Shown here in pieces: positions 1 through 64,000 of a stretch of 64,000 nucleotides of DNA. The position numbers were made by a program, and so were the translations under genes. Position 1 is the stretch's first letter; the number at the start of each line of letters is the position of its first letter. The notes below the pieces were generated by a model, which was not told where the DNA came from, did no database searches, and saw only the letters and a program-made list of their open reading frames with translations. The stretch is from an uncultured Candidatus Saccharibacteria bacterium (lineage in GTDB: Bacteria; Patescibacteriota; Minisyncoccia; Phycocordibacterales; Phycocordibacteraceae), in the NCBI GenBank assembly GCA_964434255.1, contig CAYSUL010000001.1, positions 181,695-245,694 of the forward strand. Direction: 5' to 3'.

Positions 1-610
1 CCCAAAGCTCGCTCAGTCGACACGTGTTCCCATTATAATCGAACTTCACACGCGTTTCGGCGAACCGAGTGTTTTCTTCGTACGCTGGCAGGAGCGAGAT
101 GTAGAGGTAGTCCTTCTCGCTTTTGGGAATGCCATAGTCCGAGAGAAGCACAGGGCGAGGGTTCGCGAGGCGGATCAATTTCGTCTCGCCCAGCAGAAGT
201 GAGAGCCTGAGTAGCTGTCCCGTCCGCGAAAGTGCGGGCGCACGACTGCTATCTTCCATGGATTGAAGGACGCTCAACCCGGGAATCACCTTCGGGACAA
301 CGTCCCGAGTCATGTACCGTAACCCATAATCCAGCGCCGAGCCCGTCTGCGGAAAGAACGGGAACATGATATGAGGCTTCGTTTCATCGAAGCGCTTTAT
401 ATCGTATTCGAGCGGCTTATTCGGTTCTTGAGGCTTAGGCGCCACGATGCTGTACAGCAGCTCGCGAGTGGACTCAGGGACGAGCAGTTCCGGTGCGCCG
501 AAGACCATGGGAAAGGATCCCGTATACTTCTCCACCGGTTCCATCGCTTCTTCAAATTCAGCATCTTTCACATCCGCAGCGGCGGCATCGCGGGTCTTGT
601 CATCACTCAT
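1..610 (-). CDS. hypothetical protein, 5' part only (runs off window start; ATG at 610..608, MSDDKTRDAAAADVKDAEFEEAM...)
   Basis: Open minus-frame of 203 codons from ATG at 610 to position 1 with no stop. Not S14/S8, which normally follow L5. Preceded by the rplE terminator. Confidence 0.45.
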   Translation of the reverse strand, partial: MSDDKTRDAAAADVKDAEFEEAMEPVEKYTGSFPMVFGAPELLVPESTRELLYSIVAPKPQEPNKPLEYDIKRFDETKPHIMFPFFPQTGSALDYGLRYMTRDVVPKVIPGLSVLQSMEDSSRAPALSRTGQLLRLSLLLGETKLIRLANPRPVLLSDYGIPKSEKDYLYISLLPAYEENTRFAETRVKFDYNGNTCRLSELW

Positions 611-699
611 CACGTTTCTCCCCATATCGGTGGCCTGTCGGCCATGTTGATCCGGGGCCACTGTACCACTTTTCCGGAAAAACGAGTGATTTATGAAGA

Positions 700-730
700 A
701 AGCCCCCGGACGCAAATCCGGGAGCTTTCC
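700..730 (-). terminator. Rho-independent terminator after rplE
   Basis: GC hairpin gcccccgga-cgcaaa-tccgggagc followed by a T-run on the minus strand, immediately downstream of the L5 stop. Confidence 0.6.
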
Positions 731-742
731 TTGACGGCTTAT

Positions 743-1285
743 CTACGCCTCAACAGCGACTTTCAGTGGAAGGCCGAGGTGACGGAAGAATGCTTCTGCC
801 TCTTCCTTGGTCTTTGCGGTAGTCACGAGCGTGATAGCGAGGCCGAACACATCCTTGAGGTCCTCGTCGGAGGTCTCGGGGAAGATGGTGTTGTCCTTGA
901 TGCCGATGGTGAGGTTGCCCATATCGTCTATCGCGGTCGCGTTGAGGCCACGGAAGTCGCGCGTACGAGGGAGTGCGATGTGTATGAGCTTGTCGAGGAA
1001 GTCGTTCATGCGGTTGCCGCGCATGGTGACCTGGTACCCGACGACGTCGCCCTGGCGCATCTTGAACTGCGCGATGGACTGCTTAGCGGCACGAGGCGAT
1101 GCCTTCTGGCCCGTGATGCGTGCGAGACGCTCCTCGATGACCGCCTTGCGGTTCTTATCCGCCTTACCCACACCAGTGGAGACGATTATTTTCACGAGGC
1201 GCGGGGACGCGAAGACGTTCGTATAGCCGAACTTCTCCTTAAGGGAATCGAATGCGCTCGCCTGTTTTTCTTTTGAGATGATCAT
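743..1285 (-). CDS. rplE: 50S ribosomal protein L5
   Basis: 180 aa. FKMRQGDVVGYQVTMRGNRM motif and position after L24. Confidence 0.95.
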   Translation of the reverse strand: MIISKEKQASAFDSLKEKFGYTNVFASPRLVKIIVSTGVGKADKNRKAVIEERLARITGQKASPRAAKQSIAQFKMRQGDVVGYQVTMRGNRMNDFLDKLIHIALPRTRDFRGLNATAIDDMGNLTIGIKDNTIFPETSDEDLKDVFGLAITLVTTAKTKEEAEAFFRHLGLPLKVAVEA

Positions 1286-1295
1286 AAATAGTTGC

Positions 1296-1640
1296 TTACG
1301 CGAGTGCGGTGCCGCTCTTCACGGTGACGCGGGTGTTCTTCCCGTCCTTGATCTCGCGCTTCACGCGGGTTCCCTTCTTGTCCTTGGGGTCCTGCACCAT
1401 CACATTGCTGATGGCGATAGCGCGCGGGCGCTCGACGATGCGACCGGACTGGCCGCGGCCGGCGCTCTTCAAGTGGCGCTTCACCATACCGACGCCGTCG
1501 ACGACGATTTTCGCCTCCTGAGGAAGTACGCGGGCTACCTGCCCTACTTTGCCCTTATCCTTGCCCGAAACCACGATGACATGGTCACCTTTCTTGATTT
1601 TGAACTTGGCGGTCTGCTTACCAGCTGATGCTTTAGACAT
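1296..1640 (-). CDS. rplX: 50S ribosomal protein L24
   Basis: 114 aa. KOW motif KKGDHVIVVSGKDKGKVG. Confidence 0.93.
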   Translation of the reverse strand: MSKASAGKQTAKFKIKKGDHVIVVSGKDKGKVGQVARVLPQEAKIVVDGVGMVKRHLKSAGRGQSGRIVERPRAIAISNVMVQDPKDKKGTRVKREIKDGKNTRVTVKSGTALA

Positions 1641-1651
1641 ATTGAAATTGG

Positions 1652-2029
1652 TTAGACGACCTCAGGCGCGAGTGACGCGATGTTCTGCCATCCCTTTTCG
1701 ACCAGGTCGCGCGGTACCGGACCGAAGACGCGGTTCCCCTTCGGACCCATCTCCTTACCCTGCTTCTCGATGAGCACGACAGCGTTGTCATCGAACTTCA
1801 CATAGATGCCGTTAGCACGGCGGAAGGGCTTCCTCTGGCGCACGACGACCGCCTTGTATATGTCCTTCTTCTTTACCGCCTTGCGAGGCTGCGCAGTCTG
1901 GACCGATACGACAACGACATCGCCTATCTCGGCGTAGCGGCGCTTCGAGCCCCCAAGCACCTTGAAGACGCGCGCAACGGTGGCGCCTGAATTGTCTGCA
2001 ACTTTAACGATGGACTGGGGCTGTACCAT
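1652..2029 (-). CDS. rplN: 50S ribosomal protein L14
   Basis: 125 aa. MVQPQSIVKVADNSGA start and typical L14 sequence. Confidence 0.95.
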   Translation of the reverse strand: MVQPQSIVKVADNSGATVARVFKVLGGSKRRYAEIGDVVVVSVQTAQPRKAVKKKDIYKAVVVRQRKPFRRANGIYVKFDDNAVVLIEKQGKEMGPKGNRVFGPVPRDLVEKGWQNIASLAPEVV

Positions 2030-2035
2030 AAAAGT

Positions 2036-2278
2036 TTATTTAGCGATCTTGAACGACTTACGCTTCGAGATGGGGCGGGTAGCTACAATAGTGACCGCAT
2101 CTCCCACAGCAACGGTGTTGCCTGGGTCATCGACGAGGAACTTCTGCGTCTTCACCTGGTACTTCTTGTACTTCGGGTGCTTCACGTAGCGGGATACGGC
2201 GACCGTGGCCGTGTCCTTCATGGCCGTCTTGACGACGGTTCCGGTGAAGGTCTGGGGCTTGGAGATGTTGGTGTCCAT
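2036..2278 (-). CDS. rpsQ: 30S ribosomal protein S17
   Basis: 80 aa. FTGTVVKTAMKDTATVAV and position. Confidence 0.9.
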   Translation of the reverse strand: MDTNISKPQTFTGTVVKTAMKDTATVAVSRYVKHPKYKKYQVKTQKFLVDDPGNTVAVGDAVTIVATRPISKRKSFKIAK

Positions 2279-2286
2279 AGTAAGTA

Positions 2287-2484
2287 TTATACGGTCTTAG
2301 TCTTTACGGTCATTTCCGTCAAGATGCGTGCGATATCCTTGCGAACCTTGCCTGCGTGGTTCACGTCCTTCACGCGAGCACCGGTAGCGGCAAAACGGGC
2401 CTGGCGAAGCTCTTCACGCTTCTCGCCCAGAAGCTTCTTGAGCTCCTCCATGTCCTTTTCCTTGAATGAGATTTTCTTAGCCAT
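2287..2484 (-). CDS. rpmC: 50S ribosomal protein L29
   Basis: 65 aa. ELRQARFAATGARVKDV helical pattern, between L16 and S17. Confidence 0.85.
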   Translation of the reverse strand: MAKKISFKEKDMEELKKLLGEKREELRQARFAATGARVKDVNHAGKVRKDIARILTEMTVKTKTV

Positions 2485-2490
2485 ATGAGT

Positions 2491-2913
2491 TTAGCCGCGG
2501 GTGACGACGGTCGTCTTTAGAGGAAGCTTCGCGCCCGCACGGCGGAGCGCATCGCGCGCCTTCACGTCCTCCACACCATCGAGCTCGAAGAGCACGCGGC
2601 CTGGACGCACCTCGAATACGAAATGCTTGGGGTCACCCTTACCCTTACCCATGCCCACCTCAGCAGGCTTGTTGGTGATTGGACGGTCCGGGAAGATGCG
2701 GATCCAGAGCTTACCACCCTTTCCCGTAACGCGGGTAAGCACCTTACGAGCAGCCTCGATCTGGTTCGAGGTGATGCGGGACGGGGTCGTCGCCTTGAGG
2801 CCATAGGAACCGAAGGCCACGGTGATGCCGCGGGTCTCAGGACGCGCAAGACGCTCCGGGGACTTGCGTCCGGTCTGCCACTTGCGATGCTTTACCTTTT
2901 TCGGGAACAACAT
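2491..2913 (-). CDS. rplP: 50S ribosomal protein L16
   Basis: 140 aa. MLFPKKVKHRKWQTGR start. Confidence 0.95.
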   Translation of the reverse strand: MLFPKKVKHRKWQTGRKSPERLARPETRGITVAFGSYGLKATTPSRITSNQIEAARKVLTRVTGKGGKLWIRIFPDRPITNKPAEVGMGKGKGDPKHFVFEVRPGRVLFELDGVEDVKARDALRRAGAKLPLKTTVVTRG

Positions 2914-2920
2914 ACCAGTA

Positions 2921-3619
2921 TTATTTAGCGGCTGCGGCGCGAGGCGTCGCTACGCGATCCTTCTCGTTGAAGGTCTCGCCGAGGTAGATCCACACCTTGA
3001 TGCCGATGGTGCCGTACGGGAGGAACGCGCGCTCCTCTGCGTACCCGATGTTCGCGCGGAAGGTCTGGAGCGGGATACGACCCCGCTTTATCTGCTCGGT
3101 GCGGCTCATATCAGCGCCACCGAGGCGACCCGACACGATAACACGTACGCCCAGCACCTCACGGACCGCCATGACCTTCTCCACCGTCGACTTGAGCACG
3201 CGGCGGAACGGCATGCGCTTCTCGAGGCCTTCAGCGACCATGTATGCAACGACTGCCGCATCGGTCTCCGGCTGGCGAATCTCCATGATGTCGAGCTTCA
3301 CGGCACGTGCGGGCGCCGGAGAGAGCTTCTTCACGAGCTTTGTGAGCTCGGTGCGGAGCTTGGTGGCGTTCTCACCCGAGCGACCGATGACGAGGCCTGG
3401 GCGCGCGGTGTGGAGGATGACACGGACCTCGGCTGCGGTGCGCTCTATCTCGATGTCGGAAATGTACATCGAGCGGAGCTTCTTCTTGAGGTATGCACGG
3501 ATAGCCGCATCCACCGCGAGGTTCTCGCGGAAGGACTTCTTGTCGGTAGCGAACCAACGGCTCTTCCAATCACGGATGATGCCGAGGCGGTGCGCGTAAG
3601 GATGTACGGTGTGAGTCAT
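2921..3619 (-). CDS. rpsC: 30S ribosomal protein S3
   Basis: 232 aa. KH domain GLVIGRSGENATKLR. Confidence 0.95.
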   Translation of the reverse strand: MTHTVHPYAHRLGIIRDWKSRWFATDKKSFRENLAVDAAIRAYLKKKLRSMYISDIEIERTAAEVRVILHTARPGLVIGRSGENATKLRTELTKLVKKLSPAPARAVKLDIMEIRQPETDAAVVAYMVAEGLEKRMPFRRVLKSTVEKVMAVREVLGVRVIVSGRLGGADMSRTEQIKRGRIPLQTFRANIGYAEERAFLPYGTIGIKVWIYLGETFNEKDRVATPRAAAAK

Positions 3620-3627
3620 ATCGAAAG

Positions 3628-4017
3628 TTATGCAGCTGCCTTCTTATCGGCCCTAAGCGTCACGATGACGCGGCTACGGCGCTTGCGGATGGGCGCTGCA
3701 CGGCCCATGGCGCGCGGCATGTAGCGCACGAGCATGCCGGCGGAGTCGACGCGGATGTCGGAGACGCGGAGGGTCTCGACGTCCTCCCCTTTCTGCTTGG
3801 CGTTAGCTGCTGCGGACTCGATGAGCTTCTTTATAGGAAGGGATGCGCGCTTCGGGAGGAAGGCGAGGGCGTTCACGGCATCGGTCACGGACTTGCCCTT
3901 CACGAGGTCGGTCACAAGACGCACCTTGCGGGGCGACTGGTTGTACGTGGAAAGTTCCGCAGTAGCTGCGGACGGCACGCGCGCGACCTTATTCTTCTGG
4001 GTTCCTTTGGATGCCAT
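3628..4017 (-). CDS. rplV: 50S ribosomal protein L22 (N-terminal extension)
   Basis: 129 aa. RKVRLVTDLVKGKSVTDAV motif. Confidence 0.9.
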   Translation of the reverse strand: MASKGTQKNKVARVPSAATAELSTYNQSPRKVRLVTDLVKGKSVTDAVNALAFLPKRASLPIKKLIESAAANAKQKGEDVETLRVSDIRVDSAGMLVRYMPRAMGRAAPIRKRRSRVIVTLRADKKAAA

Positions 4018-4020
4018 AGA

Positions 4021-4368
4021 TTATTTCTTCTTGGCAGGAGCAGGAGCGGCCTTAGCAGCCTTTGCAGCTGCGATCTCGGTCTGCTGCTTCTTCTGCTCAA
4101 GCTGCTTCTGCATCTTACCTCCGTGACGGACGAACTTCTTGGTCGGGGAGAATTCCCCAAGGCGGTGCCCTACCATCTCTTCCGAGACGAGGACCTCCAC
4201 GTGGCTCTTGCCATTGTGGACGCCGAAGGTGAATCCGACCATTTCAGGCGCAATCTGGCTCCTACGTGCCCACGTCTTAATGACCCCCGCGGAGGCGGGT
4301 TTCTTGTCCTGGATCTTCTTCATGAGCTTTACGTCCACGAAGGGTCCTTTCTTGAGTGATCGAGACAT
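4021..4368 (-). CDS. rpsS: 30S ribosomal protein S19 with Lys/Ala-rich C-terminal tail
   Basis: 115 aa. [11 protein letters not shown] start and GHRLGEF motif, plus a ~25-aa tail [28 protein letters not shown]. Confidence 0.93.
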
Positions 4369-4376
4369 GGGTAACT

Positions 4377-4396
4377 AAAAGCCCGCTGCGCGGGAT
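4377..4396 (-). terminator. Hairpin plus T-run directly upstream of the rpsS start (terminator of the inserted region, or an attenuator)
   Basis: cccgc-gcag-cgggc stem followed by TTTTAG on the minus strand, 9 nt before the rpsS ATG. Confidence 0.4.
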
Positions 4397-4434
4397 AGGT
4401 AAAATCTATATGAAACGGCGGTCGGTGTCAAACT

Positions 4435-4968
4435 TTGGGCCTCTATGCTAGGGTTTTTACGGATCGCAACACGGAGGAGGCCATGACAAGCCCCAGAAAT
4501 CGTACTGAGTATGCACGCAGGATCGGCACTTTGGCCACCCTGCGGACGACCAACCCCCAGCATCTCGGACGTCTCATCGCCCAGCGACGGGTACGGCGAG
4601 GACGCCAGTGGCTTGACCGCCATGGCCCACGCGGCTGGCACCGGAACCTGTTCGAGCCTAATCCGGGCGGCTCACGCTTCCGAGCGAAGGACTGTAGGGG
4701 AAGTGAATGCGTACTTTCCCTCGCGTTCGAGTTTGCCGTGGGCGCGAAGAACGCCCACGGCGAGCTTACCTTCGCCGTGGTAGAGGCGCACTTCGAGAAG
4801 GAACTTGGCGGAAATCGAGCGGGGCTTCTCGGGTTCGAGATCGGGATCCCCTTCCACAAGCGCAACCCGAACGTCACGATCGCGAGCGAGGAGCTCGATC
4901 GGTGCTGGGAAGATGAACTCCGGCATTATCATCACCGATGGTCACACATTCTAAAGGCCGTCGCCTAA
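4435..4968 (+). pseudogene. Doubtful ORF or decayed gene. C-terminal ~75 aa look protein-like; the N-terminal half is Arg/Trp-rich and implausible.
   Basis: Higher GC3 than the overlapping minus ORF 4672..4935. Followed by a plus-strand terminator at 4975..5004. No convincing start. Confidence 0.25.
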
Positions 4969-4974
4969 GGAAGC

Positions 4975-5004
4975 ACGGGGCCCCGCCGTACGCGGGGCCT
5001 TTTC
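4975..5004 (+). terminator. Rho-independent terminator
   Basis: cggggccccgcc-gta-cgcggggcc followed by TTTTCC. Confidence 0.55.
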
Positions 5005-5028
5005 CTGTTCCGGGTCTATACTGATCGC

Positions 5029-5835
5029 ATGGACATCAAGAACCCTTCATTCATCGGTGCTCTCGGCTTCGTGGCTCTCGTGCTCGGACTTACCGGCTGG
5101 TATATGGCCACCCATCCGGCTCCGGTAGCTCCTATTGTCGAGGAAGAACCGTCTGCGCTTGAATCGGAAACCCCAAAGAATATGCGCGAGAATTCCAAGT
5201 ACTACACCATCGACGTCACCTACCCCACCCACATCTCGTTCCCCCTTAGCAGCCGCAGCGACGCAGGAGTCGGTGCAGAAAACACAATGAAAACATGGGT
5301 CGATAGCGCAGTCACTGAATTCAAGGCATATGCAAAAGAGAACGAGGCGGCAATTGAGGATTTCGCGAACCGAGGTGATGAGATTCCGGCTACCCTAAGC
5401 TCCTCCGAGCTTTCCATAACCTATGGGAAGAAGAGCAGCGAACGCACCGTTACCTATGTATTCACCTCCGCAAGCTACACAGGCGGAGCGCACGGCATAG
5501 CGGTGCCCGTAACCTTCACCTTCGACAAAACAACGGGAGCGCAGATCGAGCTCGCTGACCTGTTCACCGCAGGGAGCGGCTATCTGTATCGTCTTTCAGA
5601 AATCTCCCGTGCCGACCTCCCGAAGATAATGGGAGGATTCTCTGAGTCCGGATTCATTGCCGAGGGCACTATGCCAAGAGACGTGCACTTCCAAGCCTTC
5701 TATCTCGAGGGCGACACCCTTACATTCCTCTTCGCTCCGTACCAGGTCGGCCCGTACTCGCTCGGTACTGTGACGCTTCCCATAAAGCTTTCGCGCCTAA
5801 ATGATATTCTAAAGGCCGAGTACCGTGCAGAATAA
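5029..5835 (+). CDS. DUF3298/DUF4163-like (RsiV / anti-sigma-V-like, PdaC-like) membrane-anchored protein
   Basis: 268 aa with an N-terminal TM segment. The C-terminal YQVGPYSLGTVTLPIKLS block resembles DUF3298. TATACT box 7 nt upstream, so possibly leaderless. Confidence 0.6.
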   Translation: MDIKNPSFIGALGFVALVLGLTGWYMATHPAPVAPIVEEEPSALESETPKNMRENSKYYTIDVTYPTHISFPLSSRSDAGVGAENTMKTWVDSAVTEFKAYAKENEAAIEDFANRGDEIPATLSSSELSITYGKKSSERTVTYVFTSASYTGGAHGIAVPVTFTFDKTTGAQIELADLFTAGSGYLYRLSEISRADLPKIMGGFSESGFIAEGTMPRDVHFQAFYLEGDTLTFLFAPYQVGPYSLGTVTLPIKLSRLNDILKAEYRAE

Positions 5836-5874
5836 TCCTCTGCTAGACTTTGATCAGAGGCTTGGAGAGCGAAA

Positions 5875-6093
5875 ATGTGTGAATATTGCGGCCCAACAGA
5901 CGGGAAACACGAACGTGTCAGGCCAGATCTCCTGGCTGAGATGCGCAGATTCAACGAAGTCGAGGCTGCGCGCCGCGGCCTCACCATGGAGGAATTCCAG
6001 GACGGGGACTATCTCGTGAGTCCAAAGAATAGGATCTTCTCGTGGTTCGAGGACGCTTGGGTGAACCTTCGACTCCTCAAACCAGGACTTTAA
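5875..6093 (+). CDS. small hypothetical protein with N-terminal CxxC (MCEYCGPTDGKHE...)
   Basis: 72 aa. GGAGAG Shine-Dalgarno 6 nt upstream and terminator right after. Confidence 0.5.
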   Translation: MCEYCGPTDGKHERVRPDLLAEMRRFNEVEAARRGLTMEEFQDGDYLVSPKNRIFSWFEDAWVNLRLLKPGL

Positions 6094-6101
6094 CGCCACA
6101 G

Positions 6102-6132
6102 AAAAGGCCCGCCATCCGGCGGGCCTTTTTCC
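6102..6132. terminator. Bidirectional Rho-independent terminator
   Basis: aaaaggcccgcc-atcc-ggcgggccttttt with A/T runs on both sides. Lies between the 5875..6093 ORF (+) and rplB (-). Confidence 0.7.
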
Positions 6133-6150
6133 TTTGCGAAACGCGCTTCT

Positions 6151-6996
6151 CTATCCTCGCTTCTTGCCAACCTTTCGGCGCGAAACGATGAACTTGTTGG
6201 AGTGCTTCTTCGGCGTGCGGGTCTTCTGTCCCTTGCCGGTCGGCTTGCCCCACATGCTCTTTGCACGGCGGAGTCCGCGACCCTGCTTACCTTCACCACC
6301 TCCGTGAGGGTGGTCTACCGGGTTCATGGCGGTACCACGGACCGTAGGGCGGATACCCTTCCAGCGCGACTTACCGGCCTTTCCGTATACCTCAAGGCGC
6401 TTCTCCTCGTTACCAACGGCACCGATGGATGCGAAGCAACGCTCGGAGATCTTGCGGATCTCGGTCGAAGGAAGCTTCACCTGGGCGTATCCCGCGTCAT
6501 GCGCGACCACTTCCGCATAGTTACCAGCGGAGCGTGCGATGCGAGCACCTGCGCCTGCCTGAAGCTCCACGTTGTATATGAAGGTACCGGACGGTATCTT
6601 GCCGAGCGGCATACGGTTACCGATCTTCACGGGCACGTTGTCTCCGACAACGAACGAATCGCCGACCTTGAGCTCCTTTGGAAGGGTCACATAGCGGCGT
6701 GCGCCGTCAGCGTAGAGGGCGCGGCCGATGAACGCAGTGCGATACGGATCGTACTCAACGGTCTCGATCTTTGCAGGGATGTCACGCTTGTCGTACTTGA
6801 AATCGACATCGCGGAGACGGCGCTTGGACCCCCCGCCCTGGTGGCGCGTAGTGATGCGGCCCGCATTGTTGCGGCCAGCACGGTTCTTGTTGGCCGAGAG
6901 CAGGCTCTTGAACGGCTTGTCACCCGAAAGCACGCCCTTGTACGTGACAACGGTCATCTGGCGGCGGCTCTTGGAGGTTGGCTTGAATGATTTCAT
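6151..6996 (-). CDS. rplB: 50S ribosomal protein L2
   Basis: 281 aa. VDHPHGGGEGK and GRNNAGRIT motifs. Confidence 0.96.
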   Translation of the reverse strand: MKSFKPTSKSRRQMTVVTYKGVLSGDKPFKSLLSANKNRAGRNNAGRITTRHQGGGSKRRLRDVDFKYDKRDIPAKIETVEYDPYRTAFIGRALYADGARRYVTLPKELKVGDSFVVGDNVPVKIGNRMPLGKIPSGTFIYNVELQAGAGARIARSAGNYAEVVAHDAGYAQVKLPSTEIRKISERCFASIGAVGNEEKRLEVYGKAGKSRWKGIRPTVRGTAMNPVDHPHGGGEGKQGRGLRRAKSMWGKPTGKGQKTRTPKKHSNKFIVSRRKVGKKRG

Positions 6997-7006
6997 ATTT
7001 CAAATG

Positions 7007-7375
7007 CTATGCGAACGTGATGCTCTCCCCCTTCTTGAGGTATACGTACGCCTTGTGGCGGCGAGCACGCGTGCCGACACCGCGCTTCGTGCGCATCGAG
7101 ACCTTCTTCGCAGGAAGGTTCACCATGTTCACCTTCACCGGAGTGACTTTGTATATCTTTTCGATAGCATTCATCACGTCGTGCTTGGTGACTGCAGGAG
7201 GAACCTCGAAGACATAGACGCCGTTCTCGGTGCCGATGAGCGCCTTCTCGGAGAACCAAGGGGCCTTGAGGACGTTCGCGATGCGATCGTCAGTAGGGTT
7301 GAGGACGCCGCGGCGTACCGGCGCCTTGGAAACGCGTACCTTCTTCGTATTCTTGTCGGATGAGAAAAGTGCCAT
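7007..7375 (-). CDS. rplW: 50S ribosomal protein L23 (N-terminal extension)
   Basis: 122 aa. Position between L4 and L2 and the KVNMVNLPAKKV motif. Confidence 0.88.
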   Translation of the reverse strand: MALFSSDKNTKKVRVSKAPVRRGVLNPTDDRIANVLKAPWFSEKALIGTENGVYVFEVPPAVTKHDVMNAIEKIYKVTPVKVNMVNLPAKKVSMRTKRGVGTRARRHKAYVYLKKGESITFA

Positions 7376-7381
7376 ATACGT

Positions 7382-8161
7382 TTATTTAGAGAGACGGGCG
7401 GACAGGACCGGAAGCGAGACCGCTGGGTTCTCGATAACGAGGAACTTCTTGTTCATGAGGTCGACTGGGTTCAGGTTGCGCACCTCCTCCGTCATGAGAT
7501 GACCCATGTTGCGGAACGACTTCTCAATGTTCGCGTCCTTCTGCGAGAGCGCGACTACTGCGGCATTCTTGCGCTTGGTGACGAGACCCTGCATCCCGGA
7601 TGCGTTCGCGATTGCGATGAGCGCGTTCTTAGCGTCCTTCGTTGCGGGCTTGCCGAGCGAAAGAGAATCAACGAAGACAATCTCGCCATCCCTCCACTTG
7701 CGTGAGAGTACGGATGCGAGCGCTGCGGCACGCATCTTGCGGTTGATTTTCACCGCGTATATTTTCTCTGCGCGTGGACCATGGGTCACACCGCCGCCCT
7801 TCCATATTGGGGAACGGTTGGAACCGTGACGAGCGCGGCCGGTACCCTTCTGCTTCCATGGCTTCTTACCACCTCCGGACACTTCACCGCGGAACTTGGT
7901 GTGCGCGATGGTAGGGCGAGCGTTCGCCTGCATACCGACCACGACCTGGTGCACGAGGTCTGCCTTCCACGGCTGAGCAAAGAGCTCCGCTGGAAGCGCG
8001 ATGGTGCCAGCAGACGCTCCCTTCATGTTGTAGATGGTGGCTTCGGACGCCGAGACGACCTTCTTCTCCGCCTTAGGCGAAGCCTCAGCCGTGACCACCT
8101 TCTTAGGTGCGGTCTTCTTGGCTGGAGCCTTCTTCGCGACGGTTTTCTTTACGGTTGCCAT
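7382..8161 (-). CDS. rplD: 50S ribosomal protein L4 with ~50-aa Lys/Ala-rich N-terminal extension
   Basis: 259 aa. GTGRARHGS and PIWKGGGVTHGP motifs. Confidence 0.93.
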   Translation of the reverse strand: MATVKKTVAKKAPAKKTAPKKVVTAEASPKAEKKVVSASEATIYNMKGASAGTIALPAELFAQPWKADLVHQVVVGMQANARPTIAHTKFRGEVSGGGKKPWKQKGTGRARHGSNRSPIWKGGGVTHGPRAEKIYAVKINRKMRAAALASVLSRKWRDGEIVFVDSLSLGKPATKDAKNALIAIANASGMQGLVTKRKNAAVVALSQKDANIEKSFRNMGHLMTEEVRNLNPVDLMNKKFLVIENPAVSLPVLSARLSK

Positions 8162-8171
8162 AGTATTAAAA

Positions 8172-8795
8172 TTACGCGTTCTGGCTTATGACCTCGACGA
8201 GCGAGCCGGGAGCTCCCGGGATAGCACCCGAGATGAGGATTTCGCCGCGGGTCGTATCGACACGAAGGACCTTCAGGTTCGAGACGCTTATACGATTCCC
8301 GCCCATGCGTCCACCCATGCGCATACCCTTCGCGACGCGACCGCCGGCACGACCACCACCACCAATCGAACCTGGCTCGCGCTCGGAGTGCTTCTGACCG
8401 TGAGAGCGACGACCACCATGGAACCCATGGCGCTTCACTACGCCCGCGAAGCCGCGACCCTTCACAGTACCTGAAACAGTGACGACGTCACCCTCTGCAA
8501 ACACGTCAGGAGTTATCTCCGTACCAACAGCGAGCTCTCCCGCCTCAGTACGGAACTCCTTCATACCCTTGAATGCCTTGCCCTTGGTGTGGCCAAGTTG
8601 GGCCTTATTCACGCGCGCTTCCTTTTGCGTCCCGAAACCGACCTGGACGGCAGAATAGCCATCGGTTTCCGGGGTCTTCACCTGGGTCACCTCCAAAGGA
8701 CCGGTCTTAAGGATGGTGCACGCCGAAACACGCCCGTCTTCATGGAAGATCTGGGTCATGCGGTCCTTGCGGGCGATGAGGAATTTCATGGGCAA
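8172..8795 (-). CDS. rplC: 50S ribosomal protein L3
   Basis: 207 aa. Typical L3 sequence with KGKGFAGVVKRHGF. Confidence 0.95.
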   Translation of the reverse strand: MPMKFLIARKDRMTQIFHEDGRVSACTILKTGPLEVTQVKTPETDGYSAVQVGFGTQKEARVNKAQLGHTKGKAFKGMKEFRTEAGELAVGTEITPDVFAEGDVVTVSGTVKGRGFAGVVKRHGFHGGRRSHGQKHSEREPGSIGGGGRAGGRVAKGMRMGGRMGGNRISVSNLKVLRVDTTRGEILISGAIPGAPGSLVEVISQNA

Positions 8796-8906
8796 AAATA
8801 AAGCGCGCCTTCAACAGCGCGTTCGGTCCGAAACGGACTTCCCGGCCATTGGTCCGGCCGGGGCCGTACGTAGCGATAGAGGCACTCTACATGACCCTTC
8901 CGGAAC

Positions 8907-9122
8907 ATGCAAATATCGCGTGCTATAGTCCAAATGTCTCGCATTCTGGCGAGATATTTGGAGGTCTTTCTCATGCGCTGGCCGAAGTGGAATATCCCCA
9001 AGGGGATGGGTGCGGGGCACATCTTCCCCGAAGCGGATGGTGTGGGCGATGGCCATGTCGAAGGCGACAGCGGCCTCAACCTGAAGCCCGTCGGCTTCAT
9101 CATCCCGGTCAAGGACGACTAG
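8907..9122 (+). CDS. small hypothetical protein (maybe starting at internal M, MSRILARYLEVF...)
   Basis: 71 aa. Plus-strand terminator directly downstream at 9143..9172. No homology recognised. Confidence 0.3.
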   Translation: MQISRAIVQMSRILARYLEVFLMRWPKWNIPKGMGAGHIFPEADGVGDGHVEGDSGLNLKPVGFIIPVKDD

Positions 9123-9142
9123 CTCGACGCCGAGCCAGTGGA

Positions 9143-9172
9143 GGCCCCGCGATCACTCGCGGGGCCTTTTCC
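9143..9172 (+). terminator. Rho-independent terminator
   Basis: ggccccgcg-atcact-cgcggggcc followed by TTTTCC. Confidence 0.6.
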
Positions 9173-9217
9173 TATGCACATGCAAACCCCCGAACCTTAC
9201 GGTCCGGGGGTCATGGG

Positions 9218-9547
9218 CTAGTATGCCCGCGCTATCGCGTCTGCGTTCCCAATCTTCCACCCGAGACGTACATATTCCCGAACGAGCTGGTCGATGAGCC
9301 GATCGCTTTCCTTCCGTTGCTGCTCGGTCATCGTCCGATTGTGTTGGCTCGCCCTCTCGTTGCGAATCTGCGCCTGGATCTCGATGAACCGGTCCCGGTC
9401 GCTCTCTCTCGCAGCATATAGCCACTTCACCATGGAAATGATGGCTTTCCCGAGCATGTGTTCCCCTCTATGGTTCGTAAACGCAAAGCGCCGCTTCCGC
9501 GGCTGGCGCACAATGAACGCCTGCATAGATTTAACCGCATTGTCCAC
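9218..9547 (-). CDS. hypothetical protein
   Basis: 109 aa, basic and helical. Sits in the insert between rplC and rpsJ. Confidence 0.35.
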   Translation of the reverse strand: MDNAVKSMQAFIVRQPRKRRFAFTNHRGEHMLGKAIISMVKWLYAARESDRDRFIEIQAQIRNERASQHNRTMTEQQRKESDRLIDQLVREYVRLGWKIGNADAIARAY

Positions 9548-9559
9548 ACCTATGCAATG

Positions 9560-9592
9560 AAAAGGCCGCGGACACGCATCCGCGGCCTTTCG
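9560..9592 (-). terminator. Rho-independent terminator of the 9604..10104 gene
   Basis: ggccgcgga-cacgca-tccgcggcc with TTTTCATT on the minus strand. Confidence 0.6.
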
Positions 9593-9603
9593 AACCTTCT
9601 ACG

Positions 9604-10104
9604 CTAGCGCTTGTATGCGGATTCGAGCGCGTTCACTAGGAACTGGACAGCGTGAGGCGACGCCAGATCGTTGCCCGCGAGCAAATCAGCGAGCGCTTCC
9701 CGCTCGGTATCAGCAAGCGCGTAAAGGACCATGGCGCAGAGAATTTCCGATAATTCCCTATGGACCCACGAGAACGAGATGATATAGCTCTCGCCTCTGA
9801 CCGCTGCGCCATTGAAGGACCTATCGTGAGAGGGACATTTCGAGCTCCGGGTATGCGACTCGTGTATAGCGAGCAACCGCGCTTCCATTTGGCAATCACG
9901 GATGAGTTCGTGGCCGATGGTCAGATCCGGCTGACCGACGGGCGTTATGACGAGAGGATTCCCATCATAAAGCGATACGCACAGGTACCCGCCCTTCCTT
10001 TCTCTCTTCTCGAGCTCTTCGCGGTACGGAGAGTTCGAATCCCACATGGCGCGAAGGACCGCGGTAGCGGCATCCGCGAACTGCTGTATGTCTTTTGACG
10101 CCAT
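9604..10104 (-). CDS. hypothetical protein (start moved to MASKDIQQFAD; AGGGAG Shine-Dalgarno)
   Basis: 166 aa. Shine-Dalgarno 9 nt upstream of the ATG at 10104, and own terminator. Confidence 0.45.
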   Translation of the reverse strand: MASKDIQQFADAATAVLRAMWDSNSPYREELEKRERKGGYLCVSLYDGNPLVITPVGQPDLTIGHELIRDCQMEARLLAIHESHTRSSKCPSHDRSFNGAAVRGESYIISFSWVHRELSEILCAMVLYALADTEREALADLLAGNDLASPHAVQFLVNALESAYKR

Positions 10105-10162
10105 CGGCGCACTCCCTTGCTGACTGTTCTGGTTGCATATCATCATGCGTCCACGTAAAAAG

Positions 10163-10192
10163 CAAAACCGCCCCGGGGAAGGGCGGTTTTCG
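10163..10192. terminator. Rho-independent terminator (aaaaccgccc-cggggaa-gggcggtttt)
   Basis: Perfect 10-bp stem flanked by A4 and T4. Confidence 0.6.
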
Positions 10193-10330
10193 AGCGCTCA
10201 ATCAGGAGCGTTCGACTCTAGGGACGGGCAACCGATGCCCACAGGACGTTCAGGTGGGTAGAAAAGGCTGTCGCCTGCGGCCCCGCTATTGCTCCGCCAC
10301 AGCGCGAACTCGTCTTCCGTAAGCGTAGCG

Positions 10331-10666
10331 TCACTTATCTGCCGTTGCATTCACTCTCCTTCTCTCTTTCAGTCGGCCTTGGTAGATACGCTGTTCCGAA
10401 AGTGGGACCTTATGGAACAGCCAGCTCATGTCCTTCCCATCCTTCTTAACGCCCTTCCGATAGCGGTAGCGGAAGGCGGATTCGCTCCACTCCCAAGGAG
10501 TGTAGTAGGTAAGGGGCCTATCGGCCCAGGTAGGCCGGTCCACGAGGCCGCCGCCGAGCGAGCGCTGCACGCCGCGAGCGGTCTCCACTTCCTGTTTCGC
10601 TGCGCCGGTCAATCGCCTGATACGTTGCATTCGCACATCCTTTCTCAAAGAACAGGAATCGAGCAT
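10331..10666 (-). CDS. hypothetical protein (possibly starting at MQRIRRL, 10630)
   Basis: 111 aa. Between two terminators in the rplC-rpsJ insert. Confidence 0.35.
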   Translation of the reverse strand: MLDSCSLRKDVRMQRIRRLTGAAKQEVETARGVQRSLGGGLVDRPTWADRPLTYYTPWEWSESAFRYRYRKGVKKDGKDMSWLFHKVPLSEQRIYQGRLKERRRVNATADK

Positions 10667-10689
10667 ACCGCATCCTGCATGAAGATAAA

Positions 10690-10720
10690 AGCAAAACCGC
10701 CCGAGAGGGCGGTTTTGCTT
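10690..10720 (-). terminator. Rho-independent terminator of the tuf-rpsJ transcript
   Basis: aaaaccgccc-gagag-ggcggtttt with a T-run on the minus strand, 20 nt after the rpsJ stop. Confidence 0.7.
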
Positions 10721-10737
10721 CGGTCGTAAGCGAGTGC

Positions 10738-11100
10738 TTACACCATCTTCACATCGATCGTGACACCGGATGGAAGGTTGAGGTTCGTGAGAGCCTCGAT
10801 GACCTTCGGATTCGGGGACATGATATCGATGAGGCGCTTGTGGATGCGCATCTCGAACTGCTCGCGTGCGTCCTTGTGGACGAAGGTCGAGCGGTTCACG
10901 GTCCAGCGCTTTATCTCGGTCGGAAGCGGGATAGGGCCGACGATTGACGCATCGAAGCGGTTCGCCGTATCCATTATCTGCTTCACCGAGAGGTCGAGGA
11001 TCTTATGCTCGTAGGCGCGGACACGGATGCGAAGCTTTGGCTCCGCGGCGGGCGCGCTTGCGTCCTTTTTCGCCGTCTTCTTCGCTTTAGTGGCTGCCAT
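10738..11100 (-). CDS. rpsJ: 30S ribosomal protein S10 (Lys/Ala-rich N-terminal extension)
   Basis: 120 aa. RIRVRAYEHKILD motif. Confidence 0.93.
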   Translation of the reverse strand: MAATKAKKTAKKDASAPAAEPKLRIRVRAYEHKILDLSVKQIMDTANRFDASIVGPIPLPTEIKRWTVNRSTFVHKDAREQFEMRIHKRLIDIMSPNPKVIEALTNLNLPSGVTIDVKMV

Positions 11101-11121
11101 ACGAGTCAGGGTAGCACGCTA

Positions 11122-12324
11122 TTACGCGGTGATCTTGGTCACGACGCCGGCGCCGACCGTCTTACCACCTTCGCGGACGGAGAAACGGAAGTTCTCTTCG
11201 AGCGCGATAGGCGCGGTGAGCTTGACCTTGAAGGTCACGGTGTCGCCTGGCATCACCATCTCCTTGCCGTCTGGAAGGGTCACTTCGCCGGTCACGTCCG
11301 TCGTGCGGATGTAGAACTGCGGCTTGTATCCCGTGAAGAACGGCGTGTGGCGTCCGCCTTCATCCTTAGAAAGGACGTAGACCTCCGCTTCGAAGTCGGT
11401 GTGCGGGGTAACCGAACCTGACTTCGCGAGGACCTGGCCGCGGTGCACGTCTTCCTTCTTCGTACCACGGAGAAGAATACCTGCGTTGTCGCCTGCCTGG
11501 CCTTCCTGGAGCTGCTTGTTGAACATCTCGATACCGGTGACGGTCGTCTTCGCGGTTGGGTGGAGGCCGACTATTTCGACTTCCTCACCGACCTTGATAA
11601 CGCCGCGCTCGATGCGGCCCGTGATAACGGTTCCGCGACCTTCGATCGAGAAGATGTCCTCGATAGGCATGAGGAACGGCTTGTCGAGCTCGCGCTCTGG
11701 CTGCGGGAAGTACGTGTCCATGGTGTCCACGAGCTCCTTCACCTTAAGCGCCCACTGGTCGTCCGCTGAAGTCGCTTCGAGCGCCTTGAGGCCGGAACCA
11801 CGGATGACCGGGGTTGCTGCGCCGTCGTAGCCCTGCTTGGTAAGGAGTTCGCGCATCTCTTCCTCCACGAGGTCGAGCATGTCCGCGTCGTCAACCATAT
11901 CTACCTTGTTGAGGAAGATGATGAGGCGCGGCACACCAACCTGCTTGGCGAGAAGAATGTGCTCACGGGTCTGCGGCATGGCGCCGTCAGTAGCCGCGAC
12001 CACGAGGACTGCACCGTCCATCTGGGCGGCACCAGTGATCATGTTCTTGATGTAGTCAGCGTGGCCCGGCGCATCGATGTGCGCGTAGTGGCGGTTCGGT
12101 GACTCGTACTCCGAGTGGTGAAGCGCAATGGTAATACCACGCGCCTTCTCTTCCGGAGCGTTGTCGATGTTCTCGACCTTCTCTGCACGGGCCTTGTAGC
12201 CGGCTGCGGAGTTGAGGTTGAGGACGTTCAGGATAGCGGCCGTAAGGGTCGTCTTGCCGTGGTCAACGTGGCCGATGGTGCCCACGTTCATGTGCGGCTT
12301 GCTGCGATCGAATGCATCTGCCAT
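11122..12324 (-). CDS. tuf: elongation factor Tu
   Basis: 400 aa. [18 protein letters not shown] and NKVD motifs. Confidence 0.98.
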
Positions 12325-12524
12325 AGGTTCGTAAGTTACTGGTAGCTAAAGTTATAACTTTGCCGCGCCTGCCTGTTTTAAAAGACAGGCGACCAAGGCG
12401 GTAGGCGTTACCCGCGCAGCGCTTTCCACCAGTTCCCTATGAGAGGAACATTGAAAAGAGCGCCGTACTCGCGTTAATAGCTAAGATACAGGCCAGGAAG
12501 CGAGCGGTCAAGCTTCGAAGATAA

Positions 12525-12560
12525 GGAAACGCCCCTTCCGAGCTATCGGAAGGGGCGTTG
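12525..12560 (-). terminator. Rho-independent terminator
   Basis: aacgcccc-ttccgagctatcggaa-ggggcgtt hairpin followed by a U-rich stretch (TCCTTATCTTCG) on the minus strand. Confidence 0.5.
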
Positions 12561-12583
12561 TCTCTTGGGCGGGTCTGAAGACC

Positions 12584-12742
12584 TTAGTTTCGCTTGGGCG
12601 CCGGAGGGAGCCGCGGATGCTGGAAGCGTTCCTTCAGGTACGCGTCCTTGCCCTTGGGCGACTCATGAGGACGATGGTTAGCGTGCTCGATGTGCGGGGA
12701 CCTTCCCTCGCCACGGAGGAAGGAGGGACGATGATTAGTCAT
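12584..12742 (-). CDS. small His/Pro-rich ORF (52 aa, MTNHRPSFLRGEGRSPHIEHANHRPHESPKGKDAYLKERFQHPRLPPAPKRN)
   Basis: Not in the ORF track because it is under 60 aa. AAAGGTGA Shine-Dalgarno upstream and terminator downstream. Confidence 0.3.
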   Translation of the reverse strand: MTNHRPSFLRGEGRSPHIEHANHRPHESPKGKDAYLKERFQHPRLPPAPKRN

Positions 12743-12788
12743 CTCAATCACCTTTCGCTATCGTTCCGCCCTCTATGCTAGCACGCGT

Positions 12789-13244
12789 TTATTGCAGCTC
12801 GAGGACCGTGGTGAAGTTCCCGCGGAAACCGTTCGATTCCGTCGTCGATTCCTCCTGCTGGCCCACTTTAACGACGTACTCGCCCCCCTCCTCGAACACC
12901 CCTATCTCGTCTCCTCCGCCCGCGAACCAGCAGAGCACCCCTGAAATCTGGCCTGGCTGCAGGTTCTCGGCAGCGATCTCGGCGCACGATCCCGCGTACG
13001 TACCGACCTCCTTGCTTTCGGCCCCGCGAATGAGCGTGACCGCAGTCTGCGGGGTGCCGTCCTTTTCTCCGGCATCCTCGAACTTCCAACTGAAGGTGGC
13101 AGAATCGTTCGTTTCTGCCGCTTCCGGCATCTTAGCGAGCTCCATCTTCTTGAAATCAAGATCGCCGCGCATATACAGCGCCACGGCTGCAGCGATAGCT
13201 ATGAGCAGAAGCGCCCCTAGAAGCAGGTTCTTTCGTGTGTTCAT
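12789..13244 (-). CDS. hypothetical secreted/membrane-anchored protein (start at MNTRKNLLLGALLLIAIAAAV)
   Basis: 151 aa from the internal ATG. N-terminal signal/TM segment. Inserted between fusA and tuf. Confidence 0.45.
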   Translation of the reverse strand: MNTRKNLLLGALLLIAIAAAVALYMRGDLDFKKMELAKMPEAAETNDSATFSWKFEDAGEKDGTPQTAVTLIRGAESKEVGTYAGSCAEIAAENLQPGQISGVLCWFAGGGDEIGVFEEGGEYVVKVGQQEESTTESNGFRGNFTTVLELQ

Positions 13245-13330
13245 ACTAAAACGGTAGCATGGCGGGAAAAGGGAGAAAGAAGGACTTCGGGATAAGGAAA
13301 GGGCGGCCGCAAGCGGCCGCCCTAGCACCC

Positions 13331-13693
13331 TTATGAATTGCGACTCCCTCTCCGCCTGAACGGAACACGCTGGGTTATCTGGCCTGCCCTACCAAGACGA
13401 AGCGGTGGCACGCCGTGCGGAGCTTCCTCCCACCTCTTCAGCTCGTGGCCTCCGTCTATCGTGTCCATGCCCACCTCAAGGCTGCAGGACGGCCCAGCGT
13501 ACCGATAGGTATGCGCAGCCGCCAGAAGCAGCAGTACCTCCTCATCGGGAGTATGCGAGGCTTCCTGAGAAAAAAGCTCCAGCGAACTGGTGCCGACGAT
13601 ATAGGAATCCTCGTAATTCTCGAATGCGGGCCTGACAGTATTCATGAGCCCGACCCACACGATAAGTGAATGTAGATCTAAATCCTCGTTCAT
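13331..13693 (-). CDS. hypothetical protein
   Basis: 120 aa, acidic. First gene after the fusA terminator. Confidence 0.4.
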   Translation of the reverse strand: MNEDLDLHSLIVWVGLMNTVRPAFENYEDSYIVGTSSLELFSQEASHTPDEEVLLLLAAAHTYRYAGPSCSLEVGMDTIDGGHELKRWEEAPHGVPPLRLGRAGQITQRVPFRRRGSRNS

Positions 13694-13747
13694 CCCATTC
13701 CCCTATTGTTCTATCCCGACGGAATCCTAGCACACGCAGGCTAAAAC

Positions 13748-13775
13748 AAAGAGCCGCTTGAAGCGGCTCTTTGTC
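13748..13775 (-). terminator. Rho-independent terminator of fusA
   Basis: aaagagccgc-ttgaa-gcggctcttt with TTGTTTTAG on the minus strand, 16 nt after the fusA stop. Confidence 0.7.
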
Positions 13776-13790
13776 CTTACGAAAGTAAGA

Positions 13791-15938
<2,148 letters not shown>

Positions 15939-15999
15939 ATAGGTAATTAAAGTAAAAAGCCGCCGAGGCGTTAGTCATAAGATACGTTTTCGACTGCTA

Positions 16000-16036
16000 A
16001 AACGCAAGAAAAGCGAAGGGCGCGGATTCTATCCGC
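16000..16036 (-). terminator. Rho-independent terminator of the KGG gene
   Basis: agggcgcgga-ttctat-ccgcgccct with a T-rich run on the minus strand. Confidence 0.6.
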
Positions 16037-16070
16037 GCCCTTGTGTCGTCGCCCCGCTGGAGCGTATTGG

Positions 16071-16277
16071 TCAGCCGTTCTCCTTAGTGCGGCTACCCGC
16101 ACGATTGCTTTCACCGCCCTTGCGGCCAGCGGACGCGGCGAGGTCGCGGTCCTTGGCGAAGCTGCGCTTCTCGCCCGGGACACTCGCGCCGCCCTTGCGG
16201 GCGATTTCGCGCCGGCGTTCCGGATTCATCGCGGCGAAGCCCCGACGGGACTTTGGCTTAGCATTGGGGTCGCTCAT
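16071..16277 (-). CDS. KGG-repeat general stress protein (YciG/YmdF-like)
   Basis: 68 aa. RRGFAAMNPERRREIARKGG and a second KGG unit. Confidence 0.7.
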   Translation of the reverse strand: MSDPNAKPKSRRGFAAMNPERRREIARKGGASVPGEKRSFAKDRDLAASAGRKGGESNRAGSRTKENG

Positions 16278-16357
16278 TGGCGGGCCCTCCCTACTGTAAT
16301 CGCCCGGGATGGACGATTATCTGCCAGCACCTTACCAGGGCGGCATGGAGAGCGCCA

Positions 16358-16831
16358 CTACTGGCTCACGCAGTGATTGTACGAAGTGGTCCATCCGGCG
16401 CAGCCGGTTAGGGTCGAGGGTTCGGACGTGCCAGGATCCTGGTTCAAGACGGCACAGACCGTAAAGCGTCCATTGTTGTCATTCTCGTTTGCATAGAAAT
16501 AGTCGCCGGTCTGGTTCGCATAGAACGGATCGAGCGGCATCTTGGAGATATACGTCGGGACGATATCCGACTGGAGGGCGGCGCCCATTCCGCTGGTTGG
16601 ATTGGAGACGTAGGTGCACCAGCCGGATGTGCGCGGTAGTGAGCCGGTGCTGTTGTAGTAGCTGTTTATCGACTTCACGAGCTGGCTCACATCGGAGCGC
16701 CTCCGGGCATCGTTCGCCTTGTTGCGAGCGACGTTAAGCGAGGAAAGCACCACCGACGAGAGGATACCGATAATAGCTATCACCACGAGGAGCTCGATGA
16801 GGGTGAAGCCGCGATTGGTTGAGTGTTCCAT
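16358..16831 (-). CDS. type IV pilin / pseudopilin (prepilin N-terminal methylation motif)
   Basis: 158 aa from the internal ATG (MEHSTNRG|FTLIELLVVIAIIGIL). Class-III signal peptide plus hydrophobic helix. Confidence 0.8.
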   Translation of the reverse strand: MEHSTNRGFTLIELLVVIAIIGILSSVVLSSLNVARNKANDARRRSDVSQLVKSINSYYNSTGSLPRTSGWCTYVSNPTSGMGAALQSDIVPTYISKMPLDPFYANQTGDYFYANENDNNGRFTVCAVLNQDPGTSEPSTLTGCAGWTTSYNHCVSQ

Positions 16832-16833
16832 AC

Positions 16834-17097
16834 CTATTGCTTGATGATGGCCGGATTGATAACGCTGGCATCGATAGGCGTGATGACGACTATCTCCTTC
16901 GGTTGCGTCTTGAACGCGATGAATACCGATGCGGCGAGCACCGTACCAAGCACGCCGAGCACCACCTTCTCCATCTTGCCTTCGTCCTTCTTGGGCCCTG
17001 GTGTTATGAGCTGCCCGAGCGGAAGACCCGCACGCTTCCCGTTCGACCGACGCATGAGCGCCGGATCCTTTTCGGAATCGAATACTACCTCGTCCAT
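16834..17097 (-). CDS. small membrane protein (start chosen at MDEVVFDSE; the ORF could extend to 17247)
   Basis: One TM segment (VVLGVLGTVLAASVFIAF). 2-nt gap to the pilin gene. GGAAG Shine-Dalgarno at the chosen start. Confidence 0.4.
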   Translation of the reverse strand: MDEVVFDSEKDPALMRRSNGKRAGLPLGQLITPGPKKDEGKMEKVVLGVLGTVLAASVFIAFKTQPKEIVVITPIDASVINPAIIKQ

Positions 17098-17187
17098 GTG
17101 GCTTCCAGTATATACGCACCGAGCCGTCTTTCCGTCTTTTCCCCACGGGTGTAGGGTGAAATCAGAGCCATAGTAGGGAGAAAACAG

Positions 17188-17625
17188 ATGGAGATCCTTG
17201 AGATTGCTGTCCTGCCTGATGATTGGCCCGAGCACGAAAAGGTCCAATCGTTAAAGAAACCGCCGAAGGGCTGGCGCGGCGGCCACTACAATCGAGCGTG
17301 TCTTTTCGCAAAGCGTGGCTTCGTGCAATATGCGGCTCGACTGAACGAACCGTTCGATCGCCACTTTATCGGCATCATGTTCCTGCAATTGTTCGAGAGC
17401 TTCGATCAGCCTGCAGGCAGATGGCGGCGGCAAGTACCGCAATACCTGAAGACCTTCGATCCCTTCTTCGGGGCACCTATCACGGTCGGATTCGATCCTC
17501 TCACCGGCAACATGTGGGTAGCCGACGGGCATCATGATCTGAAATACTTCAGGAACCAAACCCTCAAGGCCGTGAAGCATGAGGGCTTTGAATTCGCCCG
17601 CGTAGTCCGCCCTCGCGAGCCCTGA
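17188..17625 (+). CDS. hypothetical protein
   Basis: 145 aa. AGGGAG Shine-Dalgarno and a plus-strand terminator 13 nt downstream. Competes with the antisense ORF 17251..17670. Confidence 0.45.
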   Translation: MEILEIAVLPDDWPEHEKVQSLKKPPKGWRGGHYNRACLFAKRGFVQYAARLNEPFDRHFIGIMFLQLFESFDQPAGRWRRQVPQYLKTFDPFFGAPITVGFDPLTGNMWVADGHHDLKYFRNQTLKAVKHEGFEFARVVRPREP

Positions 17626-17635
17626 CGAAATGTGA

Positions 17636-17668
17636 GAAGCGCGCCCTCCCGAGGGCGCGCTTTTCTTC
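17636..17668 (+). terminator. Rho-independent terminator
   Basis: agcgcgccct-cccg-agggcgcgct followed by TTTTCTTC. Confidence 0.6.
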
Positions 17669-17680
17669 AACCGCGTCCAT

Positions 17681-17718
17681 AAAAACAGAGGCGCCCGGTT
17701 GGGCGCCTCTTCGTTTTC
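17681..17718 (-). terminator. Rho-independent terminator of the 17731..17928 gene
   Basis: agaggcgccc-ggtt-gggcgcctct with TGTTTTTATGG on the minus strand. Confidence 0.6.
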
Positions 17719-17730
17719 GTCATTTTCTTG

Positions 17731-17928
17731 CTAGCAGTAGCGTGGGCGATTGGCCCGGTACGGCTCGAGATTGAGGCCTAGTTCCGGGATTGGTTCGGGT
17801 TCGGGCCGGAACCCGTTCTTCCGACAGATGTTTCCGGTGCATTCACCTCTTCGCGGACCGCACTTGAGTCCTCCCTCATCCGTACCGTTCGGAAGATCGG
17901 GACATCGTGGATGATGATGGCAATACAT
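17731..17928 (-). CDS. small Cys/His-rich protein (MYCHHHPRCPDLPNGTDEGGLKCGPRRGECTGNICRKNGF...)
   Basis: 65 aa from the internal ATG (ORF track gives 17731..17988). GGAG Shine-Dalgarno, 8 Cys, own terminator. Confidence 0.4.
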   Translation of the reverse strand: MYCHHHPRCPDLPNGTDEGGLKCGPRRGECTGNICRKNGFRPEPEPIPELGLNLEPYRANRPRYC

Positions 17929-18007
17929 GACCTTGCTCCATAAAAGTTCCCTCTGTGCCCACCCTACGCCTGCGATACGTAAATACAAGTGTGGGGGGGT
18001 GCATTAC

Positions 18008-18034
18008 GCAAAACCGCCCTTTCGGGCGGTTCGT
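18008..18034 (-). terminator. Rho-independent terminator of the rpsL-rpsG transcript
   Basis: aaaaccgccc-tttc-gggcggtt with TTTTGCG on the minus strand, 8 nt after the rpsG stop. Confidence 0.7.
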
Positions 18035-18041
18035 TCGGCTG

Positions 18042-18506
18042 TTACCAGGCGAAGTGGGCGAATGCCTTGTTGGCCTCGGCCATGCGGTGCATGTCGTCCT
18101 TCTTCTTGATAGCTGTGCCCTCGTTCTTAACGGCGAGGAGGATTTCCTCCGCGAGCTTCGCTGCCATAGGCTTACCCTTCTTGGCGCGTGCGGAGTTGAT
18201 GAGCCAACGGTATGCGAGGGAGACGCGGCGCTGCTGCGGCACTTCGCGCGGCACCTGGTAGTTAGCGCCACCGACACGGCGGGAACGGACCTCCATGAGC
18301 GGAGAGACGTTGCGGATGGCGGTCTCGAAGGTCTCGAGTGGATCCATCTCCTGCGCCTTGATGAGGTCGAGTGCATCGTAGACGACCTTGCGGGCGGTAT
18401 CCTTCTTGCCGTCCCACATGACGGTGTTGATGAAGCGTGAAATAGCCTCCGAACCATAAACGAGGTCAGGGCGGCGTGGGTACTTGTTTTTTACGGGATG
18501 TCGCAT
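18042..18506 (-). CDS. rpsG: 30S ribosomal protein S7
   Basis: 154 aa. Typical S7 C-terminal core. Confidence 0.93.
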
Positions 18507-18521
18507 GGTGGTATATGAAAA

Positions 18522-18932
18522 CTATGCCTTAGGCTTCTTAGCTCCGTAACGGGAACGGGAACGGCGACGCTTATCGAGACCGGCGGTGTCGAGGCGACCA
18601 CGCACGATGGTGTACTGGACACCGATATCCTTCACGCGACCACCGCGGAGCATGACCACGGAGTGCTCCTGGAGGTTGTGGCCCTCGCCCGGGATGTAGG
18701 CGGTGACTTCCATGCCGTTGGTGAGGCGTACGCGGGCGATCTTACGGATAGCGGAGTTAGGCTTGCGGGGAGTCTTTGTGGTCACCTTCACGCACACGCC
18801 ACGCTTGAACGGCGCCGAGTAGAAGGTTGGGCGGTTCTTAAGGGTGTTGAAGCCACGTCCAAGAGCCACGACCTTCGTTTTGCGGGTCAGTGGCTTACGT
18901 GCCTTCTTCGTGAGCTGATTGATGGTTGCCAT
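18522..18932 (-). CDS. rpsL: 30S ribosomal protein S12
   Basis: 136 aa. PKKPNSA(I)RK and RGGRVKD motifs. Confidence 0.97.
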
Positions 18933-19001
18933 TTCGAAATGAAAACTCCCCCGTGGGAGTTAGGCACACTATATATAAAGGCCTATATAAATGCAAATTA
19001 T

Positions 19002-19442
19002 CTAGGCTTTGCCTGCTCCTTTCCTTCTCAGTCGCTCCGGAAGCTCAGAAGTACCTAGTAATAGGAGCGAGAGGAATCCATAAAGCACTGCAAGTAGGCC
19101 AGCCCACATACTCACATCATTAAGGGCAAAACCTGCAAATTTCATATGTGACAGAGCAAATAGAAGGGGTACGACCAGAATACCGCACCATAAAGAGAAG
19201 CGTGCCCATAGGCTATAAGTCCTACGAGTGGTAAAGAAGGCGAGAAGAGACGCGATAAGGAATGTAATGGAGAGGGGTAGACCTGGATCTCCTATCTCCA
19301 CTTCGTAAGGAGACCTACAAATTAAGCCTTGGGTATTCGTTAACACTTCATTGCACAGCCCGAACCATTCTGGCCATATGAGGTAAGAGGATAGGCCTGT
19401 CGCGAGAATCCCTACACCAATCAATACGTATCTGATGCTCAT
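19002..19442 (-). CDS. integral membrane protein (4 predicted TM segments)
   Basis: 146 aa and hydrophobic. First gene of the low-GC segment. Confidence 0.55.
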   Translation of the reverse strand: MSIRYVLIGVGILATGLSSYLIWPEWFGLCNEVLTNTQGLICRSPYEVEIGDPGLPLSITFLIASLLAFFTTRRTYSLWARFSLWCGILVVPLLFALSHMKFAGFALNDVSMWAGLLAVLYGFLSLLLLGTSELPERLRRKGAGKA

Positions 19443-19444
19443 GG

Positions 19445-22075
19445 CTATTTCTTACTATTCTCTAGCGCTCTGACACAGGTAGCAATAGCCGCAGCACGTT
19501 CTGGGGGGATAGCCTTGAGGTTTGCCTCTACATGCTTTCTTAGATTATTCACGAGGTTCTGGAACTTCTTGGCATCCCTTCCTTGATGTTCCATATTCGA
19601 CATGACGAGCGTGAGGTAGAGGCGAACGAAAAGGGTGCGGACACGACCTATCTCCTTCTTGCAGATACCTATAGCATCTTTGCGAGTGAGCTTATCGCTT
19701 ATATTTGCGTCTGTTGTTCCATCTCCATCTATGTCGAGCGATAGCTGGCTCACACCTGAGCCTGACACAGTAACAGTCGCCTGAGTTGAGGATCCAACGG
19801 GAAGTTTGCTGAATTCCCTAAACACCTCTCCGTTCTCATTGGCAAAAGTAAGATCGAATACTCCACTGCCAGTGCCACTAATCGCGATGTCGTAGGTACG
19901 ATCTGCGGGTAGTACTAGGTACTTTGCTTCCCCGCCAAGCTCGATACTACTTCCTGGAATTCCTTCACGAACATACTTAAGATCGTTGTTTGTATCATCG
20001 TAGCTGAAGATGCCTGTCTGATGTCCGTCACTATCTCTTGCGGCAATTATCGCAGGAGAATGCACCCCAACGATTACTTTTGACTCCGAACTTTCAGGCT
20101 TTGCTATAGGAAACAGATTTTCTTCAAACGAGACATCTAGCCCAAGCAGATTAGCGAGATAGGCATGCATATGAGCCGACTCAGTTATATTCTTATGTAT
20201 CCTCGTTTCACCGAATTGGTCATTTAGTTCCGCGAGATTGAAATAGACAGCCTTGCCTTGAAACACCGCGCTCCTGGTTAAGACCGTTTCATCTCCGTCA
20301 TCCGTAAGCTTTGGCGTGTACTCAATATACGTAGGGCATGAGAGCGAGAAGCAGGACATCTCTTTCGTCACATAGTCCGCGCCACTCATGGTCGACTGAC
20401 CCCAACCTGCTATTTCATACACCTGCACATCAAGAGCCGGTGTCCACGTATCGAGAATCGCATGCGTCGCCTTTGCTTTTGCGACGAGCGCGGAAGAGAG
20501 CGGAAGAGGCGTACCCGTGTCGCCTGCCGTTGGTGCCGGACGCGTTGCCGGATTATTCAGCGCGAAGCTCTCTGCTTCCGCGGCAGTATCAAGAGACGGA
20601 CCATATACATTTGTGAACGCCGTGGTCTTCGCTCCAGGAGCAAACGTTGCGATGGGTGCTGCAGCGTCCTCGAAGTACGCAGCGGAAGGGATAAGCGTAT
20701 ACGCCCCCGGAAATGTCGCCGCGACATCGCGTCTGACCGTTGATGGTATCCAGAACTGCAAGTCTATCTCCCGACCATGCAGCAGTGCTGACAATCCCTT
20801 TGGAGTACCGGTCTGGGGAGTAGCGATGAATATGACCCTGTCTACGAGCCCCGTCTTTCCTTCCGCTGCGAGCTTTACCATAAGCGCTTTTGCGAGAAGG
20901 CCGCCATTACTGTGCCCGATGATTGTTACCCTCCCACTCTTAGAGCTCGCGGCCAAGCGTTCGACCTCAGACACGAGATATTCGCGTGAGCCGTTTTCCT
21001 TGAGCGCACCGTCGCGCACGACATCTAGCACGTCGTACCGCCAATCGTACGAATATCCCTTCCAATCAGCTATCTTTCCTTCCTGCTTAAGCTCATCGAG
21101 GTAGCCCATGAACTTTCCATAGATGGTAGTGCTGTATGGGAGGTTCAAGACCGAATCAATGATGTCGCGCGTATAGACAGTGATTGGACTTGTTCCATCG
21201 GATCCAAGGGCCAACTTCTTCACATCGCTGGTTCCGATTGGCTCCCATAGCAGCTCTTCCCTTTCGCCTTCTTTCGTATACAAACGGCTTGTAAGGAAGC
21301 CAGGTAAGAAAAGTACATTCGACGCCCCGCTCACGACACCTTCAACCACCTCTATCTCAAGGAGGTCGTACATGACCGGAAGCTGAGGAGCACCATCCTC
21401 ATTCTCCTTGCCGTGCTCGATGAAATTCCTGAAGGGTTCAAGCGGGAATGACGCCACCGGACAAAGTTCTCCTTGAGGACCTGTGCATAAGTCAGCTGCG
21501 GTAAGTCCAGGGACGGTTCCTTCATCGGTTCGTTCATATGTCGCGCTAAGCGCGATGACGTATTTGCCGGGAGTATCGAAACGGACAGTAAGGTCAGGAG
21601 TCTCACCGTGCGAAACAGGCGTCGAAGCAATACGGGTACTTGAGCCCAATTCCCCCTGGAACACATCAAGTGTCAGGGTCGCGGATTCAAAGATAGGATT
21701 GAACGGAACTACATGGCCGCCATATGGAGCGAATGGGTCAACCGGATTAACTACATACGACCAGGAGAGATTCCCATCAACGCCAGTCTGAAGCTGCGTC
21801 GGCGCATCCGTACTCAGCGGAGTTCCGTTCCACGCAGCACTCATCTCGAACAGAGTGGCCGCTGCACGCATATGTTCTCTTCCCTCAAAGAAGGGATTCG
21901 GAATCACGAGAATGCTCCCATCTTCCTGAAGACAGCGCTGATTGAAATCAGTGTCATACACGCACGGTTCTTCGGGTGTCTGTGCGAAAACGTGAGCGGG
22001 AAATTGCGAGAACGCGGTCGCGAACAGTAATACAAAGGTCAGTGATTTTTCCATTGCCTGCATCGTAGCGGGCAA
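19445..22075 (-). CDS. large secreted protein with a central LCAT/PGAP1-like alpha/beta-hydrolase (lipase/acyltransferase) domain
   Basis: 876 aa. Signal peptide (MEKSLTFVLLFATAFSQFPAHVFAQ), YDWRYD motif plus nucleophile elbow IIGHSNGG, and Asp-rich DIDGDGTTD near the C-terminus. GC ~48-50%, below the flanking ~60%. Confidence 0.65.
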   Translation of the reverse strand: MPATMQAMEKSLTFVLLFATAFSQFPAHVFAQTPEEPCVYDTDFNQRCLQEDGSILVIPNPFFEGREHMRAAATLFEMSAAWNGTPLSTDAPTQLQTGVDGNLSWSYVVNPVDPFAPYGGHVVPFNPIFESATLTLDVFQGELGSSTRIASTPVSHGETPDLTVRFDTPGKYVIALSATYERTDEGTVPGLTAADLCTGPQGELCPVASFPLEPFRNFIEHGKENEDGAPQLPVMYDLLEIEVVEGVVSGASNVLFLPGFLTSRLYTKEGEREELLWEPIGTSDVKKLALGSDGTSPITVYTRDIIDSVLNLPYSTTIYGKFMGYLDELKQEGKIADWKGYSYDWRYDVLDVVRDGALKENGSREYLVSEVERLAASSKSGRVTIIGHSNGGLLAKALMVKLAAEGKTGLVDRVIFIATPQTGTPKGLSALLHGREIDLQFWIPSTVRRDVAATFPGAYTLIPSAAYFEDAAAPIATFAPGAKTTAFTNVYGPSLDTAAEAESFALNNPATRPAPTAGDTGTPLPLSSALVAKAKATHAILDTWTPALDVQVYEIAGWGQSTMSGADYVTKEMSCFSLSCPTYIEYTPKLTDDGDETVLTRSAVFQGKAVYFNLAELNDQFGETRIHKNITESAHMHAYLANLLGLDVSFEENLFPIAKPESSESKVIVGVHSPAIIAARDSDGHQTGIFSYDDTNNDLKYVREGIPGSSIELGGEAKYLVLPADRTYDIAISGTGSGVFDLTFANENGEVFREFSKLPVGSSTQATVTVSGSGVSQLSLDIDGDGTTDANISDKLTRKDAIGICKKEIGRVRTLFVRLYLTLVMSNMEHQGRDAKKFQNLVNNLRKHVEANLKAIPPERAAAIATCVRALENSKK

Positions 22076-22118
22076 AAGATAATGAAAAGATAAAATTTCC
22101 GGAGTTTTCGTCTCCCAC

Positions 22119-22140
22119 CTGTTGATAACTCCTCATATCC
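22119..22140 (-). promoter_or_regulatory. Conserved 22-nt motif (coding-strand GGATATGAGGAGTTATCAACAG), copy 1, upstream of the hydrolase gene
   Basis: 20/22 identity with copy 2 at 24008..24029. Contains the DnaA-box-like TTATCAACA. Confidence 0.4.
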
Positions 22141-22159
22141 TGACCTTCATTGTTAATAA

Positions 22160-22190
22160 AGAAGCCCCGCCGGTAAACCGACGGGGCTCA
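22160..22190 (-). terminator. Rho-independent terminator of the 22211..23830 gene
   Basis: agccccgcc-ggtaaacc-gacggggct hairpin. Confidence 0.55.
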
Positions 22191-22210
22191 AGGTTCTCTC
22201 GGGCGGGCCG

Positions 22211-23830
22211 CTAGGCCCGCTTCACGAACGTCAGGACGGACACGCCCTGGATGACCGGATGGAACGAGACGAGATGATCGACGCGCTCCACCTGGTAACC
22301 TTCGGCGATGAGCCTATCCTGCTCGTCGACGAAATCAGGAACGTTCGTCCACAACGTGCGGACGCCGAGAACAGCATCCGGTTGGCGCAGGATAGCGCTA
22401 CTTGGTGGCTCTTGTTTGGTCATGGCCATCAGAGGAGCGGTTTCGGGTGGCTCTACTCGCGCTTCAGACTCAACCGCGGGAGCGGGAGCTTCCGCCGGCT
22501 CTGCTGCTGCAACAAGTGGTGGCGTAGGTGCTTCAGGACGCTTCCGAGCGATGGAACCGTCCTTCTGCTTGGGCATCGTCGCCGTAAGCTCACGATAGAT
22601 ACTCCAAGCCTCAATGAGCGCTTTCATCTCCGCACTCTTTTCTTCACGCTTCGGAAGACCGAATAGCCCTTTCGCGTGCGTCGCGATCGTGCTCACGCCA
22701 CCGGTCGAGGCATGAACTGCCTTTGCGGCGAGGGTAACACTCCCCGCCGCAGCCAAAGCATCCAGCACCTCGATTCTCCGAACGCTAAGCTTGCGCGCTT
22801 TCATTGCCCGCTTGATACGAGCAACGACCGCTTCTCGCTCTGCGTCGGTGAAGAGCGAGACCTCCAGGTTTGGGGCAGGCGGAGCCAGTTCGCACAGCTC
22901 CACGATAGGTTCCGCGTCCAGAGGCGTCTCTTCGACGACTTTCGTGGACGAATCCGGCGGCGACGCTTCCGCGAGCTCGCGCCCGCGATAACGCGCCCAC
23001 GCACGGGCGAGCACGACTAACTCCTGCTTGGCTCCTTCCTTTCTTCCTTCGGCCTCGACAGTCGGGACCTTGAAGATCGCCTTCAGTTGCGAGAGACTCG
23101 CGCTTACGCCATTGGCTTCGACACCAAGCGCAGCGGCAATACGTGCCACTGTACCTTCCACGATCAGCGTGTCGAGGATGAGAGCCCTTCGCTCGGTGAT
23201 CGGCTTCCTGTTCATGATTTTCATGATGCGCGACAGAAGCGGGTCGGACCCTTCTGGGGCGGGCGGTTGCACCTCTTGCACTGGTTCAGCCAAGAGAACA
23301 TCCGAGCCTGCTTCTTCAGGCTCCGGAGCCTCGATGATGAGTCTCGGTTCGTCGACGGGCACTTCCCGCACCTCCTCCGGTTGTGGAGCCGCAGTGAGCT
23401 CATCAACGATTGCGCTCTTTGCCGTGGCAAGCGGAAGCGCTCTCTCTTCGTTCCCCAACCTTAAATCAGGGACGGCGACCTTCTCGGCGCTCAACTCGAG
23501 CGCATAAAGAAGGAACTCGGTATGTTCCTCATTGATCGGCCCTGGTTTTTCGTAGATGCGGTTCATGAGGATGGCCGCCGCCCGCTTCTCACCCATCGAC
23601 AGCTTCGTCGAGAGCTTCAGGCTGCGGAACAGCTTTTCCATGAGAAGCGGCAGACGAGCAACCTCAACCCTGAGGCTGCCCGCAATCTTCTGGTCGGAAA
23701 GACCAGCTGACAAGTCGATAAGCAGGGTGGAACTTTGTTCCGAGAGACCATCGATATGCCTGCCGATATTCTGACGGCTTATGGTCGGCGAGAAGACCTT
23801 ACCAGTGGGTGCTTGAACCAACGCAGACAT
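22211..23830 (-). CDS. protein with three tandem LuxR/GerE-type HTH repeats separated by Pro/Glu-rich linkers
   Basis: 540 aa from the ATG at 23830 (AAAGGGG Shine-Dalgarno). Repeats ITERRALILDTLIVEGTVARIAAALGVEANGVSASLSQLKAIFKV and SVRRIEVLDALAAAGSVTLAAKAVHASTGGVSTIATHAKGLFGL, with a weaker N-terminal copy. Confidence 0.55.
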   Translation of the reverse strand: MSALVQAPTGKVFSPTISRQNIGRHIDGLSEQSSTLLIDLSAGLSDQKIAGSLRVEVARLPLLMEKLFRSLKLSTKLSMGEKRAAAILMNRIYEKPGPINEEHTEFLLYALELSAEKVAVPDLRLGNEERALPLATAKSAIVDELTAAPQPEEVREVPVDEPRLIIEAPEPEEAGSDVLLAEPVQEVQPPAPEGSDPLLSRIMKIMNRKPITERRALILDTLIVEGTVARIAAALGVEANGVSASLSQLKAIFKVPTVEAEGRKEGAKQELVVLARAWARYRGRELAEASPPDSSTKVVEETPLDAEPIVELCELAPPAPNLEVSLFTDAEREAVVARIKRAMKARKLSVRRIEVLDALAAAGSVTLAAKAVHASTGGVSTIATHAKGLFGLPKREEKSAEMKALIEAWSIYRELTATMPKQKDGSIARKRPEAPTPPLVAAAEPAEAPAPAVESEARVEPPETAPLMAMTKQEPPSSAILRQPDAVLGVRTLWTNVPDFVDEQDRLIAEGYQVERVDHLVSFHPVIQGVSVLTFVKRA

Positions 23831-24007
23831 GTCATGACCCCTTTCGGCCTGATGATATTTATTATTGTGGGCGATTTGTACTCGGCATCTCGTGGGAGTA
23901 TGGACCAATCCTAAATGAAATCAAATCCGCCCTCGTGAGCATATTAGAACTCCTCGACAGCTCCTGCAGCCATATCACGGAATTCGATTCCTGCTTCTTT
24001 CGACACA

Positions 24008-24029
24008 TTTGTTGATAACTTTCATATCC
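24008..24029 (-). promoter_or_regulatory. Conserved motif copy 2 (coding-strand GGATATGAAAGTTATCAACAA), upstream of the LuxR-repeat gene
   Basis: See copy 1. Both copies sit ~20-30 nt beyond the terminator of the preceding gene. Confidence 0.4.
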
Positions 24030-24048
24030 AACACCGAGGCACTGAGAT

Positions 24049-24076
24049 ATGAAAATGCCCCGACAAGCCGGGGCAT
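24049..24076. terminator. Rho-independent terminator (aaaatgccccg-acaa-gccggggcatttt)
   Basis: Perfect stem with A/T runs on both sides. Follows the 24097..24993 gene. Confidence 0.65.
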
Positions 24077-24096
24077 TTTTATATCAGAACCGTTCG

Positions 24097-24993
24097 TTAG
24101 TCAGCAGCGGTCTTGAAGTCCTGAACGCTCGAAGTAGCAGTGTTGCCCGCCTTATCGGTCGCTACGACGATGAAGTAGTAGTCAGTGTCATCATTGAGAG
24201 TATCGAGAGCAAGCTCGTGCGTGCGCAAGAACCTCGCAACGGTCTCCTTCTCGGCATCTGCTAGGTCGACATCGTTATCGGTGCCATACCATACGACTGC
24301 TTTCGTACGCTCGTTGGTATTCCACGAGAGCGTTACGGAATCGTCCGTGATGTCATCGGTATCGATATCCGAAATGGCAGGTGCAGTCGTATCGCGGGTA
24401 GTGGTCGCAGTCGAGGTGCTATTCCTCCAATCGACTCCGAGCTTCTTAGCGATACCTTCTGGTATCTTCCCGCACGCAGAGAGGTCTATTGAAGCATTAC
24501 CGAGGCGCTTCTTAGCCTGGCCAGGAGCGATCAGCTTGCCCCACGCCTTGCACTTGAAGTCTGAATCGTCCGCAAGCGCGTTCAGGCGCGCGCGAGTCTT
24601 TGCACCAACAGCGACTTCGCCTTCGACACCGTGCTTCTTCTGGAACTTAGCGACGGCCTTGGCGGTGAGTGCGCCATAGAAGCCGGTCACAAGACCTTCG
24701 GGATAGATATCAGGGTCTGCTGCGAGTATTTCCTGGAGTGCTTTCACCTCTTCGCTCGTCATCCCCTGGCGAAGTTCACCCGCGAGCGCCATAGTCTCCC
24801 TGAGCTCGCTAACGGTTTCGCTATGCTTCTTCATAAGTTCAGCGAGCTGGTCCTGGAGCTTCTTTATCTGCTCGAGGTACGTCTGCATCTGCACACTTGT
24901 CGTGGAGGTTACCGTCTCCGCGAACGCTGCGGTCGGCGCAATGCCTACGACAAGCGAGAGCGCGATAGTGAGTGCGGCTAGTTTCTTTACCAT
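24097..24993 (-). CDS. secreted protein: peptidoglycan-binding (PG_binding_1-like) domain plus C-terminal FN3/beta-sandwich-like domain
   Basis: 298 aa. Signal peptide, LQEILAADPDIYPEGLVTGFYGALTAKAVAKFQKKHGV and DSVTLSWNT...VVWYGTD. Confidence 0.55.
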   Translation of the reverse strand: MVKKLAALTIALSLVVGIAPTAAFAETVTSTTSVQMQTYLEQIKKLQDQLAELMKKHSETVSELRETMALAGELRQGMTSEEVKALQEILAADPDIYPEGLVTGFYGALTAKAVAKFQKKHGVEGEVAVGAKTRARLNALADDSDFKCKAWGKLIAPGQAKKRLGNASIDLSACGKIPEGIAKKLGVDWRNSTSTATTTRDTTAPAISDIDTDDITDDSVTLSWNTNERTKAVVWYGTDNDVDLADAEKETVARFLRTHELALDTLNDDTDYYFIVVATDKAGNTATSSVQDFKTAAD

Positions 24994-25112
24994 AAATGTA
25001 TTGAGTCAATAGTTATGCGTTGTAATAGCAGGAATCGAATACACCGCTTATACAGTGTATACCGTCTATGAAGACGGGTGGGACTGAACCCACTTACCGC
25101 GAAATCTTTCCC

Positions 25113-25211
25113 TTATCTACTCCGTTCCGGAATGGCTCTATGCCTACCCTGTTCCACTCCTATGAAATACCCGATGGCGAGAAGGGTGAGGACAATAAGC
25201 AACTTCTTCAT
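25113..25211 (-). CDS. 32-aa hydrophobic peptide (MKKLLIVLTLLAIGYFIGVEQGRHRAIPERSR)
   Basis: Below the ORF-track size cutoff. AGGGAG Shine-Dalgarno 1 nt before the ATG. Followed by two hairpins. Confidence 0.25.
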   Translation of the reverse strand: MKKLLIVLTLLAIGYFIGVEQGRHRAIPERSR

Positions 25212-25251
25212 ACTCCCTACAACCACCGCCTTGCCCTGCTCGTTTCGCTAG

Positions 25252-26004
25252 CTAGTCGAATTCGAGATAGAGGGGTGCATGGTCGGACACTTCGTCCGGC
25301 AATACCTTGAAATCCTTCACTTCGATCTCGCCGCTTACGAACGTGTAGTCGGCGAATTTCTCAGGCTTCGTATAGTGACTGGTGCGAGTCGAGGTCACGC
25401 CATATTCCTTTATGAGGTTACGCAGACCTGCTGCTTCGATTCGGCTTACGCTCTCGGTATCCGGCCGAAGATTGAAATCTCCCATTAAAATAACTCGTTC
25501 TTTCCGTGCAACAACGAAGCCTGCGATGCGATCCGATTGCTCGAGTCGCTCGGCGCAGTCAGCCTTTCCCTGGCCGTTCCATAGCCCGTGGACATTCATG
25601 ATGGTGAGTGGCCCGCCAGAAGTAAGAACGGTTACATATTGCAGGTTCCGAGCGTGATTGCCGTATTCATCCGGTGAGATGAATCCCGCTTCCTTATATA
25701 CGTAAATCTCCCCCTCTTCCTCGACCGCCAGTTCTTTCCGTACATACATGGCTAGTCCGTAATAGTCACTGAAGTGGGGCCGGAAATACACCCGATGATC
25801 GGGCAGCGCCTCCTCGATATCCTGCAGCAACCGCGTGTTCCTCTTCGCTAATTCAAAATCGCTTTTCTCGCCCAACATTTCTTCTCCCCCATTCCATATC
25901 TCTTGAAGGCAAAAAATATCCGCATCCGCATGCTTCTTGAAGAATGCAAGGAGTTCGCTCATTCCCGCCTCGCCTCCCCACGTATTGAGTGAGATGACCT
26001 TCAT
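25252..26004 (-). CDS. endonuclease/exonuclease/phosphatase (EEP) family protein
   Basis: 250 aa. N-terminal KVISLNTWGGE and C-terminal SDHAPL motif. Confidence 0.7.
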   Translation of the reverse strand: MKVISLNTWGGEAGMSELLAFFKKHADADIFCLQEIWNGGEEMLGEKSDFELAKRNTRLLQDIEEALPDHRVYFRPHFSDYYGLAMYVRKELAVEEEGEIYVYKEAGFISPDEYGNHARNLQYVTVLTSGGPLTIMNVHGLWNGQGKADCAERLEQSDRIAGFVVARKERVILMGDFNLRPDTESVSRIEAAGLRNLIKEYGVTSTRTSHYTKPEKFADYTFVSGEIEVKDFKVLPDEVSDHAPLYLEFD

Positions 26005-26007
26005 GCG

Positions 26008-26637
26008 CTACACCCCAATAAGAAGCCCGAATATCCAGCTGATGAAGTCGTAGAACGGACCAGCGAAGAAGTAGGTAAAGATGAACAGTATGGCGATGAG
26101 CGTGAAGATGCTGCCCGCGCGCATGCGATCCTCGAACTCACGCATCTGCATGCCGATCTTGTACGGCAGGATACCGCGCAGCACCGTGAACCCATCGAGC
26201 GGAGGTATAGGAATGAGGTTGAAGATGCCGAGGGAGAGGTTCGTGAGGGTCACGAGCGCTGCCAGATCGCCGAACTCGCCGAACCCGTTCGCATACGCAT
26301 AGCGCGCAACGAGTGCGAAGATGACCGCGAGCAGGAGATTGGTGGCGACGCCCGCGACCGCGACGATGGCCTCGCCCCACCGCTGGTTCTTCAGGTTGTA
26401 TGGGTTGTATGGAACAGGCTTCGCCCATCCGAAGAGGATACCTGCGCCCGTCATCACGAGCAGGGCCGGAAGCACGACGGAGCCTACCGGATCGACGTGG
26501 GACGCCGGATTGAGCGTGAGACGCCCTTCGAGCTTTGCCGTAGGGTCTCCGAGGGCATAGGCGGCATATCCATGGGCCACCTCATGGATGATGATCGAGA
26601 GGACGAGGATGATGATGCCGAAGATGAGTATGTCCAT
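26008..26637 (-). CDS. site-2 protease family (peptidase M50) membrane metalloprotease
   Basis: 209 aa. HEVAHG zinc motif in a TM helix and multiple TM segments. Confidence 0.75.
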   Translation of the reverse strand: MDILIFGIIILVLSIIIHEVAHGYAAYALGDPTAKLEGRLTLNPASHVDPVGSVVLPALLVMTGAGILFGWAKPVPYNPYNLKNQRWGEAIVAVAGVATNLLLAVIFALVARYAYANGFGEFGDLAALVTLTNLSLGIFNLIPIPPLDGFTVLRGILPYKIGMQMREFEDRMRAGSIFTLIAILFIFTYFFAGPFYDFISWIFGLLIGV

Positions 26638-26680
26638 GGATTTGCGGAGGTAAGCCTCACTATGCTAGCATGCGGGGACT

Positions 26681-26923
26681 ATGGCACGTAAATGCGCAGT
26701 GACCGGCAAGAGCACGCAAGTAGGCGGGCGGTATTCCAACCGTACCCGTGCTACCCAGTTCAACCCGACCGGCAAGGTCCGCCGCAGCGCGAACCTCCAG
26801 AAGCGCCGCGTCTTCGTCGCTGAGCTCGGCAAGAACGTCCTCATCGATGTCTCCGCCAAGGGCATGCGCCACATCAAGAAGAACGGTGCCTTCGCCACGC
26901 TCACGAAAGCAGGCGTTATCTAA
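26681..26923 (+). CDS. rpmB: 50S ribosomal protein L28
   Basis: 80 aa. MARKCAVTGK...KRRVF...VSAKGMR pattern. Confidence 0.85.
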   Translation: MARKCAVTGKSTQVGGRYSNRTRATQFNPTGKVRRSANLQKRRVFVAELGKNVLIDVSAKGMRHIKKNGAFATLTKAGVI

Positions 26924-26937
26924 TTGGCGCTCGCAAG

Positions 26938-26965
26938 AATCGCCCGGTCAGCTGACCGGGCGATT
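26938..26965. terminator. Rho-independent terminator (atcgcccggtc-agc-tgaccgggcgat-tttc)
   Basis: Follows rpmB (+). Also follows the 26995..27282 gene (-). Confidence 0.65.
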
Positions 26966-26994
26966 TTCTTTTGGAGCGGCTACTAGCTCAGGGC

Positions 26995-27282
26995 CTATGC
27001 GGCCTGACGATCGAGACGAGCGAGCCTCGTATCGATGAGCTTGCCTACCGCCCGAAGGACACGAGACCTGTCCCCGCGAAGAGCCCGTCTCGAGAACGTC
27101 TCGTTGGTGCGGAGCCGAAACGCCTCCGTCTGAGGGGTGGCCGGCAGCTTTCTCCTGCCGACCATGGCCTCGATACAGCTTTTCGTGTCCACGAGCTGGC
27201 TGCGGTAGTTCGGGTCGTACTGGCCGCCGAAGAGGCTGGTGAAAATGTTCCCCGCCATCAGCGTGATGAGGTCGTTGGGCAT
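26995..27282 (-). CDS. hypothetical protein
   Basis: 95 aa. More protein-like than the overlapping longer ORF 26948..27391. Confidence 0.35.
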   Translation of the reverse strand: MPNDLITLMAGNIFTSLFGGQYDPNYRSQLVDTKSCIEAMVGRRKLPATPQTEAFRLRTNETFSRRALRGDRSRVLRAVGKLIDTRLARLDRQAA

Positions 27283-27341
27283 CTTGAATCCTCCTGGAAC
27301 GGTCCCGTTCGCACTGTACCACTACTTTCCTGTCCGTAAAG

Positions 27342-28202
27342 TCACTTGTGCACCATTGTCCTCCCGTCGCTCTTGAAGATGATTGTTCCATCTTCCACCG
27401 TGGAGGCTACCGAAGCCCCCGACGCACGTACACGCTCCAGAACCTCCTCGTGCGGATGGCCGTATGAGTTGTCCTTCCCCGCCGAGATGACCACGACCGA
27501 GGGCGTGACGGCATCGAGCCACGCTGCACTGGTCGACGTGTGCGAGCCATGATGGCCGGCCTTGAGCACATCGCTATCCAACTCCCCGCCAAGCGCGATG
27601 AGGTAGTCCTCGACCGAGGACGGTGCATCGCCCGTGAACATAAAAGAGGTATTGCCGTATACGAGCCGGACCACGACGGAGCCGCTATTGGTCTCCGCCT
27701 TCGACACGTCACGGTCGGGATATAGCACGTCCGCATACACGCTCTCTCCAAGATGGATACGCATACCCTTCCGTGCGAGAATGCTGACCGCGCCCAGCTC
27801 ATCCTCCACGGCCGCTCCGAGCCGCTCCGCCTGGCTCGTCCCATGCTCTATACCGGGCGAAAGATAATAGGAGACGCGATAGCGGTTGAGCACGTCCGGC
27901 AGCCCGCCGATATGGTCGGCGTCCGGATGCGTCGCGAGCACCATATCGATGGAACGGTCGAGCGGGCTCATGACCCGAGGAAGCTCACGTACGACGGCGC
28001 GGTCACGTCCTCCATCTATAAGCAGCTGAACGCCCTCCGGGCTCTCGATGAGGATGGCATCGCCCTGCCCCACATCGAGGAACGACACCGTGAGCAGCTC
28101 TGACGTTGGCTCGAATATGGCGTATATGGCTGCTGTATTCACCGCCATGAGCGCGAATACGATGAACGTGGCTATGGCCGGCTTGGTACGCAAGAAGTTC
28201 AT
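27342..28202 (-). CDS. ComEC/Rec2-type metallo-beta-lactamase domain protein (stand-alone, N-terminal TM anchor)
   Basis: 286 aa from internal Met (MNFLRTKPAIATFIVFALMAV). VSFLDVGQGDAILIE and HPDADHIGG motifs and C-terminal HHGSHTS. Confidence 0.75.
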   Translation of the reverse strand: MNFLRTKPAIATFIVFALMAVNTAAIYAIFEPTSELLTVSFLDVGQGDAILIESPEGVQLLIDGGRDRAVVRELPRVMSPLDRSIDMVLATHPDADHIGGLPDVLNRYRVSYYLSPGIEHGTSQAERLGAAVEDELGAVSILARKGMRIHLGESVYADVLYPDRDVSKAETNSGSVVVRLVYGNTSFMFTGDAPSSVEDYLIALGGELDSDVLKAGHHGSHTSTSAAWLDAVTPSVVVISAGKDNSYGHPHEEVLERVRASGASVASTVEDGTIIFKSDGRTMVHK

Positions 28203-28236
28203 GAAGCGTTGATAGGACCAGTATAGTCCGGCGTAA

Positions 28237-28725
28237 ATGGTACTGTGGATACATACAGAGCGTATGTTCCTCAAGCGCCTATCTAATCGCATGCTTGCTC
28301 CCTTCCAGCTCCTGTACTGGCGCGTCGCCATGCCGGAAGCCGAGGGAGCAAAGGTCCTCATCGAGCACAACGGGAACTTCCTTCTCATCCGCGAGACGTA
28401 CGGGCCCAAGCACTGGACGCTTCCTGGCGGGCGGAGTCGCAAGGACGAGGAACCGACCGAGACCGCTAAACGCAAGGTTCGCGAGGAGGTGGGCATCGAG
28501 CTCACGAAGCTCGTCACGCTCGGCTCCTATTTCCATACCCGGCAGCATAAGAAGGATGTCATCTGCGCGTACTTCGCCCAGGTCGATACGCAGGCCTTCC
28601 AGATAAACCCGAACACCATAGGCGAAGCCCACTGGTTCAGCGTCGAGGAGCTCGCAAGTCTCGAGCAATCGGAATCAGTCGACGACGTGCTTGAGCTCTA
28701 CCACAAATACAAGGCTGAAAAGTAA
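28237..28725 (+). CDS. NUDIX hydrolase
   Basis: 162 aa. Nudix box GGRSRKDEEPTETAKRKVREEVGIE. Confidence 0.8.
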   Translation: MVLWIHTERMFLKRLSNRMLAPFQLLYWRVAMPEAEGAKVLIEHNGNFLLIRETYGPKHWTLPGGRSRKDEEPTETAKRKVREEVGIELTKLVTLGSYFHTRQHKKDVICAYFAQVDTQAFQINPNTIGEAHWFSVEELASLEQSESVDDVLELYHKYKAEK

Positions 28726-28752
28726 GACCCTTCCGCCGGAACGGAAGGGTCT

Positions 28753-29241
28753 CTATGCTGCGAAAGGCTCGAACACCGGCGACTGGAGGAGTTCGCTCGC
28801 GTTGTCGTTTTGATAGACCTGGAGATTGAAGCGCTCCCCAGCCAGCACGTTCGGGATCCACTCCTTGTCGGACGCGAGCATCCGATGGAACGGAAGCTTG
28901 TCTTTCGAATGCCACCACACCGGGCTCGCCCACATATCCTGCGTATCGGACGGCTCACCGCGGAATGATGTGACGAGATAGACATAGACGCGCCAGACGC
29001 TCGCCACTCCGTTATGGAAGGTGATGACCGCCCGTAGGTCCTCGTCCGTCACATCGATAGCGAGTCCCACTTCCTCCTGCGTTTCGCGAACGACGCATTC
29101 GTTCGTTGTCTCCCCCGGGTCCACCTTCCCGCCCGGACCATTCAGGGTGTCGCCGCCTATTTCCGCTGTGCGCTTTTTGAGTCCAAGGAGGAGCTGGTCC
29201 CCGCGGACGATGAGCGCGAGCGTCGCCTGCTTCATATCCAT
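28753..29241 (-). CDS. NUDIX hydrolase (MutT-like)
   Basis: Nudix box GGKVDPGETTNECVVRETQEEVGL. Start set at MDMKQATLALIV. Confidence 0.8.
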   Translation of the reverse strand: MDMKQATLALIVRGDQLLLGLKKRTAEIGGDTLNGPGGKVDPGETTNECVVRETQEEVGLAIDVTDEDLRAVITFHNGVASVWRVYVYLVTSFRGEPSDTQDMWASPVWWHSKDKLPFHRMLASDKEWIPNVLAGERFNLQVYQNDNASELLQSPVFEPFAA

Positions 29242-29345
29242 AGGGTACTCCTTTCCTGGTCCATTCATACCCCTAAAGCCACACCTCATCAACCGCTCAC
29301 GGAAAAGCGCTATACTCTCCGTACTTGGAAGCTAACCGAATATCC

Positions 29346-29942
29346 ATGACCTATACCGCACGCACGTTTTCCCTACCCGAGCTCTCCGGCCTCTCGAAGA
29401 AGCAGATGGACGTCCACCTCGCCCTCTACGAAGGGTACGTGAAGCATGTGAACGTCATCCTCGACACCATCAAGCGGTTGCGGGATGAGGACGCTGAGGC
29501 GAACGCATTCGTGATGAACGAGCTCCGCCGTCGCCTCGGATTCGAGTTCGATGGCATGCGCATGCACGAGTACTATTTCGAGCAGCTCGAGAAGGGACCA
29601 AGCCAAGCCGCGGAGGATTCTCCGCTCGCAAATGCAGCGTCCGAGAAGTACGGCAACTGGGCGAGCTTCATAACGCACCTGAAGGAAGTCGCGGGCACGC
29701 GCGGCATCGGCTGGGTCGTCACGTACTTCGATCCACGGATAAATTCTCTCCATACCGCCTTCGTCGGCGACCATGAGCTCGGGCAGCTCGCTGGCCTTCC
29801 TATCATCCTCGCTATCGACCTATGGGAGCATGCGTACATGGTCGACTACGTTCCGGCGGAGAAGAAGACCTATGTCGATGCATTCCTCGCGAGCGTGGAT
29901 TGGGATCTCGTGAACGAACGCTTCGCGAACGCAGCGACGTAG
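29346..29942 (+). CDS. sodA: Fe/Mn superoxide dismutase family protein
   Basis: C-terminal DLWEHAYMVDY and IGWVVTYF. N-terminal DVH...KHVN ligand pattern. ATG at 29346 (track start 29325 is TTG). Confidence 0.7.
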   Translation: MTYTARTFSLPELSGLSKKQMDVHLALYEGYVKHVNVILDTIKRLRDEDAEANAFVMNELRRRLGFEFDGMRMHEYYFEQLEKGPSQAAEDSPLANAASEKYGNWASFITHLKEVAGTRGIGWVVTYFDPRINSLHTAFVGDHELGQLAGLPIILAIDLWEHAYMVDYVPAEKKTYVDAFLASVDWDLVNERFANAAT

Positions 29943-29948
29943 AACAAG

Positions 29949-31424
29949 TCAGATAGAAGGAGCGTCTGCGACAGATATCGCGGGCGCTTTTTCTTTGAGC
30001 GCGCGCATACCGAATGCCAGGAGCAGGTACAGAAGAATCACTATCCAGAACGGGAACAGCGGAATGGTCAGGCTCGCGAACGGGAGCGCTGCACTGAGCT
30101 CTGCGACTTCGACCAAGTACCAGAGCAGAAGAAGCGCAGGAAGCCCAGCAATGGTCGCGAAGACGGGCATGAGGATACCGACGAATCCCGCGATCGCGGA
30201 GAAGAGCATTGCGAGCGGAACGACCGGAAGCGCGAGCACGTTCGCCGGAAGCGCGACGAGCGAGAGGTTCCCCGTCTGGTACAGAAGAAGCGGAAGCACG
30301 AAGAGCTGCGCTGCAATAGTAGTCGCGATGATATCGCGCAGGAATGCATTCCGGATGCGCACGAGGTGCGGCTCGATGATGGGGCTTCCTATGATAAGTC
30401 CGAGCGTGGCGACGAATGAGAATTGGAATCCTGGGTCATGCACGAGGAGAAGCGGGTTCCATAAAAGCATGATGACGAGCACGAAGACGAGAGCGCGTAA
30501 TGCGTCGTAGGTGCGACCGCTCGCGCGCGCAAATAATCCCAAGCCCGCCATGATGCCCGCGCGCGCTGCGGACGCCCCGGCACCTGCCGCAAGCACGAAG
30601 AGAAGTATCGTGAACCCGGCGAGCACTATCGCCACCCGCTTCCGGAGGAAGCTGAACGCGCGCAACATCGCCTCGGCGATTACCATCACGTTGTATCCCG
30701 ACAGGACGACGATGGGTAGGAGACCCGCGATGGTGAACGCCTCGAGCAGCTCCTTCCCGAGCCCCTGCTTCCCTCCCGTGATTATCCCGACGGCGAGGCT
30801 CGCGTAGGGTTCCGGAAGTGCGTTGGATAATCCATGCACGAAGAGATGCTTCGTTTCGTAGAGGTACCTACGGAGGCTAGGCTGGTCATCGAGCAGTCGT
30901 ATCTTCGCGAAGCCTATGATGCCGAAGACGCCGTCCTTGGCGAGGAAGCTATCGTACCGGAAGGTGCGCCCGCCATCGGTCACGAAGGGTTCAGGACGCT
31001 CGAGCGTTCCGCGCACCTCAAGGACCTGCCCATGCGAGAGCTCGGGGTACAAAGGGGCGACCACGAGCATGCGCGTGCGCTCTCCTTCGTGTTCCACGGC
31101 GAGCGTGACACGCTGCGTGGTCTCCCGAATGTCGGGGTCGCCCTCAATCCTTCCGGTAAGAACAACCTTGGTATCGAAGAGCGGGAGGAATGCATCGGGA
31201 GCTGCGACAGGAGCGACAGCTACGCGCACCATTCCAACGAGAAGCCCAAGAAGGCAGAGGGCTGATAGGACATAGGCTTCGCTCCTTTTGAGGAGCGATA
31301 AAAAAGATAAAGAAAAGATGATGGACGCCAACAGCGCCATCACTTCCCAGGATATCAAGAGTAGCGAAGCCAGGGCGATCCCCAGAATGAACGATAAAAT
31401 CGCAAAGATAAGCCGCCTGGGCAC
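29949..31424 (-). CDS. comEC: ComEC/Rec2 competence membrane protein, N-terminal part only (DUF4131 + competence channel domain, no MBL domain)
   Basis: 491 aa and polytopic. Typical ComEC N-terminal hairpin and OB region. Ends before any MBL motif. Confidence 0.75.
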   Translation of the reverse strand: MPRRLIFAILSFILGIALASLLLISWEVMALLASIIFSLSFLSLLKRSEAYVLSALCLLGLLVGMVRVAVAPVAAPDAFLPLFDTKVVLTGRIEGDPDIRETTQRVTLAVEHEGERTRMLVVAPLYPELSHGQVLEVRGTLERPEPFVTDGGRTFRYDSFLAKDGVFGIIGFAKIRLLDDQPSLRRYLYETKHLFVHGLSNALPEPYASLAVGIITGGKQGLGKELLEAFTIAGLLPIVVLSGYNVMVIAEAMLRAFSFLRKRVAIVLAGFTILLFVLAAGAGASAARAGIMAGLGLFARASGRTYDALRALVFVLVIMLLWNPLLLVHDPGFQFSFVATLGLIIGSPIIEPHLVRIRNAFLRDIIATTIAAQLFVLPLLLYQTGNLSLVALPANVLALPVVPLAMLFSAIAGFVGILMPVFATIAGLPALLLLWYLVEVAELSAALPFASLTIPLFPFWIVILLYLLLAFGMRALKEKAPAISVADAPSI

Positions 31425-31480
31425 ACGGCTATTCTAGGAAACAAATATGAAGAAAAGCTGGAGGAAGTATGAAACCGGTT

Positions 31481-31903
31481 TTATCGACCCCTATCCATCG
31501 CGATATTGGCGAGTTCGTCCGCGTCCTTGTTCTTCTCCCGGTACACATGCTCGAATGAAACCTCTCCAAAGGAGCGCGCGAGGAGATTCTTGAGTACCAG
31601 ATGCCGTGGAACAAGATTAGGGTGCTTCACCTTGTAGTTGCCCTTGAGCTGCTCGATGACGAGCTTGGAGTCCATACGGATGGTAAGCGGGGTCGACTTC
31701 AAGATCTCGAGAGGGTATTCCTTGGAAAGCGCGGTGAGTCCGCGAATGACCGCCTCGTACTCCGCGATGTTGTTGGTCGCAACGCCGAGATAATCAGAGA
31801 CTTCGACCACACGCTTCCCAAGCGAATCGAAGACGACCGAGCCCGCACCTGCAGGCCCCGGGTTCCCGCGAGCACCGCCATCGGCATAGAGCGTGAAATG
31901 CAT
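31481..31903 (-). CDS. rnhA: ribonuclease HI
   Basis: 140 aa from MHFTLYADGGARGNPGPAGAG. DEDD catalytic residues. Confidence 0.85.
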   Translation of the reverse strand: MHFTLYADGGARGNPGPAGAGSVVFDSLGKRVVEVSDYLGVATNNIAEYEAVIRGLTALSKEYPLEILKSTPLTIRMDSKLVIEQLKGNYKVKHPNLVPRHLVLKNLLARSFGEVSFEHVYREKNKDADELANIAMDRGR

Positions 31904-32144
31904 GGGAGGAGTATACCAAGTAATGAAGGCCGCCCGCGTCTCCGCGGGCGGTTCTCTCACAGGAAGGGACAGCCGTCTTCTTCGGGCAGCGATTCCAATT
32001 TCTCGCGACCCCCTTCCCGTATTGATGTGATCCACTCACTCAGGTCGTAGAGCGCAGCGGCCACCATTTCACCGATATGGGTGAGTTGTCGTTCGAGCCA
32101 TTGCATAGGAACCTCCTCCCACTGACTTCATAGAACGCCCGCTG

Positions 32145-33866
32145 CTACCGGATGTCAATGATGCGCAATCGCACCGGCTGACCGCGCGAGAACGTGTCGC
32201 GCTCGAGATGAACGAGCAGCGATGTGCGACCACCCACGAGGAGCGCATCGCACGAGCTTCCGAGCTCGCGCCTCGCATAGAAAGAAATCGCTTCGATGGT
32301 GTCGCTCCCGAACTCGTCGCGCAGCAGCTTCACGCGCAAGTGCTCCCCCGCCTTCCCGAACCACGAGACCTCCGAGAGCTCTATGTGCGAGAGCGCGAAC
32401 GCTGGCTTGCTGTTGCCCATACCGAACGGCGCGAACCGCTCGAGCGAGAGCAGCGTCTTTACCGACACCTGTTCGGGAGTGAGGTGCGCATCCGCTCTCG
32501 ACTCCTCTGCGTCATGCTTCGGAAGCGTAGCGAGCGCTTCCACGAGACGCGCCTCGAGGTCGAATACCTTGTCGGGCGCAACCGAGAATCCGCCCGAGGC
32601 CGCGTGCCCACCGAACTCGATGAATGCATCGGTCGCCGCGTGCATGAGCTCGTTCACGCTCGTCTTCCCTCCCGCCCTACACGAACCCTTGAGCGTCTCG
32701 TTCCCTTCACGTCCCCAGAGGAATACCGGACGACTGTATTCTTCCGCGATACCGTTCGCGACAAGTCCCAGAAGTCCCGGACGCCAATCCGGGTCGCCCA
32801 TGACGATGACTGCAGGAAGCTCTCCTTCAAGCTTCCGTTTCTCGATGCGTTCATGCACCGCCTTCGTCGTTGCGCCTGCGACCGCACGCCTGGAACGATT
32901 CGTCGCTTCGAGCAGCTTCGCGAGCTCGTCCGCTTCGCTCTCATCCTCCGTCGTGAAGAGACGGAACGCATCGCGCGGGTCCCCCATCCTTGAAGCTGCA
33001 TTCACCCTCGGCGCGATCATGAAACCGACGTCGTCCTCCGTGATGCGCTTCTGGTCCACGCGCGCGACCTTGCATAATCGCTGGAGACCGAGGCGCGGTG
33101 ACTTCCGCATCACCATGAGCCCGTATTTCGCGATAACCCGGTTCTCTCCACGAAGGGGCACCATGTCAGCGATGGTCGAGAGCCCTGCCATATCAAGGAG
33201 CCACTTCTCCCATCCAGGCGCGATATCCTCCCTTCCAGCGAAACCATGCTGCAAGGTCGCGCACGCGAGCTTCCAGGCGATGCCTCCGCCGCACAGGTCC
33301 AGGAATGGATACGTCTCGTCCTCACGTGCCTTCGGATCCACGACCGCATACGCAGGAGGAAGATCACCCGAGGGTAGATGGTGGTCCGTGACGATGACCT
33401 CCATGCCGAGCTCATTCGCTCGCGCGACAGCACTGTTGTCGACGATGCCCACATCCACCGTGACGATGAGCTTCGTTCCCTCCCTAGCGAGCTTCTCGAT
33501 GCCGGGGATATTCATCCCGTACCCTTCCAAGTGACGATGCGGGATATAGTTCGTGAAATCAGCGCCCGCCTTCTTGAGGAAGTCATGGAGGACGACACCG
33601 CCCGGAATACCATCGCAGTCATAGTCGCTCCACACCGTTACCCGTTCCTTCTCGCTTATCGCACGCGCAAGACGTTCGGCTGCTTTGGGCATATCCGTCA
33701 TGAGCATCGGGTCATGGATATGCTCATCGTATGAGGGCGAGAGGAACGCCTCGGCTTCTTCGGCTGTCGTTATCCCCCTCCTGGCAAGGAGCGATGCCGT
33801 GAAATCATCGTATGCGCGGAGCGTATTGCGCGACTTCTCATCAAGGGGGTCATGGAGCGGGAACAT
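32145..33866 (-). CDS. recJ: single-stranded-DNA-specific exonuclease RecJ
   Basis: DHH motifs (VIVTDHH, DYDCDG). Start set at MFPLHDPL to avoid overlap with the divergent HIT gene. Confidence 0.85.
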   Translation of the reverse strand: MFPLHDPLDEKSRNTLRAYDDFTASLLARRGITTAEEAEAFLSPSYDEHIHDPMLMTDMPKAAERLARAISEKERVTVWSDYDCDGIPGGVVLHDFLKKAGADFTNYIPHRHLEGYGMNIPGIEKLAREGTKLIVTVDVGIVDNSAVARANELGMEVIVTDHHLPSGDLPPAYAVVDPKAREDETYPFLDLCGGGIAWKLACATLQHGFAGREDIAPGWEKWLLDMAGLSTIADMVPLRGENRVIAKYGLMVMRKSPRLGLQRLCKVARVDQKRITEDDVGFMIAPRVNAASRMGDPRDAFRLFTTEDESEADELAKLLEATNRSRRAVAGATTKAVHERIEKRKLEGELPAVIVMGDPDWRPGLLGLVANGIAEEYSRPVFLWGREGNETLKGSCRAGGKTSVNELMHAATDAFIEFGGHAASGGFSVAPDKVFDLEARLVEALATLPKHDAEESRADAHLTPEQVSVKTLLSLERFAPFGMGNSKPAFALSHIELSEVSWFGKAGEHLRVKLLRDEFGSDTIEAISFYARRELGSSCDALLVGGRTSLLVHLERDTFSRGQPVRLRIIDIR

Positions 33867-33912
33867 GTGGGCGCATTGTATCAAAAGCCGGACCTGTCGT
33901 ATCCTTGAGCAT

Positions 33913-34326
33913 ATGGAACCGACTATTTTCGAGAAGATACTCAGCCGCGAGATACCAGCGAATATCATCTATGAAGATGGCGATACGCTCGCATTCCTCG
34001 ATATCGCACCGAACAACCCCGGCCACACGCTCATCATCCCGAAGGTGCACTCCCGGAACCTTCTCGATATCACCGAGGATTCCTGGCTCGCTGTCATGCG
34101 TACCGCACGCAAGCTCGCGCCCATCATCAAGGAAGCGGTCGGTGCCGATGGGATCAATATCGCGATGAATAACGAGCCGGCTGCGGGCCAGGTCGTGTTC
34201 CACGCGCATGTTCACCTCATCCCGCGCCACGAAGGCGACGGCTTCACGCACTTCCCGCAAGGGAAATACGAGGACGGCGAAGCGGAAGCGCTCGCAGAAC
34301 GGATTAAGGCAAGGATCGCCAACTAA
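33913..34326 (+). CDS. HIT family (Hint-like) nucleotide hydrolase
   Basis: 137 aa from MEPTIFEKIL. HAHVHLIPR histidine triad. Confidence 0.8.
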   Translation: MEPTIFEKILSREIPANIIYEDGDTLAFLDIAPNNPGHTLIIPKVHSRNLLDITEDSWLAVMRTARKLAPIIKEAVGADGINIAMNNEPAAGQVVFHAHVHLIPRHEGDGFTHFPQGKYEDGEAEALAERIKARIAN

Positions 34327-35477
34327 CGAAGCGCGTCGATACCCGGAAGCGAACCGTCCGCGAGGAAGTCGAGCATTGCGCCCCCACCCGTGGAGACGAA
34401 CGAGATGCGACCATCGAGCCCCAGCTTCTCTATCGCAGCAATGGTGTCGCCTCCCCCAACGATCGAGTGGGCATTCGACTGCGCGATGATGCGCACGAGC
34501 GCCTCGGTCGCATCAGTAAATCCCTTCTCATAGTTGCCGAGCGGACCGTTCCACAGGACGGTCTTCGCTTTTCCTATGAGCTCGCTCAAAAGCTCGACGG
34601 TCTTGGGCCCATCATCAAGTATGGCCTCATTCGGAGCGACTACCGTCACGCCCGAAAGATGCCCGTCCTCGCGCTTGCTTCCCCTGGGCGCGACGACATA
34701 GTCGACGGGCAGCTTCAACTTCGGGTTCTCGAGAATCTTCTTGAGCGCAGCGTGGTCGGCTCCCGACACGAGCGATGCCCCTACCGGTTCCCCCTTCGCT
34801 TGCATGAAATCGTTCGCGAGCGCGCCGCCCACGAACACATGGTCATACGACGCAAGCAGCGTAGCGAGCACCGGTTCTTTCGTAGAGAACTTCGCGCCGC
34901 CCATGATGGCGAGCGATGGGCGTTTCGGGTTAAGCGCCTTGGTGAGTTCCATCACCTCCTTCTCCACCTGGAAGCCAGCATATGACGGAAGGAGCTCTGG
35001 TACTCCTATGACCGAAGCATGCGCACGATGGCAGACATCGAATGAGTCTTGGACGAAGATGTCCGCGAGCATTGCGAGCTCTGCTGCGAACGCTGGATCA
35101 TTCTCCCTCTCCCCTTTGTCGCGACGTAAATTCTCCAGCATGAGCACATCGCCCGGTACCGTATCGCGCACGGCCTGCCGAGCCACGGGACCGGTCGCGC
35201 TTTCGCAGAACCGAATGTTCGGAATGAACTCCTTCATCGCTTCGTATACCGGACGGAGCGTTTCCGTCCCCTTGTCGCCGATGTGCCCTATGAGGATCAC
35301 TCGCGCATGGTGCTTCCGCAGGAATTCGATTGAAGCGAGCGCGCTACGGAGCCGGAACGTATTCATAACTCTCCCGTCCGCGACCGGTACATTGAGCGCG
35401 GCGCGCACCAATACCGGTACGTTCTCAAGATGAGTGATATCGCGCAGCGTTTTCATGTGTCCCATGATACCGCGCAT
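34323..35477 (-). CDS. pgk: phosphoglycerate kinase
   Basis: 384 aa. N- and C-terminal PGK signatures. Confidence 0.93.
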   Translation of the reverse strand: MRGIMGHMKTLRDITHLENVPVLVRAALNVPVADGRVMNTFRLRSALASIEFLRKHHARVILIGHIGDKGTETLRPVYEAMKEFIPNIRFCESATGPVARQAVRDTVPGDVLMLENLRRDKGERENDPAFAAELAMLADIFVQDSFDVCHRAHASVIGVPELLPSYAGFQVEKEVMELTKALNPKRPSLAIMGGAKFSTKEPVLATLLASYDHVFVGGALANDFMQAKGEPVGASLVSGADHAALKKILENPKLKLPVDYVVAPRGSKREDGHLSGVTVVAPNEAILDDGPKTVELLSELIGKAKTVLWNGPLGNYEKGFTDATEALVRIIAQSNAHSIVGGGDTIAAIEKLGLDGRISFVSTGGGAMLDFLADGSLPGIDALR

Positions 35478-35495
35478 AAAGAAAAACGGCGGGAG

Positions 35496-35984
35496 TCATC
35501 CCGCCGCCCTTTTCATCGCCTCGCTCGCACGCAGCTCAGCCCGTAACTTCATCCAGATCCTTCCGAGATGATTCAGGCCCTTTCCGTCGGGCCCTCTGCC
35601 CCAGAACCCATCCTTAGGCGAATCCTCGATCAGCTCGCGATTACCGCTCGCAAGCAACTCCTTCTGCAGGAAGGCATGCTGTTCGAGCTTCGCACGGAGT
35701 ATCTGCTCCATGACGCAGAGCTTCTCCTCTTCCCAGTCCGGGCGGACGTGCTCGAGGCACTCCGCCACGAGTTCTCGTGCGCGCTTCTTAGCAAGATGCG
35801 CGGAAGACTGCCTGAAGATGTCCTCCTTGTCCTGCTTCAGGATGAACTTCTCGGACTGATACGCGTGCTCCGAGGTCATCCATAGGCGACCCTTCCAGAA
35901 GACTGCGAACGACGCGAAATTCGAGAATCCATAGAACCGCTGCTCATAGAAGCGCACGGACCCCTTAATCTGTTTCCGTCCCAT
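35496..35984 (-). CDS. NADAR / YbiA-like (DUF1768) protein
   Basis: 162 aa. FYGFSNFA...HAYQSEKF and GRNHLGRIWMKLR motifs. Confidence 0.7.
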   Translation of the reverse strand: MGRKQIKGSVRFYEQRFYGFSNFASFAVFWKGRLWMTSEHAYQSEKFILKQDKEDIFRQSSAHLAKKRARELVAECLEHVRPDWEEEKLCVMEQILRAKLEQHAFLQKELLASGNRELIEDSPKDGFWGRGPDGKGLNHLGRIWMKLRAELRASEAMKRAAG

Positions 35985-36048
35985 GCCCGTCTCCCATCAA
36001 AAAGAACTGCCCTGACAATACAGGACAGCACCTCTTCCGCAACCGGAC

Positions 36049-36798
36049 TTATGAAATCGCCTTCACGAGCGCACCGTACGTAGGTACGTCCACGCTCGCG
36101 TGCCCGATGAGGAATCCATCCACTCCACTACCGCTCGCAAGCTGCCGGATGTTCGTGGGCTCCACCGAGCCGCCATAGAGAATGCGTACTTTCTGATTCG
36201 CCTTGCCGGGAATGTAGTCACCGAGCACCTTACGTATATATAGGACGAGCTCTCCGAGGTCGGGAGGAGTAATGGCTTCGCCCGCCGCTTTCCCGATAGC
36301 CCAGATAGGTTCGTATGCGATGACTATGGAGAGGCGTTCCTTAGGGGTGAGCTGGCTGAATACTGCAGCTACCTGCTCGCGTATATGCTTCAGGTACCGC
36401 GCATCCTCGTCGCGCTCGCGTTCGCCAATACAGAGGATGGGAGTGAGTCGATGTGCGAGCGCGTGCCGCACCTTCTCGAGCACTTGGCTGTCGGTTTCCC
36501 CTCCCGCACGACGCTCCGAGTGCCCGACGATGACGTATGAAGCCCCCGCACCTGCCACAGCTGCTGCGGTCACCTCTCCGGTCTGCGCTCCTCCGGTGGT
36601 AAGCGATATATCTTGGGCCGCGAACTTCACCTTGGACTTTCCGGACGCCAATAGCCCGAGGAACGGCGCGGGTGGAGCGAGCACGAGCTCATGCGCACCC
36701 TTCCCCGCAAGACGATTAGCGATAGCGACAAGCGCCTTGGCCTTCTCCGTCCTTTCTACGTATGCCTTCCAATTCGAGACGATGAGCATGTCCCTCAT
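36049..36798 (-). CDS. tpiA: triosephosphate isomerase
   Basis: 249 aa. SNWK, VGHSERR and AYEPIWAIG motifs. Confidence 0.95.
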   Translation of the reverse strand: MRDMLIVSNWKAYVERTEKAKALVAIANRLAGKGAHELVLAPPAPFLGLLASGKSKVKFAAQDISLTTGGAQTGEVTAAAVAGAGASYVIVGHSERRAGGETDSQVLEKVRHALAHRLTPILCIGERERDEDARYLKHIREQVAAVFSQLTPKERLSIVIAYEPIWAIGKAAGEAITPPDLGELVLYIRKVLGDYIPGKANQKVRILYGGSVEPTNIRQLASGSGVDGFLIGHASVDVPTYGALVKAIS

Positions 36799-36860
36799 GA
36801 TACCAGGTCGGCGATATGAAAAGGCGGCCGCGTGCGCGACCGCCTTGTCCCTGTCTGAAC

Positions 36861-37292
36861 CTATTCGCCCTTACCGGCGAGCTTCAGCAGGCCGTCGCTC
36901 ACCCGATGCAGGCATCGTTCGAGCGGACTCTTCCCGTCCACGGTTCCCCCGTATTCAGTGGGAGGTATCCCGTGCTCTTCGAGCAGGACCCGTCCGTTCG
37001 GCAGGAGCAGAATCAGAAACTGCGCGTCTCCCGTAACGAATCTGCTGCCCTTTGCCCAAGAACGCACGCCGCCTTCTTTCTTAAGAAGAACGGTTATGCA
37101 CTCCATTTCCGCGCGCGAATCCTCCGGAACAAAGCCGTAGGAACATTGTCTGGACGCGATACTGACCTCAGAGTCCTCGAGCCGAGTGAGCGGTTCAAGG
37201 ATGGTCTCTATCGCGTATAGGACTCCGAGCGCGACTTGCGATACCACCGTAAGAGCGCGGTGGGTAGGGACTAATCTATCCGCGGACATTGC
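36861..37292 (-). CDS. hypothetical protein (start uncertain: 37292 or 37370)
   Basis: ~143 aa. Directly upstream of the pseudopilin genes. Confidence 0.35.
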   Translation of the reverse strand, partial: AMSADRLVPTHRALTVVSQVALGVLYAIETILEPLTRLEDSEVSIASRQCSYGFVPEDSRAEMECITVLLKKEGGVRSWAKGSRFVTGDAQFLILLLPNGRVLLEEHGIPPTEYGGTVDGKSPLERCLHRVSDGLLKLAGKGE

Positions 37293-37354
37293 TTCACCTC
37301 GCCCAATGTGTGTTCCATCACCATTACGCACCCAATCATCAGGAAAATCAAGCG

Positions 37355-38791
37355 TTACTCCTCCCGCCAATCCACGAACTGGTAATCATTGCTCACCGCC
37401 GGCGTGAACGCCGGAGGGTCGGTCGCAAGCTGCCTATCATACGCATCGATGCGAGTACCGTAGCCTGCAAAGTTCCCGCATCCACCGTTCCATTTCGTGC
37501 CGGTCCGCTTGTTCGACACCGTGGTCCCCCTGATGGTTAGTTGCGTTTTGGGTTCGTATAAAGAAGAGCACCCGCTGTAGTAATTGCGCCCGAACGCCCC
37601 TCCCTGCGCAATGAAGATACCGTTGAGCGTCATAGTAGCGGGAGAGTCCGGCGTGATGAGGATGTCGTGCTCGGCGATGAACGTAAGCCCATCGGAACCG
37701 TCGCCCGCCTGGTACACGGTATTCCCGCGCAGGTACCCGTTCGGCGCGATACCGGCGTCGACCACATTCGCGGCGACGATGGTCACCTTATCGGTCACCG
37801 TCCCCTCTATCCAGACATGGTCCTCGATGAACATGAATTTGCAGTTGGCGGGAAGCGTGTAGGTGGCGTAGAACGTTTCGTTCTGCATGAGCGCCCGATC
37901 GGTAGAGCCGTCAGCGCTGTTAACCGGCGTCACATTCAACTGCGTTGTCGACGTTACTCGATTCACGGTGATGGTGCCGTTCGCATTAAAGATGAGGTGA
38001 TAGCCCTTCCAGTAGGCAGCGCCGTTGCTGTTGCCGGTGGAATACCGAGGCAGGTAGATGCCGTTCGTCTGGGCTATCGTCTTCAAGCTCCCGAAGTCCG
38101 CTGAGATACCGGCGAAGTCGACCTGCGGCGCAGGATAACTCCACAAGGTCTGATTAGGCCCCGCGCCCCACACTCCGTTCTTCGTCGCGCTCGGGCTGCA
38201 GCCGAATGACGAGGTACAGAGCCAGGTCGAGAGCGAGCTCGTGACGGGCGCGTTCGCGGTACCGTCCATGCGGATGCCTCCGTTGCTGTGATACGGCCCA
38301 TTGATGACGCGATCGGCACCTGCCCATACGCTATCGTTCAGCACATAGGAATACTGCGCGACGGTCGGGCGTGTGTACCGCACCGAAATGGTGCGCGATG
38401 TGTTGCTGCCGGTTGGCTGACCAGTGGACGAAAGATCGACCGAAGTCGTCTGCCCGCACGAGGTGTTCCCCACCACATCGAGCGTGACCTCGCCTGCCAC
38501 ACCGCCCTCAGGATCGTTGTATGAAAGTACGTACGGCCCTGGCTGTCCGGTGCCGTTCGTCAGATCACTGGGATAGTGCGCGAGGAACCATCGGTAGTAT
38601 TCGAGCCCCGCTTCCGCGAGCGAGAATGCGCGGGCGCGTTCCGTGCTTACGTTCTGCAAACGATTCTCGGTCAGGACGAAGCTCGCGAGGCTTCCGAGCA
38701 CGGTAAGGAATATCGCCCCGAATACGAGACCGAGGAGGAGGAGATATCCGCGTGAAGGAGCGTTGCGCATACCTTCCATACTACTCGGCAC
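37355..38791 (-). CDS. PilX-like type IV pilus minor pilin/assembly protein, large (478 aa)
   Basis: N-terminal TM plus the PilX_N signature (LTENRLQNVSTERARAFSLAEAGLEYYRW). Ser/Thr/Gly/Asn-rich extracellular region. Confidence 0.6.
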   Translation of the reverse strand: MPSSMEGMRNAPSRGYLLLLGLVFGAIFLTVLGSLASFVLTENRLQNVSTERARAFSLAEAGLEYYRWFLAHYPSDLTNGTGQPGPYVLSYNDPEGGVAGEVTLDVVGNTSCGQTTSVDLSSTGQPTGSNTSRTISVRYTRPTVAQYSYVLNDSVWAGADRVINGPYHSNGGIRMDGTANAPVTSSLSTWLCTSSFGCSPSATKNGVWGAGPNQTLWSYPAPQVDFAGISADFGSLKTIAQTNGIYLPRYSTGNSNGAAYWKGYHLIFNANGTITVNRVTSTTQLNVTPVNSADGSTDRALMQNETFYATYTLPANCKFMFIEDHVWIEGTVTDKVTIVAANVVDAGIAPNGYLRGNTVYQAGDGSDGLTFIAEHDILITPDSPATMTLNGIFIAQGGAFGRNYYSGCSSLYEPKTQLTIRGTTVSNKRTGTKWNGGCGNFAGYGTRIDAYDRQLATDPPAFTPAVSNDYQFVDWREE

Positions 38792-39386
38792 GCAGGTTCC
38801 GGAGCGTCGCCGTTCCGGATAACCGAAAGACGTTCGGCAGGCGGTTCGGGTTGAGGTCCACGTCCATCGTCACCCCGACCGCACGGATGAGCGTAATGGT
38901 AACGGGGTACGCAAGCGCGGTACCGTCGGAACCGTAGTAGGTGAATATCGGCGTCGAGGTCGCGTTCTTCACGTAGGTCGCGACCGTCTCTATCGTTTCC
39001 GGCTGCCCCGTATAGGTCGCAGGATTCCCCGCCGAGCTCGTGATGCCTCGGTAAAGATTCCCGTTGGAAAGATAGGCGCGCACTCGTTCGATACCGCCGT
39101 CCTGGTCGATATCCGCATAGAAGGTCGCGCTCGAGGTCGCGGCAAGCGTAACGAGATACGCGCCATCATCACCATAGGATGCTTCGCGGAAGTTCTGGAG
39201 CGTAAGCGCGAGGCCGCGACGCGCGCTGTCGAGGGCGACCGACTGCTCGAGTATGTAGGCATTACTGCGATAGAAGTACTGGATGGAACCGACGAGGGCT
39301 GCGCCTGCGACCGCTACGATACCGACCACTACTATGGTCTCGGCGAGCGTGAAGCCCCGCATTTGATTAGTCGAAGGTCGCTTCAT
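38781..39386 (-). CDS. pseudopilin (prepilin-type N-terminal methylation motif)
   Basis: Start at MKRPSTNQMRG|FTLAETIVVVGIVAVAGA. GspJ/PilW-like. Confidence 0.7.
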   Translation of the reverse strand: MKRPSTNQMRGFTLAETIVVVGIVAVAGAALVGSIQYFYRSNAYILEQSVALDSARRGLALTLQNFREASYGDDGAYLVTLAATSSATFYADIDQDGGIERVRAYLSNGNLYRGITSSAGNPATYTGQPETIETVATYVKNATSTPIFTYYGSDGTALAYPVTITLIRAVGVTMDVDLNPNRLPNVFRLSGTATLRNLRAE

Positions 39387-41088
39387 AGAAAGTGTCGCCT
39401 GAAATGGAAACGTTGGTGAATACTGTCGTCGTGTACCCAGTCTTCGTGATAGTGATGGTGTAGTCGCTCGCTGACGAGAGACTCCCAAACGATGCCGCGC
39501 CGCATGAGGACCCTGTAATGGTGCTCGTGTAGCCGGTGCGTGCGAGCGTCACGCTCGCACCCGGTACGACGGCTCCTCCTGCGTCACGCACCCCGACAAG
39601 GATGCTGTGGGCCGTGTTGGTACCGAGTACGAGCGAACTCTCGACAACCGCCGCGGGGGCGAGCGAGTACGGAGGCATGCCGCACGCGTCCACCACGTCA
39701 TAGCCGGCCAGGTCGAGCTGATACGCATCCCATTCGAGCGAGAGCGACTTACTTGCGCTTGCGCCCGTCGTATCCGATATCTCGGTCTTATATATGGAAG
39801 CCCCGGCTCCAGTAGTCCCTACCGTCTTAGCGCCCTGGAGATCGAACGCTATGTTCGGAAGTGGGATAGGGCCGCGCCTGTAGTTCAAGTTCCAGCTATC
39901 GAGCGAGGGAGTCTCGGTCGCGAGCGATGTCGAGAGGTCGGCCGCAAGCGCAAGCGTCGGGTACGTCGTCGTCGAAATACCGCTCAGGTCTATCGGGAAG
40001 GCAGTGAAGCCCGCGACGTTCCCCGGGAGTATCGCATCGGGAAGCGGAGTACCCGCACTATCCACGACACGGACGCGCATGTTCGTGTTCACCGAGACAG
40101 AACGCACGGCCTCGACACTGAGCCAGCCGGCGAGATACGTGGGTGCCACCGATTGCGATTGCGCGGAACCACTTGCGAGGTATCCGCCCGCATCAGTCGC
40201 GAGGATAACTGAGCCGCCCGATACCGCGGCGCTCGACAGGGATGCAAGCAATGAACTATCTGCGAACGTGTCTGCGAAGCTCGCTGTCACTATCGGGGAG
40301 AACGTACGGATGGTGAGCGCAGCGAGCACGTCGATAGCGAACGTGCTCGCGGTCGTCTGGTTCTGCGCGACGGTGAGGTATCCCGGCGTCGGGTTCTGGT
40401 TCGTCGCGTCGCGTGCATAGGTCTGCGCGGTCGAGTATCCCGCCTTGGTGACCACGATGCGGTAATCGGTCGAGGTAGCGGCGCCCGGCAGGTACACGAG
40501 CCCGGCGGCGTTGCTAAAGGCAGTGAGGTTAACCGCTGGCGCGGTGCTCGGATTATCTATATCGACGGTCGCGCCCGCGATACCGGCCCCGAGCGCATCC
40601 ACCACACTTATCTGCAGCGTTCCCCCTCCGGTCGTGGTCTCGAGCCCAGCCGGTGACTGGCTCGAGATGAGTTCCACTTCGCGCGCAGTGCCGTCCGTGT
40701 AGTACGTAACGGTTATCTTCACCTGCTTGTAGTCGGTGGTGATGCCGGTCTGGTCCAGCGCCCCGAGCCCATCCGCAGGATCGTCCACATATTGGATGAA
40801 GGTCCTGACTCCGTACGAAAGATTGTTCATGGTCGTCGTCGCGGTCTGCGGTATGACACCGGCAGGGATACCTCCTACCGTTCCTATGGAATCATATGGG
40901 AGCGAACGAACGTATTCCATCTGGCTCGTCGCTATCGATGTCGCTACCGCTTTCGATTTCGCGAGCGAAGAGACGAGGAACGAGGCGCGCAGCAGTCCGA
41001 ATAGCGCGAGGAAGATGATGAGCGTAATTGCAGTACCGACGAGTACGTCGACGAGCGACATGCCGCGCGATGGAGTGCGAGGGAACAT
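39367..41088 (-). CDS. large PilV-like pseudopilin (573 aa) with carboxypeptidase-regulatory-like beta-sandwich repeats
   Basis: Start at MFPRTPSRG|MSLVDVLVGTAITLII. Repeated TKAGYSTAQTY / TKTGYTTTVF motifs. Confidence 0.6.
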   Translation of the reverse strand: MFPRTPSRGMSLVDVLVGTAITLIIFLALFGLLRASFLVSSLAKSKAVATSIATSQMEYVRSLPYDSIGTVGGIPAGVIPQTATTTMNNLSYGVRTFIQYVDDPADGLGALDQTGITTDYKQVKITVTYYTDGTAREVELISSQSPAGLETTTGGGTLQISVVDALGAGIAGATVDIDNPSTAPAVNLTAFSNAAGLVYLPGAATSTDYRIVVTKAGYSTAQTYARDATNQNPTPGYLTVAQNQTTASTFAIDVLAALTIRTFSPIVTASFADTFADSSLLASLSSAAVSGGSVILATDAGGYLASGSAQSQSVAPTYLAGWLSVEAVRSVSVNTNMRVRVVDSAGTPLPDAILPGNVAGFTAFPIDLSGISTTTYPTLALAADLSTSLATETPSLDSWNLNYRRGPIPLPNIAFDLQGAKTVGTTGAGASIYKTEISDTTGASASKSLSLEWDAYQLDLAGYDVVDACGMPPYSLAPAAVVESSLVLGTNTAHSILVGVRDAGGAVVPGASVTLARTGYTSTITGSSCGAASFGSLSSASDYTITITKTGYTTTVFTNVSISGDTFYEATFD

Positions 41089-41179
41089 GCGTCTATGATA
41101 ACGCACGCAACCGTTATGAAGCGCGTAGGAATGAGCAGTGGTGATCTGAAGAGTTATGCAGCGGAATGTGCTGGAACAC

Positions 41180-41482
41180 CTATACCTCGTATCGACTTGG
41201 ATCATTGACCTTCAGTTTTGAGAGGACTGGATTCGGTATAGCCTTCAGCGCTTCATTAATTTGAGCTTCTGGCACCAGCGTTTTTATGAAATTTTCTACA
41301 GTCTGCGCACCAGACCCAGCGCGCAAAGCAAACCGAACGGTGTTCTCTTGATCAGAGGCATTCTCGACTAGGCAGGATATTCCTTGCTCGATAGTGAACT
41401 TACGAATGCGACCTCGGAGCTTTACCCCGTGCAGTTCGGCGCAATCGCACTTAATTTCGTATATATCCCAAGAAAGAATCAT
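41180..41482 (-). CDS. hypothetical protein (low GC)
   Basis: 100 aa, A+T-rich codons. First gene of the 41.2-42.8 kb low-GC insert. No Shine-Dalgarno sequence seen. Confidence 0.35.
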   Translation of the reverse strand: MILSWDIYEIKCDCAELHGVKLRGRIRKFTIEQGISCLVENASDQENTVRFALRAGSGAQTVENFIKTLVPEAQINEALKAIPNPVLSKLKVNDPSRYEV

Positions 41483-41503
41483 GGGCTGATTCTATCAAAT
41501 GTC

Positions 41504-41530
41504 GGCTGGAGTCGGGGACGATGTTGGAAC
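41504..41530 (+). promoter_or_regulatory. Promoter cassette A: GCTGGagtcgGGGACGATGTTGGAAC
   Basis: One of three near-identical 26-28 nt motifs. TTGGAA is a -35-like hexamer. 51 nt upstream of the 41582 ATG. Confidence 0.45.
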
Positions 41531-41581
41531 CCTTATGCAACTATGTTAGGGTTCTGTCCAGAAAGAACGGAGGATCAGCTC

Positions 41582-41974
41582 ATGATCGTGGACTCTTTGA
41601 ACCAGCCAATAACACTGGACTCCCTCACGGAACAGCTCTTTCGACTGGAGAGAGCGACACCTATCCCCCAGGTTACCGACCATCGCATCGCTGCCGGATT
41701 TCTCCTTGAGCAATACGGGGACAGGACGCGTAGATTCATCAAGATTGACCGTCAGGCACGGGTGAATATCGTGATCGAATGGATACGGAAAATGAGCGTG
41801 TCGCGGCGCGAAACCATATCCACAACACAAGAAGTGGTTGCGACCCTTCTTTACCAAGATCTTGTCGAAGGTACGCCGCACATGGGGTACACCGACATGA
41901 CTCGCCTTACGCTAAACGCAAACGGAAAGCGGAAGGTCGTTCGAGAATACTTCTCAGTCAATCCCGCCGCATAA
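41582..41974 (+). CDS. hypothetical protein P1 (130 aa)
   Basis: GGAGGA Shine-Dalgarno 7 nt upstream of ATG 41582. Own terminator at 41992..42024. Confidence 0.5.
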   Translation: MIVDSLNQPITLDSLTEQLFRLERATPIPQVTDHRIAAGFLLEQYGDRTRRFIKIDRQARVNIVIEWIRKMSVSRRETISTTQEVVATLLYQDLVEGTPHMGYTDMTRLTLNANGKRKVVREYFSVNPAA

Positions 41975-41991
41975 ACTACTCACCCACGCTA

Positions 41992-42024
41992 GAAGCCCCT
42001 CACCGGAAACGGCGAGGGGTTTGC
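41992..42024 (+). terminator. Rho-independent terminator
   Basis: agcccctcacc-ggaaac-ggcgaggggtt followed by TGC. Confidence 0.55.
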
Positions 42025-42034
42025 ATGTATCCAT

Positions 42035-42060
42035 GCTGGGGCCTGGGACGATATTGGAAC
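42035..42060 (+). promoter_or_regulatory. Promoter cassette B: GCTGGggccTGGGACGATATTGGAAC -N16- TATATA
   Basis: -35-like TTGGAA, 16-nt spacer, then TATATA at 42077..42082. Confidence 0.5.
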
Positions 42061-42112
42061 TTTACTCCTCCTGCGTATATAGTGCGCCCAGAAGCAACCC
42101 TTGGAGGCTCTT

Positions 42113-42424
42113 ATGGGTCAATTGGAACCTTGGCACATCCTAGTACTCGGAGCCCTACTGTCGGCTCCCCTCATGATCGCGGCCTGGAAACAGCCCGTCG
42201 CCCCTCTGCCTGAGCTTGTTCCCTACGAGATCGCCGAAGCAGTTCAGGCATGGCTGTTCGAAATCCTCCCGCCCCAGCTCACCACGAGAGGCGGACTTCG
42301 GCTCGAAGAGAACGGGTGGGTCATCGTCATCCAGTACGAAGATCCTGCCGACCTCGCTCTCATCCCCTCTCAACGCAATGGGGTGCGGATCATTCCGGAG
42401 CAAGCCGCTCCGCTGATTTCCTGA
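42113..42424 (+). CDS. hypothetical membrane protein P2 (103 aa from MGQLEPWHILVLGALLSAPLMIAAW)
   Basis: GGAGG Shine-Dalgarno before ATG 42113 (ORF track start 42101). One TM segment. Own terminator. Confidence 0.5.
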   Translation: MGQLEPWHILVLGALLSAPLMIAAWKQPVAPLPELVPYEIAEAVQAWLFEILPPQLTTRGGLRLEENGWVIVIQYEDPADLALIPSQRNGVRIIPEQAAPLIS

Positions 42425-42443
42425 CCTACAACTGTTCGTTTGC

Positions 42444-42478
42444 GGTCGCCCGAATTCTGTCGGGCGACTTTTGCTTTT
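42444..42478 (+). terminator. Rho-independent terminator (gtcgcccga-attct-gtcgggcgac-ttttgctttt)
   Basis: Same hairpin family as the one at 42756..42790. Confidence 0.65.
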
Positions 42479-42481
42479 ATT

Positions 42482-42546
42482 GCTGGGAGTCTGGGATGAT
42501 GTTGGAAACAGACTAACATTGACATTATAGGTATAATACCTATAAT
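42482..42546 (+). promoter_or_regulatory. Promoter cassette C: GCTGGgagTCTGGGATGATGTTGGAAAC, then TTGACA -N16- TATAAT
   Basis: Conserved motif at 42482..42509. Near-consensus sigma70 promoter with TTGACA at 42519..42524 and TATAAT at 42541..42546. Confidence 0.55.
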
Positions 42547-42573
42547 CGCATTTAGATTCACGGAGATAGACCA

Positions 42574-42738
42574 ATGGCAGAGAAAACTCTCGAGGGAGAG
42601 ATACTCAAGAACATCCTGAACTACGTCGAGGAAGGCGCCGATACCACTTCCGAACCTGTGGAACCTAGTTCCCTCCTCGGAGAGCTTCAATCGACGGTCT
42701 TCGACTACGAGCATGGTAAGCCGACCGGCACCGCCTGA
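42574..42738 (+). CDS. small acidic protein P3 (54 aa, MAEKTLEGEILKNILNYVEEGADTTSEPVEPSSLLGELQSTVFDYEHGKPTGTA)
   Basis: Under 60 aa, so absent from the ORF track. GGAGAT Shine-Dalgarno. Flanked by promoter and terminator. Confidence 0.45.
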   Translation: MAEKTLEGEILKNILNYVEEGADTTSEPVEPSSLLGELQSTVFDYEHGKPTGTA

Positions 42739-42755
42739 ACCGCCATCGCCTACCA

Positions 42756-42790
42756 GAGTCGCCTGACCCTGTTAGGCGACTTTTGTTTTA
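42756..42790 (+). terminator. Rho-independent terminator (agtcgcctga-ccctg-ttaggcgact-tttgtttt)
   Basis: Followed by a degenerate fourth cassette motif, ATTGCTGGcggattaGGTATCGAACC. Confidence 0.6.
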
Positions 42791-42814
42791 TTGCTGGCGG
42801 ATTAGGTATCGAAC

Positions 42815-44032
42815 CTAGATCTTATCCGAAAGCGAGTAGATAGGAGAGATCATCGAAAGCGCGAACACGCCCACAACCCCACCAATGAAGAGCATGAGGA
42901 TAGGTTCGATGATGGTGGAGAGGTCCTTGGTACGGTCCTCGACGTCGGTCTCATAGTATTCGGCGACCTGCCCGAGCATATCCGCCACCTTACCCGTCTC
43001 CTCCCCCACCGCAATCATGTCGGCAATGAATACCGGATAGAGCTTCGGATAGTCATTGAAGGTAGAGGAAAGGGTCTCGCCCTTGCGCACGCGTGCTTCC
43101 GCTTCGGTGATGACCTTGCTGAACTTCTTCTCCCCCACGACTTCTGCTGCGATGGAGAGCGCAGAAAGCATCTCGACACCCGACGACAGCAGCGAAGAGA
43201 GGGCGCGAGCAGCACGCGCGCTATACGTCTCCTTCACCAGCTCCCCGATGATAGGGATACGGAGCGCTACGGCGACAACGATACTTCCTCCCACCTTCGT
43301 CTTGGTGAAGAGCACGAACCCTACGACGACGAGCGCGAACAGCACAAGTACGAGCACGGGATTGTTCGCCATGAAGTCGGACGCGCCGATAACCATCTTG
43401 GTGGCAGCCGGAAGCTCGACGCCGAGCTCACGGAAGGTGTTCGATAGCGTCGGCACCACGTATATGAGCATGAGGATACCGATGAGCACGACTGCAACGA
43501 GGATGATGGAAGGATAGATCATCGCGCCCTTCACCTTCTTATTCAAAGAGTTCGACCTATCCATCTGTTTCGCCACCACCTTGAGCGCCTCGGCGAGCGT
43601 TCCCGACTCCTCTCCCGCCTTGGTCATAGCGATGAAGAGGTCGGAGAAGATATTGCGGTGGAATGCGAGCGCCTCGTGGAATGCCTGGCCCGTCTTCACC
43701 TTCTCGGAGAGGTCCACGACGATGCGCTTCAGCGCCTTGTTGGTGGTCTGGCGCTCAATGACGGAGAGCGCGCGGGAGAGCGAGAGCCCGGCGGTGAGCA
43801 TGGCAGATAGGTTCTTGGTGAATGTGATGCGTTCGTCCATCTTCACCCCGCTCCCTATCTGAATGCTTGAGAGACGTGCAAACGAGAAGGTTCCGCCAGC
43901 GCCTTCCTGTACCGCGATCACGGTCAGTCCTTCTTTCTCCGCATCCGCATACACCGCGAAGCGCGATGCCGCTTCCATGGTCCGCTTCTCTTCCGTTCCA
44001 TCCTCACGCTTGAGCGTGACGCGATATTTCAT
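42815..44032 (-). CDS. pilC: type IV pilus assembly protein PilC (GspF family inner-membrane platform)
   Basis: 405 aa. Two T2SSF repeats and three TM segments. Confidence 0.85.
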   Translation of the reverse strand: MKYRVTLKREDGTEEKRTMEAASRFAVYADAEKEGLTVIAVQEGAGGTFSFARLSSIQIGSGVKMDERITFTKNLSAMLTAGLSLSRALSVIERQTTNKALKRIVVDLSEKVKTGQAFHEALAFHRNIFSDLFIAMTKAGEESGTLAEALKVVAKQMDRSNSLNKKVKGAMIYPSIILVAVVLIGILMLIYVVPTLSNTFRELGVELPAATKMVIGASDFMANNPVLVLVLFALVVVGFVLFTKTKVGGSIVVAVALRIPIIGELVKETYSARAARALSSLLSSGVEMLSALSIAAEVVGEKKFSKVITEAEARVRKGETLSSTFNDYPKLYPVFIADMIAVGEETGKVADMLGQVAEYYETDVEDRTKDLSTIIEPILMLFIGGVVGVFALSMISPIYSLSDKI

Positions 44033-44059
44033 GAAAAAATTCTAGCATGCAAAAGACTT

Positions 44060-44094
44060 CGGGCCGGACTCTTCTTTCGAAGAAGTCCGGCCCG
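44060..44094 (-). terminator. Strong 16-bp-stem hairpin between the small membrane gene and pilC (attenuator or terminator)
   Basis: cgggccggacttcttc-tttcg-aagaagtccggcccg. Confidence 0.35.
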
Positions 44095-44101
44095 TGCACG
44101 C

Positions 44102-44431
44102 TTAGGCGCGCGTCGCGCGATCCTGCGGGATGAGGCCCACAATGAGGACGCCCACGAGACCCATCGAGAGGCCAGCGAACAGATCGGAGAGATTGTCCTG
44201 TCCGGAAATCCTCAGCAGCACCGCAGCCGCGACAAGCAGCGCAAGCAGAAAGAACGTCCACCCACCCGCGCCGGCGACTTTATTCGTCCGGATCAGGAGC
44301 GCAGACCACAGGAGTGCGGCAAGCGCGGCGCCCCAAAACCATGCGGGCATCATGCCGTCGACGATGCTGAATGCCAGACATCCGAGCGCCAGGAAGCCAG
44401 CGAGCACCGCTGCGAGCATACCTCTAACCAT
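44102..44431 (-). CDS. small integral membrane protein
   Basis: 109 aa with 3 TM segments, between pilB and pilC. Confidence 0.45.
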   Translation of the reverse strand: MVRGMLAAVLAGFLALGCLAFSIVDGMMPAWFWGAALAALLWSALLIRTNKVAGAGGWTFFLLALLVAAAVLLRISGQDNLSDLFAGLSMGLVGVLIVGLIPQDRATRA

Positions 44432-44520
44432 TTCCCTTCCTCCGGCTGCGCCTCTCCGATTCTTCGGAGTTCATACGCAGCTCTGCGGCAGTTATACCAC
44501 CACCCTCGCGAAAAGGAAGG

Positions 44521-46317
44521 TTATTCCGTGACCGCCCGCAACACCTCCTCGATAGAGGTAATCCCGCGCGCCGACTTATACAGACCATCCTCAAGCATCG
44601 TGAGCATGCCCTCTTTTCGTGCCTGCTCCTCTATAGCTTCCGAGGTCGCGCTATGCAAAATGAGCTCGCGTATGGACGAAGAGACCGAGAGTATCTCGTG
44701 TATACCGATACGGCTCTTATACCCCTCTTCGCATTCGCTGCTTGGCACCGGCTTATAGAACGGCAAGTCATCTATCTTCACGCCCGCCTTAACCAGTTTC
44801 TCCTCCTTGAGAGAATTGAGCGCCGCCTCGAACTTATCCTCGTGCGCTATCTTCGCGCGTTCCTCCGCATCGAGCGCATACTGCTCCTTCCCTTCGCAGA
44901 GCTTACGCACCAGACGCTGACCGACGATGACACGGAGCGTGGAGACGAGGAGGAACGGCTCGACACCCATGTCGATGAGGCGCGGTATCGCGCCTGCTGC
45001 CGAGTTCGTGTGGATGGTGGAAAGCACGAGGTGGCCCGTGAGCGCCGCATTGATAGCGAGCGCCGCCGTCTCACCGTCGCGAATCTCTCCCACCATGATG
45101 ATGTCCGGGTCCTGACGCACGAGGGAGCGGAGCCCGTTCGCGAACGTGAATCCGATGGCCGGGTTCACCTGCGTCTGATTCACGCGCTTCATCTGGTACT
45201 CGATAGGGTCCTCGATGGTCGAGATGTTCACGTCCGGCGTGTTCAGGATATCGAGGATGGTATACAGCGTCGTCGTCTTACCCGAACCGGTCGGTCCCGA
45301 CACGAGGATGATGCCAGTCGTGGACTTCGTCGCCTTATGAATGTTCTCCATCGTCTCTCCATGGAAACCGAGCACGTCGAGCGTGAAGCCCTCCCCTCCC
45401 GTCTCGCGAAGGAGGCGCATGACTATCTTCTCGCCGTAGTAGGTCGGGAGAAGGGATACACGGAACGAGACCGCTTCAGCCTCCGCTTCCATCTTGAAGC
45501 GTCCGTCCTGCGGAAGGCGTTTCTCGTCGAGCTTGAGGTTGGCCAGAACTTTAATGCGGGCGACGATGCCGGCGGCCGCGTTCCTTGGCAGCGTCATCGC
45601 GTCATGAAGGATACCGTCGATGCGGTAGCGGACGAGCACTTCAGTCTCGGAGTGCTCGATATGAATATCGGACGCGCTCTGGATGATGGCGTGACGGAGC
45701 AGTGTGTCGACGATTCTAACGATCGGCAAATCCTCCGCCATCTTCTTGAGATCCTCGCCTGACGCGTCGTCGCCCGTCCCTTCCTTAACCAGATTAAGGC
45801 GTCCTGCTTCGGTGGAGATAAGGTCACCGAACTCCTCCTTAAGGGACTTCTGGTACTGCAGGAGCACGAACTTGAGCGACTCATCATCGGTGAGGCGCGG
45901 GAGTATCTTGAGCCCGGTCTTCTTCCGTACGGAGTCTATGGAGATGAGGTCCTCCGTATCGAGCATGGCGACCTCGAGGTCTCCGCCGTTCTTGCGGAAC
46001 GCGATGATGGAGTGGGTGCGCGCGATAGGCTCCGGGATGAGGGAGAGCACCTCGAGCGGTATCTTCCTGTCCTTCAGGTTCACGAACGGGATGCCGAGCA
46101 CATAGGCTTTGATGCGACGGAGCGCATCTTGCGAGAGCGTTCCGCGGGACACGAGGATATCGCCGACGGACTGCTTCTTCTCCTTCGCCTCATTGTCCGC
46201 ATCCTCGACATCCTTGCGCGCCACGAGGCCCGAGTCGAGGATGAACTCTTTCAATTCGCTTTCTGATACTTGCATAGCCGTTGAGTAATGAAAGTATAAC
46301 GCGCCGATGCAATACAT
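44521..46317 (-). CDS. pilB: type IV pilus assembly ATPase PilB (GspE family)
   Basis: 598 aa. T2SE N-terminal domain, Walker A GPTGSGKTTTLY and the EDPIEY Asp box. Confidence 0.9.
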   Translation of the reverse strand: MYCIGALYFHYSTAMQVSESELKEFILDSGLVARKDVEDADNEAKEKKQSVGDILVSRGTLSQDALRRIKAYVLGIPFVNLKDRKIPLEVLSLIPEPIARTHSIIAFRKNGGDLEVAMLDTEDLISIDSVRKKTGLKILPRLTDDESLKFVLLQYQKSLKEEFGDLISTEAGRLNLVKEGTGDDASGEDLKKMAEDLPIVRIVDTLLRHAIIQSASDIHIEHSETEVLVRYRIDGILHDAMTLPRNAAAGIVARIKVLANLKLDEKRLPQDGRFKMEAEAEAVSFRVSLLPTYYGEKIVMRLLRETGGEGFTLDVLGFHGETMENIHKATKSTTGIILVSGPTGSGKTTTLYTILDILNTPDVNISTIEDPIEYQMKRVNQTQVNPAIGFTFANGLRSLVRQDPDIIMVGEIRDGETAALAINAALTGHLVLSTIHTNSAAGAIPRLIDMGVEPFLLVSTLRVIVGQRLVRKLCEGKEQYALDAEERAKIAHEDKFEAALNSLKEEKLVKAGVKIDDLPFYKPVPSSECEEGYKSRIGIHEILSVSSSIRELILHSATSEAIEEQARKEGMLTMLEDGLYKSARGITSIEEVLRAVTE

Positions 46318-46331
46318 CGGCGCGTTTTCCG

Positions 46332-46838
46332 CTAGGGGATTTCCACGATCAGTTCGTCCTTGAGCGCTTGGGCGATTGGCGCAAGACGATAAGGTGGAAG
46401 CTTGTTCGGTTCGTACGGGTGATAATTCTTCCCGAAACGCACGTCCGGATAGCGCGCACCGTCGAACTCCACCACATCGGTATACCGAGGAACAAGATGT
46501 AGGTGCCCGTGTCCACGGTGGCCGTACTGCCCGAACGCCTCATTGCCCCACCACTGCACATTGAGGAGGGCAGCACCCCACAACCGCTGAGTCGCCCCGC
46601 GATATAGGCCGGTGAGCAGGCACAGCTCACGGAGCTCTTCTTCGTTCAAGTCATCGAACGGATGGAAATCGACGTGACGGGAAGTGAGCCATAAGTACGC
46701 ACGCCCCAGAAGATGCTGGTTTTCGTTCAGATAGAGTCGCCAATAGCGACCCTCATACAGATGAAGATACTTGAGCCTCGCGTTCGGCTGGATGAGCTCA
46801 TCCCGCCGAAGCTCAGTGATAGGTGGCAGTTCGTACAT
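46332..46838 (-). CDS. HIT-superfamily protein (HGHGHLHLVPR triad)
   Basis: 168 aa from MYELPPITEL (AGGAG Shine-Dalgarno). Histidine triad motif. Confidence 0.55.
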   Translation of the reverse strand: MYELPPITELRRDELIQPNARLKYLHLYEGRYWRLYLNENQHLLGRAYLWLTSRHVDFHPFDDLNEEELRELCLLTGLYRGATQRLWGAALLNVQWWGNEAFGQYGHRGHGHLHLVPRYTDVVEFDGARYPDVRFGKNYHPYEPNKLPPYRLAPIAQALKDELIVEIP

Positions 46839-47003
46839 ACCCGTCTCCTTGTGTGTCCGGAACCACCCTACCCCGCTCTCCCCATTGACGCAACGCACCT
46901 ATATATGGTATGTTCTACCTATCTGAATTGTCCGCACCCGCGGGCATTTCTTTTTAAAGGGCTACAATTACATACGTTCATACAACTAAATAGAGGAAGG
47001 CTT

Positions 47004-48425
47004 ATGTTGGATCTCAAAACAATCAATTCGGTGCTCGTGGAGTTCGAGGAACGCGGTATCACTAAGGAAACGATGGTCGACGCTATCGAAAGCGCGATGG
47101 CCACCGCATATAAGAAGGAATACGGAAAGCGCGGCCAGGTGGTACGCGGCAAGCTCGATATGAATACCGGCACCGTCTCCTTCGAGCAGGTAAAGACCGT
47201 CGTGGACGACACCATGGTCCGCTTCCCCGTCGAAGGCGAGGAGGAAGTAGTCGAGCACCCAGTGGGCCACCCCGCTCACGATCGTGAGGAAGAGGTCGCT
47301 GAGGGCGAGCTCCCCCGCTATGACGCCGAGAAGCACATCCTGCTTGAGGATGCGATGCGCATCAAGCGCGGCGTGGCGCTTGCTGAGGAAATAATTTTCC
47401 CGCTCGAGCCCCAGGACGACTTCGGCCGTATCGCGGCCCAGACCGCGAAACAGGTCGTCATCCAGAAGATCCGCGAGGCCGAGAAGCTCTCCATCCTCGA
47501 CGAGTTCGCCCACAAGAAGGGCGAGATCGTGTCCGGCGTCGTGCAGCGCATCGAGCGTGGCGCGATATTCATCGACCTTGGTCGTGCGACCGGCATCATC
47601 CCGTACGAGGAGCAGATCCCTGGCGAACGATATCGTCCAGGAGAGCGCATCCGCGCGTACCTCTATGCAGTGGACGAAGGATTCCGCGGCGTATATCTCC
47701 GCCTTTCCCGCAGCCATCCCCGCTTCCTCATTCGTCTCTTCGAGATGGAGGCTCCGGAACTCGCCGCAGGCTCTATCGAAGTGAAGGGTGTCGCGCGCGA
47801 GCCTGGCTCCCGCACGAAGATAGCCATCTCTTCGGTAGATTCGCACGTCGACCCGGTCGGCTCCCTCGTTGGTCAGCGCGGCGTCCGCGTCTCGACCGTC
47901 ATGAGCGAGCTCGGTGGCGAGCGCATCGACATCATCGAGTGGTCGGAAGACCAGTCGGCCTTCATCAAGGAGTCACTTTCTCCTGCTTCCGTCATGAGCG
48001 TCGAGCTCGACGAGGTGAATCACCGCGCTAAGGTCACTGTTTCCGAGGACCAGCAGTCGCTCGCGATAGGTCGCGGCGGCCAGAATGTGCGCCTTGCAGC
48101 CAAGCTCACCGGTTGGAACCTCGATATCGAGTCGACCGGCGGCACCTCCGTCGGAGGCGCAGCAAGCGACGAGATCTCCTTCGACAAGAAGGCGTCTAAC
48201 GACTCCACTATCAAGGCTGAGGCCGAGATAGAGGCGTCAGAAGCAGGTACCGAGCAAAGCCCTTCGATAGAAGCGGGTATTGCGGGTAACGAGAGCGATT
48301 CCGTCATCACGAGCGAAGAGGATGCGAGCGAGGACCCAGGCCACCTCACGGTGGAGCAGGAACTCACCCGCACCGATGAGAACGAATCGGTCGTGGACGC
48401 GAAAGAGTCCCGCGACGAAGCATAA
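47004..48425 (+). CDS. nusA: transcription termination/antitermination factor NusA (acidic C-terminal tail)
   Basis: 473 aa from the ATG at 47004 (GAGGAAGG Shine-Dalgarno). S1 and KH domains. Confidence 0.9.
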   Translation: MLDLKTINSVLVEFEERGITKETMVDAIESAMATAYKKEYGKRGQVVRGKLDMNTGTVSFEQVKTVVDDTMVRFPVEGEEEVVEHPVGHPAHDREEEVAEGELPRYDAEKHILLEDAMRIKRGVALAEEIIFPLEPQDDFGRIAAQTAKQVVIQKIREAEKLSILDEFAHKKGEIVSGVVQRIERGAIFIDLGRATGIIPYEEQIPGERYRPGERIRAYLYAVDEGFRGVYLRLSRSHPRFLIRLFEMEAPELAAGSIEVKGVAREPGSRTKIAISSVDSHVDPVGSLVGQRGVRVSTVMSELGGERIDIIEWSEDQSAFIKESLSPASVMSVELDEVNHRAKVTVSEDQQSLAIGRGGQNVRLAAKLTGWNLDIESTGGTSVGGAASDEISFDKKASNDSTIKAEAEIEASEAGTEQSPSIEAGIAGNESDSVITSEEDASEDPGHLTVEQELTRTDENESVVDAKESRDEA

Positions 48426-48448
48426 CCGTCCTATATAATCTCCGCTAT

Positions 48449-48970
48449 ATGAATCTTCTTCACGACATAGCACCAGGGACCAAGGACGAGATGAACGTCA
48501 TCATCGAGATACCGAAGGGCTCGAAGAACAAGTACGAGATAGATAAGGAGACGGGAATCATCGCGCTGGACCGCGTGATGCACAGCGCCCAGGACTACCC
48601 ATTCGACTACGGCTTCGTGCCGCAGACGCTCTGGGACGATGGCGACGCGCTGGATGTGGTGGTTCTCACCACCTACCCGCTCGCGCCCGGCATCCTCGTG
48701 CGCGCACGCCCCGTTGGCATCATGCACATGGTGGATGGCGGCGAGGCCGATGAGAAGGTCATCGCGGTCCCGACCGAGGACCCTCGTTTCGCAGAAGTCA
48801 TGGATCTTAAGGATGTGAACCCTCACACCCTTAAGGAAATAGCCCACTTCTTCGCCACCTATAAGCAGATACAGAAGAAGGAGGTTGAAGTCGGTGAGTT
48901 CGAAGGGAAAGATGCCGCGCAGGCGGCATTCGACCGCGCGTGCCAGCTGTATACGCAGAAGAAAGCGTAA
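48449..48970 (+). CDS. ppa: inorganic pyrophosphatase
   Basis: 173 aa. DGDALDVVVL and Asp-rich active-site motifs. Confidence 0.9.
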   Translation: MNLLHDIAPGTKDEMNVIIEIPKGSKNKYEIDKETGIIALDRVMHSAQDYPFDYGFVPQTLWDDGDALDVVVLTTYPLAPGILVRARPVGIMHMVDGGEADEKVIAVPTEDPRFAEVMDLKDVNPHTLKEIAHFFATYKQIQKKEVEVGEFEGKDAAQAAFDRACQLYTQKKA

Positions 48971-49035
48971 CCGAGAAAGGACCCGCTCCCAAGCGGGTCT
49001 TTTCTTTTGCCGCGCTTCCCCGCTATACTTCCTTT

Positions 49036-49296
49036 ATGGACACCGCCTCATCGACCCCCTCAGCTGATGTCAGCTCGAGCTCCAACGCTTCCCCGGACAC
49101 TTCTTCTACCGTCATTATTCCGCCTGTCGTAACGGGAGGAAAGACGACCGAGAAAGGTTCATGGGGAGGCCTCATCGGCATCATCATCATCGTGGGGCTG
49201 ATACTCACCGCAGCGCTCTATAGCTGGGGCGAGCGCATAGATGAGCCAGTGCCCGTAGACGAAGGCACCAGCGTCGACGTCGACGCGAACATCTAG
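49036..49296 (+). CDS. small Ser/Thr-rich protein with C-terminal TM anchor
   Basis: 86 aa from the ATG at 49036. TATACT box upstream and terminator downstream. Confidence 0.4.
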   Translation: MDTASSTPSADVSSSSNASPDTSSTVIIPPVVTGGKTTEKGSWGGLIGIIIIVGLILTAALYSWGERIDEPVPVDEGTSVDVDANI

Positions 49297-49378
49297 AAAA
49301 CCGCGGCCCCAGGGTCGCGGTTTTCCGTTCATCGCTGTTTTCTGATACCATTGCCGGACGTAATAACCGCCTGTATAT

Positions 49379-49978
49379 ATGAACACCACGCCCCGCGCAT
49401 CCATGCTTATCCCGATGGTCATAGAGAAGTCGCAATTCGGCGAACGCGCCTATGATATCTACTCACGCCTCCTACGCGAGCGCATCATCTTCCTCGGTGG
49501 CGGCATCGATGACGATGTAGCCAACCTCATCATCGCCCAGCTCCTCTTCCTCGAGTCGGAAGACCCGAAGAAGGACATCTCGCTCTATATAAATAGCCCG
49601 GGCGGCTCGGTGACGGCAGGCCTCGCCATCCTCGACACCATGAATCACGTGAAGCCTGCGGTCTCTACCGTATGCGTGGGTATGGCAGCATCAGCGGCTG
49701 CAGTCATCCTCTCTGCCGGAGAGAAGGGCAAGCGCTACGCGCTTCCGAATGCGGAAGTGATGATCCACCAGCCATGGGGCGGGGCGCAGGGTCAGGCGAC
49801 CGATATCGAGATAACCGCGAAGCACATCATCGCGACCCGTGAGCGTCTCAACAAGATTCTTTCGAAGAATACCGGACAGCCACTCGCGAAAGTCGAGAAG
49901 GATGTCGACCGCGACTACTTCATGATGGCGGATGATGCGAAGAAGTACGGCATCATCGATTCTGTGTATAAGCGTTAG
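49379..49978 (+). CDS. clpP: ATP-dependent Clp protease proteolytic subunit
   Basis: 199 aa. [11 protein letters not shown] and HQP motifs (Ser-His-Asp triad). Confidence 0.95.
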
Positions 49979-50047
49979 GCCTTAGTTCTGACATAAGAAA
50001 GCCCTGCGCCATAGCGCAGGGCTTTTCCCTATCTATTTGTGGGTGTG

Positions 50048-50278
50048 CTACCGGCTGAGACGACCCCGACCCCGAGCGTTCTGCCCCTCCACTCGATGGT
50101 TCGCCTTCTTCTTCTCGCTGGGTGGCTCGTAAATACCCTTGCCGCAGGTGTCGCAGTAATTCCCCACCGTACGCCGATTCAGGCACTGATTTCCATCCGG
50201 CTTAACGCCGACACACTGGAAACGAGAGACCCTCTCCTCGCCGAGCCCGTACAAATCATCCCCCATCATTAGCTCCAT
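50048..50278 (-). CDS. small zinc-ribbon-like protein (CxxC...CxxC)
   Basis: 76 aa from MELMMGDDLYG. Four Cys in two pairs. Confidence 0.3.
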   Translation of the reverse strand: MELMMGDDLYGLGEERVSRFQCVGVKPDGNQCLNRRTVGNYCDTCGKGIYEPPSEKKKANHRVEGQNARGRGRLSR

Positions 50279-50490
50279 TCCCAAGCTACAGTGAATATCT
50301 CTGCTACTGGTATATACCCTCTGATTTCCATTGTCCACGATTTCCGGTCGTTTTGCGCGGCTCTATATATAGGTGTATCGTGCCCGTAGTCAGGCCACGC
50401 ACGAGACGCTTATTCGACTGATTTCAGGCTGACCTTATCTTGCCCTAACTCCCGCGCGAGGCGTATAGCCCCGCACGGGACCAGAATCGT

Positions 50491-52020
50491 ATGTCCATAA
50501 AACTAATATTGAGCCTGCTCGCCCTTTCCGGGCTCGCCGGCATCGCGCTGGGGTACGTACTCCGGCTCCTCATCGCGCTTGGCCAGCGTGGCTCTTTGGA
50601 GCTCGAGGTGAAGCAGAAGCTTCTTGAGGCGAAGGAGCGCGCTAATAAAATAGTCGCTGAGGCTGAAGCCCGCTCTCTTCAGCTCGAGAAGGAGAAGGCA
50701 TTGCCTCTCAGGGAACGAGAGGAGGTGCTCATCAAGTCCACCGAGCGCATCGCGAAGCGCGAGGAGTTCCTCGACGAGCGTGAGCGTACGCTCGCGACCG
50801 AAGCAGAAGAGGTGCGCAACCGCGAGAACGAAGCTGCCAACCTGCGCAAAGATGCGGAGAAGCTCCTGAAGGAGCGTCGCCTCGAGCTCGTGCGCATGGG
50901 TCGCCTTTCCGAAGAGGAAGCTCGCACCATGCTCATGAAGGACCTTGAGGAAACCGAGGTCGAGGCATTGCTCGCACGCCTCCAGAAGCTCGAAGCGCAC
51001 GGAAGGAAGCAGCTCGAGGAAAAGGCCCGCTCCATACTTCTTTCAACCATCCATCGTCTCGGTTCGAGCGTGAATGCGGATATCATGACACTCTCCGTCA
51101 CGCTCCCTTCTGAAGAGATGAAGGGGAAGATAATCGGTAAGGAAGGACGCAATATCAAGGCGTTCGAGCGCGCGACTGGTGTCGATGTGATCATCGATGA
51201 CGCTCCGGACAAGATAACGCTGTCGTCATTCGACCCGCTGCGCCGTCATATCGCGAAGCTCGCGCTCGAGGAACTCCTCGAGGATGGGCGCATCCAGCCT
51301 GCGAAGATAGAGGACACCGTCGAGAAGGCGAAGAAGCAGGTGCAGGACATGGTGAAGCAGAAGGGCGAGGAAGCGGCGTACGAGGTAGGTATCGTGGGAC
51401 TCGATCCTCGCCTCATCGCGCTCCTTGGTCGTCTGCACTTCCGCACGAGCTATGGCCAGAATGTTCTGCAGCACTCAATAGAGATGGCGCACATCGCCGG
51501 CATGCTTTCTGACGAGCTTGGTGCAGACGCGCAGACTGCACGCGCAGGAGCGCTCCTTCATGACATCGGTAAGGCCGTGGACCACGAGGTGCAGGGCACG
51601 CATGTGGAGATAGGCCGCCGCATACTCGAGAAGTTCGGTGTCGCGAAGGAAGTCATCCAGGCGATGCAGGCGCATCATGAGGAATATCCGTATGAGACGC
51701 CGGAGTCCGTCATCGTGCAGGTAGCTGACGCCATCTCAGCAGGTCGCCCAGGCGCGAGGCGCGACACGGTAGAGCGCTATCTCGAGCGCCTCGGGGACCT
51801 CGAGCGCATCGCTAAGGGATTCGAGGGCGTCGAGAAGGTATATGCAATCTCAGCAGGACGCGAGATACGCATCTTCGTGAACCCAGGCAAGGTTTCGGAC
51901 CTCGAGACGCATAAGCTCGCACGCAAGATTGCGGATCGCGTTCAGTCGGAGCTCAAATATCCAGGAGAGATAAAGGTGAACGTCATTCGCGAGAACCGCG
52001 TCGTTGAATTCGCTCGTTAG
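50491..52020 (+). CDS. rny: ribonuclease Y
   Basis: 509 aa. N-terminal TM, coiled coil, KH domain and HD domain (LLHDIGKAVDHEV). Confidence 0.92.
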   Translation: MSIKLILSLLALSGLAGIALGYVLRLLIALGQRGSLELEVKQKLLEAKERANKIVAEAEARSLQLEKEKALPLREREEVLIKSTERIAKREEFLDERERTLATEAEEVRNRENEAANLRKDAEKLLKERRLELVRMGRLSEEEARTMLMKDLEETEVEALLARLQKLEAHGRKQLEEKARSILLSTIHRLGSSVNADIMTLSVTLPSEEMKGKIIGKEGRNIKAFERATGVDVIIDDAPDKITLSSFDPLRRHIAKLALEELLEDGRIQPAKIEDTVEKAKKQVQDMVKQKGEEAAYEVGIVGLDPRLIALLGRLHFRTSYGQNVLQHSIEMAHIAGMLSDELGADAQTARAGALLHDIGKAVDHEVQGTHVEIGRRILEKFGVAKEVIQAMQAHHEEYPYETPESVIVQVADAISAGRPGARRDTVERYLERLGDLERIAKGFEGVEKVYAISAGREIRIFVNPGKVSDLETHKLARKIADRVQSELKYPGEIKVNVIRENRVVEFAR

Positions 52021-52311
52021 CTACGCGGCTTCGCGCCGAATTTCTGCTTCAAAGGCCACTGCCTCGTTGCGGAGCAGCTGCGCTTCCTCTTCGGTAAGCT
52101 TTCCTGCCCGCTCGAGCACCTCGATTTTCGAGTAATCCAGGTTCAATTCAAGATCAGCCTCGCCAATCTTCCCTGCGGCGAGGCTGTTCCGTACATCCGC
52201 GAATATATCGGGGAGATTCTCAGAATGTGGCGTATGCACTACGTTTTCTGGCTCTGACTCGGCCGGCTCCATCGTCTTTTGTTTGGGTCTTCCGAACTCG
52301 AAGATGTTCAT
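52021..52311 (-). CDS. hypothetical acidic protein
   Basis: 96 aa. Stop abuts the rny stop. TATACT box immediately upstream, so possibly leaderless. Confidence 0.35.
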   Translation of the reverse strand: MNIFEFGRPKQKTMEPAESEPENVVHTPHSENLPDIFADVRNSLAAGKIGEADLELNLDYSKIEVLERAGKLTEEEAQLLRNEAVAFEAEIRREAA

Positions 52312-52463
52312 ACTGCCAGTATACGAGGGTAGAAATCGCTATTTCACCTTATCCCCGCCTATTTGCAAGCCCTATTGCGTAATATGGCTCATTTCCTATA
52401 CTTTCCACCGTAGCCCTCCCATAGGGCTTAGCAAAGCCCTATCAGGGATTAACCCACAATTAC

Positions 52464-52736
52464 ATGAACAAAGCAGAAATCGCAGCAAAAGTGCAGGACA
52501 CTCTTGGTACCACCAAGGCTGATGCAGAGCGCGCAGTCGAGACCATCATCGATTGCATCACCACCGGCCTCAAGGCAGGTGATGAAGTATCTATTGCAGG
52601 CCTCGGTATCTTCAGTGCGAAGGCTCGCCCAGCCCGCACCGGCCGCAATCCTCGCACCGGCGAGACCATCAAGATTGCCGCTACGCGCACTCCTAAGTTC
52701 CGCGCAGCTAAGGCGCTCAAGGACGCGGTTAAGTAA
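52464..52736 (+). CDS. hup: DNA-binding protein HU
   Basis: 90 aa. GLGIFSAKARPARTGRNPRTGETIKIAA arm. Confidence 0.93.
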   Translation: MNKAEIAAKVQDTLGTTKADAERAVETIIDCITTGLKAGDEVSIAGLGIFSAKARPARTGRNPRTGETIKIAATRTPKFRAAKALKDAVK

Positions 52737-52782
52737 TATCCGCTTCTTTTAGTAAAAGCCCCAGCATTTGCTGGGGCTTTTA

Positions 52783-53928
52783 CTATTTGAAATACTGCTT
52801 ACCCTTCAATTTATCGGGTAGATAACTCTCTTCGTCGTACTTCTTATAGCCCTTACCATAGCCGAGGTCCTTCATGAGCTTCGTCGGTGCATTGCGTATA
52901 TGCTTGGGCACTGACAGGTTCCCAGTCTTCTGTACATCGGCTTGTGCAGCACGAAGCGCATCGTACGCTGACCGATCCTTCGCAGCGTTCGCAAGATACG
53001 CGACGCCATGCGCGAGATTAATGGCGCACTCCGGGTACCCAATGACCTCGCAGGCACGGAACACGGAGTTGGCGACGACGAGTGCGGTGGGCTGGGCGAG
53101 CCCGATGTCTTCGGATGCGAAGATGACCATCCTTCTCGCGATGAAGAGTGGATCCTCCCCTGCCTCGACCATGCGTGCGAGGTAGTACATAGCGGCGTCG
53201 GGCTGGCTGGCGCGCATGCTTTTTATGAACGCGCTTATGGTGTCGTAGTGCTCTTCTCCCTTCTTGTCGTAGCGCAGATGCGGGTCTTCAAGTGCCTTAT
53301 TGAGCGTATCTACCGTCACCTTCCCATAGAGCGTCTTAGCGCCCTCGAGCACTGTGAGGGCGCGCCTGGCGTCCCCATTCGCATATCCCATGAGCCATTC
53401 GAAAGAATCCTTCCCGAGCTTCACCTTCGATCGCGCGACGATCGCGCGAAGCGATTCCTCCGAGAGCGGTTCGAGCACGAATACCCGCGCCCTGGAAAGG
53501 AGTGCCGGAATGACTTCGAATGAGGGGTTCTCGGTAGTCGCGCCAATCAGGGTTAGCTCGCCGCTCTCGACGTACGGCAGGAGGAAATCTTGCTGTGCTT
53601 TATTGAAACGATGTATCTCATCTAAGAAGAGGACCTTGGGACGAAGGCTAAGTGTTGGCATGCGGCTTTCCCCGACTATCTTCCGGATATCATCCTTGCC
53701 TGCAGAGACCGCGGAGAGCTCATGGAGCTCCGCATCGAGCGCTCGTGCGTAGATACGGGCGATGGTGGTCTTACCAGTCCCTGGCGGACCCCACAAGATG
53801 AACGAGAAGCGGTGCTGCTTCTCTATAGCGACACGAAGAGGCTTCCCCTCCCCCACGAGGTGCTCCTGTCCCACCACTTCTTCAATGGTTTGGGGCCGTA
53901 TGCGGTTGGCAAGGGGTTCCATATCCAA
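52783..53928 (-). CDS. rarA: replication-associated recombination protein A (AAA+ ATPase)
   Basis: 381 aa. GPPGTGKTTIARI Walker A and MgsA C-terminal region. Confidence 0.9.
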   Translation of the reverse strand: MDMEPLANRIRPQTIEEVVGQEHLVGEGKPLRVAIEKQHRFSFILWGPPGTGKTTIARIYARALDAELHELSAVSAGKDDIRKIVGESRMPTLSLRPKVLFLDEIHRFNKAQQDFLLPYVESGELTLIGATTENPSFEVIPALLSRARVFVLEPLSEESLRAIVARSKVKLGKDSFEWLMGYANGDARRALTVLEGAKTLYGKVTVDTLNKALEDPHLRYDKKGEEHYDTISAFIKSMRASQPDAAMYYLARMVEAGEDPLFIARRMVIFASEDIGLAQPTALVVANSVFRACEVIGYPECAINLAHGVAYLANAAKDRSAYDALRAAQADVQKTGNLSVPKHIRNAPTKLMKDLGYGKGYKKYDEESYLPDKLKGKQYFK

Positions 53929-54021
53929 AGCGTACGCTGCACAGTATGAAAATCAATGAAGGGACGTAATTAAAGAAAACACCCGCCAGAAGCGGGTGTT
54001 TTCTTTTGAGCGACTATTCGA

Positions 54022-54936
54022 TTAGTCGAGCTCGTCGACAGCCTCGTCAGCGAGATCTTCCGCCTCTTCTGCGTGGTCAATGGCCTCATCGTAGTCCTTG
54101 TCATCGAATGCATCGATAGCGTCGTCATATTCTTCCTCGGCCTCATCGAGGAGGTCTTCGGCTTCGTCGACGTCCTCACCATCGTCATCAGCATCTTCGA
54201 CTTCGTCCCATGCGTCGTCGATAGCATCATCCGCATCCTCAAGAGCTTCGCGAGCGCGGCTCTCGGTGCCATTGTTGCTTGAGCCATTGTCGTCTATCTC
54301 ATCGATAGCGTCCTCGGCTGCATCCTCTGCATCGTTAGCGAAGTCTACGGCGTCGTCGTACTCCTCATCGTCGTATGCGCGGTCCGCCTTGCGGAGGTCC
54401 TTGCGAGCATCGTCGAGGAAATCATCGGCATCGTTGATGTCCTTGTTCCTGTCCTCTGCCTCTTCTACTTCATCCTTGGCGTCGTCGTACGCCTCTTCTG
54501 CATCGCGGATTGCCTTGCGGGCATCATTGCGATCATGATCATCGTCATCATCGTTCGATGAACCCGTGTTGATGGGGTTGTTTGTGAAGACGTTCGAGCT
54601 CCCACCAGTGAGTGATGCAACTCGGAAGTATCCGGTTACCTGCTGACCGTTCGCTGCCTGGAGACGAGCAACAGCTGCCTGGGTGAGCGTACCGAAGTAG
54701 GTGCCCTCATAGCCATATGAGCCGAGGCCGGAGTAGGCGACAGTATAGCCGGAAGCATTGAGATAGCGCTGGAGGCAGCGTACATCCTCGCCCACTGCCC
54801 CGAGTCCGAGGTCGCGGGTGAATACGCACTGGGTTACCTGGGCGCTTGCTGCCTGAGCGAAGCCCAGAATCATGAAAGCTGCTGCGATAAACGCAACGAA
54901 AGCTAGGATTCCTGTCTTAGAATTGATGTTCTGCAT
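54022..54936 (-). CDS. secreted protein: PG_binding_1-like domain plus ~180-aa extremely Asp/Glu-rich repetitive tail
   Basis: Start at MQNINSKTGILAFVAFIAAAF. CLQRYLNASGYTVAYSGLGSYGYEGTYFGTLTQAAVARLQ, then a DDAxDExED low-complexity tail. Confidence 0.6.
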   Translation of the reverse strand: MQNINSKTGILAFVAFIAAAFMILGFAQAASAQVTQCVFTRDLGLGAVGEDVRCLQRYLNASGYTVAYSGLGSYGYEGTYFGTLTQAAVARLQAANGQQVTGYFRVASLTGGSSNVFTNNPINTGSSNDDDDDHDRNDARKAIRDAEEAYDDAKDEVEEAEDRNKDINDADDFLDDARKDLRKADRAYDDEEYDDAVDFANDAEDAAEDAIDEIDDNGSSNNGTESRAREALEDADDAIDDAWDEVEDADDDGEDVDEAEDLLDEAEEEYDDAIDAFDDKDYDEAIDHAEEAEDLADEAVDELD

Positions 54937-55094
54937 AGTAAATAAGCCATTTATAATCGTTCGCCCGGTACCTACTACCGACATTACACCAAAAGTAGGT
55001 GGAAAAGCAATGAAGACGATTTTGATGGACTAAAGACTAAGACGTGGCGGGTGAATATTGCTTTCGTAGGCCTAGACCTTAGTGAATTAGAGTG

Positions 55095-55165
55095 TGCGGG
55101 ATAGGAGAATCGGACTCCTGCTCTCAGTTTGGAAAACTGATGTTCTACCATTAAACTAATCCCGC
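55095..55165 (-). tRNA. tRNA-Gly (anticodon UCC)
   Basis: Cloverleaf with 7-bp acceptor GCGGGAT/ATCCCGC and anticodon loop TTTCCAA. T-loop reads TCCGATT, so C at position 55 is unusual. Confidence 0.6.
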
Positions 55166-55235
55166 TTCGCCAAAGAGAATACCATAGCCAGCGCATGAGC
55201 TGTATTTTTGAACGGCTCCGGTGTAGCGTTCATAT

Positions 55236-56303
55236 ATGCCCGCTCTCCAAGGCGTCATCTCCGCGCTTTCTGCGCTTATCATCACGCTTAACTCGCTTTA
55301 TGGAGCGCAGATGGGTTCAACTACCCCGCAAGTTACTGGTATCTTCGGGCCCGCGGCAACGAGCACGGTCTCGGTTCCTGCACCCGAAATCCCGAAGCCT
55401 ACCGTACCCAAGCCCGCTACCTCGGGCGGACTCGCTCCCCTGCTCCCTCACGCTCCCTCGACTGACCTTGCGGTAGCACTCGGTACGCTTCGAGGCGCGA
55501 TTGTGAATATCGTCTGCATATCCAAGGACACGAAGATTCGTTCGATGTCCGGTAGTGGCGTCATCTTCGACCCTAAAGGCCTCATCCTCACCAATAGCCA
55601 CATCGCGCAGTACTACATGCTGAAAGAGGTACTGCCTGAGGGCGCTATTACCTGCATCATTCGCGCAGGAAGCCCCGCACAGGCCGCATACAGGGCAGAA
55701 GCGGCGTATGTATCAAGTGAATGGATACAGGACAACCCAAGCACCCTGGTCGCGACCGTGGCACGCGGCACCGGAGAGCATGACTTTGCCGTGCTCGCGA
55801 TAACAGGGAGCGCGTCACCCATTCCCCTTCCAGGCTCCTTTCCATACGTTCCCCTCACCAAAGCAACGCCGAAACTCAAGGACAATGTGGGTATCGGCTC
55901 GTATGGTGCACAGAATCTCACTTCCAAGCAGATACAGAGCTCCCTTCTCCCCACACTCGTGTTCGCTCAAGTGAAGAGCATCTACACGTTTGACTCAACG
56001 AGTATCGATCTCCTCACCCTAAGCGGGAGCGCGGCCGGCCAACACGGCTCTTCGGGCGGCGGCATCGTGAACGCGAATGGTCAGCTTATGGGAATAATCA
56101 CAACCGCAAGCGATAAGGGTGAGTTCGGCAACCGCGAGGTGCGCGTAGTCACCGCAGGACATATCCGCAGCAGCTTCAAGGAGGATAGCGGTCAGGACTT
56201 CGACTCTTATTTCAAGAATGGCAGCATTGACGCCTTCGTTTCAGTCTTTGTGGACGACGCGAATCGCATGGGCAAGAAGCTCCTTTCGACGCTTCAACAT
56301 TAG
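55236..56303 (+). CDS. trypsin-like (S1/S1C) serine protease, secreted or membrane-anchored
   Basis: 355 aa. LTNSHI (His), D, and GQHGSSGGGIVNANGQLMGI (Ser) catalytic triad. Confidence 0.7.
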   Translation: MPALQGVISALSALIITLNSLYGAQMGSTTPQVTGIFGPAATSTVSVPAPEIPKPTVPKPATSGGLAPLLPHAPSTDLAVALGTLRGAIVNIVCISKDTKIRSMSGSGVIFDPKGLILTNSHIAQYYMLKEVLPEGAITCIIRAGSPAQAAYRAEAAYVSSEWIQDNPSTLVATVARGTGEHDFAVLAITGSASPIPLPGSFPYVPLTKATPKLKDNVGIGSYGAQNLTSKQIQSSLLPTLVFAQVKSIYTFDSTSIDLLTLSGSAAGQHGSSGGGIVNANGQLMGIITTASDKGEFGNREVRVVTAGHIRSSFKEDSGQDFDSYFKNGSIDAFVSVFVDDANRMGKKLLSTLQH

Positions 56304-56304
56304 T

Positions 56305-56375
56305 CGGGGTGCGGAGAATTGAACTCCGTCTATCTGCTCCCAAAGCAGACGTACTACCGGTATACGACACCCCGT
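56305..56375 (-). tRNA. tRNA-Pro (anticodon UGG)
   Basis: Acceptor CGGGGTG/CACCCCG, anticodon loop TTTGGGA and T-loop TTCAATT. Confidence 0.8.
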
Positions 56376-56663
56376 TCACTGCATCCTACCAGCTTTAATG
56401 GATTTGCGGGAGGTGTTCTGTTTTAGATCTCACACCACGCACGTGACTACACCAGAGTCTCCCATTTATGGTTTCGACCTGGTTAGGGGACTTCATTGAG
56501 AGATGCTGCTGACCGAGACGGTGACTGAGAATAGAACGGCCTGAATGCTAAGTATTCTTCGGACTCGCCATTAGAAGTCTTCTTTGTCTTATGTCCTTTA
56601 TCCCCACTGTGAACACCTTTGTCCCCAACGCAAAACGGCCCTGAAGGGCCGTTTTGCCTCGTG

Positions 56664-56734
56664 TGCGGATAGGGAGAATCGAACTCCCGACTGATCCTTG
56701 GCAAGGATCCGTTTTACCACTAAACCATATCCGC
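56664..56734 (-). tRNA. tRNA-Gly (anticodon GCC)
   Basis: Acceptor GCGGATA/TATCCGC, anticodon loop TTGCCAA and T-loop TTCGATT. Confidence 0.85.
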
Positions 56735-56775
56735 TTCGCTCGGAATACTAACACAATCGCTATCTCTTTTTCTAG

Positions 56776-56847
56776 TGCTCCCGCCAGGACTCGAACCTGG
56801 AACGACAGTTCCGAAGACTGTTGTGATATCCGTTTCACTACAGGAGC
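56776..56847 (-). tRNA. tRNA-Arg (anticodon UCG)
   Basis: Acceptor GCTCCTG/CGGGAGC, anticodon loop CTTCGGA and T-arm CCAGG-TTCGAGT-CCTGG. Confidence 0.8.
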
Positions 56848-56906
56848 GTATTCAGATATTACGCGAGAGCTAGGAGAATGACCACACGCATACTAGTATT
56901 TTCTCA

Positions 56907-58370
56907 ATGCACTTCCCTGTTCCGCTTGAGGTGAGGGCCGTATCTGACGGACTTCGAAAAGAAGGTTTCGAAGCTTATCTGGTTGGCGGCTGCGTGCGCG
57001 ACCTCCTCCTTAGTCGCGAACCCAAGGACTGGGACGTAACGACGAATGCTAAGCCCGAGGATATCCAGCGCATATTCCCTGAATCCTTCTATGAAAACGA
57101 ATTCGGGACTGTAGGGGTAAAGACAGGCTCGAAAGAGCCGAAGCTCGCGGTCATCGAAGTAACTCCCTACCGAACGGAAACCGGATATTCAGATAAGCGG
57201 CGTCCGGACGAGGTCATATTCGGTGAAAGCCTTGAAGACGACTTGGCTCGCCGGGACTTCACCATCAATGCTATCGCACTTGATGAGTCTAAAGGACATC
57301 TCGTTGATCCATATAAAGGACAGGTAGACATCGAGGCTCGTGTCTTGCGGACAGTCGGGAATGCTGAGGATCGCTTCGAAGAGGATGGTCTTCGTCTTAT
57401 GCGGGCTGTCCGATTGGTCGCCGAGCTCGAGTTCGCGCTCGACGCTGACACGGCCGCAGCTATACAGAATAAGGGTCAAAACCTCAAGCTCATTTCACGT
57501 GAAAGAATCAGGGACGAGTTTGTCCGGATACTCGAGTCCAGGCAGCCAATGATGGCTCTTACACTTTCCCAACAGCTTGGGATCCTTGAGTATATCGCCC
57601 CGGACCTTACGCGCGGCATAGGCATCGAGCAGAACCAGGCTCATAGCTACGATGTTTTCGAGCATCTTATGCGGGCCGTACAGCACGCAGCAGATAAGGA
57701 CTGGGACTTCGATATCCGCCTCGCTGCCCTATTCCATGATGTATCTAAGCCTGAAACTCGCCGCTGGTCAGACGAAAAGAAGGATTGGACATTCCATGGT
57801 CATGAAGTGGTTGGTTCACGTGTAACACGCAAAGCACTCGAAGATATGCGGTTTTCACGTGAAACTATAGAGAAAGTGACCAAATTAGTGCGCTGGCACA
57901 TGTTCTTCTCGGATCCTGACCAGATAACATTATCGGCCGTTCGCCGCATGATAGTGAATGTCGGAGAGGAGAATATATGGGATCTGCTCAACCTCCGTAT
58001 TTGCGACCGCATCGGAACAGGGCGTCCGAAAGAACAGCCATTCCGCTTCCGAAGGTATAAGGCCATGGTTGAAGAGGCCCTGCGCGACCCGATCAGCGTG
58101 GCAATGCTTAAGACAGACGGGAGCAGCATTATGGAAAAGTTCCACGTGCAACCTGGACCGAAAATAGGCTATATTCTCCACGCTCTACTCGAAGAGGTTC
58201 TCGAGGATCCCCAGAAGAACAATGAGGCATATTTGGATACTCGGACGGAGAGCCTGTTGCAGCTCTCAGACAGCGAACTTAAGGAATTGGGTGATTCGGG
58301 TAAGAAACGAAGAGAAATTGAAGAGGAGAGGGAAGTACGGGAAATCCTCGAAAAGCATCACGTTGGCTAG
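56907..58370 (+). CDS. cca: CCA-adding tRNA nucleotidyltransferase with HD domain
   Basis: 487 aa. GGCVRDLLL...DWD head domain and HD motif LFHDVSKP. Confidence 0.85.
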   Translation: MHFPVPLEVRAVSDGLRKEGFEAYLVGGCVRDLLLSREPKDWDVTTNAKPEDIQRIFPESFYENEFGTVGVKTGSKEPKLAVIEVTPYRTETGYSDKRRPDEVIFGESLEDDLARRDFTINAIALDESKGHLVDPYKGQVDIEARVLRTVGNAEDRFEEDGLRLMRAVRLVAELEFALDADTAAAIQNKGQNLKLISRERIRDEFVRILESRQPMMALTLSQQLGILEYIAPDLTRGIGIEQNQAHSYDVFEHLMRAVQHAADKDWDFDIRLAALFHDVSKPETRRWSDEKKDWTFHGHEVVGSRVTRKALEDMRFSRETIEKVTKLVRWHMFFSDPDQITLSAVRRMIVNVGEENIWDLLNLRICDRIGTGRPKEQPFRFRRYKAMVEEALRDPISVAMLKTDGSSIMEKFHVQPGPKIGYILHALLEEVLEDPQKNNEAYLDTRTESLLQLSDSELKELGDSGKKRREIEEEREVREILEKHHVG

Positions 58371-58910
58371 GGAATGGGCTGTTCCACGTGAAAAGCGCCT
58401 GTATAAAAGGCTAAAAGCACTACCGGAGTAGTGCTTTTAGCTTGTGCTTATTATAAACATTTCACGTGAAAACTCTATGAAATAAGAAAGAGCCTCGTTT
58501 TTAGCGCGGAAACAAGGTTTCTAGGCTAAAGACGAGGCTCTTTATTTGTGGCTACTTTGCGACCCGGGGTGTAGGACCTAAATGGGGCTTGGGGCTTTGT
58601 GGTTGGCCTACTGGAGGAAAACGGGGGCCGCATTTGGCATGATGATCGAAAGAACTGCGCTTTCACGTGGAACCGGACCGGACCCAGTATTTATCAGGAG
58701 ATACGCTCCGAAGACGGTGGAAGGGCCAGAACGCAACGTTATGCGCCTAACCTGGAAAGAGCTCGCAAGGAACAGCCGAAGCGCGGAAGAGTCCGCGTAT
58801 CATGGCATGATCCGCGAGCCCCTCCACGTCCTCAAGTAATAGTAGGTTATGTCTAGGACAGAGTAAAGGACACTATCCGCAGATGTGTGTATAACTATGT
58901 CTCTTATGTC

Positions 58911-59705
58911 CTATAGGACAATGGAGATGGGGCAGTGGTCGGAGCCCATAACCTGAGGGTGGATGTCCGCTTCTTTTATATGCTTCTTGAAGCTCTTCGA
59001 GACGAAGAGATAATCTATACGCCACCCCACATTCCGTTCGCGAGCTCCTCCGAAATTGCTCCACCATGTGTAGAGTCCATTCCCTTGCTTGAACATGCGA
59101 AGCGTATCGACGAATTCAGCGGCCAATATCTGGTCGATGCCTTCCCGCTCTTCGGCAGTAAAGCCTTTCATTCCCTCGTTCTCCTTGGGACGGGCGAGAT
59201 CATCTGCCGTATGCGCAACGTTCAAATCACCGCCAAAAATAACAGGCTTCTCCTCTTCAAGCCGCTTCATATACTCCAGAAACGCTGGATCCCAGTGCTT
59301 GTGGCGAAGCCCTAAACGGGACAAATCATCCTTGGCGTTCGGGGTATATACAGAAACTACATAGAAATCGTGCATATCTGCCGCGACAATTCGGCCTTCC
59401 TGATTAGGGTCACCGTAGCCATCGTCCGCGAGACCATGCTTTTCTGCGATGTCTTCAGGCATGCCGAAGATCACATCGTTCGGGGTCATTTTGGTGAATA
59501 TGGCCGTTCCGCTATATCCTTTGCGACCTTTCGAGGAGCTCCAGAATTCTTCGTAGTCAAGGAGGTCGAGAGGGGATTGCTCCTGCTCTGCCTTGGTCTC
59601 CTGGAGAAGGAGTATGTCCGGCTTGTACTTCTTAATGAAGGGCATGAACTCGTCCTTTCTATGGACGGCCCGTATCCCGTTCACATTCCAAGACATGATG
59701 CGCAT
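58911..59705 (-). CDS. xth: exodeoxyribonuclease III (AP endonuclease)
   Basis: 264 aa. MRIMSWNVNG, LQETK and SDHCP motifs. Confidence 0.92.
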   Translation of the reverse strand: MRIMSWNVNGIRAVHRKDEFMPFIKKYKPDILLLQETKAEQEQSPLDLLDYEEFWSSSKGRKGYSGTAIFTKMTPNDVIFGMPEDIAEKHGLADDGYGDPNQEGRIVAADMHDFYVVSVYTPNAKDDLSRLGLRHKHWDPAFLEYMKRLEEEKPVIFGGDLNVAHTADDLARPKENEGMKGFTAEEREGIDQILAAEFVDTLRMFKQGNGLYTWWSNFGGARERNVGWRIDYLFVSKSFKKHIKEADIHPQVMGSDHCPISIVL

Positions 59706-59722
59706 GTGCGCATTCTAGCAAA

Positions 59723-60628
59723 CTACCTCTGTTTCGAATGGAATTTCTTGTGCACCTCGCGAAGATGCGCATCGGTCACGTGCGTATATATCTGGGTGGT
59801 GTTGATAGAGGCATGCCCTAGAAGGGCCTGAACACTGCGTAAATCGGCCCCGTTAGAGAGTAGGTCAGTAGCGAAGGAGTGGCGAAGGACGTGAGGAGTG
59901 ACCTTCTTGGTTATACCGGCCTTAGCGGCATAGAACTTCATGGTGCGCTCGACCGAGCGGGGAGTGAGGCGTGACGGCGTCTTCTTACTATCCTTCCCGA
60001 CCTTCGGAATGTTCACGAAGAGTGCTTCTTCCATGTCCTTACGGGCCTTCATGTAAGCGCGCGCTGCGTCCTTCGCGGCAGGGGACAGGAATACGACCCG
60101 TACCTTGTCACCCTTTCCGCGCACAGAGAGATCATCCCGCGACAGGTCGATATCGGAGTTGAGAGCGCAGAGCTCGGAAACGCGCAGGCCTGTAGAGAAC
60201 AGCATTTCCATGATCGCCTTGTCACGGAGCGCCTTCTCGCTATCTCCATCGGTAGCACTAATCAATCGCTCAAGCTCGGCGCTTGAAATAAGGTCTATCT
60301 GACGCTCGGGAAGCTTCGCCAGCTCTATACGCTCAGGATTAAGGCCATCGATTCCTCGTTTCCTAAGATATTTAAGGAATGCGCGCAGCGCGATGAGGTA
60401 GTAATTCTGCGTGCGACGCTTCATTGTGCCTGCAGTACCGGGCTGACGGTTGAGCCAGAGCCTGAATTCCCGGATTTTGTCCTCAGTTATGTCAGGAATC
60501 TCCTTTATCTCCATCTGAGTAAAGAAACGGTCGAGATAATGTTCATAATTCTCGACCGTTTTGATCGCGCGACCGCGCTCGATCTCGGTATATTCGAGGA
60601 ACTGGCGGAGCATAGAGCGAGCATCCAT
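59723..60628 (-). CDS. tyrosine site-specific recombinase XerC/XerD family
   Basis: Start at MDARSMLRQFLEY. R...HxxR...Y catalytic residues (LRHSFATDLL, LGHASINTTQIYTHV). Confidence 0.85.
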   Translation of the reverse strand: MDARSMLRQFLEYTEIERGRAIKTVENYEHYLDRFFTQMEIKEIPDITEDKIREFRLWLNRQPGTAGTMKRRTQNYYLIALRAFLKYLRKRGIDGLNPERIELAKLPERQIDLISSAELERLISATDGDSEKALRDKAIMEMLFSTGLRVSELCALNSDIDLSRDDLSVRGKGDKVRVVFLSPAAKDAARAYMKARKDMEEALFVNIPKVGKDSKKTPSRLTPRSVERTMKFYAAKAGITKKVTPHVLRHSFATDLLSNGADLRSVQALLGHASINTTQIYTHVTDAHLREVHKKFHSKQR

Positions 60629-60731
60629 GTGGGCAGTGTAGCATCCGTAACGTCGTAAAATCTTGGCAGGGGAGACCGTCCGCACCCCACAACACTTGCG
60701 CTTTTAATCAAGATGTGGTAAGGTAGGGCTA

Positions 60732-60998
60732 ATGCTAACGAAACGCGTGAAGACGGCCGTTATTAAAGAAACGGCAGTGCATCCTACTGATACCGGCTCA
60801 GCTCCGGTCCAGGTGGCTATCCTTACCCGCAAGATTGAGGAGCTTACCGCCCACCTCAAGAAGAACAAGAAGGATTTCCACTCTCGCCGTGGCCTTCTCC
60901 AGATGGTCGCTGACCGTCGCGCGCATCTTCGCTACCTCGAAAAGAACAATAAGCGCGGCTACAACGCACTTATCAAGAAGCTTGGTTTGAAGAAGTAG
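60732..60998 (+). CDS. rpsO: 30S ribosomal protein S15
   Basis: 88 aa. [12 protein letters not shown]...[16 protein letters not shown] pattern. Confidence 0.93.
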
Positions 60999-61148
60999 GA
61001 CTCGCGGGCACACAAGCCCGCGATTCTCGTTTCATAAGCAGGTGCTAGACTATATATGACGTAGCCGGTGGCTACCATCATTTTAATGAATCAGGGGAGT
61101 GAGGGTTATTTTCAATACAACCTGCTTCCTATCTAATTACATACCGTT

Positions 61149-61661
61149 ATGGCCGTGATAAAACATCCGGCGCAGCGTGTGGGGGTTTTCATAGATACCC
61201 AGAATCTCTACCACAGCGCCAAGCATCTTTATAAATCCCGCGTTAATTTCGCCAATGTCCTCGCCGAGGCAGTGGGCGACCGCGTCCTCGTGCGTGCCAT
61301 CGCCTACGTCATTTCGACCGAAGGCGGGGAAGAAGGCGCGTTCTTCGACGCTCTCACCAAGATAGGCATCGAAACGAAGACCAAGGGCCTCCAGATATTC
61401 TCTGACGGCGCCAAGAAGGCTGACTGGGACGTCGGTATCGCTATCGATGCCGTGAAGCTCGCGCCGAAGCTCGACACCATCATCCTCGCGACCGGAGACG
61501 GCGATTTCGTGCCGCTCATCGAATACCTCGATATGAACGAAGGCTGCCAGGTGGAGGTCATCTCCTTCGGCAAATCATCATCGCAGAAATTGAAGGAGGC
61601 CGCGCATGCGTTCACCGACATGTGCGAGAACCCGAAGAAGTTCATCATCGGGCATCGCTAA
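61149..61661 (+). CDS. NYN-domain (LabA-like) protein
   Basis: 170 aa. GVFIDTQNLY and ATGDGDF motifs. Confidence 0.7.
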   Translation: MAVIKHPAQRVGVFIDTQNLYHSAKHLYKSRVNFANVLAEAVGDRVLVRAIAYVISTEGGEEGAFFDALTKIGIETKTKGLQIFSDGAKKADWDVGIAIDAVKLAPKLDTIILATGDGDFVPLIEYLDMNEGCQVEVISFGKSSSQKLKEAAHAFTDMCENPKKFIIGHR

Positions 61662-61736
61662 GAGTGTCTGATGTGCGAGAAACCCCAGAGACGGAAGCGT
61701 CTCGGGGGTTTCTCCGGTTATACTTTGGAATAACGC

Positions 61737-63035
61737 ATGAGCGATAGCATTCAAAATCCTCAGGAAGATAAATCGAAATACATCCGCACGTATGCGAAAG
61801 ATGTTGCAGCGCTCTCAGGAGGGCAGGGGACGAAGGCTGCACCGCCTCGTCCAGATCCAGTACCCGTCGCTCCGCCTCCGGCGCCTGTACTGCGAATGCC
61901 GCAAGCCTCAAAAGAAGTAGCGGAAACATACCGCGAGCCTATAGCACCACCTACTGATACCGATCGCGAAGAATTATTCGCGCGCCTCAAGAAGAAGGTG
62001 AGCGAGAGCGCCCAGATGGAGATAGCTACGCCGCCGCCGATACCCACTCCCGAACCAGTAGCGCGTCCGGAACCATTATTCGAACCCGTGGCGCAACCGG
62101 CACCAGCTCCCATTCCGCCCGTCGTACGTGTCGAGGAAACGCCTTCGCGCATACATACGTATAAGAGTGATTTCGCCGACCATATCGATGACCGCGGCGC
62201 TTCTTCCTTCTCGGTATTGGCGGCCCAACAGGATGCGAAGCGAGCAACGCTTCCGTCCGTTCCGAAGAAGCGGAACCTTGTCTTTGCAGTTAGCGGCATC
62301 CTCCTGATCGTCCTTGGCGGAGTCGGGGTTGCGACGGCCGCCTGGTACGTTATGCGGTTGAATACGCTTCCACCGTCAGGGGTAGTGGTTCCGTCGCTCG
62401 TATTCGCGGATGAGCAAGTGAAACTCCGGGGAAGCGGAAACGACCTCATCCAACAAATCGCCGACCTTGCGAATGAACCGCTCCCAGAAGGGAACGTCAT
62501 CATCACCTATCTCTCTGAGTCGACCACGACATCCAAGGGAGAGGTGAGGGAGGTTCCGCTTTCAGGCGGCACGCTCATCGCAGCGATGAAGCTTCCAGCC
62601 CCCGATATCCTGCTCCGCAATATCGCCCCGTTCAGTACGGTGGGGGTACTGTCAGCGGGAGGGGAGACACGTCCGTTCTTCATATTCCGCGTCACTTCGT
62701 ATGAACGCACCTTCGCTGGCATGCTTGCGTGGGAGGTAAGCATGGGTCGTGACCTCGCAGTGTTATACCCGGCTCGCGGAGCAGGGAATCTCCTTCCGGT
62801 AGGAACCCAAGCGCCTATCGGGACCTCGACCCCGCAGGCCGTAGAGCCGGTTCGGGCGAATACCCAGTTCGAGGACGCAATCGTCCAAAGCCATGATGTA
62901 CGGCTGCTACGGGACACCGCAGGCAATACGCTTATGCTCTATGGATATGTAGATAAGGAGACGCTCATCCTCGCCCGCGACGAGGCAGCGTATACGCACC
63001 TCCTTACACGACTGGCCGCGAGCCGGACGCGCTAG
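61737..63035 (+). CDS. hypothetical bitopic membrane protein with Pro-rich N-terminal region
   Basis: 432 aa. PxP-rich cytoplasmic part, central TM (LVFAVSGILLIVLGGVGVATAAWYV), then C-terminal domain. Confidence 0.5.
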   Translation: MSDSIQNPQEDKSKYIRTYAKDVAALSGGQGTKAAPPRPDPVPVAPPPAPVLRMPQASKEVAETYREPIAPPTDTDREELFARLKKKVSESAQMEIATPPPIPTPEPVARPEPLFEPVAQPAPAPIPPVVRVEETPSRIHTYKSDFADHIDDRGASSFSVLAAQQDAKRATLPSVPKKRNLVFAVSGILLIVLGGVGVATAAWYVMRLNTLPPSGVVVPSLVFADEQVKLRGSGNDLIQQIADLANEPLPEGNVIITYLSESTTTSKGEVREVPLSGGTLIAAMKLPAPDILLRNIAPFSTVGVLSAGGETRPFFIFRVTSYERTFAGMLAWEVSMGRDLAVLYPARGAGNLLPVGTQAPIGTSTPQAVEPVRANTQFEDAIVQSHDVRLLRDTAGNTLMLYGYVDKETLILARDEAAYTHLLTRLAASRTR

Positions 63036-63066
63036 CCCACTTTCTGGGTGTGGTAAAGTACGCAGC

Positions 63067-63420
63067 ATGAATATAGAACACTTCAAGGAGCGCCTCATGA
63101 GCGAGAAGCAGACGCTCGAAGCCGAACTTGCAACCGTAGGACGCCGTAACCCTTCTAATCCTGCCGATTGGGAGCCAATCCCGCAGGAGGTGGGGCAGGA
63201 GTCCGATCCGAACGACCAAGCTGACCTTATGGAAGGTCTCGGGGAGAACGCTGCCATACTTACCGACCTTGAGAACCGCTACAACGACGTCCTCGCAGCG
63301 CTCGCGCGCATCGAGGATGGCACGTATGGCGTCTGCGTCGTCAGCGGCGAGCAGATAGAGGAGGATCGCCTTGAAGCGGAACCCGCAGCCAAAACCTGCA
63401 AAGCTCATCTCAATAACTAA
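63067..63420 (+). CDS. DksA/TraR-family C4 zinc-finger protein (YteA-like)
   Basis: 117 aa. N-terminal coiled coil; C-terminal DGTYGVCVVSGEQI followed ~20 aa later by the second C pair. Confidence 0.7.
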   Translation: MNIEHFKERLMSEKQTLEAELATVGRRNPSNPADWEPIPQEVGQESDPNDQADLMEGLGENAAILTDLENRYNDVLAALARIEDGTYGVCVVSGEQIEEDRLEAEPAAKTCKAHLNN

Positions 63421-63427
63421 TACCTAT

Positions 63428-64000
63428 ATGACTCTCTCTATAAAAGAATGCCTCCGCTTCGGCTGGACCACATTCAAGGCTAATCCCTGGATATTCGTCG
63501 GCGCTGTCCTCGTCGGCCTCGCAGTCGAACTCGTTGGCTCGGGCGTGCAGAAGGCGCTCGAGTTCGATGGCGAATCCATCCTATCGCTTCTTGAGCTCGT
63601 AGGAGTACTCATATCGCTCGGGCTTTCCATGCTCTATGCGCTCGGGCATACGCACTTCTTCCTTAGGGCGCACAGTGATGCGAAAGGCGTGATGCTCCGT
63701 GACCTCTGGTACCCGAACCGCTTCTGGCGCTTCTTCGGTACTTCCATCCTTCTTTGGGTGATCGTAGGCATCGGTATCCTGCTTCTCATCGTTCCGGGCG
63801 TGATCGCGGCTATCGTCTTCTCGTTCGCGCTCTATCTCGTGGTGGATAAGGGCCTCGCCCCTGTCGAAGCACTGAAGGAGAGTGCTCGTCTCACCAAGGG
63901 CAACCGATGGAGGATACTCCTTCTTATGCTCGCGGTAGTGGGAATCAACCTTCTCGGACTTATCGCGCTCTTCGTGGGTCTTCTCGTAACCATTCCGGTT
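63428..64000 (+). CDS. polytopic membrane protein, N-terminal part only (runs off window; DUF975/YciC-like, inference)
   Basis: Open frame from the ATG at 63428 to the window end. At least 4 TM helices. Not in the ORF track because no stop lies in the window. Confidence 0.45.
   Translation, partial: MTLSIKECLRFGWTTFKANPWIFVGAVLVGLAVELVGSGVQKALEFDGESILSLLELVGVLISLGLSMLYALGHTHFFLRAHSDAKGVMLRDLWYPNRFWRFFGTSILLWVIVGIGILLLIVPGVIAAIVFSFALYLVVDKGLAPVEALKESARLTKGNRWRILLLMLAVVGINLLGLIALFVGLLVTIPV

Follow-up and report, generated by a model that had tools for sequence, protein, structure and literature searches.

The window analyzed here, a 64,000-nt stretch of DNA from an uncultured Candidatus Saccharibacteria bacterium (Patescibacteria/Paceibacterota), includes pilC and a pseudopilin operon. 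The two are separated by an insert at 41170-42820, which lies between pilC and the operon promoter. A sequence-only reading of the window had described this segment as low in GC, and the GC content is indeed 0.47-0.53 over 41100-42900 versus about 0.58-0.64 in the flanks. That reading had also described three small ORFs. These are present as described (P1-P3, on the + strand), while the number of cassettes in the insert is not three but four, P0 included. The features of the locus and the one distant gene discussed below are as follows.

41095..41100, - strand: conserved -10-like box of the pseudopilin operon, TATCAT within GTGCGTTATCAT-N6-ATG; the permissive gap is bounded here on its left side
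41170..41177, + strand: putative site remnant, GCTGG joined to AAC, at the left edge of the P0 cassette (from comparison with L235)
41180..41482, - strand: P0, cargo of cassette 1, 100 aa, predicted ferredoxin-like fold (sequence, AF2 model)
41505..41531, + strand: boundary site A, GCTGGAGTCGGGGACGATGTTGGAACC (profile score 27.6 bits)
41524..41552, + strand: promoter-like module at site A, TTGGAA-N17-TAGGGT, then TCTGTCCAG (from its recurrence elsewhere)
41582..41974, + strand: P1, cargo of cassette 2, 130 aa, without known family
41996..42023, + strand: terminator-like hairpin of P1, CCCCTCACCG-GAAA-CGGCGAGGGG-TTTG (read from the sequence)
42035..42061, + strand: boundary site B, GCTGGGGCCTGGGACGATATTGGAACT (motif and repeat searches, profile)
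42054..42081, + strand: promoter-like hexamers of P2, TTGGAA-N16-TATATA
42113..42424, + strand: P2, cargo of cassette 3, 103 aa, one N-terminal hydrophobic segment
42444..42469, + strand: intrinsic terminator of P2 (kept with the P2 cassette in L242 and L240)
42476..42509, + strand: boundary site C, TTTTATTGCTGGGAGTCTGGGATGATGTTGGAAAC (motif search, profile)
42519..42546, + strand: promoter of P3, TTGACA-N16-TATAAT (12/12)
42574..42738, + strand: P3, cargo of cassette 4, 54 aa, acidic; strain-variable cassette
42755..42783, + strand: intrinsic terminator of P3, its stem paralogous to that of the P2 terminator
42792..42820, - strand: terminal site D, 29-nt tRNA-Gln 3' fragment (T arm, acceptor 3' strand, discriminator)
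42815..44032, - strand: pilC (T2SSF family), conserved flank
59723..60685, - strand: Xer-type tyrosine recombinase (Pfam Phage_integrase and SAM_1; NCBIfam XerA/XerD-like, 242 bits)

Comparison of pilC-pseudopilin loci, which had been proposed as a check on whether the insert is variable, revealed that in most relatives pilC (62-70% identical) is followed by the pseudopilin gene after 20-200 nt. The segment is therefore a variable insert. In closer relatives (individual loci are denoted by L and a number), 0.7-3.3 kb of differing genes lie between the two, and in nearly all relatives the pseudopilin start is immediately preceded by GTGCGYTATCAT-N5-6-ATG. The window and L005 cease to be homologous at 41118 and are so again from 42792, in or near the core flanks.

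Searches of P0-P3 yielded no significant match in Pfam, PHROG, NCBIfam, or PADLOC; the best match, PADLOC PDC-M17B for P0 (E = 0.004, 14.9 bits), was not significant. P0 has more than 187 homologues of about 100 aa (57-100% identity), and its AF2 model (pLDDT 89.8) matched only generic ferredoxin-fold structures, such that its fold is predicted to be generic ferredoxin-like. Three homologues of P1 (52-98% identity) share many invariant columns, and no P3 homologue was detected in any fetched locus. Nothing was found in support of the effector/immunity, pilus-associated, or phage-moron roles that had been suggested for the cassettes.

P1-P3 each have promoter-like hexamers and a terminator of their own, in keeping with the earlier description. 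These include the promoter near site C, which matches the TTGACA/TATAAT consensus at all 12 positions, and the paralogous terminators of P2 and P3. The P1 hairpin (41996-42019) was missed by the terminator scan because its T-run is too short. It is kept with the P1 homologue in L036, where homology ends ~10 nt before the site position. P0, which lacks a promoter of its own, faces in the same direction as the tRNA fragment and pilC. No known RNA family was detected in 40900-43000 even at E values up to 10, with the best matches far below the gathering score.

The 26-nt motif previously seen upstream of P1-P3 is the core of a boundary site of ~35 nt, TTGCTGG-N6-GGGACGATGTTGGAAC-CTTTTT. Its repetition is exact: GGGAYGATRTTGGAA occurs three times in the window (41515, 42045, and 42493), always on the + strand, and no further copy with two or fewer mismatches was found in the 64 kb. 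Other matches carry three mismatches and occur at chance frequency. An independent repeat search placed the 26-nt family at 41505, 42035, and 42483. The site is unstructured and asymmetric: neither strand of the 40-nt site folds (0 to -0.3 kcal/mol, with z at about +0.6), and no inverted repeat was reported at the sites. At the left edge of the P0 cassette, 41170-41177 looks like a full site that has lost its inner 19 nt, and in the homologous P0 cassette of L235 this position is taken by a full site, TTGCTGG GTGTCTGGGACGATGTTGG AATCG-CTA (stop). A proposed fourth, degenerate copy after the last terminator is not a decayed motif. It is instead site D, which is identical at 25 of 29 positions to the last 29 nt of the tRNA-Gln of L041.

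At least 130 copies of the site were found in at least 66 loci. The metagenome scan was keyed on an exact 16-mer, so that the distribution is a lower bound and the conservation of the core arises partly by construction. Scores of site candidates against the profile were bimodal, and a consensus built from 82 copies shows conservation over positions -13 to +21, counted from GGGA. CGATGTTGGAAC, the non-tRNA part of the site, hardly varies between contigs with GC contents of 0.27-0.64, and the same is true of arrays that were retrieved independently of the motif. Sites within one array are more alike than sites of separate arrays. The same site and layout recur in many ultra-small Patescibacteria genomes; in L242, 11 sites occupy 6.2 kb and 10 of these score 37.7-40.8 bits.

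Among the matches listed, sites were co-oriented in all 27 multi-copy loci (64 comparisons), the median site spacing was 566 nt, and 50 of 64 inter-site intervals held one ORF. The direction of the main ORF, in contrast to that of the sites, was mixed (26 of 64 cassettes in the site direction and 38 opposite, among the matches listed). In ORFs of the opposite direction, the stop codon abuts one site, and 8-35 nt separate the start from the next. The cargo is integron-like and low in GC. Besides many small unknown proteins, it includes an LMW phosphatase, DUF5677, DUF1697, and a haem-oxygenase-like protein. Several other cargo proteins, judging by their N-terminal sequences, resemble a GNAT acetyltransferase, a NUDIX hydrolase, a HAD hydrolase, and a Phd/RelE pair. 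A specific tie of the arrays to type IV pili is not supported, with pilus genes adjoining arrays outside the window lineage only in L153 (pilC) and L095 (a pilT-like gene); neighbors of other arrays are dnaX, ftsEX, prfB, lexA, mnmA, and Peptidase_M23.

A tRNA-Gln gene (identified with ARAGORN) adjoins the array in at least 11 loci. It is always on the strand opposite to the sites, and the arrays therefore lie downstream of the tRNA 3' end. Among the matches listed, tRNA-Gln accounted for 15 of the 35 tRNAs in site-bearing loci. When the site was compared with tRNA 3' ends, tRNA-Gln had the highest mean score (19.3, versus 11-17 for other tRNAs). The likeness spans the discriminator, the 3' strand of the acceptor stem, and the T-stem, although the T-loop part of the site contains 5-6 additional bases. 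Internal sites differ from the local tRNA-Gln 3' end in these extra bases and in acceptor and T-stem bases that are unable to pair with the 5' half, which suggests that they are not simply displaced tRNA ends. Judged on their bases, the sites appear to mimic the tRNA-Gln 3' end instead of copying it. No tRNA-Gln gene was found in the 64-kb window, and its array adjoins a tRNA fragment only: site D (score of 21 against tRNA-Gln, versus 10 for the best non-Gln tRNA) sits where other arrays hold a whole tRNA-Gln gene. It overlaps the pilC stop codon and is kept in L005 and L037.

Arrays carrying homologues of P0 and P2 were retrieved through protein homology and not through the motif. The L005 genome has a second array, beside a Peptidase_M23 gene, in which a P0 homologue (75% aa identity) lies between two flanking sites in like geometry; in L235, the P0 gene is flanked by sites. 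Homologues of P2 lie between sites in L242 (95% aa identity, different neighbors) and L240 (69% aa identity), and the CTGCGTATATAGTGC stretch moves together with P2 in both. From site to site, the P2 cassette of the window is 91% identical at the nucleotide level to that of L242 and 94% identical to that of the conspecific L037, the latter being below the 98.5-99.4% identity of the L037 flanks. Cassette homologues without a recognizable adjoining site were identified for P1 in L036 and for P0 in L236 and L238.

Breakpoints fall at site edges. The window and L037 are identical up to 42507, where site C ends on its right side, and once more from 42787, at the TTGCTGG of site D; between these positions 792 nt in L037 (two cassettes and one site) replace the 279-nt P3 cassette of the window. 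The replacement cassettes encode an LMW phosphatase and a 97-aa ORF with a hydrophobic-looking translation. L242 and L243 are 99.8% identical over 2517 nt and diverge immediately after a site. The difference between the window and L037 is located at the end proximal to the tRNA fragment, and variation at the tRNA-proximal end is what the tRNA-island accretion model predicts (10.1101/2020.12.28.424599).

Recombinases were sought by all-against-all clustering of 454 ORFs, by phmmer, and with an HMM built from 106 Xer-family proteins, such that the profile-based search covered tyrosine recombinases. None was found in or near any array among the matches listed. Across 420 kb of site-bearing loci, the only match to the Xer HMM was the window's own Xer, which is 17 kb away from the array; the window ORFs that were tested yielded no other recombinase. 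We regard this Xer as a candidate only for an enzyme acting on the sites in trans.

The sequence-only reading had treated the shared element as a promoter or co-regulatory signal, and several observations speak for a transcriptional role. Each copy in the window precedes an ORF on the + strand, with TTGGAA 16-18 nt from a TAnnnT hexamer. The module at site A, with TTGGAA as -35 box, could function as a promoter, and an N17-TAGGGT/TAGGTT-TCTGTC module follows sites and precedes unrelated ORFs in L114, L152, L153, L105, L120, L235, and L242. Some sites therefore probably drive transcription. The fixed N17-TAGGGT-TCTGTCCAG form of the module is, however, limited to one site subfamily, of which copy A is a member. 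Outside this subfamily, the distance from the site to a -10-like hexamer ranges from 4 to 21 nt and is not fixed (in L005 and L006, the closest TATA-like hexamer lies at 4-6 nt or at 21 nt). It is unlikely that the motif as such is a promoter or operator, whether it serves the small genes as a common -35/UP element or as the binding site through which a regulator or alternative sigma factor controls them jointly. Sites keep one orientation within an array whereas genes face either way, two sites in L037 meet the stop codon of a convergent ORF within a few nt, and copy C is followed by a perfect sigma-70-type promoter that is separate from it. The site is also confined to one locus within the 64 kb, and a promoter would leave both the tRNA-Gln homology and the breakpoints at sites unaccounted for.

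We consider it rather unlikely that the sites are scars of larger integrase-bearing elements (phage-, ICE-, or tycheposon-like) that cycled at tRNA-Gln and left fixed remnants now moving only by homologous recombination. Accretion near the tRNA and the absence of integrases would fit the tycheposon model of island growth and the CIME concept, and decayed or deleted sites do exist (41170-41177 in the window, L035, and L238). Neutral scars should drift, however, while CGATGTTGGAAC hardly varies between contigs that differ widely in GC content; the units are regular and contain single genes, identically bounded copies of one cassette are present in different arrays and hosts, and no full-size element was found in 66 loci among the matches listed. 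Exchange without any dedicated recombinase, in which DNA taken up through type IV pili would undergo RecA-type exchange anchored on the 35-nt sites or on flanking core genes, we judge to be very unlikely. The breakpoints between the window and L005 (41118 and 42792) are in or near core flanks and could reflect allelic replacement of the whole gap, and breakpoints inside identical sites fit homologous and site-specific exchange alike. Yet a stretch of 35 nt is close to the minimum that RecA-type exchange needs to be efficient, and such exchange does not account for the choice of a tRNA-Gln-like anchor, for arrays of fixed polarity that start at tRNA-Gln 3' ends in at least 11 loci, or for conservation of the site across very different genomes.

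The array in the window is probably the product of tandem site-specific accretion of integrase-less mini-cassettes (P0-P3), integron-like in function and related to tRNA/tmRNA islands and CIMEs. The site family, its strict co-orientation, the link to tRNA-Gln, the recurrence of cassettes, and the breakpoints at site edges are observed, and we infer an enzyme, a crossover point, and an excised circular intermediate. The modular cargo array or integron-like stack of the earlier reading fits the comparative evidence: the insert is variable, its cassettes differ between closely related strains, and they recur in other arrays. New cassettes would accumulate beside the tRNA-Gln-type end of the array, each retaining one copy of the site. 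The crossover would most likely take place in or beside the shared TTGCTGG block because the tRNA body would then stay intact. Cassettes facing away from the tRNA or pilC bring their own promoter and terminator (P1-P3 in the window), and those facing as the tRNA does are compact and promoterless, like integron cassettes.

A wider proposal, to which we give somewhat less than an even chance, is that Patescibacteria (CPR bacteria) share a phylum-wide, integron-like cassette system for which we found no description. It would comprise a ~35-nt unstructured att site that mimics tRNA-Gln and a recombinase acting in trans (possibly the housekeeping Xer), with cassettes stacking at tRNA-Gln and at tRNA-fragment secondary sites. 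Cassettes would be exchanged across lineages that differ greatly in GC content, and the system would be a main route of accessory-gene gain and loss in these small genomes. Patescibacteria genomes are about 0.6-1 Mb. In one survey, up to 13% of genome length was attributed to horizontal transfer, without mention of tRNAs, integrases, direct repeats, or cassettes (PMC12455944). Our literature search returned no paper containing the site motif and no description of cassette arrays or tRNA-Gln islands in CPR bacteria. If the proposal is true, the system would have evolved independently of integrons as a second answer to the same problem, one that relies on tRNA-type att logic. The 35-nt site would serve as an easily searchable marker that maps the flexible gene pool of these uncultured bacteria in metagenomes. 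It would also provide a concrete recombination substrate for testing candidate recombinases, and genetic tools, for which this group is just beginning to be accessible, might find in it a natural landing pad.

Several other identities of the site were rejected. A dif/IMEX site at the replication terminus does not fit, since cumulative GC skew falls steadily without a switch at 41-43 kb and inverted arms are lacking, nor does a folded attC-like site, given the lack of secondary structure. For a sigma-54 promoter (TGGCAC-N5-TTGC), the GG/GC spacing is off by one, and for an ECF-type -35 GGAAC there is no consistently spaced CGT -10. A DNA uptake sequence is not compatible with only three copies in 64 kb at a single locus, and the site is not a copy of the window's own tRNAs, having no similarity to any of the four (two Gly, Pro, and Arg). 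Phage origin was rejected as well: of 77 matches in a viral scan, all 35 that scored like sites proved to be look-alikes from one coding stretch, VWDDVGTFDGRPWRG, which is located in GC-rich viral contigs and presumably encodes a C5-methyltransferase motif. L117 and L140, metagenome loci with the same stretch, were left out of the site family.

Among known systems, small integrase-less modules with ~28-nt sites, namely pdif modules of Acinetobacter plasmids and IMEX at dif, are moved by the housekeeping Xer. A dif-type site has 28 nt, with two inverted 11-nt arms around a 6-8-nt center; pdif sites alternate in orientation, so that modules are bounded by inverted sites, and IMEX lie at the terminus. 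The arrays described here are similar in having small integrase-less units, and the tests of window ORFs identified a single recombinase, which is of Xer type. They differ in that all sites are direct, the site arms are not inverted repeats, and the locus has no GC-skew switch.

As in tRNA/tmRNA islands and CIMEs, cargo GC is below that of the host. In at least 11 loci the array also follows the 3' end of a small RNA gene, whereas the window has a 29-nt fragment there, and the direct repeats that bound the units resemble such an end. In the ssrA islands of Dehalococcoides, a comparable 15-bp motif beside the repeat does not align with the RNA gene (PMC3146451); here too, the repeat is adjoined by a conserved element-specific motif that has no alignment to the RNA gene. 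Integrase-less units retain att sites, as do CIMEs in streptococcal ICE/IME/CIME accretion (PMC5704250). However, units of tRNA/tmRNA islands have multi-gene integration modules plus cargo, whereas here they usually hold one gene at a median site spacing of 566 nt, with no integrase-bearing member in 66 loci among the matches listed. The repeat here is a diverged tRNA-end mimic with extra bases and not an exact copy, one site is kept across many lineages of a phylum, and arrays also occur beside tRNA fragments away from tRNA genes, as in the window. Tycheposons of Prochlorococcus encode a tyrosine or large serine recombinase, usually have replication genes, and carry cargo of up to 10 kbp or more (10.1101/2020.12.28.424599). 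Here, in contrast, units contain single genes, and the cassette proteins scanned have no recombinase or replication domains. Both systems feature a streamlined genome with flexible genes concentrated beside tRNA genes, partial tRNA copies between insertions, and heterogeneity that is highest near the tRNA (10.1101/2020.12.28.424599).

Unlike integrons, the arrays have no intI, attI, or Pc, and their anchor is a tRNA-Gln 3' end. The attC site is an imperfect palindrome of 57-141 nt that folds into a hairpin and has R''/L''-L'/R' boxes, whereas the site here is 35 nt, unstructured, and asymmetric, and its core GTTGGAA does not fit the attC GTTRRRY. About 40% of cassettes here are reversed and have their own promoter and terminator. 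The likeness to integrons (sedentary chromosomal integrons and CALINs) resides in dense single-gene cassettes with one recombination-type site in one orientation, in promoterless cassettes that face as the anchor gene does with the site directly after the stop codon, in cargo of small unknown proteins and small enzymes, and in variability that is greatest at the proximal end.

The low-GC insert sits within a minus-strand type IV pilus cluster, where GC content over 41100-42900 falls to 0.47-0.53 from about 0.60. It holds four small ORFs (P0 to P3) and three copies (A, B and C) of a motif belonging to a ~35-nt element, hereafter the site.

44521-46317, minus, pilB
44102-44431, minus, 109-aa ORF after pilB, hydrophobic by sequence
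42815-44032, minus, pilC
42755-42783, terminator, paralogous to the next
42444-42469, terminator
42574-42738, plus, P3
42519-42546, perfect TTGACA-N16-TATAAT
42113-42424, plus, P2
41582-41974, plus, P1
41515, 42045 and 42493, all plus, motif GGGAYGATRTTGGAA (15 nt)
41180-41482, minus, P0
41095-41100 (region 41088-41108), GTGCGYTATCAT box
41088, minus, start of the first of three prepilin-like genes

Exactly three copies of GGGAYGATRTTGGAA occur in the 64-kb window, with none elsewhere in it at two or fewer mismatches, and a repeat search of the window recovered the same 26-nt family. No significant match was identified for any of P0-P3 in Pfam, PHROG, NCBIfam, or PADLOC. A sequence-only reading of this DNA had described a low-GC insert, three motif copies, two paralogous terminators, a consensus TTGACA-N16-TATAAT, and small ORFs of unrecognised family. 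Since the GC, motif, terminator, promoter, and ORF checks agree, its core observation, a repeated-motif array in a low-GC pilus insert, stands.

A pilC search of one-per-species genomes matched 30 loci, of which 28 have source names from candidate phyla (Patescibacteria, Paceibacterota, Parcubacteria, Saccharibacteria, Minisyncoccia, and Taylorbacteria); the other two are labelled Bacillota and ‘uncultured bacterium’. In most, the pseudopilin gene follows after 20-200 nt, and GTGCGYTATCAT-N5-6-ATG is conserved ahead of it in nearly all relatives (including comparison loci L008-L034). This box looks like the -10 box of a nearly leaderless promoter, which suggests that the pseudopilin operon has its own conserved, nearly leaderless promoter separate from pilB-pilC. 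An enlarged gap was detected in some lineages only, namely in the window (1.7 kb), L005 (2.9 kb; pilC 98% at the amino acid level), L006 (3.3 kb; pilC 86%), and L029, L031, and L032 (0.7-0.9 kb), and each such lineage has a different set of genes within it. This variation in gap size and content among lineages shows that the insert is derived and variable, which answers a question of synteny that the earlier reading had raised.

Relatives have a conserved ~85-nt hairpin RNA immediately after pilC and in pilC sense, with the form CTGCTTCGTTGCGG...CGTAC-loop-GTACG...CCGCGCCTCGCATC (L007 6591-6767; L011 9219-9389; L012 9213-9396; L023 9213-9406; and, in L153, between a tRNA-like fragment and the pilC stop). 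Compensatory changes affect 14 of its 26 predicted pairs, and it matched no Rfam family. It is absent from the window, where the cassette array takes its place. A ~99-aa ORF family, hydrophobic by sequence, also recurs in the gap, in pilC sense in L006 (about 11023-11321, plus) and L029 and inverted, with two sites flanking, in L005 (10742-11041, minus); it can be read either as an ancestral pilus-associated gene or as a cassette.

The limits of the cassettes are evident from a contig of the same species (L037), with flanks 98.5-99.4% identical to those of the window. It encodes P0, P1, and P2, and P3 is replaced by a pair of minus-strand ORFs, one for a low-molecular-weight phosphatase and the other, of 97 aa, hydrophobic-looking. 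Identity extends over 41190-42507, ends exactly at the right edge of copy C, and restarts with the terminal copy, at its TTGCTGG (42787), indicating that a 279-nt P3 unit has been swapped for 792 nt (two units and one extra site). All four L037 copies of the motif are on a single strand, and two have the stop codon of a convergent ORF within a few bases. The motif is also present in L005 and L006, within inserts of different content, in some cases lacking a -10 box at the correct spacing; the L006 motif is antisense to the adjoining gene. We infer that the motif is a cassette boundary marker rather than a promoter.

A single scan of metagenome contigs with GGGAYGATGTTGGAAC returned at least 120 loci. 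About half of the matches listed were isolated chance matches in GC-rich coding DNA; the remainder shared much longer context. Alignment of 82 copies yielded a conserved block from -13 to +21 (TT-GCTGG-S-N-GTCT-GGGACGATGTTGGAAC-C-TTTTT) with bimodal profile scores, and no structure was predicted when the site was folded. All loci taken together, those retrieved later by protein homology included, comprise at least 130 sites in at least 66 loci. Among these, sites are confined to one strand in all 27 loci with two or more (64 independent comparisons), their spacing has a median of 566 nt (range 209-2679 nt), and 50 of the 64 intervals contain just one ORF of 60 aa or more. The main ORF has the direction of the site in 26 cases and runs against it in 38. 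Opposite-direction ORFs are compact, their stop codons touching or running into the T-rich right edge of the site and their starts lying 8-35 nt from the next site; same-direction ORFs have ~46 nt upstream of the start codon and ~52 nt downstream of the stop codon, enough to fit a putative promoter and terminator. The 6-nt spacer within the site is array-specific (e.g., CCCTAT in L071, GAGGGT in L065, and CTGTCT in L095).

The look-alike GTCTGGGACGATGTTGGAACCTTC, which extends the 16-mer by several bases of flank, is found repeatedly in GC-rich viral contigs (L162, L207, L221, L200, and about 30 more) and in metagenome loci L117 and L140 as coding sequence VWDDVGTFDGRPWRG, which we take to be a C5-methyltransferase motif, and could contaminate motif-based site searches. 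Decayed or half sites (e.g., TTGCTGGGAATCTGGGACGA|GATCCGAATGG) were observed between accessory genes near P1 and P0 homologs (L035 12618-12650 and 13470-13500; L238 601-633 and 1673-1700); older arrays appear to lose their sites.

The mixed ORF directions and the convergent stop codons after sites leave the earlier proposal of a shared promoter largely unsupported. A promoter role is nonetheless locally reasonable for plus-strand cassettes, since promoter-like modules follow some sites. One subfamily (window copy A, L114, L152, L153, L105, L120, L235, and L242) has a fixed downstream module, N17-TAGGGT/TAGGTT-TCTGTC(C/T)AG, ahead of unrelated ORFs, in which TTGGAA is probably the -35 box, and in a second group (window copy C, L051, L083, and L122) a canonical TTGACA follows the site at 8-15 nt. 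However, a promoter does not explain the conservation of the motif.

Individual cassettes recur in other arrays. The P0 family has over 187 members of ~100 aa; those few that carry source names are Patescibacteria or Paceibacterota. In the L005 genome, a P0 homolog (75% at the amino acid level) lies in another array 350 kb from pilC, with a full site on each side and the geometry of the window. Compared with the full site there, window positions 41170-41177 (GCTGG|AAC) have lost the inner 19 nt, indicating a deleted site and making P0 a fourth cassette. Three homologs of P2 were identified. One (95%) has a site on each side in L242, a contig of 6.2 kb that carries 11 co-oriented sites and in which its neighbors are unlike those of the window, and another (69%) is likewise bounded by sites in Parcubacteria bacterium C7867-007. 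A promoter-like stretch and terminator travel with P2, and from site to site the cassettes of the window and L242 share 91% nucleotide identity. P2 is just 94% identical between the window and the conspecific L037, whereas neighboring L037 cassettes are 99% identical, which points to recent exchange of the P2 unit. L242 and L243, from replicate samples of one well, are 99.8% identical over 2517 nt and diverge immediately after a site. The P0, P2, and L242/L243 arrays were reached by protein homology rather than by the motif, and thus provide confirmation of the site that does not depend on the exact-match scan. Collectively, comparison of arrays across loci supports the integron-like cargo array that the sequence-only reading had entertained.

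The second array of the L005 genome, the closest relative (L235; positions 464134-480436 of a 640,007-nt contig), has four sites at 31-33 bits and a weaker copy (12.9 bits). This array is downstream of a tRNA-synt_1c (GluRS/GlnRS-type) gene and adjoins a Peptidase_M23 gene. The 640-kb contig JAZKIU010000001.1 carries two or more arrays. Among the cassettes of L235 are a GNAT, P0, a 198-aa protein, and an apparently membrane-spanning small ORF; beyond them, without recognisable sites, are AHSA1, OmdA, methyltransferase, 2'-5' RNA ligase, and glyoxalase genes. In another lineage (L236 7631-8306 and L237), a P0 homolog lies ~300 nt downstream of tRNA-Ala(TGC), with no recognisable site beside it and an apparent partial repeat of the tRNA-Ala 3' end (ATCCTGTACGGTC) in between. 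This may represent a different att system with the same cargo.

Printed in site orientation, arrays lead at their right end into a reverse-complemented tRNA gene. ARAGORN identified an adjoining tRNA-Gln (TTG or CTG) in 11 loci, on the strand opposite to the sites in all 11, which places the arrays immediately downstream of the tRNA 3' end. Across all site-bearing loci, 15 of 35 tRNAs are tRNA-Gln, and the site aligns best with tRNA-Gln 3' ends (mean local score 19.3 versus 11-17 for other tRNAs). The alignment, GCTGG-GAG-(T/A)-CT-(A)-GGGA-[CGATGT]-T(G/C)GAACC, spans the discriminator, acceptor 3' strand, and T stem, and the T-loop part has 5-6 additional bases; in L122 the flank TTTTATT is also common to site and tRNA. 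What had been taken for a fourth, degenerate motif copy is instead a tRNA-Gln 3' fragment at 42792-42820, on the minus strand, identical at 25 of 29 positions to the 3'-terminal 29 nt of tRNA-Gln from L041 (score 21, versus 10 for the best non-Gln tRNA). It overlaps the pilC stop codon at a common ATCTAG and is conserved in L005 and L037, and a similar fragment ends an array adjoining pilC in the unrelated contig L153 (GC 0.47). The second L005-genome array ends beside the Peptidase_M23 gene in GTGCTGTCGGTATCGAACC, which is shorter than the window fragment and did not score specifically highest with tRNA-Gln in that comparison.

The anatomy of these arrays resembles that of tandem islands at tRNA/tmRNA genes. 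In ssrA islands (PMC3146451), a 15-bp conserved motif next to the repeat is not alignable with ssrA, and some units without an integration module have been discussed in terms of cis-mobilizable elements; PMC5704250 reviews the CIME/accretion concept, and the tycheposon model predicts the highest variability beside the tRNA (10.1101/2020.12.28.424599). Unlike such islands, the arrays described here comprise single-gene units (up to 11 in 6 kb), include no integrase-bearing member among the loci surveyed, contain promoterless co-directional cassettes, and share a conserved tRNA-mimic site across lineages. Single-gene units, density, promoterless co-directional cassettes, and a conserved site are likenesses to integrons, but the defining features of integrons are missing here (no intI or attI and no folded attC). 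We consider it likely that the window insert is a tRNA-Gln-type cassette array; no description of such a cassette system was found in the literature searched, the coverage of which is incomplete.

Clustering of 454 ORFs from site-bearing loci revealed only housekeeping neighbors (pilC, dnaX, ftsEX, prfB, and lexA) and no recombinase. The window encodes a Xer-type tyrosine recombinase (59723-60685, minus), which is only a candidate for the enzyme that moves cassettes. A phmmer search with this protein against ORFs of site-bearing loci gave no match, and an HMM of 106 Xer-family proteins applied to 420 kb of site-bearing loci recovered only the window gene and one weak match in a doubtful locus. 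The recombinase gene lies in one of two further lower-GC stretches of the window (19000-22000 and 55000-61000; 0.48-0.54), in neither of which boundary sites were found; the latter also contains four tRNA genes (55094-56847) and two Exo_endo_phos genes.

Internal sites have stem bases that would fail to pair with the 5' half of the tRNA, and so could not take the place of its 3' end. The block common to internal sites, real tRNA ends, and the window terminal fragment is TTGCTGG, and we infer from this shared block that crossover may occur in or beside it. Exchange at TTGCTGG would leave the tRNA intact and would produce the hybrid of 42790-42820.
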